64,000 bases of DNA from positions 13,157-77,156 of the forward strand of contig JAFDGW010000006.1 of assembly GCA_019309115.1 (NCBI GenBank), in the 5' to 3' direction. The notes beneath the pieces were generated by a model. That model was not told the origin of the DNA. It did no database searches and worked only from the letters and a program-made list of their open reading frames with translations. The translations under genes and the position numbers were made by a program. Below, in pieces: positions 1 to 64,000 of this stretch. The stretch comes from Deltaproteobacteria bacterium. Lineage in GTDB: Bacteria; Desulfobacterota; Syntrophobacteria; Syntrophobacterales; Thermodesulforhabdaceae. Within the stretch, counting starts at the first letter, position 1; the number at the start of each line of letters is the position of its first letter.

Positions 1-1216
1 CGCGCCAACGGTATATGGCCTGTTTTACGTCTCCGACCACGAACAAATCACCGTTTTCTGATAGCGCTTCAGCAAAAAGGGGATAGAGTGTATCCCACTG
101 TGTTCGGGAAGTATCTTGAAATTCGTCAAAGAGAAAGTGAAGGAATCTTGCCGCAAAATGGGCATATATCAGGGGAGGAACACCATCGTTTCGCATTTCA
201 GCAAGGACAATACCGGTCCAGTGTTCACTGCCAAGAATTATGCCTTCTCTGCGGCATATCTCTTCCACGTGTTGTCTCAAAGAGATAAGAGCCGGTACAT
301 AACCCCCTACCCTTGCGTATGCCTTCTCCTGACGAAGCGGCAACAGAGTTTCCAGCTTTTCTCTGAGCTTCTGTCGCTTGCTACAAAAGTAATCTCTATC
401 CTCTTTGGAAAGCCTGGAATTTTTCTTAAAAATCTTCTGAACGTCTCCGTTAACAATACTTCTCTCCAGGAGATCCATAGGATCTAGGTCTCGTTTCAGC
501 CCTCTAATCAAGTTCCCTTTGATATGTTCTTTGAACTTTTCTACTACATCAAGAAACTCAAAATAGGCTTGCTTTGCCTCGTCTTCCGCCTGGTTTAGTC
601 TTACAGGATCTAAACTTTTACGTTTAAGGTTTTCTTTAGTCTTTGGATAAAGCTCAAAGAGCCGCCTCCTAAGGCCATTTTCAGGGTAAAATCCTCCTCT
701 TTCATCAATCGTCAGATACGTATCCAACGCTTCTTCCAGCAAAGAAAGGTCACTTCGAATTGACCTCGCCAGAAGCATGTCGAAGGCTTCATTAAGAACG
801 GGTTCTGCATTGAAGAGCACCCTTGCTTCGGGCTTGACTCCCAACTCAAAGGAAAGGGCTCTAAGAATAGCAAAAAGCAGGCTGTCTATGGTTCGTACAT
901 GAAAGTCGGAGTAGTGAAGAATTATGGTTTCAATCCATTTCGAAGCATTCTCTTTCGAAAGGCCCGTTTTTTTTGAAAGTTCCTGACCGGTTTCAGTGCC
1001 CAGGGCAATTTCCTTAAGAAAGCGGAGAATTCGCTCCTTCATTTCGGCAGCGGCTTTGTTAGTAAAGGTAATGGCTACTATCCGACGGAGGTTTTCCGGA
1101 CTCGGCCTACCCAACTTTTTCAGCAAATTGAGGTAACGCACAGAAAGTTGATAGGTTTTTCCAGCACCGGCTGAAGCCTTGATGCGCAATAACTCCGGCC
1201 CCTGACCTCGATTCAT
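1..1216 (-). CDS. UvrD/REP-type helicase, AddA/RecB-like (N-terminal ~405 aa; C-terminus lies beyond the window edge)
   Basis: Not in the ORF track because it is open at the window edge. Reverse-complement translation from the ATG at 1216 gives MNRGQGPELLRIKASAGAGKTYQLS (Walker A GAGKT), then FTNKAAAEM, FDEFQDTS (motif II) and VGDVKQAIYRWR (motif III). Confidence 0.75.
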   Translation of the reverse strand, partial: MNRGQGPELLRIKASAGAGKTYQLSVRYLNLLKKLGRPSPENLRRIVAITFTNKAAAEMKERILRFLKEIALGTETGQELSKKTGLSKENASKWIETIILHYSDFHVRTIDSLLFAILRALSFELGVKPEARVLFNAEPVLNEAFDMLLARSIRSDLSLLEEALDTYLTIDERGGFYPENGLRRRLFELYPKTKENLKRKSLDPVRLNQAEDEAKQAYFEFLDVVEKFKEHIKGNLIRGLKRDLDPMDLLERSIVNGDVQKIFKKNSRLSKEDRDYFCSKRQKLREKLETLLPLRQEKAYARVGGYVPALISLRQHVEEICRREGIILGSEHWTGIVLAEMRNDGVPPLIYAHFAARFLHFLFDEFQDTSRTQWDTLYPLFAEALSENGDLFVVGDVKQAIYRWR

Positions 1217-1308
1217 CAACTACCTCTATCTTACTCTTGCCGCTGAGATCGCAAAGAGTGTCGATAAAGGAATGAAAGCCTCTAAATACTCGTTGGTTAT
1301 GTTACCTT

Positions 1309-2145
1309 TCACTTAACCTGGGCTCTTCCTCCCGACAATGCTTCCCCCCTCTCCGTTGAAACTCGGATGGCGTACGTACCATTTCCTATGTGCCATCCTT
1401 CTACCTTGATATTGTCGCCGGGGAAAACAGGAGAAGCAAAACGGCAACCAAAGGAACGTAATCGTTCAACCTTGCCCTCACAGCTTTGATCAATGAAAAT
1501 CCGGACGGCGTATCCGAACGTGCAAAGGCCATGAAGGATCGGGCGGGGAAAACCAGCAGCTTGAGCAAACTCTGGGTCTATATGAAGCGGGTTGTAGTCA
1601 CCAGACAACCTGTAAAGTGCCGCCTGAATCTCGGGAATTTTCTCAACCACCGAGAAATCTGGGGGCCTATTGGCTGGAACAGGCTGAATTTCTCTTTTCG
1701 GACCTGGATCTCCTCCCCATCCCCCTAAACCTTTGCAAAAAAGGGTCATTTCCGTTTCAAACAATCTTTTTCCGGACTTATCTGTGGAAACGGTATCCAG
1801 TAAAATAAGAGCAGCTTTAACTTTATCATATACCCCGGAAACTTTGACCTCGGTTAGAATTTTTCCCTCCGGCGGAATCGGTTCGAAAAATTTAACAAAT
1901 TCTTCCCCGTGAAGAACCGTTTTAAGGTCTACATTCAATTTTTCCAGGATCGGGAAAAGTGGTTCATAAATAGTCACGGTAGCAAAGGACGGACACACCT
2001 TTAGACCACCCCTGCGCCTTTCGTAAAGGTAATGCAGGTCTGTTGCCTTGGCGCCCACTCCAAGATTGTAAATAACCACATCACGCCAAGTGTAGGACAT
2101 TTCATAAGGTCCAAGGGTCTGTCCTACGAGGTCCAGATTTATCAT
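1309..2145 (-). CDS. MaoC-like (R)-specific enoyl-CoA hydratase/dehydratase, double hot-dog fold
   Basis: YRLSGDYNPLHIDPEFA hydratase-2 motif in the C-terminal half. The 278-aa length fits an N-terminal plus C-terminal hot-dog arrangement. Confidence 0.75.
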   Translation of the reverse strand: MINLDLVGQTLGPYEMSYTWRDVVIYNLGVGAKATDLHYLYERRRGGLKVCPSFATVTIYEPLFPILEKLNVDLKTVLHGEEFVKFFEPIPPEGKILTEVKVSGVYDKVKAALILLDTVSTDKSGKRLFETEMTLFCKGLGGWGGDPGPKREIQPVPANRPPDFSVVEKIPEIQAALYRLSGDYNPLHIDPEFAQAAGFPRPILHGLCTFGYAVRIFIDQSCEGKVERLRSFGCRFASPVFPGDNIKVEGWHIGNGTYAIRVSTERGEALSGGRAQVK

Positions 2146-2261
2146 GGCTTCCTCCTTGCCATCTTAGCATTCAAAAGAACAGTCTATTGTGACATTGTCA
2201 ACAACGCCGCATGTTTTCCCCGCCTTCCGTTGAAAAGGTGGGGATTGACGTAAGCTTTTTC

Positions 2262-2915
2262 TTAAAACCCGAGATCGTCATTCACCAGAATAACCTTGAT
2301 CCGTCCCTTCGGAGCCGACTTTTCGACTATGCTCCAGACATTGCATATTCGTTCGGGGCTGGAGCAGTCTTCACATTGTCCCGTTTTGGCACATGGTGTC
2401 TTTCGGTTCAGCCTTATAGCATTGGCAGGAGCCGCAATCTCCTTGACCCTCTGCAAGGCTTCTTCCAGGTCAAAAACCACCTTATTGCGTCCAACAACAA
2501 TGATCACATGCCGAGGCCCAAATGTAATTGCCGCAATACGGTTGCCCATTCCGTCTAGGTTCACGAGCATACCGTTTTCAACTACTGCGTTTGTTCCCGT
2601 TATGAAAAGATCCGCAAGTAACGCTCTTTTTCTTTGATTGATTCGTTCCTTCGGAGACAAGGACATATCATAAGTGTCTATTATTTCGATATTTTCTGCT
2701 CTCTTCAGTGCATCATAAATACCGGTTTGTACTACTGTAACGGATCCGCCAAAAGAGATGGTTGATGGTTTCAGAGACAGAATGATTTTATCCACCACAA
2801 TGCTTTTAGCCTGCTCTGCTGATTCTGCCACGTAAGCCTCAAAGTTGTTCTTTTCGAGATTTTCCTTTACCCTGTTAAGCCTGATTTCCCAGTACTTTCT
2901 CAAGGGATCATTCAT
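2262..2915 (-). CDS. LUD-domain (LutC/YkgG-like lactate-utilisation family) protein
   Basis: The overall sequence resembles anaerobe LUD/DUF162 proteins (GTNAVVENGMLVNLDGMGNR, C-terminal CAKTGQCEDC). The start is moved to the ATG at 2915, which has a GGAGG 5 nt upstream. Confidence 0.6.
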   Translation of the reverse strand: MNDPLRKYWEIRLNRVKENLEKNNFEAYVAESAEQAKSIVVDKIILSLKPSTISFGGSVTVVQTGIYDALKRAENIEIIDTYDMSLSPKERINQRKRALLADLFITGTNAVVENGMLVNLDGMGNRIAAITFGPRHVIIVVGRNKVVFDLEEALQRVKEIAAPANAIRLNRKTPCAKTGQCEDCSSPERICNVWSIVEKSAPKGRIKVILVNDDLGF

Positions 2916-3019
2916 GATATCCTCCTCGTTTTTTGAAAAACAATTATGCTTCACTTACTTTTGAACGATGGTACAAAAAAGCTCGAGAGGAGCAAACTAA
3001 AAATCGCGAGGAATCGAAA

Positions 3020-3550
3020 ATGAACAACAAGGTGCCATCCAGAGAAACTTGTCTTGCATTGATGAAATCAGCAAAAATGCCCGAGCATATAATGAGCCAC
3101 TCCTTTGTAGTGGAAGAGGTATCGACCATCATTGCACGGCTGTGCATTGAACGGGGATATGAGTTGTCCATCGAACTGGTGTCGGCAGCGGCTTTACTAC
3201 ATGACATTGCCAAGGCAAAATGCATAGAAGAACACTGTCATCACGCGGAAGTTGGGGCGGAAATAGTACGTGCCTGGGGCTATCCTCAAGTGGCAACGAT
3301 TGTTGAAGAACATGTTTCTCTCTCCATGGCCGATATAATCGCCTGCCCAACGGAGTCACTCATTGTGAATTACGCCGACAAAAGAGTGCTACACGACCGA
3401 GTGGTTTCCTTGGACCGGAGATTTGAATATCTGATTGAACGTTATGGCACGACACCTCAGAAAAGGAATCTCTTGAATTTCAAATGGAAGCTTTACAGGA
3501 AGCTGGAAGCGCGGTTGAGGCAGGTTACGGCAAATGATTTGGCTTTTTAA
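3020..3550 (+). CDS. HD-domain phosphohydrolase
   Basis: The H...HD signature (LLHDIAK) is followed by further conserved His residues. The start is placed at the internal ATG with GAGGA upstream, because the longer track ORF would overlap the divergent gene. Confidence 0.6.
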   Translation: MNNKVPSRETCLALMKSAKMPEHIMSHSFVVEEVSTIIARLCIERGYELSIELVSAAALLHDIAKAKCIEEHCHHAEVGAEIVRAWGYPQVATIVEEHVSLSMADIIACPTESLIVNYADKRVLHDRVVSLDRRFEYLIERYGTTPQKRNLLNFKWKLYRKLEARLRQVTANDLAF

Positions 3551-3573
3551 GGTCTGTCACATGGAGGCAACCA

Positions 3574-5127
3574 ATGCGAAAGTGTTATTATTTTGCGCTG
3601 ATGTTAGCTATTTTTGTCGGCATCACTGGTGCTATGTGCAGGGAGGTTTGTGCCCGAAGTGTGGAAAGGGTTCTTCTGACCCCGCGTTCGGCAGCGCTGG
3701 TTATTCATGAAGATGTGCCAGTAATCAATAGAAAAGCCACTTTTCGCATCCCACCGCAGGCCAAACCTGACACATTGAAGGTGAAAGTGGAAAGACCTGA
3801 TTCTGTGCAAATCCTGTTTGTGTCCGTGAAAATGCTGGAAGAAAGAGAGGACGAGGCAATAAAAAAGCTTGGCGAGAGGATTGATCAACTCCGAACGGAA
3901 TATCATTGGCTAGAAGCCCGAGAGAAGGCAGTTCAGCAAACCATAGACGGGTGGGTCGCCCAGAGTCAGGGAAAGTTCGAAACACTAGAGGGCCTTCCTC
4001 ATTTTCTCCAGACAGTGCAAAATACCCTGCTGAAGTTGCACAAGGAGCTGGTGAAGATTGAAAAGCAGTTAGAATTAAAGCAACAGGAATTGAAAAAATT
4101 AGAAAAGGAACTTGAGGAACTTACCGGAAACTTAAAAAAAGAGTGGCAAGTAACGTGTTATTTCGATTCCGTTCCTCCCGGTACCGAAAACATAAGGTTA
4201 CAGTACTCGGCGATTTTCAGCAATGCAGGATGGACCCCTGAATATACAGTTGACGCTTATCCCAGAGATGGGAAAGTAGTTTTTCAGTGGAAAGCCAGGG
4301 TGTGGCAACACACGGGAATGGTCTGGAAAGATGCGAAAATTCGGCTAGCTACTATGGAGCCTCCGGAATCAATAATCCCGCCAGAGCTTCCGTACTGGAA
4401 CATTGAGGTTTACGAAGAAACAAGATCAATTATGAAAAAACGTAGCGCTTTTATGCTTGCAGGTATGGCTCCTGCGCCGAAGAAATTAGAAAAAGACATG
4501 GTGGAAAAAGAGAAAAAATCCGGCTTCGACATCTACTCGGTTGGAACTCGCACCGTTTATCCCGGCAAAGATACGATAATTCCTGTGGAAAAGCTGTCGT
4601 GGGAAGCCGATTTTCAGTACTTGCTTCGTCCTTTTGTAAATCCTTGGGCTTATATCCTGGCTAAAGTGAAACTTGCACAGGCTTCTATATTTCCCGAAGC
4701 GACGGCAACGTTTCTTTTGGAAGGAACATACGTTGGACAGGAACGACTGAGCATATCTGGATCTGAAAAGGTTTTTTATTTTGGCCCGGATCGGCTGGTA
4801 AGCGCAAAAATGGTGCTGGACGAGAAGCTCGCAGGTGAGAGAGGGTTTTTTCATGCCAAAAAGAGCTTCCTTTGGAAGTGGCATTTTCTATTGAAAAACG
4901 ACCATGATTATCCGGTAACGGTGAAGCTTGAAGAAAGAAAGCCTGTCGCTTCCGATGAACGAATTGTTTTCAAGGAAATAAAGACTCCCGACCTTTCAGA
5001 AGTAGAAAGCGAAGATCCTCACAAGTGGGCCTGGAAAGTGAAGCTGAAACCAAGGGAAGAGCGACAGGTTAGCTTTCTTGTTCATGTACTTGTTCCTGAG
5101 AAAATGCAAGTGGATCCTGGCTGGTAA
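3574..5127 (+). CDS. DUF4139/DUF4140 (MuiA-like) family protein with signal peptide and central coiled coil
   Basis: N-terminal hydrophobic signal, a long heptad-like KELEELKKLEK segment, and a C-terminal GWTPEYTVDAY...ARVWQHTGMVWKDAKIRLAT block typical of DUF4139. Confidence 0.55.
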   Translation: MRKCYYFALMLAIFVGITGAMCREVCARSVERVLLTPRSAALVIHEDVPVINRKATFRIPPQAKPDTLKVKVERPDSVQILFVSVKMLEEREDEAIKKLGERIDQLRTEYHWLEAREKAVQQTIDGWVAQSQGKFETLEGLPHFLQTVQNTLLKLHKELVKIEKQLELKQQELKKLEKELEELTGNLKKEWQVTCYFDSVPPGTENIRLQYSAIFSNAGWTPEYTVDAYPRDGKVVFQWKARVWQHTGMVWKDAKIRLATMEPPESIIPPELPYWNIEVYEETRSIMKKRSAFMLAGMAPAPKKLEKDMVEKEKKSGFDIYSVGTRTVYPGKDTIIPVEKLSWEADFQYLLRPFVNPWAYILAKVKLAQASIFPEATATFLLEGTYVGQERLSISGSEKVFYFGPDRLVSAKMVLDEKLAGERGFFHAKKSFLWKWHFLLKNDHDYPVTVKLEERKPVASDERIVFKEIKTPDLSEVESEDPHKWAWKVKLKPREERQVSFLVHVLVPEKMQVDPGW

Positions 5128-5150
5128 GACGGCAAGGGAGATTGTTGGCA

Positions 5151-5675
5151 ATGAACGGAAAATCTCTTTCTTCTGAATTGAAGGAAATAATCACGGGAGC
5201 AAAGCGACTCTATGCTAATTATGGAAAAGATTTGCTCAGTGATTTAGGGTTCATGAAGGTTTTGGACGATTATGAAAAAGCAATTGAGGACACGGCTCGT
5301 GCCATGACCAGCCTGAGCATTTGGAAAATGTGCGCCATCTGTGGAAACTCTCCAAAGGGAAGTTGCTGCGCACCTGAAGTTGCCATTTGGTATGATGCTG
5401 AACTTGTCTTTGTAAATCTTCTGATGGGCTGCGACGTAGAAAAAGGTCAGTTCTACAAAGATCATTGTTTCTTCCTTGGCAAAAACGGCTGTATCCTGAA
5501 AGCGCGCCATTATTACTGTGTTCACTATCTTTGCCCGGAAATTAAAGCGATCCTTTCAGCTGCTGAGCTCGATATGCTTTACAGAACAATCGGACGCGAA
5601 ATACTGACCGGATCTAATGTGTTGCACTACTTCGAGCAATGGCGCAAACACCATGATGGCGTGATTGTGGCGTGA
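5151..5675 (+). CDS. Cys-rich protein, divergent YkgJ/UPF0153-like cysteine-cluster protein
   Basis: CAICGNSPKGSCC followed by CFFLGKNGCILKARHYYCVHYLCP resembles the CxxCGxCC ... CxFL..GCxIY..RPxxCR pattern. The ATG at 5151 has AGGGAG upstream. Confidence 0.4.
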   Translation: MNGKSLSSELKEIITGAKRLYANYGKDLLSDLGFMKVLDDYEKAIEDTARAMTSLSIWKMCAICGNSPKGSCCAPEVAIWYDAELVFVNLLMGCDVEKGQFYKDHCFFLGKNGCILKARHYYCVHYLCPEIKAILSAAELDMLYRTIGREILTGSNVLHYFEQWRKHHDGVIVA

Positions 5676-5683
5676 TTGTGGCG
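5658..5683. repeat. 11-nt tandem direct repeat (GGCGTGATTGT x2.4) spanning the stop codon of the preceding gene
   Basis: Read directly: ggcgtgattgt ggcgtgattgt ggcg. The TGA stop at 5673-5675 lies inside the second copy. Confidence 0.9.
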
Positions 5684-5704
5684 TTTTTTCTGGAAAAACA
5701 CGCC
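5680..5704 (+). other. Inverted repeat/hairpin (10 bp with one bulge). It could be a weak terminator of the upstream gene or an upstream activator site for the sigma-54 promoter.
   Basis: ggcgtttttt ctgg aaaaacacgcc, centred about 139 bp upstream of the predicted sigma-54 start site. It has no clean U-run. Confidence 0.3.
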
Positions 5705-5804
5705 TTCAAAATTGTTTATACCCCATTCAATTAAATTGTTTTTCATCATAGAATTTTTTTAAGTTTCGGTATCTTATTTCCGAATTGGGTTCTTTTGGCA
5801 AGGA

Positions 5805-5820
5805 TGGCACTACTCTTGCA
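5805..5820 (+). promoter_or_regulatory. sigma-54 (RpoN) -24/-12 promoter
   Basis: TGGCAC-tactc-TTGCA matches the TGGCAC-N5-TTGC core at all ten fixed positions. It is intergenic, and the predicted TSS is near 5831. Confidence 0.5.
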
Positions 5821-5830
5821 CCATTCAGTG

Positions 5831-5901
5831 TAACAGAAAAAGTAACCAACTCTTTCCTCCTCGTCTCGCTAACCGGTCTAGCCCCGCCGGTTAGCTTTTT
5901 T
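5831..5901 (+). ncRNA. Candidate ~70-nt sigma-54-dependent small RNA or terminated leader of the downstream chlI/D-like gene
   Basis: Bounded by the sigma-54 element and the intrinsic terminator. It contains an apparently unstructured CU-rich tract (cucuuuccuccucgucuc) complementary to Shine-Dalgarno sequences. No ORF of meaningful length lies inside it. Confidence 0.3.
5868..5901 (+). terminator. Rho-independent terminator (orphan, ~190 nt after the nearest upstream stop codon)
   Basis: The 9-bp stem gctaaccgg/ccggttagc has a 10-nt loop and is followed by tttttt. Confidence 0.65.
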
Positions 5902-6001
5902 ATTTTATACTATGACTCGGTCGTACTTGACCCCAGTGGTTCTAGGTGCTAACTGGAAATGGTGATTATTTCACAAAGTTATCTGGAGGCGCATACGTTC
6001 A

Positions 6002-7936
6002 ATGGAAAAGGTACGATTCCCTTTTTCGGCCATCGTTGGTCAGGAGCTTATGAAAAAAGCTCTGTTGCTCAATGTTGTTGATCCGTCAATAGGGGGCGTT
6101 TTGATACGGGGACAGCGAGGGACGGCGAAGTCAACAGGGGTCAGAGGACTCATAGACTTGTTGCCGGAGATCCGAGTCGTAAAACACTGTTCTTTTCAGT
6201 GCGATCCAGACGACGTTGAGAATCTTTGTCCAGAGTGCAGGAAAAGACTCAAGGATCAGGGGACCCTTCCTGTGGTGTCGAGACCCATAAGGCTTGTTAA
6301 CCTCCCGATAGGCACAACGGAAGATCGCTTGTTGGGAACCATTGACATAGAAGAAGCCATAAAGGAAGGCAAGAAGGCTTTTGAACCGGGGTTACTTGCC
6401 GAAGCCCATCGAGGCATACTTTATGTGGATGAAGTTAACCTGTTGAACGATCAGATTGTGGATCTTCTCTTGGATGTAGCAGCCTCAGGCGTGAACATAG
6501 TGGAAAGGGAAGGCATTGGCTTTTCCCACGCAAGTCGCTTTGTTCTCGTGGGAACTATGAATCCCGAAGAAGGTGACCTGCGTCCTCAATTGCTCGACAG
6601 GTTTGGCCTCTGCGTTACCGTAAGGGCTGCATCATCCGTTGACGAACGACTCGAAATTATAAAGAGGCGGCTGGAATTTGAAAAAGATCCCGTTGCCTTC
6701 AGGGCCAGATGGAAACACGAGGACGATGTTTTGCGGGAGATCATTAAACGTGCACGGCAGGCTATCCATTCTATCGAGATTCCTGAAGAGATGTATCGAC
6801 TTGCTGCTCAGCTCGCCATTGCGATGGACACAGATGGTCACAGAGCCGAGATAACCATCATAAAAGCAGCTCGAGCCAATGCTGCACTAGAAGGGCGGAA
6901 AAAGGTAACTCGAACAGACATTGAACTTGCGGCGAGGCTAAGCCTCCCACACCGAGTTAAGAAAAACCCGCTTGAGAAAACCGAATTCGACGAAAGTAAA
7001 ATTAGGAGGATTATCGAAGAGAACAACGATCGCAAAGAAAAAATCAATGCCGAGTGGGAACCGACAATACAGAACAAGCCGGTCAAAGCCGATAAAGAAA
7101 TTATCTGCAAGTCCCCGCTGGAATGTGTAACTCACATTTGCAAAGGGACCCTACCGAATGTGATGCCGTCAATTCCATGGCATCGAATCCAACCCGGGAA
7201 TCATCCCGGTCGGAGGTTTCCACTTCCGACGACACAGAAATCCGGTTTCTGTTCGGGGGTGCGTTATCCTACCAATGGAGACAATGGTCATGACATATCT
7301 ATAATTGGTACACTTCGAGCTGCTGCTCCTCATCAGAAATTTCGGAACAGAAACGGAAAGATGGTCATCAGCGACAGCGACATTCGTCTCAAGAAAAGAC
7401 AGCGCAGGTGCGGCATAACCACGGTCATAGTTGTCGATTCCAGCGCATCTATGAGAACCAACGATCGCATGTCCAAAACCAAGGGCATTATTGAAGCCTT
7501 AATACGGGATCTATATTTGAAGCGGGATCGCCTTGGCATAATAACGTTCAGACACCAGCAGGCAGAATTGCTGCTGCCCATAACCAGCAACATGCACGAT
7601 GCTGTATCTAGGGTAGAGGAGCTTCCGGTCGGAGGTAGAACTCCTCTTGCCCTTGGACTGGATCTAGCCTTAAGACAGTTAAAACAGGAAGTTTTCAAAA
7701 ATCCGGAATGTGTACCTCTTCTTATTCTTTTTTCAGACGGAAGACCCAATGTAAGCTGCTTTGGAGGCGACCCCCTGGATGAAACCCTTGCCTATGCAAG
7801 GGAAACGCGGAGGCTTGGCATTCAGGCCATTTTCGTGGACACGGAACTGGACCCAATGGCCATGGGTTACGGCTATATAATCGCCCAGCGCATGAACGCA
7901 ACCTACATTCCTATGGACAGGCTCATGAAACACTAA
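6002..7936 (+). CDS. Mg-chelatase-like AAA+ ATPase fused to a vWA domain (ChlI/BchI-ChlD/BchD type; putative metal chelatase ATPase component)
   Basis: Walker A GQRGTAKST, Walker B LYVDEVNLL, a BchI-like Cys insertion (CSFQCDPDDVENLCPEC), and a C-terminal vWA MIDAS motif (VVDSSASM). Confidence 0.8.
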   Translation: MEKVRFPFSAIVGQELMKKALLLNVVDPSIGGVLIRGQRGTAKSTGVRGLIDLLPEIRVVKHCSFQCDPDDVENLCPECRKRLKDQGTLPVVSRPIRLVNLPIGTTEDRLLGTIDIEEAIKEGKKAFEPGLLAEAHRGILYVDEVNLLNDQIVDLLLDVAASGVNIVEREGIGFSHASRFVLVGTMNPEEGDLRPQLLDRFGLCVTVRAASSVDERLEIIKRRLEFEKDPVAFRARWKHEDDVLREIIKRARQAIHSIEIPEEMYRLAAQLAIAMDTDGHRAEITIIKAARANAALEGRKKVTRTDIELAARLSLPHRVKKNPLEKTEFDESKIRRIIEENNDRKEKINAEWEPTIQNKPVKADKEIICKSPLECVTHICKGTLPNVMPSIPWHRIQPGNHPGRRFPLPTTQKSGFCSGVRYPTNGDNGHDISIIGTLRAAAPHQKFRNRNGKMVISDSDIRLKKRQRRCGITTVIVVDSSASMRTNDRMSKTKGIIEALIRDLYLKRDRLGIITFRHQQAELLLPITSNMHDAVSRVEELPVGGRTPLALGLDLALRQLKQEVFKNPECVPLLILFSDGRPNVSCFGGDPLDETLAYARETRRLGIQAIFVDTELDPMAMGYGYIIAQRMNATYIPMDRLMKH

Positions 7937-7966
7937 GCCTCCTGATAGATTCAAGCTGGCGTAGCG

Positions 7967-8872
7967 TTATCTTTCAACAAGACCCGCCTTGGAGCGATAG
8001 GTATCGGATACCAGTTCTTCCCTGCTTCCAAGTTCCGCCGTAATCATGGCAAGTATTATCAGGACCGCTCCGACAAGCTGTTGCCCTGTAAAACGCTCTC
8101 CACTGTACAAATAAGCGAAAATAGCACCGAAGACCGGTTCCATGCAGAACACGATGGCAACATGTGTAGGCGATGCAAAACGCTGAACAAAGGTTTGCAC
8201 TACAAAAGCAAAAATTGTAGCTCCAAAGACGCATACAACCAAAGCTAGGGCTGTACCCGGATAGTAAACAAACATTGGTTTTGACTGCGCATAAGCTATG
8301 ATAAAACTGCAAAGCCCTACGGTGAGCAGTTCTAAAGTAGTAAGCCACATAACGTCGTGCCTGGTGGCGTAAAGCCCCGTGAAGATTACATGAAAGGCAA
8401 CGCAAATGGCACAACCAAGTACGAGAAAGTCTCCTAGATTCACCGTGAATTTTCCACTGGTTGTAAGAAGAAAAAGTCCGAGCACGGCAAATAATATACC
8501 CGTCCACACACCGAAAGAGAGATGATTCCTGAACCACATGCGCTCAATAACCGGTACAAAAACAACATTCAAGCCCGTTATGAACGCAGCATTAGAAGCC
8601 GTAGTGTAAGCAAGTCCTAGCGTCTGAAAGGCAAAAGCTCCGAAGAGAAACAAGCCCAGAATGATTGATCTGACAAGCAAAAGCACACTGAAGCACCTCG
8701 GTCGGAAAAAACAAAATAACAAAAGACAGAGGCCACCCAGCAAAAAACGCTGGCTCAAAAAAACAAATACCGGCACGTGTTCAATAGCATCTTTTACCAG
8801 TGCAAAGGTGGTTCCCCAGATAAAAGTTACGAGAAGTAGAAGAATGTCGGCAGAATATTTGTGACTGACCAT
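7967..8872 (-). CDS. EamA/DMT-family transporter
   Basis: About 10 predicted hydrophobic helices in two EamA-like halves, 301 aa. Confidence 0.8.
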   Translation of the reverse strand: MVSHKYSADILLLLVTFIWGTTFALVKDAIEHVPVFVFLSQRFLLGGLCLLLFCFFRPRCFSVLLLVRSIILGLFLFGAFAFQTLGLAYTTASNAAFITGLNVVFVPVIERMWFRNHLSFGVWTGILFAVLGLFLLTTSGKFTVNLGDFLVLGCAICVAFHVIFTGLYATRHDVMWLTTLELLTVGLCSFIIAYAQSKPMFVYYPGTALALVVCVFGATIFAFVVQTFVQRFASPTHVAIVFCMEPVFGAIFAYLYSGERFTGQQLVGAVLIILAMITAELGSREELVSDTYRSKAGLVER

Positions 8873-9055
8873 TCAATCTCCACTTGACAGGTTTGGCGGA
8901 TATTTATGAAATTTTTACCTCGCGCTGTTTCCATGGCGAAAAGCTCAGTTACCATAGTAAAATAGCTCAGCGGTGGCAAGCAAAGAAATGTCTTGTGTTC
9001 ACATCATAGTTTGCTAATGTGTAACAGAAGTTGAAACAATTAAAGGTGGTTTGCC

Positions 9056-9208
9056 ATGCGGGATAAAGTCGAAGCCGTAGAGGTAAAGTGTCCCAAGTGT
9101 GGTATAACTTTAATTATCTACATACCTCAGGAAGAAATTCCTCTGTGTCCAGAATGCCATGTGAGAATGGTTATAAAAGAGTTGCTGGATGAAGGAAAGT
9201 CCTATTAA
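9056..9208 (+). CDS. 50-aa zinc-ribbon microprotein (below the ORF-track length cutoff)
   Basis: My own translation is MRDKVEAVEVKCPKCGITLIIYIPQEEIPLCPECHVRMVIKELLDEGKSY. It has two CxxC pairs, and AAGGTGG lies 6 nt upstream of the ATG. Confidence 0.45.
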   Translation: MRDKVEAVEVKCPKCGITLIIYIPQEEIPLCPECHVRMVIKELLDEGKSY

Positions 9209-9230
9209 CACCATGAAGGAGGTAGGAAGC

Positions 9231-10055
9231 ATGAGGGTCAAAAGTTTATTTGTGTTGTTGGTAGCTGTTGTTTTTGTTGTTGTTGCAGTGTTTGTTCAGG
9301 CTGCCGATTTTGAACTGGCGAAGAAATCAACACTGGAGCAAATCCTTAAACGAGGAGAACTTCGGGTTGGCTTCGAAGCAGGCTACATGCCCTTTGAAAT
9401 GACCGATAAAAAGGGCAATTATATTGGCTTCGACATTGACATAGGAAAAGAAATGGCAAAGGCAATGGGTGTTAAATTCGTTCCGGTAAACACGGCGTGG
9501 GATGGCATAATACCGAGCCTCATTACTGGAAAGTTTGACATCATCATGAGCGGCATGACAATTACCCAGGAAAGAAACTTAAAGGTCAATTTCGCCGATC
9601 CGTATATTGTCGTTGGACAGACTATTCTTCTCAATAAGAAATGGAAGGATGTTGTAAAATCCTACAAAGACCTTAACGATCCTAAGTTTACCATAACATC
9701 AAAACTTGGAACCACTGGAGAACAGGCTGTAAAACGCCTGATACCAAAGGCTAATTATAAATCCTTCGAGACAGAAACCGAGGCTGTAATGGAAGTGCTC
9801 AACGGAGAAGCCGATGCTTTTGTTTATGACCTCCCCTATTGCGCAGTCTTTTATGCTCAGCACGGCAAAGGCAAGCTGGTATTCCTCGATAAACCCTTCA
9901 CCTATGAGCCACTGGCCTGGGCAATAAACAAAGGAGACCCCGATTTTCTGAACTGGTTGAATAATTTTCTTCGTCAGATTAGAAACGACGGACGCTATGA
10001 ATACTACTACAACAAGTGGTTCAAAAGCACCGACTGGTTAAAAAACGTACAGTAA
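9231..10055 (+). CDS. Amino-acid ABC transporter substrate-binding protein (family 3 SBP)
   Basis: Signal peptide MRVKSLFVLLVAVVFVVVAV, then GFDIDIGKEMAKAMG and the GKFDIIMSGMTIT motif. The ATG at 9231 has AAGGAGG upstream. Confidence 0.85.
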   Translation: MRVKSLFVLLVAVVFVVVAVFVQAADFELAKKSTLEQILKRGELRVGFEAGYMPFEMTDKKGNYIGFDIDIGKEMAKAMGVKFVPVNTAWDGIIPSLITGKFDIIMSGMTITQERNLKVNFADPYIVVGQTILLNKKWKDVVKSYKDLNDPKFTITSKLGTTGEQAVKRLIPKANYKSFETETEAVMEVLNGEADAFVYDLPYCAVFYAQHGKGKLVFLDKPFTYEPLAWAINKGDPDFLNWLNNFLRQIRNDGRYEYYYNKWFKSTDWLKNVQ

Positions 10056-10097
10056 TTGACGACGGCCGGCGGCTTGTGAAAACTACTAGCCTGTGAA

Positions 10098-10118
10098 AGG
10101 CGGGAAAATTCCCCGCCT
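10098..10118 (+). other. Intercistronic hairpin between the SBP and permease genes
   Basis: aggcggg aaaattc cccgcct, a 7-bp stem without a U-run. It may act as an mRNA stabiliser or partial attenuator. Confidence 0.3.
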
Positions 10119-10183
10119 AAGTTCCGTGTAAAGCTTAGATCGAATGAACAATAAAAAGTTGAGGAGTGTAGGAAAACTGCGTC

Positions 10184-11191
10184 ATGGCTGAGAGAAAAGT
10201 TGTCAAACGAAGGAATCGTCATTATTTTCTGTGGATTGGGGTTTTCTGGGGGGTTCTCGCTCTGGGAATTGGTTTGCTGTACTTCTCAACTTTAAAGATC
10301 GAATACGTTTGGCGATGGTACAGGGTCCCTCAGTATTTCCTGTATAAAGCGAACATCGAAATAAGAGCCGACATTGATGGTGATGTTGTTTCCATAAAGC
10401 CACGATCTTCCGGAGTAATTGTTAAAGTAAAAGGGCCTTCTGATAGTGCCGAATATACTGTTCCTGATCAAAGCTACCTAAGAGTTCAGGAAGGAGATCA
10501 TGTCTTTCCCGGGGACATCATAGGAACTTACTCCAAATGGAAACCCGGATTGTTGTTAGTGGGCCTCTATACAACGCTGAAGGTTAGTATCATTGGTATC
10601 ATTTTCGGAATATTTATCGGTCTTGTGGCGGGCCTTGCCCGAATATCCGAAAATCCGGCATTCAAATGGTGGTCGATTGTTTACATTGAAATTATCAGGG
10701 GCTCCCCACTGTTGGTGCAGATCTTTATATGGTACTTTGTATTGGGCACCCTGATTAATACCCTGTTGGCAAAACAAGGTCTTCAACAGCTTCCCCCAAT
10801 TTACTACGGAGTGGCATCCCTGGCTTTTTTTGCAGGAGCTTACGTTGCTGAAATAGTCCGGGCCGGTATTCAGTCAATACATAGAGGGCAGATGGAAGCG
10901 GCGAGGTCCCTAGGGATGACTTACAGCCAGGCCATGCGCTATGTTATACTGCCTCAGGCCTTTAGGCGAATTCTTCCACCACTTGCCGGCCAGTTCATAA
11001 GCCTCATTAAAGATTCATCGCTCCTCGGCATCATAGCAATCCGTGAACTAACTAAGGCAACTCGTGAGATTGTGACAACAAGCCTCCAACCATTTGAACT
11101 GTGGTTCGTATGCGCCTTGCTTTATTTGATCCTTACATTTGGACTTTCCATGCTGATGCAATATCTTGAGAGGAGGTTTATAATAACGTGA
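10184..11191 (+). CDS. Amino-acid ABC transporter permease (His/Glu/Gln/Arg/opine family) with ~115-aa N-terminal extension
   Basis: EAA-loop motif [23 protein letters not shown], plus an extra N-terminal TM helix and soluble segment. Confidence 0.85.
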
Positions 11192-11919
11192 TTCGTGTAG
11201 AAAATGTTTCCAAAACCTTTTTTGTCCCCCATGAAGTAAAAGCCCTGGACGATGTGTCATGCAGCGTGAAGAGAGGAGAAGTGGTGGTGATAATTGGACC
11301 TTCTGGGTCCGGAAAAAGTACACTCCTCAGGTGTCTAAACCGCCTGGAATATGCCGACACAGGTCACATTTACATAGACGGTGTTGACGTGCTGGACCCG
11401 AAGACGGACATCAACAAACTACGTGCCGAAGTGGGCATGGTGTTTCAGTCTTTTAATCTCTTTCCACACAAGACGGTACTTGAAAACATTACGCTCGCAC
11501 AACTGATTGTAAGAAAACGCGCAAAAAAAGAAGCGATAGAAAAAGCCATGTTTCTTTTGGAAAAGGTGGGTATTCCGGAAAAAGCAAACGTATATCCTGA
11601 CCAACTTTCGGGCGGTCAGCAACAAAGGGTTGCTATAGCCCGGGCTTTAGCAATGGATCCGAAGGTCATGCTTTTTGACGAGCCTACATCAGCACTGGAT
11701 CCTGAGATGATCGGGGAAGTATTAGATGTTATGAAAGCTCTCGCTCAGGAAGGCATGACAATGGTGGTGGTGACGCATGAGATGGGATTCGCGCGGGAAG
11801 TGGCAGATCGTGTGATATTCATGGACCATGGTAAAATTGTTGAGGTTGGTACTCCGGAGCATTTTTTCACCAATCCGGAGCACGAACGCACCAAGTTGTT
11901 TCTCAGTCAGATCCTGTAG
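11188..11919 (+). CDS. Amino-acid ABC transporter ATP-binding protein
   Basis: Walker [10 protein letters not shown], signature [15 protein letters not shown], Walker [12 protein letters not shown]. It overlaps the permease stop by 4 nt. Confidence 0.9.
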
Positions 11920-11928
11920 GCATCCAGG

Positions 11929-13089
11929 TTATATGTACCTGTTGGCAAGCTCGTTGATAATTGTTTCAATGTCTTCATTAGCTTCCATTTGAAGATCTTT
12001 GAGTGTTCTTTCCAGCTTTGCTCGTATTTCAATGTCTCTAATTTGCCGAGGGTTTCTTAATACGCCTCCGCGCCTTCCAAGTCTGTATAGCAACCTGTCA
12101 TGATCAGGCATGTTTAGATATTCGTCAATCAGCTCGAGCATCTTCTCTTTATCCTGAGGAAAGGTTCCTTCTACCTCTTCCAGAAGATTCATGATATGGT
12201 CTGATGTTAAAGTGCTTGATATGCCTTCAAGATGTTCGATTATAAGGCGTATTTCCCGTACCACATCATCATCATGAAGAGGTACGAAGCGACCAGCTCG
12301 GACATCTTCGGCCAGTGGTACAGAATCTGGAATTCTGAGGCTTCGCAGTCTTATAAAATGTGGATTAATTTCGTTAAGTACCCTGGCGGTCTCGAGAGCG
12401 TGCTCCTTGGAATACTCTTTGCCGCCTAGGCCCGGCATAACGTATTCTGATAATTCCATTCCAGCTTCTACGACTTTACGCCCACCTTCTATGTGTTGTC
12501 TTGAGGTGGCGCCTTTTTTAACCATTTTTAGGACCGTGTCACTGCCACTTTCCATGCCTACATGAATCCGGTCCAAACCTGCATCTCTGAGTTCTACGAG
12601 TTCCTGTAAACTTTTCCTGGCTAGCGTACTACTTCTGGCATAAGATGTGATTCGGGTAATGCCTGGAATCTTTGCCTTGAGGTACCGGATTGCCTCTGCT
12701 AGCTCGTCACTTTTCATTATCAGGCTGTTAGCATCTTGAATGAAAACGTGTCCTGTATTCCAAAACAACCATGAAGCGACATGTCTATGGCATTGATTGG
12801 CACCCGGATCAGTCATTATATGGCGGACAACAGGCATCGTGATAGCACCACCTTCTCCAAGAGCCCATGATAGAGATTTAATCTCGTCTATTATCCGGGC
12901 TACAGTGTCAATGTCGGCCTTAATTTCGGCCAGGCTCCGTCTGCTGAACGTTGTACCCTTATAGACCGAACAGAAGGCACACTTATTCCACGGACAATTT
13001 CTGGTAAACCTCAAAAGAAGACTTGAAGCTTCACTCGGCGGGCGAATTGGACCCTGCTCGAAGGTCAAGGATTTTGTCAGCATGGACAT
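11929..13089 (-). CDS. Radical SAM protein (paralog of 42378..43253, with a C-terminal extension)
   Basis: GPIRPPSEASSLLLRFTRNCPWNKCAFC, with Cys spacing C-x4-C-x2-C as read. A TIM-barrel-like remainder is shared with the paralog. Confidence 0.75.
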   Translation of the reverse strand: MSMLTKSLTFEQGPIRPPSEASSLLLRFTRNCPWNKCAFCSVYKGTTFSRRSLAEIKADIDTVARIIDEIKSLSWALGEGGAITMPVVRHIMTDPGANQCHRHVASWLFWNTGHVFIQDANSLIMKSDELAEAIRYLKAKIPGITRITSYARSSTLARKSLQELVELRDAGLDRIHVGMESGSDTVLKMVKKGATSRQHIEGGRKVVEAGMELSEYVMPGLGGKEYSKEHALETARVLNEINPHFIRLRSLRIPDSVPLAEDVRAGRFVPLHDDDVVREIRLIIEHLEGISSTLTSDHIMNLLEEVEGTFPQDKEKMLELIDEYLNMPDHDRLLYRLGRRGGVLRNPRQIRDIEIRAKLERTLKDLQMEANEDIETIINELANRYI

Positions 13090-13232
13090 TTACAATCCCT
13101 CCATTTATTTGAAATTCCTGTCTGTTTCCCGGTGGACGCACCGAGTTGCTTTTGTCCTTGAGTATTTTTCCCATTTGAAGAATATAAGGTTGCTTTAGAA
13201 AAGTGAAATAATCAAGTGACTGGGGAGGTACT

Positions 13233-13565
13233 ATGGACGACAGGATTACGGCTGTGTACTTGATGGTCTGGAAGTCCGAACTAACGCCTGAGGACGAAGG
13301 CAGTTACGAAAGGCCTCTTGCCCGCCAACGGGAGTTTTTAACTGAATACATGAAGGAACACTGGGGAATTGAACCAGACGAAAACGTGCGATTTTACACC
13401 AGCCGAAGCGATCTGTTCTGGGATATAGAAAGACACCGAATAAAAAGGCTGATTGTTTACAGCCTTGACAGGTTAGCAGCCACCAGAGAGGAAATCGATG
13501 CCATTCTTTTTGAACTGGACGCAGAAGGAGTAGAACTCTTGGTAGCTCAAGATGGAAATTCCTGA
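13233..13565 (+). CDS. Hypothetical protein with a degenerate serine-recombinase (resolvase) catalytic-domain-like sequence
   Basis: AVYLMVWKSE aligns to the AIYxRVSTxxQ strand but has Trp where the catalytic Ser is expected. RLIVYSLDRLAATREE resembles the VVVxxLDRLxR helix. There is no DNA-binding domain. Confidence 0.3.
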   Translation: MDDRITAVYLMVWKSELTPEDEGSYERPLARQREFLTEYMKEHWGIEPDENVRFYTSRSDLFWDIERHRIKRLIVYSLDRLAATREEIDAILFELDAEGVELLVAQDGNS

Positions 13566-14402
13566 TTAAGAATCCGGCAGCCTTGATCCCCTACCCGTTC
13601 GAGGCTCCGGGATGTATTCAACCGACGGCATACGCCTTACCGGTTGTGGATACAAGGCCATGAGTTTGTAAACCGCTTCCGGCATGTCCGTTGACACTGG
13701 AAGACCCAGAGAAGAGGCAGTTTCAGGGGTTATCGGATAGTCGTGAGTCCAGTGCCCTTCGGTAAGCTTCCGCGCCACCTCACGGCTCCTTTCCGGACCC
13801 ATTTTATCTTCTATTAATTCCACTATGGCATCTTGGAGCTGTCGAATGGCCTTTTCTGCCATATCGGCGAGGATAAGTGTTTCGTCGTTTATGTGTTCAA
13901 TGGGCTTTTCTTTGATTACTTTTACCAGCGACGGGGCTGGATACTTGCCAAGCTGAGGGTCTAGTGGGCCCAGTACTGCATGAGATCCCATGTAAATTTT
14001 ATCGGCAGCCAGAGCAATAAGAGTGCCGCCACTCATGGCATAATGTGGCACAAAAACACTAACCGGAGCGGGATGTTTTTTTATTGCCCTTGCTATTTGA
14101 AGGGCCGCAAGAACAAGCCCACCTGGCGTGTGAATAATAATATCAAGCGGAACCTTTGGATCGGTCATGTGGATTGCCCTAATAACATCTTCCGAATCAT
14201 GGATGTCAATGTATCTCATAATGGGAAAACCTAAAAAACTCATTGTTTCTTGTCTATGAACCAGCAATATAACCCTGGAACCACGCTCAGACTCAAAGCG
14301 AGCTACCGCTTTCTGTCTCGTTGCATCGATAATCCTTTGACGCAACAAAGGCTGCAAAGAAATCATAACCAGGAACAACCAGAACAAGTCGGTGGGATTC
14401 AT
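13566..14402 (-). CDS. SDH-family ClpP-fold membrane serine protease
   Basis: N-terminal TM helix, then IIHTPGGLVLAALQIARAIKKH and MSGGTLIALAADKIYM, typical of the family. The start is set at the ATG at 14402, which has GGAGGAGG upstream. Confidence 0.65.
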   Translation of the reverse strand: MNPTDLFWLFLVMISLQPLLRQRIIDATRQKAVARFESERGSRVILLVHRQETMSFLGFPIMRYIDIHDSEDVIRAIHMTDPKVPLDIIIHTPGGLVLAALQIARAIKKHPAPVSVFVPHYAMSGGTLIALAADKIYMGSHAVLGPLDPQLGKYPAPSLVKVIKEKPIEHINDETLILADMAEKAIRQLQDAIVELIEDKMGPERSREVARKLTEGHWTHDYPITPETASSLGLPVSTDMPEAVYKLMALYPQPVRRMPSVEYIPEPRTGRGSRLPDS

Positions 14403-14422
14403 AAAACCTCCTCCCTTGCTGG

Positions 14423-15148
14423 TTAAGTTCTGTGTAAATACCGAACCGGAACCCACTCATCAGGATAATGTTGTCGGTATTTTCTATTAGCTTTCTTCAG
14501 CAGTGGTCCCATGATGACTCCCGTTACAAAGCCGCCAACATGAGCCCACCAAGCAATACCGCCGCCCGCTTCCGGCGCAATTATAGCCAGTGTGCCTGAG
14601 AAAAACTGGCTTAAAAACCAAAATCCAAGAAACAAAACAGCCGGCACTTCGATAATCCACGGGAAGAAAAAGATGGGGACAAGGGTTATCACGCGAGAGT
14701 AAGGAAACATGACGAAATAGGCTCCCATAACGCCCGCTATGGCTCCCGACGCTCCAATGGCTGGAACTATTGAGTGCGCATTGAAAACAATGTGAGTAAG
14801 CGATGCAACAATGCCACAGGTTATATAGAAAAAAGCATACCGCAAATGGCCAAGTCGATCTTCTACATTGTCGCCAAATATCCACAAAGTCCACATGTTG
14901 CCAACGAAATGTAACCAACCTCCGTGGAGAAACATATTGGTAAGAAACGGCCAGTAACTGAGCCCCTCTTCTGGCCAACCGGGATAGGTGTACCTGGCAG
15001 GCACAATGCCTAGATAGAATATCAGTTTTCTGAGCAAAGGCTCAGGTAACGACAGCTCTATCATGAAAAACAGAAGATTTATAAAAATGATTATCCATGT
15101 AACAAAAGGACTGCTTCTTCGCGGAATGGTATCATGCAGAGGAATCAT
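14423..15148 (-). CDS. Rhomboid-family intramembrane serine protease
   Basis: HGGWLHFVGNM, the catalytic GASGAIAGVMGAY, and the WWAHVGGFVTG His motif. It is multi-TM. Confidence 0.85.
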   Translation of the reverse strand: MIPLHDTIPRRSSPFVTWIIIFINLLFFMIELSLPEPLLRKLIFYLGIVPARYTYPGWPEEGLSYWPFLTNMFLHGGWLHFVGNMWTLWIFGDNVEDRLGHLRYAFFYITCGIVASLTHIVFNAHSIVPAIGASGAIAGVMGAYFVMFPYSRVITLVPIFFFPWIIEVPAVLFLGFWFLSQFFSGTLAIIAPEAGGGIAWWAHVGGFVTGVIMGPLLKKANRKYRQHYPDEWVPVRYLHRT

Positions 15149-15414
15149 TTTGGTCTTCCAAAGTTATAAAATTAACCATTCAAGGAGCCCCTCTCTACTG
15201 CAGCTTAAAAAGGTAGCTAAAGCTTGAAACAAAGTAAACAAAAATTCTTCCTCAGTCTCCACGGTAAGTAGAAAACGTAACCTCGGTATGCTTTTTATTT
15301 GAAGAAGCACTAAGAGGTTGGGGGTTGCGAACAAGCGAAAAAATGATTTGTTATTATCCCACCGTATGGCGCATAAGGTTACATCGTTAATAAAATAACC
15401 ATCAGGAGTAAGCA

Positions 15415-16617
15415 ATGCATGATACGGAAGTTGTAATTGTCGGGAGCGGGATTATAGGTCTCACAATTGCGAGGGAACTATTGAAGCGAGGGTGCGAAAA
15501 AATACTAATACTAGAGAAGGAATCTCAGCTTGGTGTGCACGCATCTGGAAGGAATAGCGGAATACTCCATGCCGGTGTCTATTACACCCCAGACAGCCTT
15601 AAAGCTAAATCGTGCCTGCGAGGAAATATGTTGATGTCAGAATTCTGTACAAAAAACCACCTTCCTTACCTCAAAACAGGCAAAGTCATCGTCGTAAAGT
15701 CAGAATCAGAACTGGAAACGCTGGCCGAATTAGAACGTCGGGCTAGGGCAAACGGTGCCAGCGTTGAAATGATAGACGAGAAAACCCTGAAAGAACTGGA
15801 GCCATCGGCCCGGACAGTAAAGAAGGCTCTATGGGTAAAAAACACGGCAACGGTTGATCCGAGAAAAGTCCTGGAAGCTCTGGCAAAGGAGTTCGAGTCA
15901 TCCGGAAAGGTAACGATCAGATTCAACTGTATGTTCAAAGGAGTAAAATCGTCGTTCGAAATAATCACTTCCTGTGGAAACGTAAGATTTGAACACTTCA
16001 TTAATTGTGCAGGTGCATATTGCGACTGTGTGGCTCATGCTTTTGGACTCGGTAAGGAATACAAAATTGTTCCATTCAAAGGTCTGTATTGGAAGCTTCA
16101 GAGAGATTGCGTTCTAAACGACACGATAAAAGGGAACATTTACCCTGTTCCGAACCTGCAAAACCCTTTTCTGGGTGTTCACTTTTCAAGAAACATTTAT
16201 GGCGATGTTTACGTGGGTCCAACGGCTATTCCGGCTTTCGGCAGAGAACACTACGGCGTAATCAGCGGCATTGACAGAGAAGCCTTGCAAATATTGAAGG
16301 CAAATGCAATCCTGTTCTTCAGGCATCCTCAATTCCGAAGCGTGGCAATTCATGAGCCACTGAAGTATCTGAAGCCCTTTTTCTACAAAGACGCTTCGGC
16401 GCTGGTTCGCGGCTTGAAACCTGGAGATCTTGTGCCATCTAATAAAGTTGGTATACGACCGCAACTCATTAACAAAAATACCCTGTCTCTGGAAATGGAC
16501 TTTGTCATGATTAAAGACGGAAACACTGTCCACGTTCTTAATCCAATTTCGCCTGCTTTTACTGCATCAATGGATCTGGCAGAAAAGGTGTGTAATACTC
16601 TGGAAAGCTCAGAATGA
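15415..16617 (+). CDS. lhgO: FAD-dependent oxidoreductase, L-2-hydroxyglutarate oxidase/dehydrogenase-like
   Basis: N-terminal VVIVGSGIIGLTIA Rossmann motif, and SGRNSGILHAGVYY typical of the LhgO subfamily. Confidence 0.65.
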   Translation: MHDTEVVIVGSGIIGLTIARELLKRGCEKILILEKESQLGVHASGRNSGILHAGVYYTPDSLKAKSCLRGNMLMSEFCTKNHLPYLKTGKVIVVKSESELETLAELERRARANGASVEMIDEKTLKELEPSARTVKKALWVKNTATVDPRKVLEALAKEFESSGKVTIRFNCMFKGVKSSFEIITSCGNVRFEHFINCAGAYCDCVAHAFGLGKEYKIVPFKGLYWKLQRDCVLNDTIKGNIYPVPNLQNPFLGVHFSRNIYGDVYVGPTAIPAFGREHYGVISGIDREALQILKANAILFFRHPQFRSVAIHEPLKYLKPFFYKDASALVRGLKPGDLVPSNKVGIRPQLINKNTLSLEMDFVMIKDGNTVHVLNPISPAFTASMDLAEKVCNTLESSE

Positions 16618-17999
16618 AAGAGAAAAAGACTAAAAGCTTTTACAGATGTTTGGAATGCGGTTACGAATCCGTCAAATGGCTAGGTAAATGCCCATCTTGC
16701 GGAAGCTGGAACAGCTTTGAAGAAACCGTACCGGTTGCGATACGTCATTCTCCAATGTTGATTCCCGGGAAGAACGCAACGCCACCGGAAGCGCAACCTC
16801 TTAATGCCATTTCGATGGAATCGGAAAGAAGAATATGCACTCCTATGCTTGAGTGGGATCGAGTTCTTGGAGGTGGCCTTGTGCCGGGTTCTCTTGTACT
16901 TCTTGCAGGGGACCCGGGTATGGGAAAGTCAACGTTGCTACTTCAGGTGCTTGCTTCCCTGTCCACACGGCAGAAGGTTCTCTACGTATCTGGAGAGGAA
17001 AGTAGGAGACAGATAAAACTGAGAGCCAACAGACTAGGTGTCGGTGATGCAGAAGTGCTTGTGGCGTCAGAAACCACACTTGAGGCCATCCTCGAGCTGA
17101 TTTCGGCTCATGAAATTGAAGTCGTGGCCATAGATTCCATCCAAACCATTGCGTCGTCTTTGCTTGACGCAACTACGGGCACTATAACCCAGATTCGCCA
17201 CTGTACGGATAGGCTGCTTCAAATGGCGAAAACCCAAGGCGTTACCGTGATCATCGTCGGGCATGTCACCAAAGAAGGAATAGTTGCGGGTCCGAAAGCC
17301 TTGGAACACCTTGTTGATGTTGTCCTTTATCTAGAGGGAGACCGGACTCATACCTTCCGTCTTCTGCGGTCAGTGAAAAACCGCTACGGATCAACCAATG
17401 AAATCGGTGTGTTTGAAATGAAGGACAGGGGACTGGAAGAAGTCCGTAATCCCTCTCAAATGTTCTTAGCAGAGCGTCCCATTGATGCTCCAGGTTCTGT
17501 GGTAATGGCAACAATCGAAGGTACAAGACCGTTACTCGTGGAGATTCAGGCCCTCGTTTCATACAGTGCACTTGCAGTACCTCGCCGCACGGCAACGGGT
17601 TTCGATGCAAACCGAGCATCGCTACTCATGGCCGTTTTGGAAAAGCGTCTTGGAATTTCTTTTGCTCAGGAAGATGTGTTTATTAACGTGGCGGGGGGGA
17701 TAAAGCTTCGCGAACCGGCTGCGGACATGGCCGTATGTCTGGCACTTATGAGTTCCTACTTTGATCGACCGCTGCCTCACCAGCTGGTAACTTGGGGCGA
17801 AGTGGGCCTTACCGGTGAAGTTCGGGCGGTTGGCTACAGCGATGTGAGATATCAAGAGGCGATCCGCCTGGGGTTCAATAAAGTCATGGTACCGGCAACA
17901 ACGGCAGAACAGCTTAAAAAGGAGGTAAAACCACGATCGGCAGTGGAAATAGTTACCGTGAAATCTCTAAAGGATGTCTTGAACAACCTTTTCAAGTAG
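16614..17999 (+). CDS. radA: DNA repair protein RadA/Sms
   Basis: Zinc finger CLECGYESVKWLGKCPSCGSWNSF, Walker A GDPGMGKST, KNRYG motif, and a Lon-like C-terminal domain. Confidence 0.95.
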   Translation: MKEKKTKSFYRCLECGYESVKWLGKCPSCGSWNSFEETVPVAIRHSPMLIPGKNATPPEAQPLNAISMESERRICTPMLEWDRVLGGGLVPGSLVLLAGDPGMGKSTLLLQVLASLSTRQKVLYVSGEESRRQIKLRANRLGVGDAEVLVASETTLEAILELISAHEIEVVAIDSIQTIASSLLDATTGTITQIRHCTDRLLQMAKTQGVTVIIVGHVTKEGIVAGPKALEHLVDVVLYLEGDRTHTFRLLRSVKNRYGSTNEIGVFEMKDRGLEEVRNPSQMFLAERPIDAPGSVVMATIEGTRPLLVEIQALVSYSALAVPRRTATGFDANRASLLMAVLEKRLGISFAQEDVFINVAGGIKLREPAADMAVCLALMSSYFDRPLPHQLVTWGEVGLTGEVRAVGYSDVRYQEAIRLGFNKVMVPATTAEQLKKEVKPRSAVEIVTVKSLKDVLNNLFK

Positions 18000-18129
18000 C
18001 GGAGTCATTTTGATAGCTGTTTCAAGCTCATTTGCGCTTGACTTGTGTGAGTTGAATATGTATGTGAAAACTGTAATTCTTGGGATCATGATAAGCAAAG
18101 CGAAGGCGGAGGAAATTGGAGTGAGAGCT

Positions 18130-18204
18130 ATGCTTTGTGGTGGGGTTTACTATTACTATTATTGGCTAACATATAGGACCATGGAGGTGGCACGGGGAAG
18201 ATAG
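18130..18204 (+). CDS. Candidate Tyr/Trp-rich leader peptide ([24 protein letters not shown])
   Basis: Five consecutive Tyr codons plus Trp at 18148-18165, with GGAG 8 nt upstream of the ATG. In-frame upstream ATGs at 18058 and 18088 are alternative starts. A terminator lies downstream, and the aromatic-amino-acid genes follow. Confidence 0.55.
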
Positions 18205-18230
18205 CATATCTTCTACCGCTTGGGATAAAA

Positions 18231-18263
18231 AGCCGCGGGCTCCCCGGAGCCCGCGGCTTTTTT
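18231..18263 (+). terminator. Rho-independent terminator (attenuator) in the aroF-tyrA leader
   Basis: A 12-bp GC-rich stem agccgcgggctc/gagcccgcggct with loop cccg, followed by a T-run. It lies 39 nt upstream of the aroF ATG. Confidence 0.75.
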
Positions 18264-18301
18264 ATTGGACAAACAACAAAATCATCAAAAGGAGGTACAC
18301 C

Positions 18302-19315
18302 ATGATCATCGTGATGACACCTGATCATAGCCCTGAAGATCTAAACAGAGTTATTCGTCGGATCGAGGACTTGGGCTTGAAGGCTCACATTTCTAAGGGA
18401 GAACACAGAACGATTGTCGGGGCCATTGGTGACGAACGAGTTCTTCGGGAAATTCCCATCGAATCCATGTCGGGCGTGGAAAAAGTTATGCCCATTATGA
18501 GTCCTTACAAGCTGGTGAGTCGTGAATTCAAGAGTGAAGATACTATTATTAAGTGCAACGGCTACAGTATCGGGAACAAGAAGATTCAGGTAATTGCCGG
18601 TCCCTGCGCCGTGGAAAGCAGGGAAATGCTGGAAGAAGTTGCAAAGGCAATTCGACCGCTTGGAGTAAATTTTTTAAGGGGTGGAGCCTTTAAACCTCGC
18701 ACTTCCCCTTACAGTTTCCAAGGCCTTGGTAAACAGGCGCTGGAATACATGGCTAGAGTGCGCGAAGAAACGGGAATGCTGGTAGTTACAGAGCTCATGG
18801 ACCCAAGAGATGCTGTGCTCGTTGCAAAGTATGCTGATATAATTCAAATAGGTACTAGAAACATGCAGAACTTTCGTTTGCTTACGGAAGTAGGCAATAT
18901 TGAAAAACCTGTGCTTCTGAAACGCGGCATGAGTGCCACTATCAAGGAATGGCTGATGTCGGCGGAATACATAGCCAGTCAGGGTAACGAAAACATCATA
19001 CTTTGCGAAAGGGGTATCCGAACCTTTGAGACAGAAACCAGAAATACCCTGGACCTCAGTGCCGTTCCGGTTTTGAAACGATTGACCCATCTTCCTGTCA
19101 TAGTAGATCCAAGCCACGCAGTTGGACGGGTAGATCTGGTGCCTGCGATGGCAAAGGCAGCGATCGCGGCAGGGGCTGATGGATTGCTAATTGAAGTTCA
19201 TCCTAGACCTGAAGAAGCCCTTAGTGATGGTCCTCAATCACTCACGCCACAACAATTTGCTAAGTTAATGGAAGAACTGAAATGGGTTGCTGAGGCAGTG
19301 GGGCGAGAACTTTAA
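18302..19315 (+). CDS. aroF: 3-deoxy-7-phosphoheptulonate (DAHP) synthase, type I-beta with an N-terminal ferredoxin-like regulatory domain
   Basis: [13 protein letters not shown] and the IGTRNMQN and DPSH motifs. An N-terminal ~65-aa extension resembles that of Thermotoga-type, Tyr/Phe-regulated enzymes. Confidence 0.85.
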
Positions 19316-19331
19316 TAAGAGGGGAAATCCT

Positions 19332-20207
19332 ATGAATGGCTCACTGCTCAAATTGTGGGGACCGGGCTCAACGCTTGGCATTGTGGGTGGACGGGGTGAG
19401 ATGGGACAATTTTTCGCCAACTTTTTCCGCAAAAGGGGTTATCGTGTAATAATATCCGATCCTAAAGGATCGGAATACTCCAACGAAGAACTGATATCTG
19501 AAGCAAAGGTTGTTTTATTTTCGGTACCCCTTCATGAGTCAGTAAGCATCTTGGAAAGATATTCTCCCATGTTGAAAGAAGACCAGCTTGCCGTGGATAT
19601 CTCGAGCCTAAAGGGACCTCAAATTAGGGCAATGCTCAAAGGTAGCTCGGCCGTGGTTGGTCTTCATCCCATGTTTGGTGGAAAGATACGTAGCACGAAA
19701 GGGCAGACGATTGTGGCATGCCCTGCAAGAATTGAACAGAAGGCTTGGGAAGCTTTCAAAGGCCAATTTGAAGCCGAGGGGTTTAGGGTGGTAGAATGTT
19801 CACCAGACAAACATGACCGGATGATGGCTATCATTCAGGTGTTGTTTCACCTATCTACAATGCTAAAAGGTAGAGTTCTTCGAGAAATGGATGTCAACAT
19901 TGATGACACTCTACAATTCACCAGCCCCATTTACAGACTGGAAATTAGCATACTAGGCAGGATGTTTGCCCAGAACCCTTGGCTTTATGCCGCCATATTT
20001 CAAATGAACCCTCACACGCCAGAAGTAATTGAACACCTTCAAAAGGGCATTGAACATTTCAAAACTCTATACAAAAACTCTGATATAAGCGGCGTGGTAG
20101 AGCAGTTTTGCCTTTCCGCCGATCATTTAGGGAGCTTTTGTCAGAAAGCTTACAAAGAAAGTTCTGAACTTGTTGAATTTTCAAATCGCCTCTATAACAA
20201 CGTATAA
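19332..20207 (+). CDS. tyrA: Prephenate dehydrogenase
   Basis: GIVGGRGEMGQFF dinucleotide fold and the GLHPMFG motif. The start is set at the ATG at 19332, after AAGAGGGG. Confidence 0.8.
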   Translation: MNGSLLKLWGPGSTLGIVGGRGEMGQFFANFFRKRGYRVIISDPKGSEYSNEELISEAKVVLFSVPLHESVSILERYSPMLKEDQLAVDISSLKGPQIRAMLKGSSAVVGLHPMFGGKIRSTKGQTIVACPARIEQKAWEAFKGQFEAEGFRVVECSPDKHDRMMAIIQVLFHLSTMLKGRVLREMDVNIDDTLQFTSPIYRLEISILGRMFAQNPWLYAAIFQMNPHTPEVIEHLQKGIEHFKTLYKNSDISGVVEQFCLSADHLGSFCQKAYKESSELVEFSNRLYNNV

Positions 20208-20214
20208 TACAAAT

Positions 20215-20247
20215 GGCCGTCGGAAGTGAAAGCCTTCCGCGGCCTTT
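20215..20247 (+). terminator. Hairpin terminator after tyrA (short U-run)
   Basis: ggccgtcggaag tgaaagc cttccgcggcc, with one bulged T, followed by ttt. Confidence 0.4.
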
Positions 20248-20294
20248 CACAACAGGCAAGTAACACCGCACACAAGATTGACCGCTTATCTCCT

Positions 20295-20323
20295 TTGACC
20301 TTACCACGCATTGGGTATATTAT
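20295..20323 (+). promoter_or_regulatory. sigma-70-like promoter for the J-domain gene
   Basis: TTGACC, a 17-nt spacer, then TATTAT. It ends 37 nt upstream of the ATG at 20360. Confidence 0.35.
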
Positions 20324-20359
20324 TTCAGGTAACAGTTTTGCCAAAAGTGAGGACAGATC

Positions 20360-21391
20360 ATGTATCTTAGAAAAATTCAAGTCGGTCCTTGTGCATATCA
20401 TTACATAATTAGAGAATCCTATTGGAATGGAACGTGCTGGACGTATCGTGACCTGATTGATCTTGGCTCAAATCCCGGCAGCCATATACACTATGTAGGT
20501 GGCAACGGTTTTTACTTCAACGAGTTCATCGAGGAGCGCCTTGACGAATTAGGGGTAAATTACACCAGTGAAGATCTGGAGGAAATCTTTTTCCCTTTTC
20601 TTAAACCTCACATCCAACGCATACTGTACATCTTCGGAAGCTCAAGAAGAACCTCAAAGAACAAATGGCATAACTACTCAGAAGAAAAACTCTTCGAAGA
20701 GCAAAAAGACATACATTCTTTTGACAAGAGACGGTTACACTTTTTGAGGTGCGGCCGTGTTGACATAGGCAATCTAAATACAAAAGCGTGGAAGTTTCTG
20801 AATATACTCCTGGAAAAGAGCAGAGATGAGCGTGAAGCTATAATTGAAAAGATGGAAGCACAGCTCCGTCCTCGAGAAGTAAAATCTTATGTCTATACGG
20901 CGCTTAATCTCCAAGAGTATTTTTCCACGAGCATCTTGAAAAACCACCCATTAGCACTGGATGCCGAAAGAATCGACGAAGCCTTTCTCGATGCTATCTG
21001 TCGACTTAACCGAGACAGGGAATTCTTCCGGGGAGTGCCCGATCATGATCCAAAGGTTCTGCATCCGTATCTCAAAAAATACGTGATCTATTTCTACGAT
21101 TATGAATTCGGTCAGTCTATCAGGTGGGATGAATTCATAAGAGGCATTTTCGGTTCGCAGGAGCACAGAGCATACAAAAGGATGCGCTCTCGAGTGGACA
21201 TTGGTCTTGACGATGCCTGTTCTGTCCTAGGAATAAAAAGGAAAGAACTAAAATCCATGTCCAGAAAAGAATTGAAGCGGATATATAAGAAAAAAGCCAG
21301 GGAAACCCACCCCGACACTGGCGGAGAACACGAAGCATTCATACGCCTGACGGAAGCTTACCATAAACTTATGATGCATCTCGCCAGTTAA
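20360..21391 (+). CDS. Protein with a C-terminal J-domain (DnaJ-like) and an uncharacterised N-terminal region
   Basis: C-terminal LKRIYKKKARETHPDTGGEHEAFIRLTEAYHKLM includes the HPD tripeptide. I did not recognise the N-terminal 270 aa. Confidence 0.6.
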   Translation: MYLRKIQVGPCAYHYIIRESYWNGTCWTYRDLIDLGSNPGSHIHYVGGNGFYFNEFIEERLDELGVNYTSEDLEEIFFPFLKPHIQRILYIFGSSRRTSKNKWHNYSEEKLFEEQKDIHSFDKRRLHFLRCGRVDIGNLNTKAWKFLNILLEKSRDEREAIIEKMEAQLRPREVKSYVYTALNLQEYFSTSILKNHPLALDAERIDEAFLDAICRLNRDREFFRGVPDHDPKVLHPYLKKYVIYFYDYEFGQSIRWDEFIRGIFGSQEHRAYKRMRSRVDIGLDDACSVLGIKRKELKSMSRKELKRIYKKKARETHPDTGGEHEAFIRLTEAYHKLMMHLAS

Positions 21392-21398
21392 TAAATAA

Positions 21399-21426
21399 GG
21401 GCCGTCCGCAATTAGTTAGACGGCCC
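21399..21426. terminator. Hairpin between convergent genes (bidirectional terminator candidate)
   Basis: gggccgtc/gacggccc is an 8-bp stem with a 12-nt loop. The A-rich 5' flank gives a U-run on the minus strand. Confidence 0.5.
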
Positions 21427-21463
21427 TACTCTATTCAATCAATAGTTTACAAGTTTGAAGCAA

Positions 21464-22486
21464 CTACACCGCCGATTCAGGTTCTTTTAACTCATCTCGG
21501 ATGAGCGAACGAGACAGAGAATAGGGATCCACTTCCTTATCGGCGATCTTTGCGGCTAGATCGTCAATATTCATGCCTTTCTTTTCCATACGACGCATCA
21601 TTTCTTTGAACAGCTCATCTTTTAAGGTTTCGGAAAATTGATGAAGTGCTCGTTTGACCATGATCTTCTTCAATTCATCCAGCGCCTGAGTCGTGAGATA
21701 TTCACGATGAGATTCTATAGCTTCACAAAGCTCGTCAATTCCGATGCCCTTGTGAGCCTGGGTTTCGATCACTGGCGGATCCCACCCGTTGGTAGCTCCC
21801 GTTTCCATACGGAACTTTTTTCCCATTTCCAGAAGATTTCTGAGCTCCTGAACCGTTTTCTTTGCTCCCTCACGGTCGGCCTTGTTAACCACGAATATGT
21901 TGCCTATTTCCATTATGCCAGCTTTGATGGCCTGGATGTCGTCACCCAGCCCCGGCACTGTTACCACAAGCGTTGTATGGGCACATTCGGCTATTTCCAC
22001 TTCACCTTGTCCAACTCCAACCGTTTCTACTATAATAATATTTTTGCCCATAGCGTCGAGTACAGTGATCATGTCGTGCGTGGATTTTGTCAGACCGCCA
22101 AAATGCCCTCGGGTAGCAAGGCTTCTTATGAATACTCCTGGATCTAGAAAGTGGCGCTGCATCCTAATTCGGTCCCCTAAAATAGCACCTCCACTGAATG
22201 GACTCGTTGGATCTATAGCCAGAATGGCCACTGTTTTCCCGAGTTTACGGTAGTAGGTTGTCATTTGATCCACCAGGGTGGATTTTCCCGCGCCTGGCGG
22301 ACCGGTAATCCCAATTATGTAAGCTTTTCCGGTATGTGGATAAAGCTGTTGCAAAATACTTCTGGTAGATGGGACCTGATCGTCAATGTCCCTCAACAAC
22401 CGAGCAACAGCCCGAACATCACCTTCTAATACTTTTTCCACAATGCTCATTGAATCATCACCTTCCTGCTTGATCTCAGGCGGCAT
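21464..22486 (-). CDS. meaB: Methylmalonyl-CoA mutase-associated G-protein chaperone MeaB/ArgK
   Basis: [11 protein letters not shown]-loop and the VVNKADREG NKxD motif. An alternative start is the ATG at 22450 (MSIVEKV...). Confidence 0.85.
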
Positions 22487-22895
22487 CCACCCTTCTCGGT
22501 TTTACATTCTCACGAACCCACTTAATAATGTCTTCCAGTTTCGTTCCGGGAGTGAAAATTTCTTTTATACCAACTTCCTTCAATTTGGGAATATCTTCAA
22601 GAGGAAATATTCCACCACCTATGACCGTTATGTCATCTGCTCCGTTTTCTTTGAGTAGCTCCATTATCCTAGGAAACGAATAATTGTGAGCCCCTGACAG
22701 AATACTGAGCCCTATAAGGTCAACATCTTCCTGGATTGCTGTTTGGACAATTTGCTCGGGCGTTTGATGACAACCAGTATATATTACTTCAAAGCCGGCA
22801 TCACGCAGTGCCCTGGCGATTATTCGTGCACCGCGATCATGCCCGTCCAAACCCGGTTTAGCAACTAATACTCTTAATTTCCTTTCCTGACTCAT
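22476..22895 (-). CDS. Methylmalonyl-CoA mutase B12-binding (small) subunit
   Basis: The DGHDRGA (DxHxxG) cobalamin-binding motif in a 139-aa flavodoxin-like domain. Confidence 0.85.
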
Positions 22896-22930
22896 CCGTG
22901 TCCCTCCTCACCATTTTCCCTGAACGACCT

Positions 22931-24628
22931 CTAGAACGACGCGGGATCGCTGTAAGTGCCGAACACCTCACGATACACATCACAGCATTCCTGTTCTGTA
23001 GCACCCGCTTTTACGGCTTCAATCAAAGCAGGCATCACATTGTTTTCCCAGCATGGCGGTCCCTCACACCGACGCCTTAATTCATCGAGTGCTTTTTGCA
23101 ACCTTACCTTGTTCCTTCGTTCCTTGAATTGATGGAGACGCTCTATTTGAAGTCGTTCAATTTCCGGATCTATTTTCAGGATTTCCAAGGGTGGTATTTC
23201 AGAGGGGAACTTGTTTATACCGATTATGATTTTTTCCCCATTTTCCACTTGCTGCTGGAACCTGTAGGCGCTGTCGGCTATTTCCATTTGCGGATAATTC
23301 TTTTCAATGGCAGCAACCATACCACCCATTTCGTCGAGTTTGCGTATATATTCATTAGCCTCCTCTTCCATCCTGTCCGTAAGTGCTTCAACAAAGTAAG
23401 AACCGGCAAGGGGATCGATTACATTGGCCACGCCGACTTCATCAGCAAGAATCTGCTGGGTTCTCAGGGCTATCTTGACGGCAAATTCGCTAGGGATCAT
23501 GTAAACTTCGTCAAGCGAATTGGTGTGCAAAGACTGACAACCCCCTAGAATTGCCGCAAGCGCTTCGGTAGTGGTGCGGATTATATTGTTATAGGGCTCT
23601 TGAGCCGTAAGGGAACACCCTGCGGTTTGAACATGGAAACGGCACATCATGGAACGAGGTTTCTGAGCTCCGAACCGCTCCTTCATAATCCGGGCCCATA
23701 GCCTTCGGGCCGCCCTCAGCTTTGCGATTTCTTCAAAAAAGTCTATGTGAGAATTCCAGAAGAAAGAAAGTCTACCGGCAAAGTCGTCAACATTAAGGCC
23801 TCTTTTTACGCACTCCTCAACATAAGTAATTCCATCATAAATGGTAAAAGCCAGCTCCTGAACGGCCGTGGCACCCGCTTCACGAATGTGATAACCGCTG
23901 ATGCTTATGGTGTTCCACCTTGGCACCTCACGGGTTCCAAACTCAATGGTGTCAACTACGAGTCTAAGGCTCGGTTCAGGGGGGAGCATTAACGTTTTCT
24001 GAGCTATAAACTCCTTGAGACAATCATTCTGAATGGTTCCACCCAGTTTTCTCCGATTATAACCTTCATTTTCGGCATTAGCTATATACATTGCCCAGAT
24101 CACTGAAGCCGGCGGATTAATGGTCATGGAAGTGGTCACTTCTTCGAGATTTATGCCGGCAAAAAGCCGTTGCATATCCTCTATAGTGTCCACGGCAACC
24201 CCACAACGGCCACATTCTCCCCGTGCCAATGGTGAATCAGTATCGTAGCCCATCAGGGTTGGAAAATCGAAAGCAACGCTTAGACCGGTTTCCCCATGAT
24301 CTATCAGGTAATGAAATCTTTCATTCGTCTGTTCTGCCGTGCCTAGACCTGCAAACATGCGCATAGTCCAGAGCCTGGCACGGTACATGGTGGTCTGAAC
24401 TCCGCGGGTAAAGGGATAACGACCGGGGAAGCCAATATCTTCAAGGTAATCCTTGTTCTTAATATCAAGGGGTGTATAAAGCGATTTGACCTCCATGTCT
24501 GACACAGTGGAAAACCGTTCCAACCGCTCCGGCAGTTTCTGTAAAGCCTTTTGATATTCCTCTAGCCATTCTTTGTACTCTTGCTCGATGCGATCAATCG
24601 CAGACTCAGAAAACATTTTGGTTCCCAT
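22931..24628 (-). CDS. Methylmalonyl-CoA mutase large (catalytic, N-terminal domain) subunit
   Basis: [42 protein letters not shown]. The start is set at the ATG at 24628, with GAGGAGGG upstream. Confidence 0.9.
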   Translation of the reverse strand: [565 protein letters not shown]

Positions 24629-24821
24629 AATCCGTTCCCTCCTCACACAAATAACCGGCATTGCATAACCAGTGAAATATTGCAGTCCTTCCAAGAAGGA
24701 CAAAGTTTGTTGACATCTAGATAGCCCTTATTGCTATTGTAGCTTACGAAGATAGAGTAACAACCACGTTTGTTTAGTGTCAAACAAATTTTGGTATCTT
24801 AAACGCTAGCGGAGATACGGG

Positions 24822-25763
24822 ATGAGGCTACTGATCACCGGTGGGGCTGGCTTTATTGGTAGCCACATTGTTGAAGAGGAGCTGAAGCGAGGAACCGAGA
24901 TCGCCGTTGTGGACAACCTCAGTGCCGGAAAACGAGAAAACATTCCAGAGGGGGTCGATTTTTATGAGATCGACATTTGCAATCGAGATGAACTTTTCCG
25001 GGTGTTTGCGGAATGGAAGCCTGAGGTTGTGTCCCATCAGGCTGCACAAGCGTCCGTAAGCGTTTCTATGAAAGAGCCCGCCGTGGATGCAATGGTCAAC
25101 GTAGTTGGGACGTTGCACGTACTTGAAGCCAGCGTTTACTATGGGGTTCAGCATTTTATTTTTGCTTCCACAGGAGGGGCCATCTATGGAGAGGTTCCGG
25201 AAGGGTCAAAAGCCACGGAAGAATGGCCGGTAAATCCAAAGAGTCCTTACGCTGTGGCAAAAGCGTCCGTTGAGATGTACTTGAAGATTTTCGGTGATGT
25301 ACATGGTCTGTCGTATACAATACTTCGCTACGCTAATGTGTACGGCCCAAGGCAGGATCCTTACGGTGAAGCAGGGGTTGTGGCCATATTCTGCCAGCGC
25401 ATCCTATCAGAACTTCCTGTCACTGTTTACGCCAGAAGAACAAGGGGCGACAAGGGTTGTATTCGAGATTATGTTTACGTAAAGGACGTTGATAAGGTTC
25501 ACAGCTTGTGTCTCAGAAAGAGGCTTAGGGGTGTTTACAATGTTTCAACAGGACAGGGTAGAACCACAACGGAGGTGCTGGAAACCATTTGTAGCGTGAT
25601 TGGTGCGCGTCCCATTGTCAGTTTCGATAACCAACGTCCGGGAGATCTGGAAGTGAGCATTCTTGACAACACCAGAATATCCAGGTTCTTTGATGGCTGG
25701 ACTGATTTTCAGCGGGGAATCGAAAAAACCGTTGAGTGGTTTAGTCGAAACTATGGGAGTTAA
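24822..25763 (+). CDS. NAD-dependent epimerase/dehydratase (UDP-glucose 4-epimerase-like SDR)
   Basis: GGAGFIGSH and the YAVAKAS (YxxxK) motif. Confidence 0.8.
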   Translation: MRLLITGGAGFIGSHIVEEELKRGTEIAVVDNLSAGKRENIPEGVDFYEIDICNRDELFRVFAEWKPEVVSHQAAQASVSVSMKEPAVDAMVNVVGTLHVLEASVYYGVQHFIFASTGGAIYGEVPEGSKATEEWPVNPKSPYAVAKASVEMYLKIFGDVHGLSYTILRYANVYGPRQDPYGEAGVVAIFCQRILSELPVTVYARRTRGDKGCIRDYVYVKDVDKVHSLCLRKRLRGVYNVSTGQGRTTTEVLETICSVIGARPIVSFDNQRPGDLEVSILDNTRISRFFDGWTDFQRGIEKTVEWFSRNYGS

Positions 25764-26278
25764 TCTATGAAGATTTGCTAAGAATATACAAAATGTTACA
25801 ACATCAAACTTTAATATCCTGATAGTTTTTTTTCTTGACTCAAACCTGGGTGTTTCGATAAAGAGTATTTGCTACCTGTTTCATCTTGCCGTTTGAAATT
25901 CCTGGTGATCATATTGAAGTTGAAGTGGATATTCGGGTGGGCGTGTAGAGTCCTCAAGTTAACAAAGTTTTCGATATGAAATGGAATTTAGTAATGACGT
26001 GCCTGGCGAGGTCGTTTGCATTGTTTGTTAAAGGTTTGGCCACTGGCCATTGAGCGATACAGATATTCACATCTTGGGAGCATGTATATTTTCCCGGCAA
26101 TTCTAAAAGAGCCAACCTTGTAACATCACGGCAAAGGAGAACACGGAGTCTCTTGTGAATTCCTTTTCTAAAAAGGGGGTGATAGACAGGAATATTAAGG
26201 TATGAACTGTTCAAAGGGGTGGTTCATTGAGGAAGTGAATTTTTAGAGGGCTACAAAAACAGGAATGAGGAGAAAGCC

Positions 26279-27565
26279 ATGGCAGAACAACTTCGGCCAA
26301 GATGGGGACAGCCTCTGACAGGAATTATTTCTTTTATCTGTTTTTTTGTAGTTGCATGGATTACATGGTATATCTTCAGTGATCCAAGAGGCCCGGTAAA
26401 AGCCTTTCCATACCCATTTGTCATGTATCTGGCAATGATGATTCTTGTGGGGTTGTGGCAGCACATGTTTTTTGGTGATTGGCCTTTTCAGAATCTGCCC
26501 CAACCTGCTAGAGGGATTATAGAGACCATAGTTAATCTAATAATTGTTTGGTTCGTTATCCATGTTGTTTTTTATCGAATTCTCGGCCTGGGGTTTAATT
26601 TCCTCAGCCAGAGTAACCTCAACGATCTGGCAGCAGCAGGCAAAGCAGTTTTGCCCAACGGGAAAGCATTGTCGCTCGAAGTTATGAAGAAAAAACACTT
26701 TGCCGAAAGTGCTGTTGTCTGTTTCGTGCTCATAGGTTTCTTCAGCTATCCTTTCGTTACAATCCTGTTTGCAAAATGGCCTGTTCGCCCAAGTGATTTG
26801 CCACAGCCCAGGGCCGGGTGGGCAGAACTTGGATGGTGTTCGCTACTTACCCTTTTTTTCTATACGATCCTCATTGTTCCTTTCTGGGGTCTCGTTTATG
26901 GAAAGCTACTGGGCCAGTCTTTCGCCCTCAACTTTCCATGGTGGGGTAAGATCGTTGGCACGCCTCATTTGCACTGGGTGTTCGGCTGGTGGGAATGGAT
27001 GATTATTTTCCTCTTCATGACACCTAATGTATGGCGCATGAAACCCTGGAGCGCTATTAACCTGCCTCAACCTTGGAAAGGTATTATATCTTTCATATGC
27101 ATTTTTGTCCTGGGATATATTGTTGCTTGGATATGCACAAAGATTGCGCCAGGATGGCTTCCTCACGAAACCATTGAACACTTGAAAGAGGCAAAGCCCA
27201 ATGATGCTGAACTTATCCGCTTTTTGTGGTATCATGCTGCAGAAATTGCCGGCTTTACCTTAATTCCCTTCCTTATCTGGCATCATTATTTCGATGATAT
27301 GTGCCCCATGCAGGATAAGGATTCTTGGGGAGCATTCTGGTTCAGGACAATAGGTACTTTCGTTTTTGCTGCAATAAATTATATATTCTATTACTATGTC
27401 AACTGGGGCCATTGGGGACTGGGCAATCATCACATGGCAGAGCTTGCCCACAGATTTCCACATGGTGAGTCCCTTGTGTGGAATTTCTGGTGGATCATTC
27501 CTCTATTGTGGAATGAATGGTTCTTCCACAAGTGGCCTTTTTATGTGCATGATCATGAACATTAA
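26279..27565 (+). CDS. Trp/His-rich polytopic membrane protein of unknown function with internal repeats
   Basis: Multiple hydrophobic helices. LPQP-x2-G motifs precede the helices, and GIISFIC occurs twice. The stop is 23 nt from the ATG (27589) of the acyl-CoA synthetase gene. Confidence 0.6.
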   Translation: MAEQLRPRWGQPLTGIISFICFFVVAWITWYIFSDPRGPVKAFPYPFVMYLAMMILVGLWQHMFFGDWPFQNLPQPARGIIETIVNLIIVWFVIHVVFYRILGLGFNFLSQSNLNDLAAAGKAVLPNGKALSLEVMKKKHFAESAVVCFVLIGFFSYPFVTILFAKWPVRPSDLPQPRAGWAELGWCSLLTLFFYTILIVPFWGLVYGKLLGQSFALNFPWWGKIVGTPHLHWVFGWWEWMIIFLFMTPNVWRMKPWSAINLPQPWKGIISFICIFVLGYIVAWICTKIAPGWLPHETIEHLKEAKPNDAELIRFLWYHAAEIAGFTLIPFLIWHHYFDDMCPMQDKDSWGAFWFRTIGTFVFAAINYIFYYYVNWGHWGLGNHHMAELAHRFPHGESLVWNFWWIIPLLWNEWFFHKWPFYVHDHEH

Positions 27566-27588
27566 ACAATGGTAGGGAGGTGCGTGTT

Positions 27589-29355
27589 ATGAGCGTTGCT
27601 CAGTTTTTTAAAGACGTGATGAGCATCAATTCAATGCCCGATGATGAAAAAAAGGCAGAGGCGTCAAAGCAACTTTTTAAAAAGCTAAACGCGACGCCTA
27701 TGCCTGAATATTTTAATTGGGCGGAAGAAGTATTTGAGGGCATACATGTAAAAGAGAGACCCGAACAACCTGCTTTGATATGGGCTGACCTCGATACGGG
27801 CAAAGAAAAAACCTTCTCTTATCGGGAAATGATGGAAAAGAGTAATCAGCTCCTGAATTTTTTGCGAAAACACGATATTTCAAAAGGCGATGTTCTCTAC
27901 ATAATGATTCCAGCTTTACCTGAAATCTGGTTTGCCAGCCTGGCTACAATCAAAGGCGGTATAGTTTTGGTTCCTACTGCTATGACCATGACAGCTAAAG
28001 AATTGGAGTATCGTTTCGATACATATCCACCTGCTGCAGTGATTGCGACTTCAGATTCGGCCAAATTGATTGATGAAGCCCTCGGCAATTTGGGAATTAC
28101 ACCTAAGGTAAAAATTTGCACGGACGGAATGGATGGCTGGATACAGTATGCAGAGACGGAAAAGGAATCAACTGAGGCGGCAGCTGAAAAGACCAAATCC
28201 GACGACATTATATTGTGCTTCTTCACTTCCGGAACCACAGGCATGCCGAAACGAGTAGTGCACACGGCCACTTCTTACCCTGTTGGACATCTGTCTACGG
28301 CGAATATAATTGGAATTCGTCCGGGAGATGTACATAACAACCTCAGCCAGCCTGGTTGGGCAAAATATGCTTGGAGTTGCTTCTTTGCACCCTTAAATGT
28401 GGGAGCAACTGTTACGGGCTTCAATTATTCCGGTCGTCTCAACGTAGAAAAGTATCTCGAGGCTGTGGACAAGTACAAAGTAAATGTTTTCTGCGCTCCC
28501 CCGACAGCATGGCGAGCCTTTATTATTTCTGACCTGTCAAAGTTCAAGTTTGAAGCATTGAGGGAATCGGTAAGTGCTGGTGAACCGCTTAATCCGGAAA
28601 TAATTCAAACTTGGAAAAAGCACACAGGAAACGTCATCAGAGACTTTTATGGACAGACAGAATCTACGGCAATGATTGGAAATCCGCCGTGGTACAAAGA
28701 CAAAGTCATTCCCGGTTCATTTGGAGAACCGCATTTCATGTATGATATTGTGTTGGTCGATGACGAAGGCAACGAAATCACCAAACCTGATGAGGTTGGG
28801 CATATCACGGTCCGCTTGAGTAACTGGCGGGCTATTGGATTGTTCCGAGAATATCTGGGTTCTCCGGACAAGATGGCCGAAGCCTTCCGAGGTAATTATT
28901 ACTACACCGGCGACCGGGCATACTTCGACGACAAAGGATACTGGTGGTTCGTCGGCCGGGCGGATGATGTTATCAAGTCGTCTGACTACCGTATTGGTCC
29001 CTTTGAAGTAGAAAGTGCCCTCGTTGAACATGAAGCTGTTGCCGAAGCAGCTGTTGTCGGAAGCCCTGACCCCAAGAGATGGCAACTCGTAAAAGCCTTT
29101 GTCATTCTCAAGCCAGGGTATGAACCTTCTAGAGAACTTGCTCTTGATCTATTCAGACATTCGATGAAAGTTCTTGCCAAGTTCAAAATCCCGAGGATTA
29201 TTGAGTTTGTGCCCGAGGTGCCGAAAACTATAAGCGGCAAGATCAGGCGAATTGAATTGCGCGAGCTGGAAATCAAGGCGAAGGAAAAAGGCCAAAGAGG
29301 TGAGCATGAGTATTTCTACCATGAATTCCCTGAGCTAAAATCCTCTTCGTCATAA
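27589..29355 (+). CDS. AMP-forming acyl-CoA synthetase (medium-chain/aromatic acid-CoA ligase-like)
   Basis: FFTSGTTGMPKRV AMP-binding motif, YGQTE, YYTGDRA, and the C-terminal GKIRR. Confidence 0.85.
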   Translation: MSVAQFFKDVMSINSMPDDEKKAEASKQLFKKLNATPMPEYFNWAEEVFEGIHVKERPEQPALIWADLDTGKEKTFSYREMMEKSNQLLNFLRKHDISKGDVLYIMIPALPEIWFASLATIKGGIVLVPTAMTMTAKELEYRFDTYPPAAVIATSDSAKLIDEALGNLGITPKVKICTDGMDGWIQYAETEKESTEAAAEKTKSDDIILCFFTSGTTGMPKRVVHTATSYPVGHLSTANIIGIRPGDVHNNLSQPGWAKYAWSCFFAPLNVGATVTGFNYSGRLNVEKYLEAVDKYKVNVFCAPPTAWRAFIISDLSKFKFEALRESVSAGEPLNPEIIQTWKKHTGNVIRDFYGQTESTAMIGNPPWYKDKVIPGSFGEPHFMYDIVLVDDEGNEITKPDEVGHITVRLSNWRAIGLFREYLGSPDKMAEAFRGNYYYTGDRAYFDDKGYWWFVGRADDVIKSSDYRIGPFEVESALVEHEAVAEAAVVGSPDPKRWQLVKAFVILKPGYEPSRELALDLFRHSMKVLAKFKIPRIIEFVPEVPKTISGKIRRIELRELEIKAKEKGQRGEHEYFYHEFPELKSSSS

Positions 29356-29375
29356 CGACTAATTTGCGAAGTGTT

Positions 29376-29415
29376 AAGCCGCATTTCTCGAACGGGAAAT
29401 GCGGCTTTATTTTTT
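29376..29415 (+). terminator. Rho-independent terminator
   Basis: aagccgcatttc/gaaatgcggctt is a 12-bp stem followed by tattttttt. Confidence 0.75.
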
Positions 29416-29475
29416 GCGTCTAATCGTTTACTATCAGTTTGGTCAAATAACAATTCTATTTAAAAAGGTGAATTT

Positions 29476-30099
29476 ATGTCGTCTATGGAAGCTGTTATTG
29501 ACCGCGTTGATTGGTGTCGCGAAATCCACATAGAAGACCCGACCTCTTATGTCACAATAGACTTTATGAAGTTTCTCTATGAAGATGGAGAATGGCAAGA
29601 GTTGTTTGAGGTTTCGCAGAATTTCTTGAATTTTTACCCGAAAAGCGTGATAGCCAGAGCTTACTACGGAATCGCCGCCTGGAAGCTGGGAAAGATTGAA
29701 ACAGCTCGAACTGCTTTTCTAAAAGTTCACAATGATCTGCATTTCCTTGCCGATATGTATACTGCTCTAGCAACCATTGAAAGTGAATCTGGAAACAAAG
29801 ACATAGCCAACTATTTTCGCAAAGTAGCGGAAGCAATTGGTTCGGCGAAACCAACTATTGTTCTAGTAGAACAAACCATTCCTTCAGACGAAAAGCTCCC
29901 GTCAGAAGACCTTGATTTTGTAGTATCAAAGAAATCTGTCAGTAAGCCTGTGGTGGCAATCTTTTGTGAAGAAGGAATCCGGATCGTGGGAAAAAAGCTA
30001 TCTGAGTTGTCTGTTGCCAGGGCTAAAGGTACATCAATTTTCGATGTCCATACTAAATCGCTACTAAGGCAATATTTTCTGCGCATGATAAAATCCTGA
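29476..30099 (+). CDS. Hypothetical protein, N-terminal TPR-like helical repeats
   Basis: The helical-repeat-like segment YPKSVIARAYYGIAAWKLGKIETARTAFLKV. No further motifs recognised. Confidence 0.4.
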   Translation: MSSMEAVIDRVDWCREIHIEDPTSYVTIDFMKFLYEDGEWQELFEVSQNFLNFYPKSVIARAYYGIAAWKLGKIETARTAFLKVHNDLHFLADMYTALATIESESGNKDIANYFRKVAEAIGSAKPTIVLVEQTIPSDEKLPSEDLDFVVSKKSVSKPVVAIFCEEGIRIVGKKLSELSVARAKGTSIFDVHTKSLLRQYFLRMIKS

Positions 30100-30164
30100 T
30101 AAGCCTTTCGACGGACTGATCCATCCGGAGCGGGACGCTCAAAAGGTTTTGGAAAAGGATAGCC

Positions 30165-30419
30165 ATGTCTTTCGAAAAAGTGCATGTGGAAACGATAAAT
30201 TTTTACACGGGTCAGCAAGAACCAAGAAGGATCCTCTGGCGCGATCGATGGTGGGAAATTACAGAGGTGGTAGACAGGTGGTATGAAGGCTACGTGAGCC
30301 CGAAGAAGGTGCCTCTACGGTACTATCGTGTAAAAACCAGGGAAGGTCGCTTTTTCCTCCTGAAATACAACGGACTTTTTGATGCCTGGGCATTGAAAGA
30401 ACTGAAATGTTTCACGTGA
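30165..30419 (+). CDS. Small hypothetical protein (84 aa, Trp/Tyr-rich, likely beta-rich)
   Basis: ORF only: RWWEITEVVDRWYEGY...YYRVKTREGRFFLLKY. No catalytic motif. Confidence 0.35.
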   Translation: MSFEKVHVETINFYTGQQEPRRILWRDRWWEITEVVDRWYEGYVSPKKVPLRYYRVKTREGRFFLLKYNGLFDAWALKELKCFT

Positions 30420-30543
30420 AACCATGATCATGAAGTTCATCCTTCACTTGCATGATTTTCCAAGGTTTTAATCGTCAACATCTACAATTCTCTAAACACT
30501 AGCGTTTTACCTAGAATTTGCCAGAAAAGTCGGGCTTCAGATG

Positions 30544-30571
30544 TTGACTTGTCCCCTTGCTGTGCTATCAA
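30544..30571 (+). promoter_or_regulatory. sigma-70-like promoter of ileS-lspA (extended -10)
   Basis: TTGACT, a 16-nt spacer, then TGcTATCAA. It lies inside the spurious N-terminal extension of the track ORF. Confidence 0.4.
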
Positions 30572-30628
30572 TTCAGAACTTCTAAGGAATTTCTAGTTAG
30601 AATCGAGAGAGCTGGGGAGAGTAGAACT

Positions 30629-33460
30629 ATGGAGTATAGAGACACCTTGAATCTGCCGAAGACTGATTTTCCCATGAAGGCCAACTTGTCAAAGCGTGAA
30701 CCGGAAATTTTAAAATATTGGCAAGATATTAACCTCTACGGGAGGCTTCGAAAACAAAGTAAGGGAAGACCACTTTACATCCTCCACGACGGTCCGCCTT
30801 ATGCCAACGGTCATATACATCTTGGCACAGCTCTCAATAAGATCCTCAAGGACATGATTGTCAAATCCCGGCAGATGAACGGCTTTGACGCCATTTATGT
30901 TCCAGGCTGGGATTGCCATGGGCTACCCATAGAGCATCAGGTCGACAAGGAGCTGGGTGCGCGAAAAAAGGAAATGAGCCCTGTCCAGATTCGCCGCTTT
31001 TGCAGGGAATATGCCGAAAAGTTTGTAAATATCCAGAGAGAGGAATTCAAAAGGCTTGGAGTGATTGGTGACTGGGATAATCCCTACCTCACCATGTCTT
31101 ATGACTATGAGGCAACCATAGCCCGCGAGCTAGGAAAATTCTTCGCCAGCGGAAGTGTTATTCGCTCAAAAAAACCCATTTATTGGTGCCCTCACTGTCA
31201 AACCGCCCTGGCAGAGGCTGAGGTTGAATATTACGATCATGAATCTCCATCCATCTATGTGAAATTTTCCATGACCTCTGAATCCGCCGAAAAATTCCCA
31301 GCCTTAAAAGGCAAATCTGTAAGCGTCCTTATCTGGACGACCACCCCCTGGACCATACCGGCCAATCTTGCGATAGCCCTTCATCCGGACTTCGAGTATG
31401 TTGCGGTATCGGTGAAGGATGGTCGGGAAATCTGGATACTGGCAAAGGGCCTTCTTGAAAGGTGTATGTCGGACTTTGGGGTCTCAAGATATGAAGTCGT
31501 TCACTCTTTTTCTGCTTCGGACTTGGAGAAGCTCACATGTCGTCATCCATTTCTCGACAGAGAATCATTGATCATATTGGGAGACCATGTAACTCTCGAT
31601 GCAGGAACAGGTTGCGTCCACACGGCGCCGGGTCACGGGCGCGAGGATTACGACGTCGCCCAGGTTTATGATCTCGACATTTATTCACCGGTGGACGATG
31701 AAGGCAAATTTACCGATGATGTACCCTTTTTTGCTGGTCAATTCGTGTTCGATGCAAATGATGCCGTAATTGCAAAACTCAGAGAGACGGGATGTCTCAT
31801 TAAGGTTGACAAGATCGTCCACAGTTATCCTCATTGCTGGAGATGCAAAAACCCGGTTATTTTCCGAGCCACCGAGCAGTGGTTTATATCGATGGACAAA
31901 ACAGGGCTCAGACACCAGGCCCTCAAGTGCATAGACGAAGTTCAGTGGATACCTTACTGGGGTAGAGACCGTATATACAACATGATCGAAAACCGACCTG
32001 ACTGGTGCATATCAAGGCAACGTTCCTGGGGCGTACCTATAACGGTCTTTATTTGCCAGAACTGTGGCAGGATCATAGCAGATCAGAAAATCTTCGATCA
32101 CGTGGTGGCTCTTTTCGAAAAAGAAGGTGCAGACTGCTGGTTTGAAAGACCCGTGGAAGAGCTTATCCCGCATGGTACGGTGTGTCCTGAGTGCGGCGAA
32201 ACTAATTTTCGAAAAGAGACGGATATTCTTGATGTTTGGTTCGATTCGGGCGTATCCCATGCCGCTGTCTTGGAGCGCCGTAAAGAGCTTCGTTCACCGG
32301 CTGACCTTTACCTTGAAGGCAGCGACCAGCACAGGGGTTGGTTTCATTCCAGCCTTCTTACTTCGGTTGGGACCAGAGGGCGGGCCCCTTACAAGGCTGT
32401 TTTGACGCACGGCTTTGTCGTTGACGGCAAAGGTTATAAGATGTCCAAATCGCTCGGAAACGTCATATATCCGCAGGAAGTTATTGATAAATACGGCGCC
32501 GAAATTCTCCGGTTATGGGTTGCTGCCGAAGATTATCGAGACGACATAAAAATTTCGCAGGACATCCTAAAGCGTATAAGTGAGGCCTATAGACGCATAA
32601 GAAACACTTTTCGTTTTCTTCTCGGGAACCTCTATGATTTTGAACCCAACCGAGACATGGTGGAATACGAGAAGCTTGAGGAAATCGACCGCTACGCTCT
32701 GCACAAACTCCAGCGAATCCTCAGCCGTTGTCTTAAAGCCTATGATCGCTACGAATTTTTTAAGATTTACCACACAATCTACAATTACTGTGTTGTGGAC
32801 CTCAGCGCTTTTTATCTCGACGTGTTGAAAGATCGTCTTTATACGTCACCGCCCGGAAGCCAAAAGCGACGTTCTGCTCAAACGGCTATATATCACATCA
32901 TTCACACCCTCTTGCGCCTTGTGGCGCCGATTCTCTCCTTTACCGCCGAAGAAGCCTGGCATCATATTCCCGGTAATGCATCGGATCAATCTATTCATGA
33001 ACAGGCTTTTCCGGAAGTCGTTGAGGATTGGCTTGATGAAAAACTCGAAAGGAGGTGGGAAACCATTCTCGCCATTCGATCCGACGTTGCCAGAGGAGTG
33101 GAAATGGCCAGAAAAGCAAAAATTGTGGGTCATTCCCTCGAAGCTGCTGTGACGGTAGGACTTCCTGAAAAAATCCTAGCCCAGTTCGATGCGAACGGCG
33201 ATACTGAACTCCTCAGAACGGTCTGCATAGTTTCCGACTTCAGGCTTGTTACTGCGGACAAACTACAATCCATGGACGGTGTTGTTGCCGGTGAAAAAGT
33301 ACCAGCTTCCTATGTGTATGTGGAACCTGCAGAAGGCGAAAAGTGCGAAAGATGCTGGATGCGTCACACTTCAGTGGGAACTCACCCCGACCATCCGACC
33401 CTTTGCAGTCGCTGTTATAAAGTTATTCAAACGTGTTTCGTGGAAGTGGCAAATGAGTAA
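30629..33460 (+). CDS. ileS: Isoleucine--tRNA ligase (type 1, with C-terminal zinc finger)
   Basis: PYANGHIHLGT (HIGH), KMSKSLGN (KMSKS), and C-terminal CERCW...CSRC. The start is MEYRDTLNLPKTDFPM. Confidence 0.95.
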   Translation: MEYRDTLNLPKTDFPMKANLSKREPEILKYWQDINLYGRLRKQSKGRPLYILHDGPPYANGHIHLGTALNKILKDMIVKSRQMNGFDAIYVPGWDCHGLPIEHQVDKELGARKKEMSPVQIRRFCREYAEKFVNIQREEFKRLGVIGDWDNPYLTMSYDYEATIARELGKFFASGSVIRSKKPIYWCPHCQTALAEAEVEYYDHESPSIYVKFSMTSESAEKFPALKGKSVSVLIWTTTPWTIPANLAIALHPDFEYVAVSVKDGREIWILAKGLLERCMSDFGVSRYEVVHSFSASDLEKLTCRHPFLDRESLIILGDHVTLDAGTGCVHTAPGHGREDYDVAQVYDLDIYSPVDDEGKFTDDVPFFAGQFVFDANDAVIAKLRETGCLIKVDKIVHSYPHCWRCKNPVIFRATEQWFISMDKTGLRHQALKCIDEVQWIPYWGRDRIYNMIENRPDWCISRQRSWGVPITVFICQNCGRIIADQKIFDHVVALFEKEGADCWFERPVEELIPHGTVCPECGETNFRKETDILDVWFDSGVSHAAVLERRKELRSPADLYLEGSDQHRGWFHSSLLTSVGTRGRAPYKAVLTHGFVVDGKGYKMSKSLGNVIYPQEVIDKYGAEILRLWVAAEDYRDDIKISQDILKRISEAYRRIRNTFRFLLGNLYDFEPNRDMVEYEKLEEIDRYALHKLQRILSRCLKAYDRYEFFKIYHTIYNYCVVDLSAFYLDVLKDRLYTSPPGSQKRRSAQTAIYHIIHTLLRLVAPILSFTAEEAWHHIPGNASDQSIHEQAFPEVVEDWLDEKLERRWETILAIRSDVARGVEMARKAKIVGHSLEAAVTVGLPEKILAQFDANGDTELLRTVCIVSDFRLVTADKLQSMDGVVAGEKVPASYVYVEPAEGEKCERCWMRHTSVGTHPDHPTLCSRCYKVIQTCFVEVANE

Positions 33461-33935
33461 AGCTCAAAAATTTGCCTGTTTTTGGCTTGTTGGGCTTGGG
33501 GTTCTTTTGTGTGATCAGTGTACCAAGTATCTTGTCATCCATCATGTGCGCCCGGGCGATAGCCTATCTGTTGTGGAAGGGTTTTTTAGAATCGTAAACA
33601 TTAGAAATGCAGGTGGTGCTTTCAACATATTTTCCGACGGTGGATCCTCTGATGCAAAGCGTATTTTCTTTGCGATCATTGCGATGGCTGCTGTTGTTGT
33701 GCTTCATGTAGTGGTTAAGCGTATGAAAAAACCGGGATTGTGGCATGTGGTTCCTTTTGGGTTAATACTGGGTGGAGCGTTAGGTAACCTGGTTGACAGG
33801 CTGAGACTTGGAGCGGTGGTTGATTTTCTGGATTTTTATGTCGGGTCCTATCACTGGCCAGCCTTCAACTGTGCCGATGCGGCTATAACGGTGGGAGCTG
33901 CGGCAATTCTCCTTCGGGAATTTTCTGGAGGGTAG
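33453..33935 (+). CDS. lspA: Lipoprotein signal peptidase II
   Basis: GGALGNLVDRL and the FNCADAAITVG motifs. The ATG overlaps the ileS stop (ATGAGTAA). Confidence 0.85.
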   Translation: MSKAQKFACFWLVGLGVLLCDQCTKYLVIHHVRPGDSLSVVEGFFRIVNIRNAGGAFNIFSDGGSSDAKRIFFAIIAMAAVVVLHVVVKRMKKPGLWHVVPFGLILGGALGNLVDRLRLGAVVDFLDFYVGSYHWPAFNCADAAITVGAAAILLREFSGG

Positions 33936-33949
33936 GAATTAACGCCTTC

Positions 33950-33978
33950 TTGACAAGAAAAATGGACTTGGATAAAAG
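33950..33978 (+). promoter_or_regulatory. Possible sigma-70 promoter for rpsT
   Basis: TTGACA, 17 nt, then TAAAAG. The -10 element is weak. Confidence 0.3.
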
Positions 33979-34039
33979 GCGAGCTCGCGTGGTTCTATTG
34001 AGGTGAGGAATTTAATTCAAAAAGTGGAGGAGGTTCAAG

Positions 34040-34321
34040 TTGGCTCATCATAAGTCTGCTATAAAACGAATGAAGCAAAACGAAAAACGCAGGCTACGTA
34101 ACAGAATACGCAAAACCCGCATGAAAACGGCTATTCGTGCCGTTGAGAATGCCATGTTTGAAAAAGATGTCGAAGGGGTTAAGGAGAAGCTCAGAGAAGC
34201 TGTTTCTATTATTGCAAAAACGGCCGCTAAAGGAACCATTCATCCCAATAAAGCGTCGCGCAAGATTTCCAGGCTCACCAAACGGGTGAACAAATTTTTG
34301 GAGAAGATGAACGCCGCATAA
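34040..34321 (+). CDS. rpsT: 30S ribosomal protein S20
   Basis: AHHKSAIKRMKQNEKRRLRNR, TTG start with GGAGGAGG upstream. Confidence 0.9.
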   Translation: MAHHKSAIKRMKQNEKRRLRNRIRKTRMKTAIRAVENAMFEKDVEGVKEKLREAVSIIAKTAAKGTIHPNKASRKISRLTKRVNKFLEKMNAA

Positions 34322-34646
34322 CGAGATGAGAGTGGGGTGGGCTCATAGGGGCGGTCCTCTGAGAAATTACAACTTTAAGCAGAAGGAAGAAGGCAGTAAA
34401 GAGCAATGAAAGCCTACCCTATTCAGGACAGATAGCGCCCTGAATAGGGGTAAAAGATGTGTAAAGTTAAACCTGGTATTTTCCCTTCCTGAAACAATAA
34501 TACAGAATTGAAGTGTCGAATGTCTAATCACCCATTCATAAAGGAATCAACGCCTGGTTTACGAAGAGTGACAGCAAAGTTATGCTTGTCCTGCAGTTGG
34601 TTACTGGACCATCTACGCCTTTTACGTGGTTGAAGGAGAGCTTTTA

Positions 34647-35294
34647 ATGACTCAACTTGCTGTAGTGCGAACAAAAGAAGCGGCCGTTCTGGGAGTGGAT
34701 AGCATGGCTATTCAGTACTCCGATGAAGGTGAAATCTCGTATGTTCAGAATATCACAAAGCTTTTGCGACTTGCCCCGGATACGGTCGTAGCTATTGCCG
34801 GATCTGGGTATGGTGTTCAGCTTGCTGAGCAACTGCGTCATCATGTAAGGAAAGTCGGATTATGGCGCTACGAAGACGTTGTCAGGCGGTCTGTGGTGTT
34901 TTTGCGAGAAAGACTCAGATTCCTGCGAACAAAACTGGCGTTCGAATCTAAACATCCAGATCTTGAGCGGTTTTATTTTGTTTTTTGTGGCATTGATCGA
35001 TTTGCAGGTGAGAAGAAATTACCGAAGCCTGAAATACATGTTGTTATTTCAGAAGAATTAAACCAACCGGCAACCCTTTTGGAGATTGAATCGGTTTTAA
35101 CCATACCTCGGCAGGTAAGCCTCGAATACCGACTTATGCAAGCGTCAATGCAGAATAGAAAAGCCAAGGAATTAATTCGCATGATGTTGGTTTATTTCAG
35201 AAATCTGGCTGATGCTGTGGACGATGTGGGGCCTCCTTATCAGTTCGTGGTTGTGGGTAGGGATGAAGTTTCCTTTGATTGTGCGGATTCCTGA
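34647..35294 (+). CDS. Proteasome beta-subunit/HslV-like Ntn-hydrolase fold protein (orphan)
   Basis: The ATG at 34647 (AAGGAG 8 nt upstream) gives MTQLAVVRTKEAAVLGVDS, which matches TTxVxVxxKDGVVLAxD by eye. Also AIAGSGYGVQLAEQLR, FVFCGID, and the C-terminal GPPYQFVVVGRDEV. Confidence 0.45.
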   Translation: MTQLAVVRTKEAAVLGVDSMAIQYSDEGEISYVQNITKLLRLAPDTVVAIAGSGYGVQLAEQLRHHVRKVGLWRYEDVVRRSVVFLRERLRFLRTKLAFESKHPDLERFYFVFCGIDRFAGEKKLPKPEIHVVISEELNQPATLLEIESVLTIPRQVSLEYRLMQASMQNRKAKELIRMMLVYFRNLADAVDDVGPPYQFVVVGRDEVSFDCADS

Positions 35295-35299
35295 CTTTC

Positions 35300-36496
35300 T
35301 CAGCTTTTACCGGTCACTAACTTGGCCAGCTGTGGGTCCAGACTCAGTGCATATTTTACAAAACCCGGCGTAGCGCGATATCGCAGCAAAGGTTTGCCGT
35401 CTTTAGTCGTTATCCCCGGTTGTTCCGATATAAACAGGCCTTCAATTCCGGTAAAGTTTACAAGCATAGCATAGCCATCATCTGGCCCCAGAACCATCAT
35501 GGCAGTGGCTAGAGCGTCGGCAAAGGCGGTAGTATTTCCGATAATTGTAACACTTGCCGTTTTTTGAACGGTGAAACCCGTTCTTGGATCCACCACGTGA
35601 GTGTATTTCACGCCGTTTTTAGTTATGTAACGTTCGTAATCGCCAGACGTTACAACACTTCCATCAGATATTCCAAGAACGGCAATCAGCCTGTCGGGAT
35701 CTCTCGGATGTCTCACGCCTATTTTCCAGGGATCTCCGGATGGAGTTTTTCCCATGGCATATATGTCGCCACCTGCATTAATGAGTGCTCCTCGTATGCC
35801 CATTTTTTTCAGGAATTCTATTGTTCTATCGACTATGAATCCTTTGGCTATGCCGCCAAGATCAATCTTCATACCCTTTTTTTGAAATCTTACCGTTCTG
35901 GCGGCAGGATCCAACTTCAGGTATTGCCAGCCCACAAGTTTTAATGCTTTCATCAGTTGCTCTTGGTCAGGAACTTTAAAGTTGTTCTTCCTGTAAATGG
36001 GCCAAAGTTCCAGGAGTGGACCGACGGTGATGTCAAAGGCACCTCCCGTGATACGGCTCACTTCTACCGATTCTTCGATGACTTGGAACAGCTCGTCACT
36101 TACATGGAAGGGCCCTGGATATCCCCTGGCATTCAGGTGGGCGATTTCGCTATTCCGATTGTGTGAGTTCATTTTATTAGAAAGTTTTTTCATGAAAGCA
36201 AAAGCCTTATCCAGCACGCGCGAGGCTTCCTTCGGGTTTGAATGAACCACCTGAATACTCACGACAGTATCCATAAGGAGTTCATCACGGCGGAAAATTT
36301 CTTCCTTGCCTCGGTTTGCGCAGGCATAGGAAAGAGATAAAACCAGGAATATTGTTATGATGACGGCTGTTTCGCGCGATTTTCCTTTCTGCCAGGTAAA
36401 AAGCCGTGAGCGTTTAATGATAAACCCCTTCTGATGGAAGGACTTCTTCAATAAATCCCTCACTTGGGCGTAAAGTAATGTCACCTTCGATGTCAA
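35300..36496 (-). CDS. apbE: FAD:protein FMN transferase ApbE (lipoprotein)
   Basis: Lipobox LSLSYAC, DLGGIAKGF, VVTSGDYERY. The start is uncertain: TTG or GTG candidates at 36451-36496 all overlap the rng 3' end. Confidence 0.8.
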   Translation of the reverse strand: MTSKVTLLYAQVRDLLKKSFHQKGFIIKRSRLFTWQKGKSRETAVIITIFLVLSLSYACANRGKEEIFRRDELLMDTVVSIQVVHSNPKEASRVLDKAFAFMKKLSNKMNSHNRNSEIAHLNARGYPGPFHVSDELFQVIEESVEVSRITGGAFDITVGPLLELWPIYRKNNFKVPDQEQLMKALKLVGWQYLKLDPAARTVRFQKKGMKIDLGGIAKGFIVDRTIEFLKKMGIRGALINAGGDIYAMGKTPSGDPWKIGVRHPRDPDRLIAVLGISDGSVVTSGDYERYITKNGVKYTHVVDPRTGFTVQKTASVTIIGNTTAFADALATAMMVLGPDDGYAMLVNFTGIEGLFISEQPGITTKDGKPLLRYRATPGFVKYALSLDPQLAKLVTGKS

Positions 36497-37925
36497 TTTT
36501 CACTCCGTATCTATTTTCCAGGTCCACAAGGTCCGGTCGTTTCTGGTTAAGTAAGTAAAAGGCTACTTCCGGACAAACCCGTACTTTTACGCCCGAAATC
36601 CCATTGGAAAAGCTTAATCTATCCCATATCTTTCGCAAAAACGCCAGTGATGCCGCTTCCACCGTTTGTACCATGCCATTTCCGCCACAGTACGGACATT
36701 CACGGTATGAACCGAATTGAACATTCAGTCCAGTGTGCTGTCGAGACATTTCCAGAAGTCCAAATCGAGAAATTCTGCCGATGCTGAGCTTCGCTTTGTC
36801 CTTTTTTGCCGCATTTCTTATCGTTTGTTCTACCTTTCTCTTGTGAACCGGCTTAGACATGTCAATAAAATCCACCACCACAAGCCCACCAAGGTCCCTC
36901 AAGCGCAGTTGGCGTGGGATTTCTTCGGCCGCTTCTAAGTTAACCCTGAACGCAGTTTCTTCAATGTCCGGTTCGGACTTCGCCTTGCCTGAATTAACAT
37001 CGATCGATACTAATGCTTCTGTCGGTTCGATTATGAGGTATCCTCCAGATTTCAGCGGTACTCGTTTTTGAAATATCTGTTCTATTTGGGTTTCTATACC
37101 GTAGTGACTAAAAAGAGGTGTTTTATTACGATGAAGTTCCACTATCTTTTGGTGGCGTGGACTTACTATTCTTAAAAAATCCTTAACTTCCCTGTAAACC
37201 TCCTTCTCGTCCACTATTATTTTGGAAATGTTAGGGCAAAAATAGTCTCGTACTACCCGTATGGCAAGGCTTCTTTCCCTATAAATAAGCGATGGTGCCG
37301 GTGCTTTCCTAGCTCGTCGTTTGATGTCTTCCCATATTTTCAAAAGGTATCTAAGATCCCTTACGATTTCCCTCTTGGGCCTTTGAGCCGCAGCTGTTCG
37401 TATTATCACACCAATTTCGTCGGGAAGCTTTAGTTCATGAACCGTGCGCTTGAGACGCTCTCGCTCCTCTTCGTTGGTGATTTTTCTTGATATTGCCCGA
37501 CTGGGATTACCAGGCATCAGGACTACGTATCTTCCTGCCAGGGAAATGTATGTCGTGAGGGCCGCTCCTTTGCCACTGACACCCTCTTTGGTTACCTGAA
37601 CGAGGACCTCCTGACCGGGATGAATCAGGTCCTGAATTTTCGGTTCTCCTGTCGGATCGTGTGAAAAATACTCGGGATGAATTTCGTCCAGCGACAGAAA
37701 ACCGTTTCGCTCCGCACCTATATTCACGAATGCCGCCTGGAGAGAGGGTTGAACCTGTTCGACAATGCCCTTGTAAATATTTCCCAGGTGCTTGGTGTGG
37801 GTAGCCGTTTCTATAAAAAAGCCTTCGAGAGAAAAACCTTCGACAATGGCTATTCTGAATTCTTCAGGATGGATCGCATTGATCAGGAGAAGCTGGCCGT
37901 GATCACTGCAAGACTTTCTATTCAT
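36414..37925 (-). CDS. rng: Ribonuclease G (RNase E/G family)
   Basis: S1 domain GNIYKGIVEQVQPSLQAAFVNIG, the catalytic-core DIEET...VVVDFIDM, and the CPYCGG Zn-link. 503 aa. Confidence 0.85.
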   Translation of the reverse strand: MNRKSCSDHGQLLLINAIHPEEFRIAIVEGFSLEGFFIETATHTKHLGNIYKGIVEQVQPSLQAAFVNIGAERNGFLSLDEIHPEYFSHDPTGEPKIQDLIHPGQEVLVQVTKEGVSGKGAALTTYISLAGRYVVLMPGNPSRAISRKITNEEERERLKRTVHELKLPDEIGVIIRTAAAQRPKREIVRDLRYLLKIWEDIKRRARKAPAPSLIYRERSLAIRVVRDYFCPNISKIIVDEKEVYREVKDFLRIVSPRHQKIVELHRNKTPLFSHYGIETQIEQIFQKRVPLKSGGYLIIEPTEALVSIDVNSGKAKSEPDIEETAFRVNLEAAEEIPRQLRLRDLGGLVVVDFIDMSKPVHKRKVEQTIRNAAKKDKAKLSIGRISRFGLLEMSRQHTGLNVQFGSYRECPYCGGNGMVQTVEAASLAFLRKIWDRLSFSNGISGVKVRVCPEVAFYLLNQKRPDLVDLENRYGVKIDIEGDITLRPSEGFIEEVLPSEGVYH

Positions 37926-39277
37926 CTACGATTCCCCCGCTGCAACCGGTGTTGCTGAGCCTGATACATGAAAGTCCTAATGGCTACTTCGCGATTGGGC
38001 TGGATAGAACCATCATAGGCCACGTCGAGGTAAGGGATGCGCAGAGAATCCAGGAATGGCTTGAGGATAGCCGAGCAAATCGTGCTGGGCATACAGGTAA
38101 AGGGAAAAACGTTCACAATGCCGTCAAAGCCTTCTCGAATGTACTCAATGGCCCCACCTATGCTCAAAGCCGCTTCTGTGCCTATATCAAAGGAAAACAA
38201 TCCGTACCGTTTCAAGTGCCTTTCTATAGTCCATACGGCATGATCAGGCTGTATATCCAGATAGGGGAATACCCTGTCATAAACTTTTTTTTGTTGAAGT
38301 GCTTGCCAGGCAATTTCGATGGTCTGACCCAACCATTTGCGCAACACGCTGAAGAAATTCGACGCGTTCCCCTTCTTCCATTCCTGTCGCAGCCTGCGGC
38401 TCAACTTACGGAAGCCTTCATAACTGACATAATTAATCCACTCCGCAACCGATGCGTCCACCACTTCTCCACCAAACCCTTCAATTTCCCTGATTAAATT
38501 CTGATTACTGGCTGGATGGGTTCTCAAGTATATCTCGCCAACAATGCCGATACGAGGACGTCGGGGTTGGTGTGAGTCCATAAATGAAGCTACAGTTTTT
38601 GCTGTGTCGGCTACAAGATCGAGCATCTCATCAAAGGGAAGGTCTCGGCCCTTTTCCTCGACGAGTTTCTGCATAGCCGCAAGGGCGATTTGCATAAATT
38701 CATCTGTGATCCCTTCTTTATGCTCGTACGGACGCACTCGCCAAGTCATCCGGTCAAAAACATCGGCCACAATGGTGGCTACATAACCAAGTTTCCTAAA
38801 CGTGGATGCATCTTCAGGAGGTAGAATGCCTTCTGTGGAATAGGCATCGTCTGTTGTCAGATAGGCAATGCGTACACCGGAAAATTCAGGAAAGCGGTCT
38901 AAAACCAGTCTCTGGAGCTTATTGTACATGCCGAAACGACATGGCCCGTCTGATTCGGGAAGAAAATAAACATATTTTTCAGGGTCAAAACTAGATCCAA
39001 GTCTTGCGCGTTCTTTTCGCAGAAAATAAAGAATATCACCTAACGTCACCTGACATGGAAAGCACTCCTTGCCTGATGTGAACTCCTTGCCCAGTTCCAG
39101 GCCTTTATAGGTTTCCATAACAATAGCGTCCACGTCGAAGGCTCGTAGGCACGATGCAAGCAATCTGGCGCCAAATGGGGCCATATCGGGAATCAAGAGT
39201 TTTTTACCTTTTATGTTGAATTTTCCGACGTCCGAACGAAGCCGTTGAAAAACAGGATGTTCTACGACCTTTCCCAC
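37922..39277 (-). CDS. 2-hydroxyacyl-CoA-dehydratase-like module associated with CoA-enzyme activases (uncharacterised)
   Basis: TSGKECFPCQ and the GPCRFGMY motifs, as found in the C-terminal part of long activase-related proteins. It overlaps the rng start by 4 nt. Confidence 0.55.
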   Translation of the reverse strand: MGKVVEHPVFQRLRSDVGKFNIKGKKLLIPDMAPFGARLLASCLRAFDVDAIVMETYKGLELGKEFTSGKECFPCQVTLGDILYFLRKERARLGSSFDPEKYVYFLPESDGPCRFGMYNKLQRLVLDRFPEFSGVRIAYLTTDDAYSTEGILPPEDASTFRKLGYVATIVADVFDRMTWRVRPYEHKEGITDEFMQIALAAMQKLVEEKGRDLPFDEMLDLVADTAKTVASFMDSHQPRRPRIGIVGEIYLRTHPASNQNLIREIEGFGGEVVDASVAEWINYVSYEGFRKLSRRLRQEWKKGNASNFFSVLRKWLGQTIEIAWQALQQKKVYDRVFPYLDIQPDHAVWTIERHLKRYGLFSFDIGTEAALSIGGAIEYIREGFDGIVNVFPFTCMPSTICSAILKPFLDSLRIPYLDVAYDGSIQPNREVAIRTFMYQAQQHRLQRGNRR

Positions 39278-39303
39278 TGTTTTCCCTCACTGTTTTAATT
39301 GTT

Positions 39304-42300
39304 TCACGATGCGGCACGACGCAACTTACCATTGATTCGATTTGCGTTTTCGATATTGGAAACCACGTTTTTATACGCCTCAATGCGGGTCAAAATACCG
39401 GCCACGGCGGTATGTTCGTCAAATTCAAGGATTAACGCCGGTTTTTCGGAAAGGACGTGTCTGTAAAAATGCTCGATAAATGAGTCTGGTCCGCAACTAA
39501 AGTTTGTGAGGTGAACACCGTAGAGATGATCTGTACGTGCTATTTTCTTTGCGGCCCTAAGCACTCTGGAGCCAAAACCCCAGTACATTCTGGGAAAATC
39601 ACTCATGTCTTCGTTGTGGAGGGTTATAAAGTCGAACGTGATGGCTTTTATGCCTCGTTTGGCCAGGTGCTTTCCAATTTGCAAATTCAGCCGCGTATCA
39701 TAAAGGTTATAAGGCCGTCCCGAAATTATCCATACAGGATTTCCCGCATCCGCATCGGCAAGAACCGATTTCCCCAGATCCAGCAATCTGGAGCGGAAAT
39801 TCTGGTAGGTCTGCCACGCCCTTTTCACAGCCAGGTCAAGCCGATCTTTGTCTGGACGAGCTCCCTTGATGCGGGAAAGTTCTTTCCACAGAGATTCAGC
39901 CACTGAAGTAGGCCCCTCTTTGAGATAAACCGTCGGGGATACTATGCGGTTCGGCGGGAGGTTGAAAGCCCATCTGGTTATGTACTGACTTCCTTCTACC
40001 AGAGGGCAAAAAAAGCTGGTTTCCTTTTCGTCGAAAGACGGCATGTTTATCACATTGGGAAGAAACAGAATGTCCGCCCGGTCTTTTAGCCAGCTTACAT
40101 GTCCGTGAAACACCTTGACAGGAAAACATGTCTCGGCAGTAACGCTTTCAACACCGGCACGTGATATTTCTTGGTCGGTTAGCCGTCCCAGTAGCACCGG
40201 AAACTCAAGGTTGCGGAAAATGGAAGCCCAGAAAAGAGCCCATTCCCAGAAATGAAGTCCCAAAGGGATACCAACTACGGGAAGGCCACTCATGCCAGGA
40301 GATACCTCGCCGGGCTGAACACCCTGATCGGCGAGCGAATGGAAAAAGATTTCATTGCGTTTGCCAATGTAATCCTCGGCCTGAGGACCGTCGTAGTGGG
40401 TTACTTCATACCGTCCACAGTCTCCTCCCCAGACGCTTTTTCGACCCGCGAAGTTGTAAATCTTAAGTTTGCATTCGTTATGACATTTTGGGTCCGCTCT
40501 GCAGATCACTTCTTTGTAGCTTACCTTCGCTTCAGCAAGTTTTCTCAGATCCCGATCTTTTGAACTTACTTCACCTCGTTCGAACTTTTCTTTGACCAGA
40601 AGCGCTGCTCCATAAGCTCCCATTACTTCACGATGCTTAGGCACAATTATGGGTTTCTTCAGCACTCTTTCAAAGGCCGCCACAATTCCTTTGTTCAGGG
40701 ATGGACCTCCCAGGAACATAATCCTGCTCCCGATGAATCTCTTGCCAACAACGCGATTAAGATAATTGTGTACAATGGCATAGCAAAGCCCTGCAATCAG
40801 GTCTTCACGCCTTGCTCCTTTCTGAGCATAACCCACCACATCCGATTCCATAAAAACCGTGCACCGCTCGGCCAGGTGAATTGGGCTTTTTGATGATAAG
40901 GCGATTTCCTGGAATTCCCCAACAATGTTTATTTTCATTTTGTTGGCCAGCTCATGCAGAAAGCTGCCTGTTCCTGCTGCGCAAACCTTGTTCATGTCAA
41001 AATCTATAGGGTGGGTTTTTTCCACACGGATGTATTTGCTGTCTTGGCCTCCTATTTCGAAAATGGTGTCCACATTGGGATCAACGGACACAGCACCGTG
41101 GGCGTGGGCGGTGATTTCGTCCACAACCAAATCGGCATCGAGAAAGTCACCCACCACATTTCTGCCCGACCCGGTGGTAGCTATGGCAAGTATTTCGCAC
41201 TGTCCTTTCGACGCTTCTAACAGAGTTTTCAGAAGATGCTGGGTAACCTCGATGGGTTTTCCTCGAGTTGGCACATAACATTTGTGAAGTATCTTACCAG
41301 ATGGGTCAATAAAAGCGTATTTCGTCGTGGTTGACCCTATATCCACACCAAGGAACCCTTTCCATCGTGGGGATCCGGAAAGAGAAATGACATTGTCATC
41401 ATCAAATTTTGTAAGTTCCAGCCTTAGCGGTTCAGCTCGTGGAAATTCATACCGATACCCTCCATCTTGGTGCTGTTTTAACAATCTTTCGAGAGCTTCT
41501 AGGTCCGGGCATCCTTTCCAACCTCGTTCGATGGCAATTAATCCAACCCCTATGGCACCTATGGACGTGTGGTACTGTGGCACGATCAGGTCAGGAAAAT
41601 ACTTCTTGAACGCACGTATCTGCAGTTCATTGCTTGCCATTCCGCCAATGAAAATTACTGGCGGATGGATTGTGCGATTTCCTACGATATTACTCATAAA
41701 GTTTGCCGCATTGCCGTAATGTAAGCCCGCAATTATGTTGGGTAGAGGCTCACCTTTGTTCTGTAGGTGTATCATATCGGATTTTGTAAAAACGGTGCAG
41801 CGACATGCCACGGGAGCAGGAGAATCGCTTTCCAGACCTAGTTTGATGAAATCTTCTAGGGTTTTCTGCAGCTTTTCCTGCGAGAATTCCCATGAAGACC
41901 CGTACATGGCGTAGGAAAGTCGTTCCGCCTGCTGGTCTATGAATGATCCCGTGCCGGATGCGCAGGGACCGTTAATATTGAAGTTTTCTAAGAACCATCG
42001 GCCGTTTTCATAACCAATCTGAAACAGGATGGCATCCTGACCACCTATACTGATAATAGAACGCACCCCGGGCACTATGTTAACAGCTCCGACCACCTGA
42101 GCAATGGTTTCGGCTTCATAATGAGTTCCTGTCATTTGTGAAAGTAATTCACCATGCATGCCCGTAAGGGCAAGGCATTTCACATTGTCCGGTGATATTT
42201 CTTTAAAAATGGTCTGAAGGGTGCGTACAAATTCTTCATGAATAAGTCCGAAATGTCGTCGGTATGGTAATTCTTTGACAACTTTTCCCGCATCATCCAA

Positions 42301-42351
42301 GATTACTGTGTTTATACTAACTGAGCCTACATCCATTCCAATGATATACAT
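39304..42351 (-). CDS. Tandem BadF/BadG/BcrA/BcrD (HgdC-type activase) ATPase domains fused to a dehydratase-like domain
   Basis: Two ASKHA phosphate-1 motifs (GMDVGSVSINTVIL and GVDIGSTTTKYAFI) and C-terminal ETCFPVKVFHGHV. 1015 aa. Confidence 0.75.
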   Translation of the reverse strand: MYIIGMDVGSVSINTVILDDAGKVVKELPYRRHFGLIHEEFVRTLQTIFKEISPDNVKCLALTGMHGELLSQMTGTHYEAETIAQVVGAVNIVPGVRSIISIGGQDAILFQIGYENGRWFLENFNINGPCASGTGSFIDQQAERLSYAMYGSSWEFSQEKLQKTLEDFIKLGLESDSPAPVACRCTVFTKSDMIHLQNKGEPLPNIIAGLHYGNAANFMSNIVGNRTIHPPVIFIGGMASNELQIRAFKKYFPDLIVPQYHTSIGAIGVGLIAIERGWKGCPDLEALERLLKQHQDGGYRYEFPRAEPLRLELTKFDDDNVISLSGSPRWKGFLGVDIGSTTTKYAFIDPSGKILHKCYVPTRGKPIEVTQHLLKTLLEASKGQCEILAIATTGSGRNVVGDFLDADLVVDEITAHAHGAVSVDPNVDTIFEIGGQDSKYIRVEKTHPIDFDMNKVCAAGTGSFLHELANKMKINIVGEFQEIALSSKSPIHLAERCTVFMESDVVGYAQKGARREDLIAGLCYAIVHNYLNRVVGKRFIGSRIMFLGGPSLNKGIVAAFERVLKKPIIVPKHREVMGAYGAALLVKEKFERGEVSSKDRDLRKLAEAKVSYKEVICRADPKCHNECKLKIYNFAGRKSVWGGDCGRYEVTHYDGPQAEDYIGKRNEIFFHSLADQGVQPGEVSPGMSGLPVVGIPLGLHFWEWALFWASIFRNLEFPVLLGRLTDQEISRAGVESVTAETCFPVKVFHGHVSWLKDRADILFLPNVINMPSFDEKETSFFCPLVEGSQYITRWAFNLPPNRIVSPTVYLKEGPTSVAESLWKELSRIKGARPDKDRLDLAVKRAWQTYQNFRSRLLDLGKSVLADADAGNPVWIISGRPYNLYDTRLNLQIGKHLAKRGIKAITFDFITLHNEDMSDFPRMYWGFGSRVLRAAKKIARTDHLYGVHLTNFSCGPDSFIEHFYRHVLSEKPALILEFDEHTAVAGILTRIEAYKNVVSNIENANRINGKLRRAAS

Positions 42352-42377
42352 CTCTTTCTCCCCGTTTTGATGGATGG

Positions 42378-43253
42378 TTACTCGGTGCCAATGAAAAATG
42401 GCCTAAATTGAGATTCATCCCATTGTAGCGCCATGTCTATGAGATTCAAAAGTCTTTCACGGTCTTCGGGAAGTTTTCCTTCCAAGTTCAGGTAGTTGGT
42501 GTAATGGTCGCTGAAGATTTTAGTGGGGACATTTATGTTTTCGATGATAATTCTTGCTTCCGTAAGAACTTCATGAGGGCCCAACATCTTGAAACGTCCT
42601 TTCTTTATAAGGTGAAGCATCAAGGTGTTTATTTTGGGCACGAAGGTCCTTATCCTTACGAAATCAGGAGCTATTTCGTTTATTGCCGAAGCAGTTTCGA
42701 TAGCGTGCTCTTCGGTTAGTTCTTTACCACCAAGGCCGAGAATAATGTATTCGCTGAGTTCTATCCCTGCTTCCATAGTCATACGGCCGGCTTCTATTTG
42801 TTGAGCTCTTGTAGCACCTTTTTTCACGCGTCTAAGCACTTCATCACTTCCGCTCTCAAGGCCTACATGAATTCGGGAAAGCCCCGCTTCCTTCAATCTT
42901 TTCATGTCGTTAAGCCCTTTTCTACAAATGTACTGAGCAGACCCGTACACGGTAATTCGCTGAAGTTTCGGGAAGGATTCTGCAATATAGCAACAAACAC
43001 GGGCAAGCTGATCCGTGGGCATGGCTATCGTATTGCCTGCGGGCAAAAAGACTGTGCGAATTAGGTTTCCATAAATTTCACGAGCTTCGTCAACGTCTGC
43101 TCGTATTTCTTCGAATGATCGAACGCGAAAGCGGGGTCCTCGTTTATAAACCATGCAAAAGGTACATTTGTTGTGAGGGCATCCAACAGTAGCTTGAATT
43201 AGAAGACTATCAGCTTCGCTGGGCGGCCTGTAAATAGGGCCTTCATATTTCAT
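42378..43253 (-). CDS. Radical SAM protein (paralog of 11929..13089)
   Basis: GPIYRPPSEADSLLIQATVGCPHNKCTFC (C-x4-C-x2-C as read). It is collinear with the first ~290 aa of the other paralog. Confidence 0.75.
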   Translation of the reverse strand: MKYEGPIYRPPSEADSLLIQATVGCPHNKCTFCMVYKRGPRFRVRSFEEIRADVDEAREIYGNLIRTVFLPAGNTIAMPTDQLARVCCYIAESFPKLQRITVYGSAQYICRKGLNDMKRLKEAGLSRIHVGLESGSDEVLRRVKKGATRAQQIEAGRMTMEAGIELSEYIILGLGGKELTEEHAIETASAINEIAPDFVRIRTFVPKINTLMLHLIKKGRFKMLGPHEVLTEARIIIENINVPTKIFSDHYTNYLNLEGKLPEDRERLLNLIDMALQWDESQFRPFFIGTE

Positions 43254-43445
43254 GGATGCTTCTCCGAAATTTTATTGTGACTTTAAGCCCGGCTGCTCGA
43301 TTAAACGAATATGCCCGGACAAGCCGATAGTCAAGAAAGGTGGTGAGCAATCATAAAGATAACGTGCGCTTTTCTCAGCGAGCGATTTTTACCGGAAATT
43401 TCAAAGGGAGGGTATGGTAAGTTGAGTATATTCTTGGATAAACAC

Positions 43446-44768
43446 TTATTGCTTCAGCTGCTGCCTGCCCAAAGCCAGTTTGATCTTTTCCAAGGCAACG
43501 TAATTGTCATGGTAAGCCTTATAAAAGATGGATTTGGCGGTAAGAAGGGCGCTCTCGGCTTCCAGAACAAAATTTATTGTTGTCCTACCAAGTTTGTATT
43601 TTAGCTTTTCGATACGGAGTACTTCTTCTGCATGTTTAACCGAGCGCCTGGCCGATCTGATACGCGTTAACGTTTCCTGGTAGTCTTTCAATGCCGTCTT
43701 CACTTCTTTTGCAATTTGGAGCCGTTTGTCCTGTAGTGCAAATCTCAGCCTGTTTTCTTCCGCTTTCAGCTTGTCTATTTTACCTTTTCTCAGAAATCCG
43801 TCAAAAATCGGCATAGAGATCATAACGGCCACGTTACCGTCTGAGACAAAATCCGCATCCCCAGAAGCCTGCTTGGAATAGGCACCTCTAAGTGCTATCT
43901 CAGGAAGGTAAGACGCTTTAACGGACTTGGTCTGATACCTTACACTTTCCAGAGAATGTTCAATGCTTTTGAGGTCTGCTCTTTCAGAATAGGCTTCTTC
44001 CAGAAGTTCGTTCACATTAAAATGCTTTTCCTCAATTTCTTCCATAGGCTGCTCTTTGATAACCAACCGTCCCGGCTCATTGTATCCCATAAGCTTGGCA
44101 AGTTCTCCCAAAAGATCTTCTTTGAGGGTTTCCAACTTAGAAAGATCGTCCGTGCTTCGGGATAGAGTTACTTCCACCTTAAGGAGATCCACCTCAGGCA
44201 ACCGACCGACCTTGACCTTTTCCCCTATCTCCCGTACCAGCGTCTCAAGACTTTTTATAGTTGCTCTGGTTGCATCTATTGTTTTGTCCACCGTAATGAT
44301 GGAATAGTAAATTTTTGCAAGCTGAAAGCTCAGGTTCTGCCAGGCCCGGGTGAAGTCTTTTGTCCTGCTTTTTACCAGTTGGGATGCCGCCTTATAGGCG
44401 AAATAATCCTTTCCGAAGGAAAAGGCGATGTAGTTAAAGGTGATGTCCCAAGCCAGCCTTTCATGTCCAGGCTCCTGGGAATCTCCGAATGCTCCTTCAA
44501 TTATCCCGTGTTCTATTTTGTACCTGGTGTAATTGACACCAGTCGATATGGCTGGCAAAAGAGGAGACCTGGCCACTTCTTTTTCACCCTGCTCAGCGTT
44601 GATTACCTCTTTGACCATCTTAAGCTGAGGTGAATTTTTCCAAGCGTATTCACGGATGGCGTCAAGGTCAAAGGATCGCCCCATTGCTGACCCGGTTGTT
44701 ATGGCCAGACCGACTAACAGGAGTAGAAGGCCGCTTTGCAGGTTATTTCCGAACCGAAGAAAACGCAT
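43446..44768 (-). CDS. TolC-family outer-membrane efflux protein
   Basis: Signal peptide and two-fold repeated coiled-coil/beta architecture. It is the last gene of the RND operon. Confidence 0.8.
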   Translation of the reverse strand: MRFLRFGNNLQSGLLLLLVGLAITTGSAMGRSFDLDAIREYAWKNSPQLKMVKEVINAEQGEKEVARSPLLPAISTGVNYTRYKIEHGIIEGAFGDSQEPGHERLAWDITFNYIAFSFGKDYFAYKAASQLVKSRTKDFTRAWQNLSFQLAKIYYSIITVDKTIDATRATIKSLETLVREIGEKVKVGRLPEVDLLKVEVTLSRSTDDLSKLETLKEDLLGELAKLMGYNEPGRLVIKEQPMEEIEEKHFNVNELLEEAYSERADLKSIEHSLESVRYQTKSVKASYLPEIALRGAYSKQASGDADFVSDGNVAVMISMPIFDGFLRKGKIDKLKAEENRLRFALQDKRLQIAKEVKTALKDYQETLTRIRSARRSVKHAEEVLRIEKLKYKLGRTTINFVLEAESALLTAKSIFYKAYHDNYVALEKIKLALGRQQLKQ

Positions 44769-44786
44769 AATTTCTCCTCAATTATG

Positions 44787-47700
44787 TCAATTGTGAACTT
44801 TATTTGCGGGTAATTCCGTATTCAATATGCCGATTGCTCCTTTCAGTTTGGTTTCGAGCCTTTCGAACAAAATGTAGAAAATGGGCACGTAAATCAGAGT
44901 GAGGAATGTGCCTATTATTAGGCCTCCTATGGCGACCACAGCTAGAGGCGACAGCCGCTCCAGCCCGATTGCTCTTTCCATAGCAATTGGCAACATACCG
45001 ACACTGGTTCCGCAAGCTGTCATGAGTATGGGGCGAGCCCGAAGCCTAATAGCTTCGAGAATTGCATCATGCATGGTCATTCCTCTTTTTTTACCTTCTT
45101 CGATAAAATCTATCAGCAGAATGGAATTATTCACGATAATGCCGGCGAGCAAAATGAGCCCCATCATGGAAGGCATACATTGATGGCGACCAAAGGCGAG
45201 CATGAACCACATGCTGCCCAGGGCGGCCAGGGGAATAGCTAGCATGATGGTTAACGGGTTTTTCCAGGATGAAAAAGTTACTGTCAGGGAAAAATATAAC
45301 AGCACAAGAGCCATCACCATGGCACGGGCAAGGCGCTCCGATGATTCCTTCATCTGGGCTATTTCGCCTTCTTTGCTTAGCTTGAAACCGGACGGTATGC
45401 GGATATTTTTTAGCACCTTCTCATCAATGCCTTTATGAATGTGTGTTATAGCAGCCTTTGCCCGGAATCCGTACACGTCAAGGCTATATTGGAGGTTCTG
45501 ACGAGTGATCACTCCGGGCGAAAAAACTGGTTCCACTTTTGCGAAAACTTTCAGAGGCACAAAGCCGTATGGAGTTTTAACGAGCATAGTTTTCAAATCG
45601 TCGAGGTTATCTCTGTATGATCTTTTAAATTGCACCCGAACAGATAAGCCCATTTCATTAGGAATAGTGTAAATGGAACTTATACGTCCTTGCAGAGCGT
45701 CTCCAATCTGATTCGATATGTCGGCAGGCGTCATGCCATATCGGGATGCCTGAAGCTGATTTATGACAAAAGCCAGTTCGCGTTTTTCCATGTACCAGCT
45801 TCTGGACACAGACGTAAGCCCTTTTACCAGCTTCAGCTTTTCTTCAACCTCGCTGCCTATTTTGTCCAGCACATCCAGATCGTCTCCGGTAATCATTAAA
45901 TCAACCGTCGATGCAATTGAAGAAAGAGGAGTAGCTCCGTAATCGTACACATTGACGTATCTCAGCCCGGGAATTTTGAGGAATGCTCTTCGCAACTCAT
46001 CTTCTATCTGCCAGATACTTTTTTTGCGATGAAACCGGTCTATGAAGTGTACGGTTATACTTCCATTCTGCGGCTCCTTACCGCTTCCAAAACTAAACGT
46101 TCCCGGTTCAGAACCTAGAGTCGATGAAACCATCTGCACGCCTGGGAATGAATAAATAACCTTTTCCATTTCCGAGAGAATCTTTTCGCTTTCCTCGATT
46201 GATGTGTTTTCGTCGGTGGAAAAACTGACTTTCAGAATACCAGTGTCCATCGGGGGCATAAGGTCACGCCCTAGAAGCGGCATAACTTGCTTGCGGGTAA
46301 GCATCATTAGAATCATAAGAGGTGCCAAAAACAAGATAAACGCTTTTTTTCTATCAACCACCGTTTTAACAAGGGTCGTGTAAAGGTTTACCAGCGGGTT
46401 GATTATGCGCGAACTGAGTCTGTATATCAGTCGTTCAAACCAGTTTTTGTGAGGTTCTTTTTTCATCACCAAGGGGGAAAGGAGAGGGATGATTGTTATA
46501 GACACCACGTAGGACGAAATCAATGCAAGTATAAGCACGCTGCAAAATTGGCGGAGAATTCGCTGAACGTAACCGCCAATAAAAAGTATGGGAACAAGTA
46601 CGACAATAGTAGTTATAGTGCCGGCAAAATCGGCCAGCATTATTTCTGTCGTACCATCCACTGCAGCCCTGTGGATTGGTTTCTCGAGTTCGTAGTAGTG
46701 ACGTTCTATGTTCTCCATAACCACTATTGCATCATCCAGGAGCAGACCTATTGCGAGAATAATTGCCGTCATGGTTACGATGTTAAACTGAAAATGGAAA
46801 ATCTTCATGAAGGCGATCGTCATCAGGTAGGTACAAACGATTGAAGCCATTGTGATAAATATGTTTCTAAGATTTGCCAGAAACACCAGGATAACAATCA
46901 ATGTCATGATGATGGCGTCTCGAAGGGCTCCCAGCATATTGTTTATGCTGAGATTTATGAGATTTTCCTGGGTGTCTGCAACGGTTATTTCCAGGTTTCG
47001 GTATTTTGCCTCTATATTCGGGAGGTGCGCCTTGACGGTTTTGATAACCCCCATGGTGTTTCCCCCCACAGGCCGCATGATGGCCATACCAATGGCAGGA
47101 ACGCCGTTTCCGTGATAGGCAGAAAGTCTTTCCCTGTAGCCGTAGTGAACGGAAGAAACGTCTTTAAGCTTAACCTGCGGGGTAATCTGAATATCGAGAA
47201 AGTCGTCGAGACATTGTACTTCGTCATTCGATTTGAGTAGTATCTGGTTGTGCTTGTCAATTATAAAACCGGCGGGAATGTTTCTGTTTTTCTCTGAAAC
47301 CGCCTTTACCACATCGGCAACCGACAATCCGTGACGGTTCAGCTTTGCCGGGTCTATCTCTATTCTGACTTCCCTCTGGTAGCCGCCGAACACGTCAACA
47401 TCAGCAACTCCTGGTATGTTTAAAAGATCGTCTTTCAGCTCGTTGTCCGCTATCTGGCGTACCTGAGCCATGGTAAGAGTAGAACTACTGGCAGGTCTTA
47501 CCGAAAGGATCATGACAGGCTGAGTAGCATCGCTAATCTTGTAAATCTGAGGTGGAAGAATGTTCTTAGGAAGTTCTGTTATGATCTTATTGACAGCGTT
47601 CGTTACATCCAGGCTTGCCGCATCAAGGCCTTTTTCATATTCGAATTCGACCTTTACTATGGAAACTTCTTCTTTCGAGGTCGAGCTTACCTTTCTTACT

Positions 47701-47921
47701 AGGTCGATTCCGTAGAGTTCTTCTTCAATTTTCCTGGATATGTGGTTAGCTATGTCCGTGGCAGATGCTCCAGGCTCTATCGTGACGACTGCGATCTGTG
47801 GCCTGTTTGCATCCGGAAAGAGCTTTCTATGCATTGAATTGAAAGACAGGAAACCGATCACGCAAAAGACGAATACCAGAGAAAGCGGAAAATGCGGTTT
47901 CTTGAACATTCTTTCAATCAA
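44787..47921 (-). CDS. RND efflux transporter permease (AcrB/CzcA superfamily)
   Basis: 1044 aa, with 12-TM topology and two large periplasmic loops. The GLLLDDAIVVMENIERH motif is present. Confidence 0.9.
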   Translation of the reverse strand: MIERMFKKPHFPLSLVFVFCVIGFLSFNSMHRKLFPDANRPQIAVVTIEPGASATDIANHISRKIEEELYGIDLVRKVSSTSKEEVSIVKVEFEYEKGLDAASLDVTNAVNKIITELPKNILPPQIYKISDATQPVMILSVRPASSSTLTMAQVRQIADNELKDDLLNIPGVADVDVFGGYQREVRIEIDPAKLNRHGLSVADVVKAVSEKNRNIPAGFIIDKHNQILLKSNDEVQCLDDFLDIQITPQVKLKDVSSVHYGYRERLSAYHGNGVPAIGMAIMRPVGGNTMGVIKTVKAHLPNIEAKYRNLEITVADTQENLINLSINNMLGALRDAIIMTLIVILVFLANLRNIFITMASIVCTYLMTIAFMKIFHFQFNIVTMTAIILAIGLLLDDAIVVMENIERHYYELEKPIHRAAVDGTTEIMLADFAGTITTIVVLVPILFIGGYVQRILRQFCSVLILALISSYVVSITIIPLLSPLVMKKEPHKNWFERLIYRLSSRIINPLVNLYTTLVKTVVDRKKAFILFLAPLMILMMLTRKQVMPLLGRDLMPPMDTGILKVSFSTDENTSIEESEKILSEMEKVIYSFPGVQMVSSTLGSEPGTFSFGSGKEPQNGSITVHFIDRFHRKKSIWQIEDELRRAFLKIPGLRYVNVYDYGATPLSSIASTVDLMITGDDLDVLDKIGSEVEEKLKLVKGLTSVSRSWYMEKRELAFVINQLQASRYGMTPADISNQIGDALQGRISSIYTIPNEMGLSVRVQFKRSYRDNLDDLKTMLVKTPYGFVPLKVFAKVEPVFSPGVITRQNLQYSLDVYGFRAKAAITHIHKGIDEKVLKNIRIPSGFKLSKEGEIAQMKESSERLARAMVMALVLLYFSLTVTFSSWKNPLTIMLAIPLAALGSMWFMLAFGRHQCMPSMMGLILLAGIIVNNSILLIDFIEEGKKRGMTMHDAILEAIRLRARPILMTACGTSVGMLPIAMERAIGLERLSPLAVVAIGGLIIGTFLTLIYVPIFYILFERLETKLKGAIGILNTELPANKVHN

Positions 47922-49122
47922 TGGAAGCCTCCTGCATGCGTTTTGTCACTTCAACCGATTGACCGTCGCTGATGCGCGTAAGGCGGCTTTCTCTGGCGAT
48001 AACGAGAAAGTCACCTTCCCTGAGATGAGAAGAAGCAAAGCAGATGTGCTTTTCATTTGTTCCGAGAATTTTAACAGGGATTTTGTGAGCGATGCCTTTA
48101 TCGTCAACCTTTATTACAAAGTTTATATTACCCTGCCTAAGAAGGCACTGAGATGGGACAATGAGCCCTTTGGGCTTTTCCGTGATGATCTCAACTTCGA
48201 TTCTGGTGTGGTACGGAAGGCCGAATGGAGCTTTTTCAAGGAGTATGTTGCAGATTCCAAGGCTGCTCGGTGATGCGGCAGGGTAGAGCGAACTGACTTT
48301 TGTGGTTATAGCCTTTCCGCTCAAAATGAGTTTTGCAGAGGTGCCAGGTTTTATTTTAACGAAATCTTCCGGTGCCACTTCTACGACCACCTTAACACCT
48401 GCATCTGGCCGAATGATAGAAAGAATAGGTTTTCCCGGGACGGCGATGTCGCCTTCTGATAACTCTCTGCGCTGTACAATACCGTTAAATGGTGCTCGTA
48501 TTGTCGTATAACTCAATAGAACTTCCTCGGCCCTCTTCTGAGCCTTCAGTGAAGCAATCATTTGTTTTTGGGCCCATATGCTTTTTTCAGTAGCCTTAAG
48601 TTCAGACAGGGCGAGCTCAAAATTCTTCTTTGATATATCTAGTTCTTCTTTTCCAATAGCTTTGTTGTGATAAAGAATCCTGTTGCGTTCGTAGATTCCT
48701 CTGTTCGTGTAAACAGCGGATTTAAGGCCTGGAAGTTTTGCCTCAAGGGCTTCAAGGTTGCCTTGTGCCGCTTCTATCCGGGCCTCTATTGATTCAATAT
48801 GGGCTTTAACGTCCCTATCGTCGATCTTTACCAGCACCGAGCCTTTACTTACCCTGGCCCCATCATCCACAAATATCTTTTCGATGTAACCCGTAACTTT
48901 TGATGCAATCTGGGTTTCAGTAACAGGTATAATTTCCCCAAGATATTTCACGGAAACGTCAATTGCCCCTTTCTTCACCGATACAACTTGCACTACGGGG
49001 CGATACTGGCCCGGTCGTCTCATTTTGGCCAGTTCAAGCTTTCTTTTTCTTACCAAAAAGATCATACCAGCCAGCAAAACCAGAATTAGCAGAAGAAGAA
49101 AGATCATTTGCTTTTTTTTCAT
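47914..49122 (-). CDS. RND efflux periplasmic adaptor (HlyD/MFP family)
   Basis: N-terminal TM helix, lipoyl-like hairpin (VDDGARVSKGSVLVKID), and a coiled coil. It overlaps the RND gene start by 8 nt. Confidence 0.85.
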   Translation of the reverse strand: MKKKQMIFLLLLILVLLAGMIFLVRKRKLELAKMRRPGQYRPVVQVVSVKKGAIDVSVKYLGEIIPVTETQIASKVTGYIEKIFVDDGARVSKGSVLVKIDDRDVKAHIESIEARIEAAQGNLEALEAKLPGLKSAVYTNRGIYERNRILYHNKAIGKEELDISKKNFELALSELKATEKSIWAQKQMIASLKAQKRAEEVLLSYTTIRAPFNGIVQRRELSEGDIAVPGKPILSIIRPDAGVKVVVEVAPEDFVKIKPGTSAKLILSGKAITTKVSSLYPAASPSSLGICNILLEKAPFGLPYHTRIEVEIITEKPKGLIVPSQCLLRQGNINFVIKVDDKGIAHKIPVKILGTNEKHICFASSHLREGDFLVIARESRLTRISDGQSVEVTKRMQEASID

Positions 49123-49476
49123 TGCTTAACCCCTCATGGCATTATTGACCAGTGTGCAATCGCCAGCACCGTCCACGAAGATATTCCTTCTTGGCAATAT
49201 GTGCAAGGTGCATTTATGGCATCATATGGTTATCGTGATTATTGTGATTATCGGCCGAAGTGGTATAAGAACAGCGTTTGATGATCATCTTCACACTTCG
49301 GCTCCGGAATTGATAATATAATTCGCTTCAACCAAGAGCATATCGAATTACTTTTAGGTTGCTGACAATATGCTGAAGGATATTTTTTGTGTATGGTAAA
49401 ATTTCAGGAAGGTTGAGTTTTCTTAGTTTTTGGGTAAATCACGCAGGGGAAGGAACGTTTAACAAGGAGATGGGCT

Positions 49477-49878
49477 ATGAGTTCGCATTTTGAGAAGGTG
49501 AAAAATTATTTACTGGAGCTTGGCCTTGAGATTGTTGAAGAGAACGCCGACGAAGAGTTGGTAGTCGTTCGCGATGAGGAGCGGGGAATAAACAATCTGA
49601 TAATAGACTGTGAGGAACCCATACTCATCTTGGAGCAGATGGTAATGGGAGTTCCGCAGTCCGATAGGGAGAGGTTTTTTGAGCGCTTGCTTCAGATAAA
49701 CAGAAACCTGATTCACGGGGCCTTTGTGCTGGATGAGGAAAGTAAATACGTTCTGTTTCGTGACACGCTTCAACTTCAGAATCTGGATTTCAATGAACTA
49801 GAGGGGTCCATATTGGCCCTGGAACTAGCTCTGGTAGAATATGGAGACGAACTGGCTTCCTATGTGAAAGCGAAATAA
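49477..49878 (+). CDS. YbjN-like (putative sensory-transduction regulator/chaperone-fold) protein
   Basis: 133 aa and acidic. The N-terminal VKNYLLELGLEIVEE... pattern resembles YbjN-family proteins. The assignment is weak. Confidence 0.4.
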   Translation: MSSHFEKVKNYLLELGLEIVEENADEELVVVRDEERGINNLIIDCEEPILILEQMVMGVPQSDRERFFERLLQINRNLIHGAFVLDEESKYVLFRDTLQLQNLDFNELEGSILALELALVEYGDELASYVKAK

Positions 49879-49891
49879 TAGGTGTATTGTC

Positions 49892-50929
49892 GTGCATGCC
49901 GTATTGTATCTGGTCAGACGATTCGTTGGTTATCTCAAGCGGGAAAAACTCCACAGGCTGTTTCTGATAGTTTTCCTGGTTATATTCTTCGGAAGCTTGG
50001 CTTTTGCTCATGTGGAAAAAGGAATGGGGTTGCTTGAAGCCATGTGGTGGGCCGTCGTTACCGCTACTACAGTTGGCTATGGAGACATTACACCCGACAC
50101 TCTGGCCGGCAAAGTTATAGGTGTCGTTATTATGATTTTCGGTATAGGGCTTGTAGGTATGCTTACTGCCACACTTGCGGGCTTCTTTGTCGAAGAACGG
50201 GAAATGAACCGGCGAGGAGTAAGAGAATTGGATGAGAGTGGACATTTTGTCATTTGTGGATGGAATTATCGTGGAAAGGGAGTTTATGAAGAGCTCAGAG
50301 CTGACGCAAAAACTGCTGAAAGGTCTATTGTACTCATTGCAGACCTTGAACAATCACCTGTTCCAGATGATTCTCTCTTTTACTTTGTCAAAGGAGAACC
50401 GGACGCTGAAACGCTCAGAAAAGCAAACGCGGGCAAAGCAGATACCATCATCATTCTATCCGATGACAGGCTGGAACCTTATGCAAAGGATGCCAAAACG
50501 GTGCTGACAACCCTGACCGTAAAGTCTCTTTATCCTCATGTTTATACTTGTGTGGAGTTGGTGGATAGCGCCAATATTGAGCATTGCAGGAGAGCAAATG
50601 CTGATGAGATTATAGTGCTTGGCGAGCTTTCTACCAATCTGCTGGTTCAGGCAGCCCTGGATCATGGAGTTACGGCCCTTGTATCTGAGTTGGTAAGCAA
50701 CAGATACGGTAATGAGCTTTATACTATGCCGGTACCGGATTTTCTTGTGGGCAGAACTTTTATGGAGGCACTTACGAGGTTAAAAGTCGATTATAATATT
50801 CTATGTGTTGGGGTCAGGGAAGGAAAGAGCGGACAGTTTTTGTCAAATCCCTCTGGAGATTTTTCACTCGATGAAAAGGACAAGCTCGTGGTCATTGCGG
50901 CCAAGCGTCCGCAATGGTTAAAAAAATAA
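49892..50929 (+). CDS. Potassium channel with a cytosolic RCK/TrkA-N domain
   Basis: Selectivity filter TTVGYGD, followed by the HFVICGWNYRG Rossmann-like RCK domain. Confidence 0.85.
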   Translation: MHAVLYLVRRFVGYLKREKLHRLFLIVFLVIFFGSLAFAHVEKGMGLLEAMWWAVVTATTVGYGDITPDTLAGKVIGVVIMIFGIGLVGMLTATLAGFFVEEREMNRRGVRELDESGHFVICGWNYRGKGVYEELRADAKTAERSIVLIADLEQSPVPDDSLFYFVKGEPDAETLRKANAGKADTIIILSDDRLEPYAKDAKTVLTTLTVKSLYPHVYTCVELVDSANIEHCRRANADEIIVLGELSTNLLVQAALDHGVTALVSELVSNRYGNELYTMPVPDFLVGRTFMEALTRLKVDYNILCVGVREGKSGQFLSNPSGDFSLDEKDKLVVIAAKRPQWLKK

Positions 50930-50939
50930 GGAGGAAAAG

Positions 50940-51647
50940 ATGGCTGGAATTTTACAGAGAATTTTCAAGATAGGTCAGGCTGAGGCTCACAGCGTGGTGG
51001 ATAAGCTGGAAGATCCTATAAAGTTGACGGAGCAGGGTATCAGGGATTTGAAAAAAGACCTTTCGGTAGCAATGCAGAGTCTTGCCGAGGTAAAAGCCTT
51101 GGCAATTCGGTTGAAGAAGCAAATGGAAGATGCTCGGCGAGCGGCGAAGGATTACGAGAGAAAAGCTATGCTTATCCTCGAAAAAGCAAAAAAAGGTGAG
51201 CTTGATCCTCAGGATGCAGAACACCTGGCAATGGAAGCCTTAACGCGAAAGCAAGAAAGCGAAGACCGGGCTACCCAGCTGGCCACAGACTACGAGGCCC
51301 AGAACAGAATGGCAATGGAGCTCCAAGCAAAGGTTGAACAGTTAAAGAAGCAAATCACCACTTACGAAAACGAGCTGATCACCCTGAAGGCTCGTGCTAA
51401 AACGGCCCAATCCATGCGGAAGATTAACCAACAACTGGCTAAGGTTGATTCGTCCAGCACACTAGCCATGCTTGAGCGGATGAAGCAAAAGGTAGCAGAG
51501 GAAGAATCTCTTGCGGAAGCTTACGGAAATGTAGCTGCTGAAACAGCTTCGGTGGATCAAAAGATAGATCGGGCTTTGGCGACGCCTTCATCTTCTTCCG
51601 CCATGTTGGAACTTGAAGAGCTGAAAAAGAAGGTTGGTTTGGTTTAA
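50940..51647 (+). CDS. pspA: PspA/IM30 family protein
   Basis: MAGILQRIFKIGQAEAHSVVDKLEDPIKLTEQGIRDLKKDL and a long coiled coil. It starts 10 nt after the channel gene. Confidence 0.85.
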   Translation: MAGILQRIFKIGQAEAHSVVDKLEDPIKLTEQGIRDLKKDLSVAMQSLAEVKALAIRLKKQMEDARRAAKDYERKAMLILEKAKKGELDPQDAEHLAMEALTRKQESEDRATQLATDYEAQNRMAMELQAKVEQLKKQITTYENELITLKARAKTAQSMRKINQQLAKVDSSSTLAMLERMKQKVAEEESLAEAYGNVAAETASVDQKIDRALATPSSSSAMLELEELKKKVGLV

Positions 51648-51670
51648 ACAATGTTCGTAAATTAGGGGGC

Positions 51671-52618
51671 GTGATGGGAACAGATACTGCGGAAAGATTC
51701 CGATCCGGATATGTGGCCTTACTCGGAGCTCCAAACGTAGGAAAATCAACGCTACTCAATCAGATTCTGAAAGAAAAAATTTCCATCACCTGCCCCAAAC
51801 CCCAAACAACGCGAAACAGAATTGTTGGCATATTTAACGGGCCGGGTTGTCAGATAGTTTTTGTCGATACTCCTGGAATCCATCGTGCCAGGGATACCTT
51901 TAACCGAATTCTTGTGGATACGGCCCTGAGTACTCTCGAGGATGTGGACGTAATCTGCTTCATGATTGAAGCTTCTGAAAAACCTAAGGAAATGGACTTG
52001 TTTGTGCTTGAACAGATCCAGAGCGTTAATACTCCTATTTTTCTTGTCATTAACAAGATCGACCTTTTGAAAAACAAAGCTCCACTGCTTCCTCTGATGG
52101 ATTTTTATTCAAATCAGTACAATTTTCGGGCTATCGTGCCTATATCGGCCCTTTTGGGTGACGGTGTTAATAAGCTTCTTGATGAGATAACATCTGTCTT
52201 ACCCGAAGGGCCTCAGTACTTTCCACACGACTACCTGACGGACCTTCCGGAACGGTTCATAGTGGCAGAATTTATTCGAGAGAAGATTTTTCATCTCACA
52301 AAACAGGAGGTTCCTTATTCCGTTGCCGTTACTATTGAAGCCTTCAGGGAAAAACCTGAAAAAAATCTGATCGAAATAGAAGCAACAATTCACGTTGAGC
52401 GAAAATCTCAGAAGGGAATAATCATAGGCAAAAACGGTTCCATGTTGAAGGAAATAGGCCGCCTTGCTAGACAGGATATAGAGCGCTTTCTCGGGTACCG
52501 CGTTTTTCTCAGCCTTTATGTGAGGGTACAGGAAAAATGGCGTCAAGATTTGCGAGTCTTAAGTGAATTTGGCTTTAAGCCTCCCAAAACGGACAGGAAA
52601 AAAGATAAAAAGAAATAG
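51671..52618 (+). CDS. era: GTPase Era
   Basis: GAPNVGKSTLLN, DTPG, NKID, and a C-terminal KH domain. It ends in a Lys-rich tail. Confidence 0.9.
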   Translation: MMGTDTAERFRSGYVALLGAPNVGKSTLLNQILKEKISITCPKPQTTRNRIVGIFNGPGCQIVFVDTPGIHRARDTFNRILVDTALSTLEDVDVICFMIEASEKPKEMDLFVLEQIQSVNTPIFLVINKIDLLKNKAPLLPLMDFYSNQYNFRAIVPISALLGDGVNKLLDEITSVLPEGPQYFPHDYLTDLPERFIVAEFIREKIFHLTKQEVPYSVAVTIEAFREKPEKNLIEIEATIHVERKSQKGIIIGKNGSMLKEIGRLARQDIERFLGYRVFLSLYVRVQEKWRQDLRVLSEFGFKPPKTDRKKDKKK

Positions 52619-54035
52619 TTCATTGTTTTCTCTGTCGCCCGATGCAAGAAGCTACGTTCTTAACCTAGCTGCCCAGTTCTTGGGTCGAACTATATCAATA
52701 AGTGCTCAGTTACTAGTTTTCCTTCTCGTTGCCAGAAAACTCGGCGCAACTGAACTGGGACGATTTGCTTACTTCCTCACCTTTGTGAACGTACTGGCAG
52801 CCCTTTCGGATTTTGGAACAGGAGAAACTGCATCAAAGGACTTGTCTCAACTACCTGATGACATTCGCTCCAAGTACTGGGGAAATGTAATCATAATACG
52901 CATCATCAGCAATTTGCTGTTTTGTTTTATCGGAATATTTGCAGCCCATATTCTGCGTAAAGATATGGCAGTAGAGCTAATCTTGGGAGCGCTATCGGTG
53001 CCCGTTGTTTCATCCAGGATTTTCGATCCGGTGTTTCAGATATATGGTAGGCCCTGGTATGCCAGTGCAGCCTCAGGATTTTACGGAATGTTGTACTTGA
53101 TAGGAATCGTGATGCTTTTTCTTGTTGGGAAAGCTACCATCTTCAGGCTCGGGCTGATTTATGCGTTGTCCAACGCTTTTTACGTTATAGCAGCGTTTTT
53201 ATTCTCAAAAACCGTGCTCAAACCCTTGTTTAAACCCGATAAAAAACTTGTACTACGCAATCTTAAAACCGCACTTCCCATAGGCATTTCTACGATTTTC
53301 ATAACCATAAACAGCCGGGCAGACACATTTATGCTAGCCTGGCTAAGAAATGACCGAGAAGTAGGTCTGTATAATGCAGCATATAAGCTCGTGGATACGG
53401 CCCTGATAATTATGGTCCTGTTAACCAACCCTTTGGTGCCTATACTTTCCAGAATGGCTTTACGCGGCCGCGATGTGTTGGTCAAACACAGCCGTAGAAT
53501 ATTAGGGCTTATGTGCATCGTGTTTCCACCTGTTCCCCTGCTAACTCCTTTGTTTTCCAAGCAACTAATGGTTTTCCTTTATGGTCGGGATTACCTAGCA
53601 GCAGCGCGTGCATTAAACATTTTGAGCTGGGTATGTTTTCTTATTTGTTTTTCAATGGTTACGTCGGTTTTATGTCTGGCCATAAACCTGGTCTACTTCG
53701 AATGGTGGAACGCTGCCCTTGCTGCCGCGACAAATGTGGTGCTCAATTATCTGTGGATTCCCCAGTACGGTTTTATTGGATCATGCTGGGCAACTCTCGT
53801 ATGTGAGCTACTCCTGCTAACAGTAACTTCCGCTTATCTTTTCAGGACTATCAAGGGAATATTCAACCCTCTGTTTTTAGCTTATGGGCTCTTTACCATA
53901 GGCTCCTGGATTTTTCTGGGAACCAGGGTATTCTCTAAAAGTTCACCCTGGATTTTTTCAGGAGTTCTTTTGCTCCTTTATGTTTTTCTCTGGTTTATCT
54001 ATTTGATTTCAACAAATTACAAACAATTCCTATAG
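52563..54035 (+). CDS. Polysaccharide/oligosaccharide flippase-like (MOP superfamily) membrane protein
   Basis: About 12-14 hydrophobic helices and overall similarity to Wzx/MurJ-type proteins. The GTG start overlaps era by 56 nt, so the start is uncertain. Confidence 0.6.
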   Translation: MNLALSLPKRTGKKIKRNSSLFSLSPDARSYVLNLAAQFLGRTISISAQLLVFLLVARKLGATELGRFAYFLTFVNVLAALSDFGTGETASKDLSQLPDDIRSKYWGNVIIIRIISNLLFCFIGIFAAHILRKDMAVELILGALSVPVVSSRIFDPVFQIYGRPWYASAASGFYGMLYLIGIVMLFLVGKATIFRLGLIYALSNAFYVIAAFLFSKTVLKPLFKPDKKLVLRNLKTALPIGISTIFITINSRADTFMLAWLRNDREVGLYNAAYKLVDTALIIMVLLTNPLVPILSRMALRGRDVLVKHSRRILGLMCIVFPPVPLLTPLFSKQLMVFLYGRDYLAAARALNILSWVCFLICFSMVTSVLCLAINLVYFEWWNAALAAATNVVLNYLWIPQYGFIGSCWATLVCELLLLTVTSAYLFRTIKGIFNPLFLAYGLFTIGSWIFLGTRVFSKSSPWIFSGVLLLLYVFLWFIYLISTNYKQFL

Positions 54036-54111
54036 ATAAGCACTTGCCGCGACTTTCTCCTGCTGCTAAGAAAATATGATATATATGGCGAGGAGGAAGA
54101 GAGGGTGAGTT

Positions 54112-55071
54112 ATGTACAGGATGGGTTGGCAAAGGTTTGTGGTGTTAATTTTAGTTATAGTTGTGGGAGTTCAGGCAGAATCAGCTTGTGGCGCCTTTGT
54201 TGGCTCTAACAAGGTCTATCTGTGGCCTGACAGTTTGTTTCCAGAGTTATTGCTTCAGAGGATGGATGTGAACGTTGCTGGTAGCGAATTAATCACGGAA
54301 GAACATCCTCTTATTGACTTGGCACTGGAGAATTTTCTGCGTCCTGCAAATTTAGTCGGGATTCAGAAGAGTTTGGATAGAATGGGGCCCTACGAGGGGA
54401 GTATGAGGAATATTTTTATGAAGGCTGGGCTTCCGGATAACCTTATTTACCTGGTTGTGGTGGAAAGCAGTGCCAGGATTCGTGCCCGGTCTTATGCCGG
54501 AGCTGCTGGCCTGTGGCAGCTGATGCCAAAGACGGCAATGTCTCTTGGATTGAAGGTTAACAGCACCGTTGATGAGAGGCTGGATCCCATCAAGTCAACC
54601 TGGGCCGTTGTGAGATATTTGAAACATCTGTATGCTCGATTTCATTCCTGGGATCTGGTTTTTGCCGCTTATAACATGGGAGAAAATGGCCTAGCGCGTA
54701 GGCTGAAGAAGCATAAAACTAGTAATTTTTTCGAATTGTGTAAACGTAAAGCAATTCCTAGACAAACTCGCTATTATGTACCTCGTGTTTTTGCTGCTAT
54801 TAGAATAGGCTCTAATCCGTCGCTGTACGGTATTTCTCTTGGTAGGACGTTGTCGGTTTACGCAACGGATACGGTGGCAGCTTCCGGCAAGGTTTCGCTA
54901 AAGGATGTTTCTGTGTTTTTAGAGGTACCTTTGGCCGTTTTATTGAAGCTAAATCCGGCCGTGAAGAATCCTTATGGTAGGCTAGAAAAGGGAACTTTGA
55001 TACATGTTCCCTGGGTTGCTCGTAAACGACTATTAGAGGTTTCTGAAGTGCTTGGCCAGCGTAGGGGATAA
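54112..55071 (+). CDS. Lytic transglycosylase (SLT domain), MltD-like
   Basis: Signal peptide and the catalytic VVESSARIRARSYAGAAGLWQLMPKTA block. The C-terminal segment is LysM-like. Confidence 0.7.
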   Translation: MYRMGWQRFVVLILVIVVGVQAESACGAFVGSNKVYLWPDSLFPELLLQRMDVNVAGSELITEEHPLIDLALENFLRPANLVGIQKSLDRMGPYEGSMRNIFMKAGLPDNLIYLVVVESSARIRARSYAGAAGLWQLMPKTAMSLGLKVNSTVDERLDPIKSTWAVVRYLKHLYARFHSWDLVFAAYNMGENGLARRLKKHKTSNFFELCKRKAIPRQTRYYVPRVFAAIRIGSNPSLYGISLGRTLSVYATDTVAASGKVSLKDVSVFLEVPLAVLLKLNPAVKNPYGRLEKGTLIHVPWVARKRLLEVSEVLGQRRG

Positions 55072-55079
55072 CGAGGTCA

Positions 55080-55283
55080 ATGAGTCTGGAGGTTGATGTG
55101 AGCATAAGGAATCTGGCACAGGATCTTTACAGGGCTCAGAAGCGGGTCGAAGAGCTGGAGGAAAAGTTGAGGCAACTTGGTGAATCTAGCCCCGAACGGG
55201 CGGTGCTGGAAGTTCGGTTTCGCGAGGCGGTGGCCGAACGGGATAAACTGAGGAAAATGCTTGAGGAGGCGAAGGGCAAATAA
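55080..55283 (+). CDS. Small coiled-coil protein (67 aa)
   Basis: ORF with a heptad-like charged sequence. It is tightly packed, 8 nt after the upstream gene. Confidence 0.35.
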   Translation: MSLEVDVSIRNLAQDLYRAQKRVEELEEKLRQLGESSPERAVLEVRFREAVAERDKLRKMLEEAKGK

Positions 55284-55285
55284 AT

Positions 55286-55555
55286 ATGGAAGAGTCTAAG
55301 GGTGTTTGCTGGTTCCGAGATGGGAGGGTTCTGACGCCCAGGGAGGAGAAAATACTCGCTAGGATTAGAGAAGTAAGAGAAGAATATCACAAACTTAGAA
55401 GCCTTCGAGATGAATTAGCCAGGGAAGATCCTGATTCTTCAAAGCTGGATCGATTGGACGAAGAATTGAAGCGACTTAAAAAGGAACGAGCAAGGCTTGA
55501 CGAAGAGCGCCAGGATGCTGCTCGTGAGCGGATGAAATTGTTGGGTCATGAATAG
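55286..55555 (+). CDS. Small coiled-coil protein (89 aa)
   Basis: ORF starting 2 nt after the previous stop. The C-terminal two thirds are charged and helical. Confidence 0.35.
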   Translation: MEESKGVCWFRDGRVLTPREEKILARIREVREEYHKLRSLRDELAREDPDSSKLDRLDEELKRLKKERARLDEERQDAARERMKLLGHE

Positions 55556-55587
55556 TTTTTGAATTTGTGAAATTGGGTATTTTTTGC

Positions 55588-55615
55588 TTGACAGGGGTAA
55601 GGGACAAACTATAAT
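55588..55615 (+). promoter_or_regulatory. Near-consensus sigma-70 promoter of aprBA
   Basis: TTGACA, a 16-nt spacer, then TATAAT, about 110 nt upstream of the aprB ATG. Confidence 0.6.
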
Positions 55616-55727
55616 CACTTTGAAAAAAAATGCACAAATAGTGCATTAGAGCGTTGCTCCCGTTTGTTGGGAGGAGTTAACGGGGAACGGGCAGAAGGTA
55701 GGAGTTAACCATTTAGGAGGTGGAAGG

Positions 55728-56174
55728 ATGCCGAGTTATGTAATTCTCGAGAAATGTGACGGTTGCAAGGGGCAGGATAAAACAGCCTGTATGTACATTT
55801 GCCCCAATGACCTGATGGTACTCGACCAGGAGAGGATGAAAGCTTACAACCGCGAGCCCGAGTTGTGCTGGGAATGCTACAATTGCGTCAAGATTTGTCC
55901 TCAGCAGGCTGTAGACATTAGAAGTTATGCGGATTTTGTACCGCTTGGAGCGTCGGTTGTGCCCCTGAGAGGTTCTCAGGACATCATGTGGACCGTCAAG
56001 TTCAGGAATGGCGAAGTAAAAAGGTTCAAGTTCCCCATTCGTACTACCCCGGAAGGACAGGCTCAGCCCTGGCCGGATGAGTGGAAGACTGAAACGGACG
56101 ACATCAAGAGCCCGCTTCTTTGCACTGAGCCGGGATCCACTCTGGCAAGCGAACTGCCAACTTTGAAGAAGTAG
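55728..56174 (+). CDS. aprB: Adenylylsulfate (APS) reductase beta subunit
   Basis: MPSYVILEKCDGCKG...CMYICPNDLM...CWECYNCVKICP ferredoxin-like clusters, and the characteristic C-terminal tail. Confidence 0.95.
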   Translation: MPSYVILEKCDGCKGQDKTACMYICPNDLMVLDQERMKAYNREPELCWECYNCVKICPQQAVDIRSYADFVPLGASVVPLRGSQDIMWTVKFRNGEVKRFKFPIRTTPEGQAQPWPDEWKTETDDIKSPLLCTEPGSTLASELPTLKK

Positions 56175-56231
56175 GAAATTTTTGATGAAAGGCGTAGGAA
56201 GAGGATAGAGACACCTTAAGGAGGTGAAGAT

Positions 56232-58139
56232 ATGCAGCCTTTTGAAACTGTAGTGGTTGATACTGATCTTTTGATTCTTGGTGGCGGTATGTCCGCTTGT
56301 GGAGCTGCCTTTGAGGCGGCATACTGGGCTAAAAAACATGGTCTGAAGGTAACGGTCGTTGATAAGGCGGCTATGGACCGTTCTGGTGCCGTGGCCATGG
56401 GGCTTTCCGCTATCAACCAGTACATTGGTTATGGTAAAGGGCAGAATACCTGTGAAGACTATGTAAAATATGTACGTCAGGACCTCATGGGCATTTCCCG
56501 TGAAGACCTGGTTTACGACATTGCCCGCCATGTTGATTCCACGGTGCATTTGTTTGAGAAATGGGGACTTCCCATTTGGAAGGATGAAAAGGGCGAGTAC
56601 GTCCATGAGGGACGCTGGCAGATCATGATCAACGGTGAGTCTTACAAGGTTGTCGTGGCAGAAGCTGCTAAAAATGCTCTGGCAACGCTAGGTGACAAGG
56701 GCGAAATTTACGAGCGCGTATTTATCGTTGAGCCTTTGATGAACGGTGATACCTGTGTAGGTGCCGTTGGTTTCAGTGTTCGTGAACCCAAGTTCTACGT
56801 TTTCAAAGCGAAGGCTACTATCGTGTGCATGGGCGGTGCTGTGCATGTGTTCCGTCCGAGGTCAGTGGGTGAAGGTCTTGGTCGTGCCTGGTATCCGCCT
56901 TGGAACTGTGGCTCCTCCGCTTACTTCACCATTAAGGCCGGCGCTGAAATGACCTGTCAGGAAGTTCGTTTCATCCCTGTAAGGTTCAAGGATGGATACG
57001 GTCCTGTTGGTGCATGGTTCTTGTTGTTCAAGTCTCGTGCTACTAACGCATTCGGTGGCGAGTACATGGTTGAAAGGGCTGGCGAGCTTGAAAAGTGGGC
57101 ACCCTATGGAACAGGCAAACCCATTCCGGCCAACCTGAGGAACTGGCTCGGTATGGAAGATATTATGGAAGGTAAGGGTCCCATCTACATGAGGACCGAA
57201 GAAGCCATCGCTAACTTGGCTGCCGCTTACAAGGATGATCCGAAGGCATTCAAGCGGAAAATGAAAGAACTTGAAAACGAGGCATGGGAAGACTTTCTTG
57301 ACATGACCATTACTCAGTCGTTCCTGTGGGCAGCTACTAATGTTAAACCTGAAGAAAAGCCCTCAGAAATTGCAGCGGCCGAACCTTACTTCATTGGATC
57401 CCACTCCGGTGCATCCGGTGCATGGGTCTGTGGTCCTGAAGATCTGATGCCCGATGAATACAAAGAAATGTGGAAGGACATTGGAATCTACAACCGTATG
57501 AGCACAGTTAAGGGTCTGTTCTGCGCCGGTGACGCTTCGGGTGCTTCCAGTCATAAGTTCTCCTCTGGTTCTCACGCTGAAGGTCGTATTGCTGCTAAGG
57601 GTGCTATTGCTTACATCCTCGACAACAATCAGGCTCCTGAAGTTGATATGGGTAAGGTTGAACAGCTCAAAGAAACTATACTTAAGCCTCTGAAGATCTT
57701 CGAAGAGTATTCCGCACTCTCCAGCGATCCCGAAATTAACCCGAATTACGTCATGCCCAAGATGTTTATGTTCCGCCTCCAGAAGATCATGGACGAGTAC
57801 GCTGGTGGCGTAACCTCGCAGTTCACCACTAACAAACCGTTGCTCGAAAGGGCTCTTGAACTGTTGCAGTTCCTGAAAGAAGACTCTGAAAAGCTGGCGG
57901 CTCGCGATTTGCACGAGCTGATGAGGGCGTGGGAGAACGTACACCGTATGTGGATTGCTGAAAGCCACGTGCGTCATGTGCTGTTCCGCGAAGAGTCTCG
58001 TTGGCCTGGTTATTACTTCCGCGCTGACTATCCTAACATGGACGAGCAGAACTGGAGATGCTTTGTGAATTCCGTTTACAATCCTGAAACAGGTGAGTGG
58101 ACGTTGAAGAAGGTTCCCGTTGTAAATCTACCAGTCTAA
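56232..58139 (+). CDS. aprA: Adenylylsulfate (APS) reductase alpha subunit
   Basis: DLLILGGGMSACGAAFEA FAD fold. Length and sequence are typical of AprA, and it lies directly downstream of aprB. Confidence 0.95.
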   Translation: MQPFETVVVDTDLLILGGGMSACGAAFEAAYWAKKHGLKVTVVDKAAMDRSGAVAMGLSAINQYIGYGKGQNTCEDYVKYVRQDLMGISREDLVYDIARHVDSTVHLFEKWGLPIWKDEKGEYVHEGRWQIMINGESYKVVVAEAAKNALATLGDKGEIYERVFIVEPLMNGDTCVGAVGFSVREPKFYVFKAKATIVCMGGAVHVFRPRSVGEGLGRAWYPPWNCGSSAYFTIKAGAEMTCQEVRFIPVRFKDGYGPVGAWFLLFKSRATNAFGGEYMVERAGELEKWAPYGTGKPIPANLRNWLGMEDIMEGKGPIYMRTEEAIANLAAAYKDDPKAFKRKMKELENEAWEDFLDMTITQSFLWAATNVKPEEKPSEIAAAEPYFIGSHSGASGAWVCGPEDLMPDEYKEMWKDIGIYNRMSTVKGLFCAGDASGASSHKFSSGSHAEGRIAAKGAIAYILDNNQAPEVDMGKVEQLKETILKPLKIFEEYSALSSDPEINPNYVMPKMFMFRLQKIMDEYAGGVTSQFTTNKPLLERALELLQFLKEDSEKLAARDLHELMRAWENVHRMWIAESHVRHVLFREESRWPGYYFRADYPNMDEQNWRCFVNSVYNPETGEWTLKKVPVVNLPV

Positions 58140-58167
58140 GTAGGTTTGTATCTGTAAGGTGGTGAAA

Positions 58168-58203
58168 TAAAACCCCGGGGTTATAGTGGCCCCGGGGTTT
58201 TTT
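58168..58203 (+). terminator. Rho-independent terminator after aprA
   Basis: The ccccgggg/ccccgggg stem is extended by A:U pairs and followed by a T-run. Confidence 0.8.
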
Positions 58204-58288
58204 GTATGCAGATTTGCCCATTGTGAAAATCTGTGCTATTGGGTTGCCGGCTTGATGGTCAAAAACAGAAGATACTGGAGGGCTGAGG

Positions 58289-59548
58289 ATGACAGAGGCG
58301 ACTAATCGGAGCATTCTTGTTGTTGGCGGCGGAATGAGCGGACTTAGCGCCGCTGTGGAAGCTGCTGAGGCGGGATGTCATGTTTACATTGTGGAAAAAG
58401 AACCGTACCTTGGCGGCCGCGTTGCCAGAATGAACAAATACTTTCCGAAGCTTTGTCCTCCGTACTGTGGTCTCGAAATCAACTTCCGGAGGATCAAGAC
58501 CAATCCATTAATTAGGTTTTTTACCCTGTCTGAAGTCGTGGCAATTTCAGGTGAGCCGGGAAATTATACCGTCAGGGTTAGGGAAAATCCCAGGTATGTG
58601 AACGAAAAGTGTACGGCCTGTGGAAAATGTGAAGAGGCTGCCACAACAACTATTTCTAATCCGTTCAATTACGGTATAGACACTGTTAAGGCCATTTATT
58701 TGCCAAACGATTTTGCTTTCCCTTTCCGCTATGTGTTGGATCCTTCGGTGATAGGTACGGAGGAAGCCGAAAAGATTAAAAGTGCCTGTCCTTATGGTGC
58801 AATTGACCTCGATATGCAGCCTCGTGAATTTGAGCTTGTGGTAAGTGCCATAATCTGGGCTACAGGATGGCAGCCGTACGACGCGGAAAAGATTCTTTAT
58901 TACGGCTTTGGCAAGAATCCAGACGTTATCACCAATGTAATGATGGAGCGATACGCTTCGCCGGATGGGCCAACAGCAGGGCAGATTATTCAGCCATCAA
59001 CGGGTCAGCCGGCAAAAAAGGTGGCTTTTGTACAATGCGCCGGTTCCAGAGACGAAAACCATTTGCCTTACTGTTCCGGAGTATGTTGTCTTGCGTCACT
59101 GAAGCAGGCAACTTATGTACTGGAACAGTATGAAGATGCTCAGGTTTGCATCTATTATATAGACATAAGGGCCCTTGGCCGTTACGAAGATTTCTACAAC
59201 CGGGTGAAGGAGGATTCTCGGGTTTCGTTTATCAAAGGCAAAGCTGGTGAAATAAGACGTACCGAGTCTGGCAAGACGATGGTTCAGGCGGAAAATCAAA
59301 TTACCGGCGAGATTACCAGGGAAGAATACGATCTTGTTGTGCTGGCAACGGGAATGGTTCCTACTACGGCCGTTGATAAGCCTCCCGTTGATATTCCCGC
59401 AGATGAAAACGGCTTTTTACTGGAAACCAACGGCAATATCGGAATTATACCGGCAGGATGTGTTAAGCGTCCGGTGGATGTGGCTGCCTGTGTTCAGGAT
59501 GCAACGGCAGCGGCTCTAAAAGCTCTTCAGTTGACGGCGAGGAGGTAG
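58289..59548 (+). CDS. qmoA: Quinone-interacting membrane-bound oxidoreductase complex subunit A (HdrA-like flavoprotein)
   Basis: ILVVGGGMSGLSAAVEAAEAG. It is HdrA-like and sits immediately downstream of aprBA. Confidence 0.9.
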   Translation: MTEATNRSILVVGGGMSGLSAAVEAAEAGCHVYIVEKEPYLGGRVARMNKYFPKLCPPYCGLEINFRRIKTNPLIRFFTLSEVVAISGEPGNYTVRVRENPRYVNEKCTACGKCEEAATTTISNPFNYGIDTVKAIYLPNDFAFPFRYVLDPSVIGTEEAEKIKSACPYGAIDLDMQPREFELVVSAIIWATGWQPYDAEKILYYGFGKNPDVITNVMMERYASPDGPTAGQIIQPSTGQPAKKVAFVQCAGSRDENHLPYCSGVCCLASLKQATYVLEQYEDAQVCIYYIDIRALGRYEDFYNRVKEDSRVSFIKGKAGEIRRTESGKTMVQAENQITGEITREEYDLVVLATGMVPTTAVDKPPVDIPADENGFLLETNGNIGIIPAGCVKRPVDVAACVQDATAAALKALQLTARR

Positions 59549-59554
59549 GCGAAA

Positions 59555-61774
59555 ATGGAGAAGAAGGTAGGCGTTTATATATGTCAGGGATGTGGCATTG
59601 GTGATGCGCTGGATGTAGAGGCGCTCAAGTCGGTTGCAACGGACGAATTTGATGTTGCTGTCTGCAAAAGTCATGAATGTCTGTGTCATAAGCCGGGCAT
59701 TGAGCTCATAAAGAATGATATCAAAAGCGATGGGGTTAACGTGGTCGTAATAGCAGCCTGTTCACCTCGGGTCATGTACGACGTATTTGACTTCGGATCG
59801 GACAAAATCGTTGAGCGTGTTAATTTGAGAGAGCAGGTTGTGTGGTCTCATCCTCCGCAAGACGAAGATACACAGATGCTTGCCGAGGATCAACTCCGGA
59901 TGGGTCTTGCCAAAGCGGCCGAGGTGGAACTGCCCGAGCCGTTCGTTGCCGAGGATCTAAGCAAGAAGATTCTGGTCGTTGGCGGCGGGCTCACGGGAAT
60001 GGTTGCTGCACGAGAAGCTGCTAGGGCAGGGTATGACGTGGTGTTGGTGGAAAAAGAGCCTGAGTTAGGGGGGTATTTGAGGAAAATTTACAAGCTCCCA
60101 CCTGCAACCCCTCCTTATGAAAAACCTGAAGATGTAAAACTGGACGAGTTCGTTTCTGAAATAACTTCTCTGGACAAGGTCACCGTTTACACAAATGCAA
60201 CGGTGGCATCCATTGAAGGTGCTCCTTGCATGTTTGATGCTATTATTGTTCAAGGCAGCAAGGAGATTAAAGAGCGGGTAGGTGCCATAGTTCTAGCAAC
60301 CGGTGCAGTACCTTATGATGCTTCCAAGCTGGAACACTTGGGATTCGGCAAATATTCAGACGTGGTAACAATCCAGCAGGTCGAGGAGATGTTCCTTTCC
60401 GGTGAGGTCAAACGTCCTTCTAACGGTCAGCCTGTGAACAGCGTGGCTTTTATACTCTGTGCCGGATCAAGGGATCCTGAACATCTTCCATACTGCTCTT
60501 CAAGCTGTTGTGTGGAAGTTTTGAAACAAGTTTCCTATTTTAAAGAAAATAATCCCGACTGTACCGTTTACGTTTTTTATAAAGATCTTCGAGCCACTGG
60601 CGTTTACGAGCTCTTTTATAAACACCTGCAAAAGCAAAAAGTTTTCTTTATCAAAGGAGATGTTACTGGCATTGAAGACGATGGGTCGGGCAACCTTGTT
60701 TTGACCGCGGAAGATAATCTTACCCGTTCGCCGATAATGACGGAGGCTGTTGATTTGGTCGTTCTTGCGACTGGCATGGTTCCTACTACGGCTTTTGGAG
60801 AGCCATACAAAGCGCCGACGTCGGAGGAAGGTGAAGAAGTTGAAGAAGTTCCACCGGACACCATTTTGGTTTCGAACCTGTTAAACCTGAAGTACAGACA
60901 GGGTCCGGAGATTCCGGCTCTCAAATATGGATTTCCCGATTCCAACTTTATCTGTTTTCCTTATGAATCCCGTCGAACGGGAATCTATCCGGCCGGTTCC
61001 GTGAGATCGCCTATGGATTATGTACGTGCCATTGATGATGCTGCGGGTGCAGCTATGAAGGCTATTCAGTGTGTTGAGTTAACATCGCAAGGTAAAGCGG
61101 TGCATCCGAGAGCTGGAGACACAAGTTTTCCGGAATTTTTCATGCAAAGGTGTACTCAGTGTAAGCGGTGCACCGAGGAATGTCCGTTTGGAGCGATTAA
61201 CGAGGATGAGAAAGGCAACCCCCTTCCGAATCCTACTCGCTGTCGGCGCTGTGGAGTGTGCATGGGTGCCTGCCCTGAAAGGATAATATCTTTTAAAAAC
61301 TATTCGGTGGGCATGATCGGAAACATGATCAAAGTCATCAATGTTCCTGATGAATACGAGGAAAAACCACGAATCCTCGTGCTTGCTTGCGAAAACGATG
61401 CCTATCCCGCTCTGGATATGGCCGGGTTGCGCAGACTGCAGTACAACCCCTGGGTCAGGGTCATACCTCTGAGATGTCTCGGTTCGATGAACATTATCTG
61501 GATTGCCGATGCCCTTTCAAAAGGCATCGATGGTATTCTACTCTTGGGGTGCAAATATGGAGACGATTATCAGTGCCATTTCATTAAAGGTAGCGAACTG
61601 GCGAACGTTCGCATGAGCAAAATCAAGGAAACTCTTGACAGGCTTGTGCTTGAGTCGGAGCGGGTGAGGGTAGAAGAGGTTTCCATAACGGATTACCACA
61701 AACTTCCGAAGATACTCGATGAGTTTGCCGAAAAGCTGGAAGAGCTTGGACCGAATCCTTACAAGGGATTCTAG
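59555..61774 (+). CDS. qmoB: Qmo subunit B (HdrA-like flavoprotein with 2x[4Fe-4S] and an MvhD-like C-terminal domain)
   Basis: VVGGGLTGMVAAREAARAG, CTQCKRCTEECP, CRRCGVCMGACP, and the C-terminal LVLACENDAYPA MvhD-like segment. Confidence 0.9.
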   Translation: MEKKVGVYICQGCGIGDALDVEALKSVATDEFDVAVCKSHECLCHKPGIELIKNDIKSDGVNVVVIAACSPRVMYDVFDFGSDKIVERVNLREQVVWSHPPQDEDTQMLAEDQLRMGLAKAAEVELPEPFVAEDLSKKILVVGGGLTGMVAAREAARAGYDVVLVEKEPELGGYLRKIYKLPPATPPYEKPEDVKLDEFVSEITSLDKVTVYTNATVASIEGAPCMFDAIIVQGSKEIKERVGAIVLATGAVPYDASKLEHLGFGKYSDVVTIQQVEEMFLSGEVKRPSNGQPVNSVAFILCAGSRDPEHLPYCSSSCCVEVLKQVSYFKENNPDCTVYVFYKDLRATGVYELFYKHLQKQKVFFIKGDVTGIEDDGSGNLVLTAEDNLTRSPIMTEAVDLVVLATGMVPTTAFGEPYKAPTSEEGEEVEEVPPDTILVSNLLNLKYRQGPEIPALKYGFPDSNFICFPYESRRTGIYPAGSVRSPMDYVRAIDDAAGAAMKAIQCVELTSQGKAVHPRAGDTSFPEFFMQRCTQCKRCTEECPFGAINEDEKGNPLPNPTRCRRCGVCMGACPERIISFKNYSVGMIGNMIKVINVPDEYEEKPRILVLACENDAYPALDMAGLRRLQYNPWVRVIPLRCLGSMNIIWIADALSKGIDGILLLGCKYGDDYQCHFIKGSELANVRMSKIKETLDRLVLESERVRVEEVSITDYHKLPKILDEFAEKLEELGPNPYKGF

Positions 61775-61795
61775 CTTCATACGGAGGAGAAGGTG

Positions 61796-62962
61796 ATGGA
61801 ACCGAAATATGTGTCTCAGGAAATGCGAGATTACATCATCGAGATGGGTGCGGAAACCATAACCTGGTGTATGCAGTGCGGACTGTGCACCAACCTGTGC
61901 CCCTGGAGGCTGGTTCCCGGAGAGACCAGTGAAAAATTCAGTATAAGGCACATGCTACGCCTTGGGCAGATGGGCATGGAAGGCTTTGAAGATGAGACAG
62001 TGCTTTTTGCCTGTTCCACATGCGGGATGTGCCAGAGTAACTGTCCCAGAGGCGTAAAAATAATCGACAATGTGCGCTCCATGCGTGCCAGTATTGTGGG
62101 AGCGGGCATGGCTCCGGCTAATCTCAGGCCGATTCTGGGCAGTGCTCATGCCAACGGAAATCCGTGGTCTGGGCCTCGAGAAAAACGAACGGCCTGGCAG
62201 GAGGGGCTGGATGTGCCAAAATTTGGCCCCGACACGGAATATTTCCTCTTCGTTTGCTGTCATTCCTGTTACGATCCTCGTAGCACAAAAATTGCGCGCA
62301 GCATTGTCAAACTCCTCAAGAAGGCAGGAGTGAGTTTTGGAGTGATAGGTGAAGAAGAATCGTGTTGTGGTGAGAGTATAAGAAAGGTTGGCGATGAAGA
62401 ACTATTTCAGAAGTTGGCAAGTTCCAATATTTCCCTGTTCAACGACAGGGGTGTGAAGAAGATAATCACGACTTCCCCTCACTGCTACTGGACCTTCACG
62501 AACGAGTATCCAGAACTTGGTGGAGAATGGGAAGTCATTCATTATACCCAGTTGCTGGCTCAGCTCATTGAAGATGGCAAATTGAAGTTGTCAAAAGAGG
62601 TAACCCGCAAGATTGCATACCATGACCCGTGCTATCTTGGCCGGCATAGCGGTGTTTACGATGAGCCTCGTAAGTTGCTGAATTCTGTACCAGGCGTAGA
62701 GGCGATTGAATTGGAACGGTCGCGTGAGCTTAGTCTATGTTGTGCTGGTGGCGGTGGCAGAATATGGGCGGAAGTTCCTATGGGCGAGCGGTTTGGTGAG
62801 CTGAGGGTTCTTGATGCCATTGAGAAGGGTGCTGACATGCTGACCACGGCCTGTCCTTACTGCATGAACATGCTCCTCGATGCATGCAAGACCCTTGATA
62901 AACAGGATGTGCTGGAAATTACGGAACTTTCAGAAGTTCTCGCAGAAGCTGTAGAGGATTAA
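61796..62962 (+). CDS. Soluble HdrC/HdrB-type (HdrD/GlpC-like) iron-sulfur protein occupying the qmoC position
   Basis: Two 4Fe-4S motifs (CMQCGLCTNLCP and CSTCGMCQSNCP) plus two CCG-type Cys-rich domains (CCHSCYD..CCGES and CYLGR..CCAGGGG..CPYC). I saw no hydrophobic helices. Confidence 0.8.
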   Translation: MEPKYVSQEMRDYIIEMGAETITWCMQCGLCTNLCPWRLVPGETSEKFSIRHMLRLGQMGMEGFEDETVLFACSTCGMCQSNCPRGVKIIDNVRSMRASIVGAGMAPANLRPILGSAHANGNPWSGPREKRTAWQEGLDVPKFGPDTEYFLFVCCHSCYDPRSTKIARSIVKLLKKAGVSFGVIGEEESCCGESIRKVGDEELFQKLASSNISLFNDRGVKKIITTSPHCYWTFTNEYPELGGEWEVIHYTQLLAQLIEDGKLKLSKEVTRKIAYHDPCYLGRHSGVYDEPRKLLNSVPGVEAIELERSRELSLCCAGGGGRIWAEVPMGERFGELRVLDAIEKGADMLTTACPYCMNMLLDACKTLDKQDVLEITELSEVLAEAVED

Positions 62963-62980
62963 CCTTTATGATGCCCTGGG

Positions 62981-63014
62981 GTGCCCACCCTTACACAGGG
63001 TGGGCACTTTCTTC
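62981..63014 (+). terminator. Rho-independent terminator after the hdr-like gene
   Basis: The 10-bp stem gtgcccaccc/gggtgggcac is followed by tttcttc. Confidence 0.7.
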
Positions 63015-63053
63015 TAGCCTTACGGGTGCGTAAAAGGGGGAAGGATAATTTCA

Positions 63054-63767
63054 ATGAGTGAGCAGGAAGAACGAATTTTGACGGCTGAAGATACCTTGAA
63101 TTTTGACTGTCATGAAAATCTCCCTTGTTTCACGCATTGCTGCAGAGATGTAAATATTTATCTCACCCCCTACGATGTGCTGCGTATGAGGACCGCGCTG
63201 GGCATGGGATCATCAGAGTTCCTTAACCAATACACCCGTTCCTTCCTCGCGAAGGTTACCCATATTCCAGTAGTGCAGCTTCTTATGAATCCGGACACTC
63301 TTTATTGCTATTTTGTAACGGACTCCGGTTGCAAAATTTACAATGATCGTCCTTGGGCCTGTCGAATGTACCCACTGGACCTGCATCCCCACAAATCCGG
63401 CTGTTACAGGATAATAGCGGGAGCGGAAAAGTGCTTTGGTTTAAAGGAAAACAAGACATGGACGGTTGGGGAATGGCTGGCATCTCAGGGTGTGGGTCCC
63501 TATGATGAAATGGAACGCTTATACCAAAGTGTCCTTCCTGCCGGATTCAAACCTGGTAGTCCAATGGATGCCGGCCTGGGGAAGCTTCTTTTTTTGGCCT
63601 ACGATACGGATATTTTCCTTGAGATGTTGAAAGACAGTAAGTTCCGTAGATTGCATGGAATTGACGAAAAAGAGTTTGAAATTGCCTGCAGAGATGCAGA
63701 AGCCTTATTGCGTCTTGCTTTTGATTATATACGAGAACAATTACGGGAGTTATATCCCTTGACCTAA
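63054..63767 (+). CDS. YkgJ/UPF0153-family cysteine-cluster protein
   Basis: CHENLPCFTHCCRD...LTPYDVLRM and CYFVTDSGCKIYNDRPWACRMYP. Confidence 0.7.
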   Translation: MSEQEERILTAEDTLNFDCHENLPCFTHCCRDVNIYLTPYDVLRMRTALGMGSSEFLNQYTRSFLAKVTHIPVVQLLMNPDTLYCYFVTDSGCKIYNDRPWACRMYPLDLHPHKSGCYRIIAGAEKCFGLKENKTWTVGEWLASQGVGPYDEMERLYQSVLPAGFKPGSPMDAGLGKLLFLAYDTDIFLEMLKDSKFRRLHGIDEKEFEIACRDAEALLRLAFDYIREQLRELYPLT

Positions 63768-63779
63768 AGGATTTGAGTT

Positions 63780-64000
63780 GTGAAGGATGAAAGTAGTTTT
63801 TTGAAACCCCTTCGTCGAGGCGAAACGTTTCGGTTTGCCTGTCATCCTGGCGTTCCCTGTTTTACCGAGTGTTGTCGAGACCTCAGGTTGATGTTAACAC
63901 CTTACGATGTGCTGAAGCTGGCTGAAGGTTTGAAAATGTCCGTATCGGATTTTGTGGATAACTATACAAATCTAGAGTTTATGGAACCATCTGGCTTCCC
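63780..64000 (+). CDS. Second YkgJ/UPF0153-family cysteine-cluster protein (partial, runs off the window)
   Basis: Not in the ORF track because it is open-ended. The GTG at 63780 gives VKDESSFLKPLRRGETFRFACHPGVPCFTECCRDLRLMLTPYDVLKL, a paralog of the preceding gene. Confidence 0.6.
   Translation, partial: MKDESSFLKPLRRGETFRFACHPGVPCFTECCRDLRLMLTPYDVLKLAEGLKMSVSDFVDNYTNLEFMEPSGF

Follow-up and report, generated by a model that had tools for sequence, protein, structure and literature searches.

A candidate sigma-54-dependent small RNA gene with a conserved, putative anti-Shine-Dalgarno tract in Syntrophobacteria

Non-coding RNAs (ncRNAs) that depend on sigma-54 and an enhancer-binding protein (EBP) are documented in Desulfovibrio vulgaris, and in strain Hildenborough they lie downstream of DVU0653 and DVU0679 and upstream of DVU2357 and DVU3282 (Rajeev 2011, PMC3333781; Kazakov 2015, PMC4641369). 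CJnc230/FlmE of Campylobacter is another sigma-54-dependent small RNA (sRNA) (PMC11187230). The Qrr1-5 sRNAs of the Vibrionaceae (RF00378), which are about 100 nt long, use sigma-54 and one dedicated EBP, LuxO. Pxr of Myxococcus, GlmY, CrcZ/CrcY and NrsZ are stand-alone sRNA genes with a sigma-54 promoter and a specific EBP as sole input. The ar14/'cuckoo'/CcsR (RF02344) family and the RsaE/RoxS family of Firmicutes carry CCUCCUC(CC)-type tracts that pair with Shine-Dalgarno (SD) regions. To our knowledge, the promoters of these two families are not of the sigma-54 type. Both CcsR and RoxS have links to redox or oxidative stress.

The locus described here lies in a 64-kb stretch of DNA, analysed over its whole length and referred to as the window. 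An upstream ORF stops at 5675 (stop codon 5673-5675) and is followed by an intergenic gap of 326 bp (5676-6001) and by a ChlI/D-like gene, chlID, with a GGAGG at 5985-5989 and its ATG at 6002. We consider it probable, at roughly 80%, that positions 5657-5901 form a complete, self-contained gene for a ~70-nt small non-coding RNA that would pair with SD regions. The features of the locus are as follows.

5657 to 5689, plus strand: putative upstream activating sequence made up of three 11-bp direct repeats in tandem (TGGCGYGATTn)
5805 to 5820, plus strand: predicted sigma-54 promoter, TGGCAC (-24 region), tactc spacer, TTGCA (-12 region), an exact consensus match
5831 to 5901, plus strand: predicted sRNA of about 71 nt, its start placed from the -12 element to within 2 nt
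5831 to 5847, plus strand: variable purine-rich 5' segment UAACAGAAAAAGUAACC, weak hairpin possible with CUCUUU
5848 to 5862, plus strand: single-stranded tract AACUCUUUCCUCCUC, proposed seed, complementary to GAGGAGGAAAGAGUU
5868 to 5901, plus strand: intrinsic terminator, 9-10 bp stem GCUAACCGG(U)/(G)CCGGUUAGC, loop UCUAGCCCCG, U6 tail
5927 to 5955, plus strand: probable sigma-70-type promoter of the ChlI/D-like (putative cobaltochelatase) gene, outside the sRNA

The putative promoter reads TGGCAC at 5805-5810, tactc at 5811-5815, TTGC at 5816-5819 and A at 5820. It matches the consensus at 11 of 11 positions, with exactly 10 nt from the GG of the -24 element to the GC of the -12 element, and would depend on sigma-54 and an EBP in vivo. 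TGGCAC-N5-TTGC has a single exact occurrence in 2 x 64 kb. In shuffled windows 0.14 exact matches are expected and at least one was found in 12 of 100 shuffles, so the single window is by itself merely suggestive; the decisive evidence that the locus is not due to chance comes from comparison among homologues. All that the original prediction had stated about the letters of the promoter, the CU tract, the stem, the T-run, the gap and the ribosome-binding site was verified; the exact sigma-54 core that it had proposed is unique in the window, and the homologues keep this element at the same place. No rpoN or EBP gene was found within the 64-kb window. Near the homologues, neither rpoN nor an EBP gene was consistently linked, the one EBP-like gene, in L045 only, being 5 kb away and unrelated-looking. 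EBP orthologues have been reported for Syntrophobacter fumaroxidans (PMC3333781, PMC4641369).

Homologues were collected by a metagenome scan for the pattern TCCTCCTC-N3-12-TAACCGG-N6-14-CCGGTTA, which covers the CU tract and the terminator stem and is promoter-free. The scan returned 67 loci, comprising 58 true homologues and 9 chance matches, the latter being approximately the number estimated by hand beforehand. The true homologues share the layout aAGAGAAACCAACTCTTTCCTCCTC-linker-GCTAACCGG-yyCTAGCCCCy-CCGGTTAGC-T5-9, and the T-run is present in all of them. The element TGGYRY-N5-TTGCW, scoring 9 to 11 of 11, was found in every homologue with at least 60 nt of upstream DNA (55/55), ending 30-39 nt before TCCTCCTC, compared to none of the 9 chance matches. 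Since the pattern fixes 7 of the 9 stem bases per arm and 8 CU-tract bases, the invariance of the homologues at these places is partly circular, and only five synteny-derived lineages are unbiased at the pattern-fixed positions. These lineages (L007, L008, L009, S. fumaroxidans L077 and L079), which were found through a neighbouring protein only, all carry the repeats, the promoter, the CU tract and the terminator.

The unit of promoter, transcript and terminator occurs as about 50 distinct sequences in many gene contexts, ranging from thermophilic Thermodesulforhabdus-like lineages to peatland Syntrophobacteraceae and including both syntrophic and sulfate-reducing Syntrophobacteria. The -24/-12 elements and the transcript are conserved, unlike the flanks and the spacer between promoter and start. 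Within the main group, the predicted transcript is conserved in sequence from about +5 onward. The copy in S. fumaroxidans MPOB lies between a DUF255 thioredoxin-like gene and an FMN-reductase gene, with the predicted RNA at ~3142706-3142777 on the minus strand of CP000478.1 and its start near 3142777. The sRNA is absent from the DUF255 locus of L078 (an FWPV01 metagenome contig, protein named Desulfoferrobacter suflitae). Neighbours of the element include thioredoxin-like, FMN-reductase, AhpC (peroxiredoxin) and rubrerythrin genes. The comparison of related intergenic regions that had been proposed with the original prediction showed both the promoter element and the hairpin to be conserved, and a covariance model, R1, was built; its sole match in the 64-kb window is at 5829-5905 (85.7 bits, E = 9e-20).

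Upstream of the promoter, an array of 11-bp direct repeats (TGGCGTGATTG at 5657-5667 and again at 5668-5678, TGGCGTTTTTT at 5679-5689) overlaps the stop codon of the upstream ORF, with a degenerate fourth unit, TGGCGCAAACA, at 5640-5650. The array at 5657-5689 is the sole one of its type in the window, where 0.01 are expected. Nearly all homologues have two to five copies of TGGCGYGATT or of the variant ATGTCKTGATT upstream of the promoter. The 51 unique upstream regions of 200 nt hold 120 matches in total, against 0.019 per 200 nt in the rest of these loci, an enrichment of more than 100-fold. The repeats are strand-specific, with only 2 matches on the opposite strand, and have a modal spacing of 11 bp at -160 to -60 relative to the -24 element. 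In strain L003, which is 99% identical, the two G-to-A differences both affect position 11 of the repeat, which is not conserved. Conserved, strand-specific arrays are thus found within the range of an EBP site (~70-200 bp upstream), and the array is presumably bound by an EBP. The original prediction had placed the EBP site in an inverted repeat at 5680-5704 and had also read this hairpin as the upstream gene's own terminator. A conserved upstream activating element does exist, but it consists of the direct repeats rather than the inverted repeat, whose left arm is overlapped by the array. With a weak fold of -8.4 kcal/mol (z = -0.9, not significant) that is unconvincing as a terminator, and with no conservation, the inverted repeat was rejected in both roles. 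In ~770 kb of loci, further repeat arrays were found only as coding-sequence coincidences within an acyltransferase gene. One locus, L075, carries a second, different sRNA-like unit with the same kind of repeats.

The 5' segment of the predicted transcript can be read as consecutive A-R-N triplets; these triplets and the U tail are only suggestive of a link to a chaperone (Hfq or ProQ). The possible 5' hairpin has no covariation support, with 81% of cells paired and no pair changed on both sides. The CU-rich stretch singled out by the original prediction, cucuuuccuccucgucuc at 5850-5867, is present and overlaps the near-invariant, unpaired tract at 5848-5862. Within this proposed seed, 14 of 15 columns are invariant over 50 distinct sequences, and the remaining one reaches at least 90% conservation, with C replacing U in L009, L016, L018 and L060. 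The seed tract is unpaired in the consensus fold and in individual folds, and CCUCCUC is left single-stranded between two hairpins. The terminator stem pairs GCTAACCGG (5868-5876) with CCGGTTAGC (5887-5895) and is followed by T6 (5896-5901); in its loop (5877-5886), AGCCCC at 5880-5885 is invariant or nearly so family-wide. The clean 9-bp stem and T-run to 5901 that had been predicted were listed by a terminator scan and recovered on folding, as the 75-nt RNA folds at -19.8 kcal/mol with the terminator formed (z = -4.4; 0 of 200 shuffles as good). Compensatory changes are limited to the two outer stem pairs (G-C to A-U in 1 sequence and to G-U in 6; A-U to G-C in 4), and the support for the structure is thermodynamic and from sequence invariance, not from covariation. 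In keeping with the earlier claim of a transcript free of any meaningful ORF, no conserved ORF covers the sRNA on either strand.

Like the D. vulgaris ncRNAs, which come from the same broad sulfate-reducer lineage, the locus combines a small predicted transcript with a -24/-12 promoter and, upstream of it, a putative array of EBP sites, and the DVU0653 half-site TGTCCGCGAT loosely resembles the repeat unit TGTCGCGATT. In contrast, the DVU0653 sites are 18-bp palindromes ~30 bp apart rather than 11-bp direct repeats, and two of the four D. vulgaris ncRNAs lie downstream of their own EBP gene and a third is divergent from its EBP, whereas no EBP gene is linked here. No Rfam family joins the D. 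vulgaris ncRNAs to this RNA, and the comparison is by promoter, sites and gene position, not by RNA sequence. The 11-bp repeat is absent from the Desulfovibrio supplementary site lists. With Qrr, the locus shares a long invariant single-stranded pairing region ahead of a terminator, and the terminator stems are nearly alike (GCCAACCGC/GCGGUUGGC in Qrr and GCUAACCGG/CCGGUUAGC here, both containing CCAACU). However, it has neither the four-hairpin architecture of Qrr nor its 32-nt box or LuxO site, appears to be single-copy and belongs to a different phylum. The Qrr model scored the S. fumaroxidans copy at 24 bits against a gathering score of 50, in an alignment partly on promoter bases, and had no match in the window at E <= 10; the sRNA falls outside the Qrr family (RF00378).

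It likewise falls outside the alpha-proteobacterial ar14 family (RF02344), scoring 17.4 bits against a gathering score of 58.8. The ar14-type families have repeated C-rich motifs (CCUCCUCCC) in hairpin loops, compared to a single tract in an inter-hairpin linker here. There is no sequence or model similarity to Pxr, GlmY, CrcZ/CrcY, NrsZ or CJnc230/FlmE, and no Rfam match at gathering score; moreover GlmY and CrcZ, among others, act by protein titration rather than through an anti-SD seed. At gathering score, Rfam 15 gave no match in the window and only tRNAs in eight homologous loci. Text searches of the literature on the sequence and on sigma-54 sRNAs in Geobacter and Syntrophobacter turned up no description of this RNA. 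Both searches agree with the earlier statement that this is not a known RNA. The predicted sRNA is a new family among the sigma-54-dependent sRNAs.

In the proposed mechanism, an EBP would bind the helically phased 11-bp direct repeats (TGGCGYGATTn, 5657-5689) and activate sigma-54 RNA polymerase at TGGCAC-N5-TTGCA (5805-5820). Transcription would start near 5831 and stop at the intrinsic terminator (5868-5901), yielding an RNA made up of a variable purine-rich 5' end, the single-stranded AACUCUUUCCUCCUC and a terminator hairpin with the C-rich loop CUAGCCCC. The CU tract would then pair with GAGGAGGAAAG-type SD regions of trans-encoded mRNAs, and translation initiation would be blocked. Judged from the sequence, pairing of the CU tract with SD regions is the most likely mode of action. 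Because CCUCC is complementary to any GGAGG SD, target specificity is not accounted for by this core. That the unit is transcribed, how its RNA pairs and with which targets, we infer. No neighbouring gene family showed a consistent case of extended complementarity to the seed, and a search of the window for the 13-mer complement gave 5 matches compared to 2.1 expected, which is not significant. Among 50 window ORFs (mean pairing energy -13.9 kcal/mol, sd 5.5), the only strong candidate was a site at 54087-54103, which precedes an SLT transglycosylase gene and would pair at -31.3 kcal/mol.

Alternatively, the RNA could be regulatory without pairing to SD regions, by titrating or recruiting a protein via the terminator stem and CUAGCCCC loop or via the CU tract, or by pairing through the C-rich loop instead of the linker. 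The AGCCCC loop and the stem are conserved far past the needs of termination, the five synteny lineages included, and no specific target emerged in the window or the neighbouring genes. We nevertheless regard this as unlikely, as a long invariant single-stranded pyrimidine tract before the terminator is the usual layout of a pairing sRNA, repeats of a protein-binding motif such as GGA are lacking, and a strong candidate pairing site does exist in the window. A more basic doubt is that the promoter match is fortuitous and that the hairpin simply terminates the upstream HD/DUF4139/177-aa operon. About 12% of shuffled windows are expected to hold an exact match, and since the hairpin at 5680-5704 is too weak for an upstream terminator, the upstream operon may well extend to 5901. 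A terminator shared with the upstream mRNA would not contradict an sRNA, however, and the co-conservation, with constant spacing, of promoter, repeats and transcript across more than 50 distinct sequences makes a fortuitous match very improbable. The 177-aa Cys-rich upstream protein has no Pfam or NCBIfam match and does not resemble the main group's CxxCxxCC (YkgJ) neighbour. It is even harder to believe that the conserved block represents the beginning of a minus-strand gene for a small protein, together with its ribosome-binding site (reverse complement GAGGAGGAAAGAG-TTG; in the window, an ORF of 40 aa at 5849-5727). The window and the main group do have a strong SD and a correctly spaced TTG, but the ORF is missing in 9 of 51 loci and elsewhere varies in length between 6 and more than 97 codons. 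Several subgroups have lost the TTG. This antisense ORF was rejected for its erratic length and because its conservation ends after four codons, which mirror the sRNA.

The original prediction had offered as its alternative an attenuated leader of the ChlI/D gene. In general form, the RNA would be a sigma-54-driven, terminator-attenuated leader that regulates a downstream mRNA via read-through, that of chlID in the window and, in most Syntrophobacteraceae, that of the FMN-reductase gene. Both in the window and in 31 FMN-reductase loci, the downstream gene shares the strand of the RNA. The FMN-reductase start codon follows the terminator by only 40-55 nt in many loci of the main group, leaving little room for a separate promoter; in those loci the RNA may double as the 5' end of an mRNA that reads through into the FMN-reductase gene. 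In the window, by contrast, chlID has a probable promoter of its own downstream of the terminator, TTGACC-N17-TAACTG, with a -35 TTGACC at 5927-5932, a 17-nt spacer, a TG at 5947-5948 and a -10 TAACTG at 5950-5955, and a conserved 5'-UTR box, TTTCACAAA, at 5969-5977. CTTGACC-N17-TAnCTG and TTTCACAAA are kept upstream of the chlID orthologues in L001 and L004-L006, which have a different upstream neighbour and lack the sRNA, and the promoter is conserved in the window and five orthologous loci without the sRNA. In these orthologous loci, linkage of the sRNA to chlID was not seen outside the window's own species. The unit is also intact in the loci, at least 17 plus the L079 group, that have a convergent gene next to it on the downstream side, and the RNA is nearly invariant while the downstream gene changes between lineages. 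Neither the fixed same-strand downstream family nor the conserved anti-terminator of an attenuator or riboswitch leader was found, the consensus fold being the terminator alone. A leader function is therefore decidedly unlikely, and the ChlI/D version of it is disfavoured. The locus has what is expected of an sRNA gene, being a non-coding unit that carries a promoter and an intrinsic terminator of its own and stays intact regardless of which genes flank it and which way they face. The unit has a defined anatomy, is conserved as a whole and is independent of its neighbouring genes. Collectively, the joint conservation of promoter, transcript and terminator strongly supports the primary reading of the original prediction, an independent ~70-nt sigma-54 sRNA.

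Post-transcriptional regulation is almost unexplored in syntrophic propionate oxidisers and related sulfate reducers, organisms with key roles in methanogenic peat, sediments and digesters. The locus supplies a sharply defined regulatory unit, with putative activator sites, a sigma-54 promoter, a seed (14/15 invariant) and a terminator, and since the element is present in the cultured and sequenced S. fumaroxidans MPOB, it is testable at once. The repeat array offers a handle for finding the activator and the rest of its regulon, and covariance model R1 can seed an Rfam family. More speculatively, and with only a modest chance of being right, the RNA could be the output of an unrecognised signalling module of Syntrophobacteria that combines a repeat-reading EBP, a small sRNA regulon and a global anti-SD brake. 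Sigma-54 activators normally bind inverted repeats, and an EBP recognising 11-bp direct repeats in helical phase would be unusual among them. Such an EBP would drive a small sRNA regulon that includes the second repeat-bearing sRNA-like unit in L075, and the extended anti-SD seed would globally damp the translation of strong-SD mRNAs. Given the persistent placement of the element among thioredoxin-like, FMN-reductase, peroxiredoxin and rubrerythrin genes, this damping would possibly serve as a redox or oxygen-stress brake in strict anaerobes.

We read window positions 5400-6300 and confirmed every coordinate of the original prediction, a sigma-54-dependent small RNA (sRNA) of ~70 nt in the 326-bp gap between two open reading frames (ORFs). 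The features of the region are:

5142-5675, forward strand: upstream ORF, a 177-aa Cys-rich protein
5657-5689: repeat array TGGCGTGATTG, TGGCGTGATTG, TGGCGTTTTTT, covering the stop codon of the upstream ORF
5805-5810, forward strand: -24 element TGGCAC, followed by a 5-nt spacer
5816-5820, forward strand: -12 element TTGCA
5850-5867, forward strand: pyrimidine (CU) tract
5868-5895, forward strand: terminator stem GCTAACCGG/CCGGTTAGC, followed by T6 up to 5901
5927-5932 and 5950-5955: TTGACC and TAACTG of a promoter-like block before the ChlI/D-like gene (chlID)
5969-5977: TTTCACAAA box in the chlID 5' UTR, just before the ribosome-binding site and common to the same loci as the block
6002-7936: ChlI/D-like ORF, downstream of the sRNA unit

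The exact -24/-12 pattern had been called rare by chance, and it occurs once in the window. Since 0.14 matches are expected and 12% of shuffles contain at least one, this lone match is only suggestive when taken by itself. The hairpin at 5868-5901 was listed by a terminator scan, in keeping with its reading as an intrinsic terminator, and a 75-nt RNA folded at -19.8 kcal/mol (z = -4.4). Searching the window against Rfam 15 gave no match at the gathering score, and none overlapping the sRNA region at E <= 10, consistent with an RNA outside the known families.

The window derives from an uncultured sulfate reducer (aprA-qmoABC at 56232-62962). Its ChlI/D protein shares 72% identity with the Thermodesulforhabdus norvegica homologue, and the remaining relatives are Syntrophobacterales. 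HD-domain, DUF4139/MuiA-family and 177-aa protein genes lie 5' of the sRNA, and a putative cobaltochelatase (ChlI/D fusion) gene lies 3'. Elsewhere, the window encodes PspA/IM30 (50940-51647), RNase E/G (36414-37925) and a CxxCxxCC (YkgJ-type) protein (63054-63767), whose family neighbours the sRNA in Syntrophobacteraceae. The 177-aa protein has no Pfam or NCBIfam match and belongs to a very small family, with only 11 cluster representatives (P0121-P0131) among 5.8 billion. Its gene usually lies 3' of a DUF4139/MuiA-family gene, and members of the thermophilic subgroup have it 5' of the sRNA.

Three of these 11 relatives, at ~50% identity, have the unit downstream (loci L007, L008 and L009), in the order -24/-12 element, a variable 25-35 nt, CTTTCCTCCTCGT, GCTAACCGG-loop-CCGGTTAGC and T-run. 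We then scanned metagenomes with a pattern of CU tract plus stem from which the promoter was purposely omitted. The 67 loci recovered comprised 58 homologues and 9 chance matches; the latter had no T-run, and their number was close to a prior hand estimate. Three homologues were truncated upstream, and all of the other 55 carried TGGYRY-N5-TTGCW at 9 to 11 of 11 positions, ending 30-39 nt 5' of TCCTCCTC. The main group was identified as Syntrophobacteraceae through a flanking DUF255 protein, which also pointed to Syntrophobacter fumaroxidans MPOB. In this strain the unit lies on the minus strand between DUF255 thioredoxin-like and FMN-reductase genes (L077 6233-6330, equal to CP000478.1 ~3142706-3142803). 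In a fifth synteny-derived lineage, L079, every part of the unit is present. Promoter and hairpin are thus kept in relatives, both in the 55 of 55 scan homologues and in the lineages found by synteny. Across 53 distinct promoter-to-terminator sequences the -24/-12 bases are kept, the following 13-25 nt vary, and conservation returns near predicted transcript position +5. Among 50 distinct RNAs, 14 of the 15 columns of AACUCUUUCCUCCUC are invariant and the remaining one reaches at least 90% conservation; the terminator loop has an invariant GCCCC and, before it, an A conserved to at least 90%. The scan pattern biased the sampling of stem and seed (the CU tract). A covariance model built from the homologues, R1, matched the window once, at 5829-5905 with 85.7 bits.

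The consensus fold is the terminator alone. A weak 5' hairpin appears in addition in individual folds, where the purine-rich 5' end pairs with CUCUU(U) and CCUCCUC is left unpaired between both hairpins. By pair counting, compensatory changes fall in two outer terminator pairs only; the 5' hairpin has none and is for this reason an unproven model. The inner stem is invariant, partly since the scan pattern fixed its bases; in the five lineages free of that bias it is invariant or changes only to wobble pairs. As for coding potential, a reverse-strand ORF with a perfect Shine-Dalgarno (SD) sequence and TTG start was rejected, being missing or 6 to >97 codons long and unconserved.

The region had alternatively been read as an attenuated leader of chlID, the gene that follows the terminator. 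This reading fails, because chlID appears to have its own conserved promoter beyond the terminator and orthologous loci lack the unit. At chlID orthologues (69-72% protein identity; L001, L004-L006) the upstream gene differs from that of the window, the -24/-12 element and terminator are absent upstream of chlID, and R1 found no sRNA copies. What these loci share with the window is CTTGACC, 17 nt and TAnCTG preceded by TG. Together with the TTTCACAAA box, this block is kept in six loci whose upstream DNA is otherwise unrelated (window 5927-5977; L001:2912-2940; L004-L006 before position 3001). We read TTGACC-N17-TAACTG, which lies 3' of the 5868-5901 terminator, as a conserved sigma-70-type promoter; the TTTCACAAA box could be a regulatory site. 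chlID would therefore be transcribed independently, with the sigma-54 unit an insertion between two genes.

Upstream of nearly all copies of the sRNA lie 2-5 tandem 11-bp direct repeats, TGGCGYGATTn (variant ATGTCKTGATT in thermophilic subgroups). At <=1 mismatch, 51 unique 200-nt upstream regions held 120 matches, compared to 0.019 per 200 nt elsewhere in the same loci, and only 2 matches were on the opposite strand. Spacing is most often 11 bp, and every match lies 60-160 bp 5' of the -24 element. Among sigma-54 activators, sites arranged as direct repeats one helical turn apart are uncommon. The 64 kb window has a single such array. In a 99%-identical strain (L003), promoter, seed and terminator are unchanged and the array differs solely in two units, each at the degenerate 11th position. 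Regulatory site and C-terminus overlap, since the array itself supplies the final seven codons (D-G-V-I-V-A-stop, 5653-5675) of the 177-aa ORF, and the 99% strain has V to M within this C-terminus. The inverted repeat at 5680-5704, earlier proposed as an enhancer-binding-protein (EBP) site, folds weakly (z = -0.9) and is a by-product of the third repeat unit. The 64 kb window encodes neither an EBP motif nor RpoN, and a search of the homologues' neighbourhoods did not reveal the activator near any sRNA copy.

A different sigma-54 unit at L075:5140-5335 (forward strand) has repeat-like sites GGCGTAAATGTGACGTGATTATGGCGAAC, then TGGCATGTATTTTGCC, followed after ~35 nt by the hairpin GCCAACCGGCTC-TTTTAA-GGGCCGGTTGGC with a poor T-run. 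R1 gave it only 17 bits; possibly the unit encodes another sRNA belonging to the same regulon. The contig also encodes a PAS-domain protein that clusters at 90% with one named from Desulfoferrobacter sp.

The next gene encodes an FMN reductase on the same strand in 31 loci, often only 40-55 nt past the terminator, and the main group is likely to have read-through into it. Several peat Syntrophobacteraceae loci (L020, L046, L052, L047, L013, L030) have a near-palindrome, TTGCATGCAA, immediately past the terminator, in the first 20 nt after the T-run. The short spacing and TTGCATGCAA point to co-transcription by read-through, perhaps with an additional operator. A convergent gene (CxxCxxCC protein, guaA and others) comes next in at least 17 loci. 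In the hot-spring subgroup, tRNA genes lie a few hundred bases from the sRNA (L010:1240-1313, 3130-3201; L016:9540-9613), in L010 one of them 166 nt past its terminator. Redox-defence genes (DUF255 thioredoxin-like, AhpC, rubrerythrin, desulfoferrodoxin, glutaredoxin) are common nearby, a hint of a possible stress link that does not amount to evidence.

Mechanistically, the simplest proposal is that the CU tract base-pairs with ribosome-binding regions of the GAGGAGGAAAG type; we give such anti-SD action about even odds. The best candidate site in the window, GGCGAGGAGGAAGAGAG (54087-54103, forward strand), lies 5' of an ORF for an SLT-domain lytic transglycosylase (54112-55071) and complements the tract plus its lineage-specific CGUC extension. 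Its duplex energy, the best of 50 ORF starts, was -31.3 kcal/mol compared to a mean of -13.9 (sd 5.5). A 13-mer complement search of the window was not above chance, and the neighbouring gene families gave no consistent target.

In Desulfovibrio vulgaris four sigma-54/EBP-dependent ncRNAs are documented, of which two lie 3' of the cognate EBP gene and another is transcribed divergently from it (PMC3333781, PMC4641369). For DVU0653, the published sites are palindromes of 18 bp, TGTCCGCGATCGCGGACA, whose half-site bears only a loose resemblance to the 11-bp unit. Qrr is the nearest analogue, both by logic and by terminator sequence. Its model scored the S. fumaroxidans copy (L077:6243-6330) at 24 bits (E = 0.012, 161-nt search), where the gathering score is 50, and gave no score on the window copy. 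This sub-threshold match is due to a near-identical terminator stem and a common CCAACU, and probably reflects convergence of two sigma-54 sRNAs. The ar14/cuckoo family reached 17.4 bits compared to its gathering score of 58.8. Literature text searches did not find the sequence, nor any such RNA described for Syntrophobacter or Geobacter.

Collectively, promoter, transcript and terminator are conserved together, by metagenome scan and by synteny, as the sRNA reading had held. With a probability of roughly 0.8-0.85, we conclude that the unit is a conserved gene for a non-coding RNA, transcribed independently from a sigma-54 promoter. Judged by its sequence, this predicted RNA is a new family of a kind already known, the EBP-activated, sigma-54-dependent small RNAs.

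Follow-up and report, generated by a model that had tools for sequence, protein, structure and literature searches.

The classical leader-peptide attenuators of enterobacteria, trpL, pheL (pheA), hisL, leuL, thrL and ilvL, of which Trp_leader, Phe_leader and His_leader are Rfam families, combine a short mini-ORF carrying a run of cognate codons with an intrinsic terminator that precedes the first structural gene, and the position of the ribosome decides between mutually exclusive antiterminator and terminator structures. Tyrosine has so far been a gap among the amino acids known to be sensed via leader-peptide attenuation. Tyrosine genes of Firmicutes are under T-box control (PMC1262725), and expression of aroF in Escherichia coli is repressed by a DNA-binding regulator (PMC11802643). 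In Corynebacterium glutamicum, the aroR leader peptide upstream of aroF has been assigned to ribosome-mediated attenuation (Neshat et al. 2014, summarized in PMC11802643; PMC4046766) and, according to that summary, this Phe-Tyr-Phe leader responds to limitation for Phe but not for Tyr (PMC11802643). In Acholeplasma, the uORFC-13-1 motif of aroF is a predicted mini-ORF with a terminator, for which sensing of aromatic amino acids via translation speed has been proposed (PMC8632094).

Here we analysed a 64-kb stretch of DNA (the window) from a Thermodesulforhabdaceae/Syntrophobacterales-type deltaproteobacterium, a lineage of sulfate reducers outside the Firmicutes, in which a Tyr-rich mini-ORF precedes an aroF-tyrA pair. 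With a probability of about 0.78, we consider this leader to be a ribosome-mediated transcription attenuator of aroF-tyrA that reads the supply of charged tRNA-Tyr. It resembles the enterobacterial leaders in its short mini-ORF with a cognate-codon run and its intrinsic terminator before the first structural gene, and differs from them in its amino acid, tyrosine, for which we found no described leader in the literature, and in its host, which belongs to the Thermodesulfobacteriota lineage. With aroR it shares an aromatic-residue leader peptide before a DAHP synthase gene, a likeness of functional analogy only; compared with the summarized description of that Phe-responsive Phe-Tyr-Phe leader, the leaders here contain 4–8 Tyr codons, have tyrA as partner gene and belong to another phylum. 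The uORFC-13-1 motif likewise places a mini-ORF and a terminator upstream of a DAHP synthase gene, but its U run codes for Phe and it is restricted to Acholeplasma, whereas the leader here has no Rfam match. Tyr-specific T-boxes of Firmicutes, which precede aromatic or tyrS genes, sense tRNA-Tyr charging, as we propose here, and choose between terminator and antiterminator; unlike the proposed aroF-tyrA attenuator, a T-box works without translation, by direct binding of uncharged tRNA.

The aroF-tyrA locus and its leader

The 302-nt gap between radA and aroF holds the leader mini-ORF and the terminator (Table 1). The two genes behind it agree with the preliminary description, which had called a DAHP synthase with an N-terminal regulatory domain followed by tyrA: the N-terminal ferredoxin-like domain of AroF matched PF18152 (1.5e-24), the full-length protein matched Thermotoga maritima 1RZM/3PG9 (E 8e-122), whose regulatory domain it shares, and the tyrA product matched PDH_N and PDH_C. 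The tyrA gene starts 16 nt past the aroF stop, ATG 19332 being a more likely start than the TTG at 19287 chosen by the ORF finder. Together, the two genes encode the enzymes for the committed step of aromatic synthesis and for the step specific to Tyr, a combination that suits tyrosine-responsive control.

Table 1 Positions of leader elements and flanking genes in the window
Feature	Position	Strand	Description
radA	16614-17999	co-directional with leader	upstream gene; ends 227 nt before terminator hairpin
TTGACT, -35-like promoter hexamer for leader transcript	18038-18043	+	92 nt before mini-ORF ATG; conserved TTGAC; putative promoter function
TATGTG, weak -10 candidate	18061-18066	+	
Shine-Dalgarno GGAG of mini-ORF	18118-18121	+	8 nt 5′ of ATG 18130
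Region 1, GCUAU-G-CUUUGUGGU	18127-18141	+	pairs with 18178-18191; candidate anti-antiterminator; would be covered by a ribosome stalled on the Tyr codons
Leader peptide mini-ORF	18130-18204	+	24 codons + stop; ATG 18130, TAG 18202-18204; homologous mini-ORFs in 12/12 other loci
Regulatory codons, proposed ribosome stall site	18148-18174	+	Tyr ×5 18148-18162, Trp 18163-18165, sixth Tyr 18172-18174
Region 2	18178-18198	+	18178-18191 pairs with region 1; 18187-18198 (GUGGC-A-CGGGGA) is the antiterminator 5′ strand
Hairpin around stop codon (CGGGGAAGAUA GCA UAUCUUCU-A-CCG)	18193-18218	+	11 bp, -9.8 kcal/mol; rivals antiterminator for CGGGGA
Intrinsic terminator, bidirectional in form	18227-18263	+	A5, 11-bp G/C stem 18232-18242 with 18247-18257, loop CCCG, U6; -30.1 kcal/mol
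Antiterminator 3′ strand, UCCCCG-GA-GCC-C-GC	18241-18254	+	top of terminator 5′ arm, loop, first part of 3′ arm
aroF	18302-19315	+	type I-beta DAHP synthase, N-terminal ferredoxin-like regulatory domain; Pfam PF18152 + PF00793; first regulated gene
tyrA	19332-20207	+	prephenate dehydrogenase; Pfam PDH_N, PDH_C; second operon gene

All elements of the preliminary description are in place; only the length of the terminator stem, the spacing between terminator and aroF ATG, and the start of tyrA needed slight correction. The GGAG, the five Tyr codons followed by Trp, the sixth Tyr three codons on and the additional in-frame ATGs at 18058 and 18088 were all found as described, the ATG at 18058 lying inside the promoter-like region. 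When the 302-nt gap was shuffled 20,000 times with its dinucleotides preserved, a single shuffle contained a run of five Tyr codons, and in the real sequence a run of at least four occurs a single time across the six frames of the 64-kb window. The GC-rich stem with a T-run expected before aroF is present, with a stem of 11 bp and not 12 and with 38 nt, not 39, between its end and the aroF ATG at 18302. With five flanking A:U pairs and a U6 tract at 18258-18263, the terminator forms a perfect hairpin with a 4-nt loop, the strongest terminator-like hairpin in the window. The hairpin that embeds the mini-ORF stop codon is also real, and its 7 bp extend to 11; as a conserved family element it was dropped, because its conservation was not significant either in the window (p = 0.08) or in the other leaders (p = 0.1–0.97). 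A simple promoter scan did not call the TTGACT at 18038-18043, and conservation between the window and a sister strain (L082) starts at this element.

Conservation of the leader among relatives

For comparison, we assembled 12 other loci, 13 with the window, which represent about 9 lineages and encode DAHP synthases 69–100% identical to that of the window. Close relatives were collected one by one via exact DAHP synthase protein look-ups; among the matches listed in contig scans with the DAHP synthase, almost all were distant (at most 67% identity), the others being two contigs of the same organism. The same order of elements, TTGAC, Shine-Dalgarno, ATG, Tyr-rich mini-ORF, terminator and aroF-tyrA, was found in 13 of 13 loci, with exactly one TTGAC per leader, 49–95 nt 5′ of the mini-ORF ATG, and the aroF-tyrA pair was kept in all relatives fetched. 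A search for a Tyr-rich mini-ORF upstream of related aroF genes, the check named in the preliminary description, returned one in frame with a Shine-Dalgarno sequence and an ATG in all 12 other loci. These mini-ORFs are 21–36 codons long. Of the leaders, the first 11 examined carry Shine-Dalgarno-like purine tracts 5′ of the ATG; in three of them the spacing appears long (roughly 11–12 nt by eye). The terminator is kept with compensatory changes in its stem (GCCGCGGGC/GCCCGCGGC versus GCCGUGGGC/GCCCACGGC versus GCCGCAGG/CCUGCGGC).

The 13 leaders contain 4–8 Tyr codons each, TAT and TAC interchanging, and most relatives combine a Tyr run with a lone Tyr 2–3 codons downstream. Switching between TAT and TAC together with a varying number of Tyr codons is what would be expected if selection acts on the codons and not on an invariant DNA or RNA motif. 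This bears on a different reading, which sees in the leader a ligand-, tRNA- or protein-binding RNA (T-box, riboswitch or TRAP-like) whose UAY repeats serve as a binding motif and not as codons. A terminator in the 5′ leader is common to all such systems, and GGAGGUGGCACGGGG loosely resembles a T-box sequence by eye; however, every UAY triplet shares the frame of the Shine-Dalgarno-ATG and the stop codon, the number of triplets varies, other codons interrupt them and their third position swaps between U and C. With Rfam 15 at the gathering threshold, neither the window nor any of 13 related loci matched a family. The T-box family (RF00230) gave no match at E ≤ 1 within positions 17800-18500, and none at the gathering score in the window or the 13 relatives. 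We therefore consider a binding RNA very unlikely, and a T-box, riboswitch or other known RNA was rejected on the basis of Rfam searches of the gap (E ≤ 1) and of the window and the 13 relatives (gathering score), which returned nothing relevant. The best Rfam match was a sub-threshold one to His_leader (21 bits versus 49, E = 0.52), itself a family of leader-peptide attenuators; to the Rfam leader families, the aroF-tyrA leader is related neither in sequence nor in structure.

The genes upstream of the leader vary and include radA, a hydantoinase, an alkaline phosphatase, a SPOR protein, a radical SAM enzyme, DUF362, a sigma-54 activator and the L13/S9 ribosomal proteins. In L161, L162, L164, L166, L173, L177 and L179 the upstream gene lies on the opposite strand and the mini-ORF and terminator are still there; with so many divergent neighbours, the terminator cannot belong to the upstream gene. 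In the window, radA is co-directional with the leader and ends 227 nt 5′ of a hairpin that is bidirectional in form, as would fit a radA terminator accompanied by a chance ORF or by an independent small protein gene, for example for a Tyr-rich peptide with its own function. Apart from the divergent neighbours, the 38 nt between terminator and aroF leave no room for a promoter, the TTGAC element precedes the mini-ORF throughout the 13 loci, and the rarity of the Tyr run among shuffles argues against a chance ORF. A small protein is further at odds with the N-terminus and length of the peptide, which are variable among relatives, and with its C-terminal end, where what is conserved is the RNA (GGGGUAUG), which matches the terminator loop. 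A radA terminator beside an unrelated ORF is thus highly improbable.

Antiterminator pairing and proposed switching

The preliminary description recognized the classical layout of ribosome-mediated attenuation, tuned to tyrosine, and reported no convincing antiterminator by eye. Such a pairing can now be identified: the last 10–16 nt of the mini-ORF are complementary to the terminator apex, in the window 18187-18198 with 18241-18254 (duplex -18.7 kcal/mol; p = 0.016 against dinucleotide shuffles). In contrast to the enterobacterial leaders, the 3′ strand of the antiterminator is formed by the terminator apex (loop and tops of both arms) and not by the whole 5′ arm, and the 5′ strand lies within the last mini-ORF codons, ending 1–10 nt short of the stop codon in the 11 leaders for which this was measured. 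The antiterminator is the minimum-energy structure of the spanned segment in 10 of 11 leaders, and its complementarity exceeds that of dinucleotide shuffles at p ≤ 0.016 in 8 of 12. Across 9 lineages, cognate strand pairs are more complementary than swapped ones (p about 5e-5; 0 of 20,000 permutations gave a value as high).

These register-free tests (shuffles and swapped partners) were used in place of fixed-register covariation, and the register of the antiterminator helix shifts between lineages. In a structural alignment of fixed register, covariation was not significant, with 75.8% of positions paired against 74.6% for the shuffles, and RNAalifold, run on the antiterminator segments aligned with MAFFT, missed the helix and found only 3 invariant pairs. 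A covariance model with the antiterminator structure was aligned by the conserved GGGGUAUG motif, not by helix register, and for this reason carried no covariation signal. A swapped-partner matrix with whole terminator hairpins gave no discrimination, because the stems are shared.

The preliminary description had also called for mutually exclusive folds. With a modelled ribosome on the Tyr codons and a transcript ending at the antiterminator 3′ strand, the alternative structure dominates in 9 of 13 leaders, where 10.5–15.9 antiterminator bp are expected; in the window, the model ensemble contains 0 antiterminator bp. Without the ribosome, 6 of those 9 leaders retain at most 0.5 antiterminator bp, because a helix between regions 1 and 2 forms instead. 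This helix is strong in 6 of 13 leaders (L165, L168, L170, L171, L177 and L161; p 0.002–0.04) and absent in L164, L166, L173 and L179, and is thus not universal; in the window its duplex reaches -16.3 kcal/mol (p = 0.07 versus shuffles). As modelled, the aroF-tyrA leaders would therefore resemble the enterobacterial ones in the mutually exclusive choice set by ribosome position and, in several relatives, in a region 1:2 helix that would restore termination without a ribosome.

In the mechanism that we propose, transcription would start about 60 nt 5′ of the mini-ORF, and a ribosome would translate close behind RNA polymerase. When Tyr-tRNA is ample, the ribosome would reach the stop codon at 18202-18204 and cover 18187-18198; region 2 ends 3 nt before the stop codon, so that a ribosome positioned there covers it. 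The terminator at 18227-18263 would then fold, and transcription would stop before aroF. When Tyr-tRNA is scarce, the ribosome would stall at 18148-18162 or 18172-18174, covering region 1 (18127-18141) and leaving 18187-18198 free to pair with the apex at 18241-18254 as it emerges, which would block the terminator stem and allow read-through into aroF-tyrA. We infer translation, stalling, the promoter and the tyrosine response in this scheme, and tyrosine is probably the amino acid that is sensed. Specificity is unreadable from codons alone, given that the C. glutamicum Phe-Tyr-Phe leader, as summarized, responds to Phe but not to Tyr. The tyrosine-tuned attenuation layout is backed by conservation in 12 of 12 other loci and by the antiterminator.

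Among the 13 leaders, the modelled antiterminator of the window is the weakest. Antiterminated folds of the window lie only 0–1.2 kcal/mol from the minimum with a stalled ribosome versus 2.8–4 kcal/mol above it without one, because the apex of the window terminator has become complementary to itself and the hairpin at the stop codon rivals the antiterminator for one of its strands. The mini-ORF and terminator could therefore be real and the window copy non-switching, with a largely constitutive or leaky terminator setting low basal aroF-tyrA expression, or with mini-ORF translation acting via Rho, coupling effects or reinitiation, without an antiterminator helix. An antiterminator that is unpopulated at equilibrium and never clearly favoured, a perfect 16-bp terminator of -30 kcal/mol and the non-significant fixed-register covariation would all fit this reading. 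We nevertheless regard it as unlikely: the antiterminator dominates in most of the family once a ribosome occupies the Tyr codons, the complementarity is lineage-specific and above chance in the window as well, and a constitutive terminator has no need of a conserved Tyr run 12–27 nt 5′ of the competing antiterminator strand.

Possible wider occurrence of aromatic leaders

The mechanism of the proposed tyrosine attenuator is ordinary; what it adds is an amino acid for which no earlier example was found. On balance, and by a modest margin, we favour a broader view in which these leaders found an as yet uncatalogued 'Tyr leader' family, the first attenuator to sense tRNA-Tyr charging by a Tyr-codon run, controlling aroF-tyrA across the Syntrophobacterales/Thermodesulforhabdaceae clade through an antiterminator that invades the terminator apex from the last leader codons. 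The same view makes the family one case of a wider, largely undescribed habit, in which Tyr/Phe-rich mini-ORFs with terminators evolved independently before ferredoxin-domain DAHP synthases in Spirochaetota and several Clostridia lineages. In the survey of distant DAHP synthase genes, counts of upstream ORFs with Y/F runs were uninformative alone (22 on the forward versus 31 on the reverse strand), and only cases with a terminator and conserved peptides were kept. Among 100 loci of distant DAHP synthases, the leader covariance model detected no homologue of the leader. The survey points to aromatic mini-ORF attenuators as a common, uncatalogued feature upstream of type I-beta DAHP synthases across phyla.

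A conserved Tyr-run leader would mean that the classical mechanism serves tyrosine too and reaches the Thermodesulfobacteriota, and it offers a simple annotation signature for regulated aroF-tyrA operons. One of the relatives, Desulfacinum hydrothermale, is a sequenced DSM culture-collection strain, which makes the prediction directly testable.

The leader between radA and aroF-tyrA

The 302-nt gap between radA and the DAHP synthase gene holds a set of leader elements (table below) that we read, with a probability of roughly 0.78, as a ribosome-mediated attenuator sensing tRNA-Tyr charging; the preliminary description had already proposed such a tyrosine-sensing attenuator, and 12 of 12 relatives, a predicted antiterminator and a ribosome-position model support it. 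The mini-ORF with its GGAG, five Tyr codons, Trp and sixth Tyr codon lies where it had been placed. The stop-codon hairpin and the terminator with its T-run are also present; the former extends to 11 bp against the 7 bp first given, and the latter has an 11-bp rather than a 12-bp stem and ends 38 rather than 39 nt from the aroF ATG, which leaves no promoter space between them. Shuffling the gap 20,000 times with dinucleotides preserved gave a five-Tyr-codon run once; across the 64-kb window, no frame contains another run of at least four Tyr codons, and the leader hairpin is the strongest terminator-like structure there; the leader thus exceeds chance.

Features of the aroF-tyrA leader and its surroundings (window positions)
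Feature	Position	Strand	Basis
radA	16614-17999		
Shine-Dalgarno GGAG	18118-18121	+	sequence
Mini-ORF, 24-residue peptide	ATG 18130 to TAG 18204	+	sequence
Candidate region 1:2 helix	18127-18141 with 18178-18191		
Five consecutive Tyr codons	18148-18162	+	sequence
Trp codon	18163-18165	+	sequence
Sixth Tyr codon	18172-18174	+	sequence
Antiterminator	18187-18198 with 18241-18254 (predicted)		
Stop-codon hairpin, 11 bp extended, -9.8 kcal/mol	18193-18218	+	folding
Intrinsic terminator: A5, 11-bp G/C stem, 4-nt loop, U6; -30.1 kcal/mol	18227-18263	+	folding
DAHP synthase gene (aroF)	18302-19315		
tyrA start, ORF finder	TTG 19287		
tyrA start, alternative	ATG 19332		

The functions of the downstream genes fit the attenuator reading. 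The aroF product is, as first described, a DAHP synthase with an N-terminal domain, here a type I-beta enzyme with a ferredoxin-like domain (Pfam PF18152) that is a full-length homologue of Thermotoga maritima 1RZM/3PG9, and the gene that follows, tyrA, encodes a prephenate dehydrogenase. The tyrA start chosen by the ORF finder overlaps aroF; the alternative ATG, preceded by AGGGG and 16 nt past the aroF stop, is more likely, because length and spacing then agree with relatives (285-317 aa; short spacing, about 12-140 nt). The DAHP synthase is identical to MAG proteins labelled Deltaproteobacteria bacterium or Thermodesulforhabdus norvegica, and its nearest relatives (69-89% identity) belong to Thermodesulforhabdaceae, Syntrophobacterales and Desulfacinum, so the host is not a Firmicute.

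Conservation among relatives

DNA around close DAHP synthase relatives was retrieved by exact protein look-up. All 12 other loci (L161-L179; about nine lineages including the window's) have a Shine-Dalgarno sequence, an ATG, a Tyr-rich mini-ORF, a terminator and aroF-tyrA, so that the conservation proposed as a check in the preliminary description was found in every relative. The leaders hold 4 to 8 Tyr codons, TAT and TAC exchange, some runs are interrupted, and the peptides vary in N-terminal sequence and length, which together speak for selection acting on the codons of a translated frame. That the leader is a tRNA-, ligand- or protein-binding RNA is very improbable, given that the UAY triplets behave like codons and given the Rfam 15 results: neither the whole window nor any of 13 related loci matched a family at gathering score, and the only leader-type hint, His_leader, was sub-threshold (21 bits vs 49). 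A T-box, our first suspicion, was excluded, as none appeared in 17800-18500 even at E<=1.

The gene upstream of the leader varies among loci and in many lies on the opposite strand, indicating that the terminator is not the upstream gene's end, and exactly one TTGAC per leader (13/13), 49-95 nt before the mini-ORF ATG, places the terminator within the aroF-tyrA 5′ leader. These opposite-strand neighbours, the TTGAC shared by all leaders and the shuffle results leave very little room for a radA terminator accompanied by a chance or independent small ORF. A covariance model of the leader had no hit among 100 loci with more distant DAHP synthases; the leader, as a sequence family, is limited to this clade.

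On another contig from this species (L082), the leader is identical from about window 18086 on and TTGACT is also shared; the 24-nt stretch after the -10 region differs (L082:2250-2330 vs window 18062-18085), as does the upstream flank, which is without radA, so the conserved unit starts at the promoter element. Three relatives (L175:2353-2420, L177 and L179) carry a second G/C-rich hairpin between leader terminator and aroF, followed in L175 and L179 by a T-rich tract, which suggests tandem terminators or an extra regulatory layer. A sister strain (L081; JGI contig Ga0190313_1001383) shares the radA-leader-terminator-aroF locus, and its DAHP synthase is identical; there, a TnpB-only element of the IS200/IS605 type, about 1.53 kb long (L081:935-2464; ORF 1041-2459, Pfam OrfB_IS605 1.9e-18, Cas12f1-like TNB 3.3e-11), sits between window 18265 and 18266. 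It adjoins the 3′ side of GGCTTTTTTAT, past the attenuator terminator and ahead of the aroF Shine-Dalgarno sequence, and thus cuts aroF-tyrA off from its own leader. In Desulfacinum hydrothermale, aroF is followed by a 662-aa prephenate dehydrogenase/3-dehydroquinate synthase-domain fusion (L179:3634-5622), through which the Tyr/Phe leader there would control a common-pathway step too.

Leader peptides and antiterminator pairings
Locus	Leader peptide	Mini-ORF strand	Terminator apex strand
Window		GUGGC-A-CGGGGA	UCCCCG-GA-GCC-C-GC
L161	MAVGTVGRRYYYPCYHMELAGRGMG	GCGGGC-A-GGGGUA	UGCCCC-GGA-GCCUGC
L162	MFSSRHTYYYRYYYYSSTYRGGALGVP	GGGCUUUGGGUGUGCC	GGCAUACCUAAA-A-GCCC
L164	MAGKGYYYLIYHRRDSGRGMH		
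L165	MSRNTWQPVYLYYYYYYCSYHRGGGAPGMR	GGGCUC-CA-GGUAUGC	GCAUACC-GAA-GAGCCC
L166	MAEVFFKVLDIGSGFFYYYYYGLTYKKEAGRGMN	GCGGGC-C-GGGGU	ACCUC-GGA-GCCCGC
L168	MNNRTWQSCYFLYYYYYCSYHRGGGAPGMR	as L165	as L165
L170	MNCNSWQSFSFLYYYPYYHRREGAPGMR	as L165	as L165
L171	MGRNTWQSLYFYYYCSYHRGGWAPGMR		
L173	MFFVNSGLLLISTVSPLYYYYYYGLTYKKEAGRGIT	as L166	as L166
L175	MQALFYCSYYYYYGAYRSVQGMHRM	GUUCAGGGUAU	GUAUCCUGAAC
L177	MHRLYSGSVYYYVYYFGRCRNSGGMHKP		
L179 (D. hydrothermale)	MRRFFTGFYFYYGGYYAPPGVAPPPC	GGGGUUG	CAACCCC

Predicted antiterminator pairing and ribosome position

A predicted antiterminator, which the first reading had not identified, is present: family-wide, the mini-ORF's final 10-16 nt can base-pair with the terminator apex (last 5′-arm bases, loop and first 3′-arm bases). 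By comparison of the pairings, terminator loops and their mini-ORF partner strands change in step between lineages, and the antiterminator was the minimum-energy fold of the spanned segment in 10 of 11 leaders. Complementarity between the last 30 coding nt and the apex exceeded that of dinucleotide shuffles, with p=0.001 in four leaders, p=0.002, 0.005, 0.009 and 0.016 (the window) in others, and p=0.027, 0.057, 0.064 and 0.2 in the remainder. In a nine-lineage matrix, cognate pairs exceeded swapped ones (double-centred diagonal -37.5 vs 0 +/- 8.6, a value reached in 0 of 20,000 permutations). RNAalifold on a MAFFT alignment did not recover the helix, and covariation in a fixed-register covariance-model alignment was not significant (75.8% paired vs 74.6% in shuffles), likely because lineages differ in internal-loop size and helix register and because aligners track the conserved GGGGUAUG motif; column-wise covariation was consequently not obtained.

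We then placed a model ribosome so that the last Tyr codon occupied its A site, with RNA free from +13 and a transcript stopping at the 3′ strand of the antiterminator. Under these conditions 9 of 13 leaders had 10.5-15.9 antiterminator base pairs by partition function, L164 and L166 paired partially, and the window and L177 had no such pairs. Without a ribosome, these pairs fell to <=0.5 in six leaders, region 1 (immediately 5′ of the Tyr run) taking the antiterminator's 5′ strand instead; in L168, GUACCUGGCAGUCCUGC...CCUCUAU and AUAGGGGAGGAGGGGCUCCAGGUAUGC form a helix whose apical loop contains the Tyr run, following the classical region 1:2/2:3/3:4 logic. A stalled ribosome would cover region 1, and the antiterminator may then form; as its 5′ strand stops 1-10 nt short of the stop codon (11 leaders measured), a ribosome there would cover that strand.

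In the window itself, the terminator apex is self-complementary (CUCC-CCGG-GGAG), and the stop-codon hairpin, whose conservation was not found among the leaders, contests CGGGGA with the antiterminator. With a stalled ribosome, antiterminated folds are the minimum or at most 1.2 kcal/mol from it as long as the 3′ arm has not completely emerged (energies -23.4 and -22.2 at length 18247; -25.9 vs -27.1 at 18252). For a ribosome on the sixth Tyr codon, antiterminator and minimum are equal in energy at 18247; if no ribosome is present, antiterminated folds lie 2.8-4 kcal/mol above the minimum. The candidate region 1:2 helix is marginal (-16.3 kcal/mol, p=0.07). The window thus has all attenuator parts, with a shallow predicted switch that would need to act kinetically; that this copy is instead a largely constitutive or otherwise translation-modulated terminator seems unlikely.

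Known systems and similar leaders elsewhere

The leader would work like trpL, pheL and hisL and is a member of no Rfam leader family. The textbook antiterminator uses the terminator 5′ arm, whereas here its 3′ strand is the terminator apex and its 5′ strand is part of the leader ORF's final codons. The two closest functional relatives are the C. glutamicum aroR leader (Phe-Tyr-Phe) before aroF, which is reportedly responsive to Phe, not Tyr (PMC11802643, PMC4046766), and the Acholeplasma uORFC-13-1 motif, which has Phe codons and also precedes aroF (PMC8632094). No RNA element emerged for tyrosine genes in an Actinobacteria survey, which cites T-boxes for that amino acid (PMC1262725). A search of full-text literature, with part of the subscription papers covered, turned up no leader with a run of Tyr codons, so an earlier description is possible. 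The mechanism is already known and would not surprise a specialist; the probable amino-acid specificity, the clade and the uncatalogued RNA family appear new, and a relative in a culture collection makes the prediction testable.

In other phyla (Spirochaetota and several Clostridia lineages; loci L054, L147, L074, L148, L071, L079, L040, L052, L130, L044, L061, L065, L068, L069 and L070), genes for ferredoxin-domain DAHP synthases likewise have a Tyr/Phe-rich mini-ORF and an intrinsic terminator before them, a parallel that adds value to the finding. These mini-ORFs show no sequence relationship to the leader of the window: the peptide is MSEYMNTDVSGYYYYYTYEFAP in Spirochaetota, MRNQLTNNFYFYYMAYYYGKSCLLCG in Christensenellaceae and MFSASFAYAYFYFYYYYAA in L148, and a conserved Clostridia family contains ...FYYFTFWGFYYFSAGLFAYRK... 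The window-leader covariance model matched none of the other-phyla loci searched (all but L130, L147 and L148), so these leaders look like independent inventions. A plain count of Y/F runs upstream of DAHP synthases was not significant alone and is uninformative, because the reverse strand yields as many. Elsewhere, window 5657-5684 is a perfect tandem repeat with 2.5 copies of TGGCGTGATTG.
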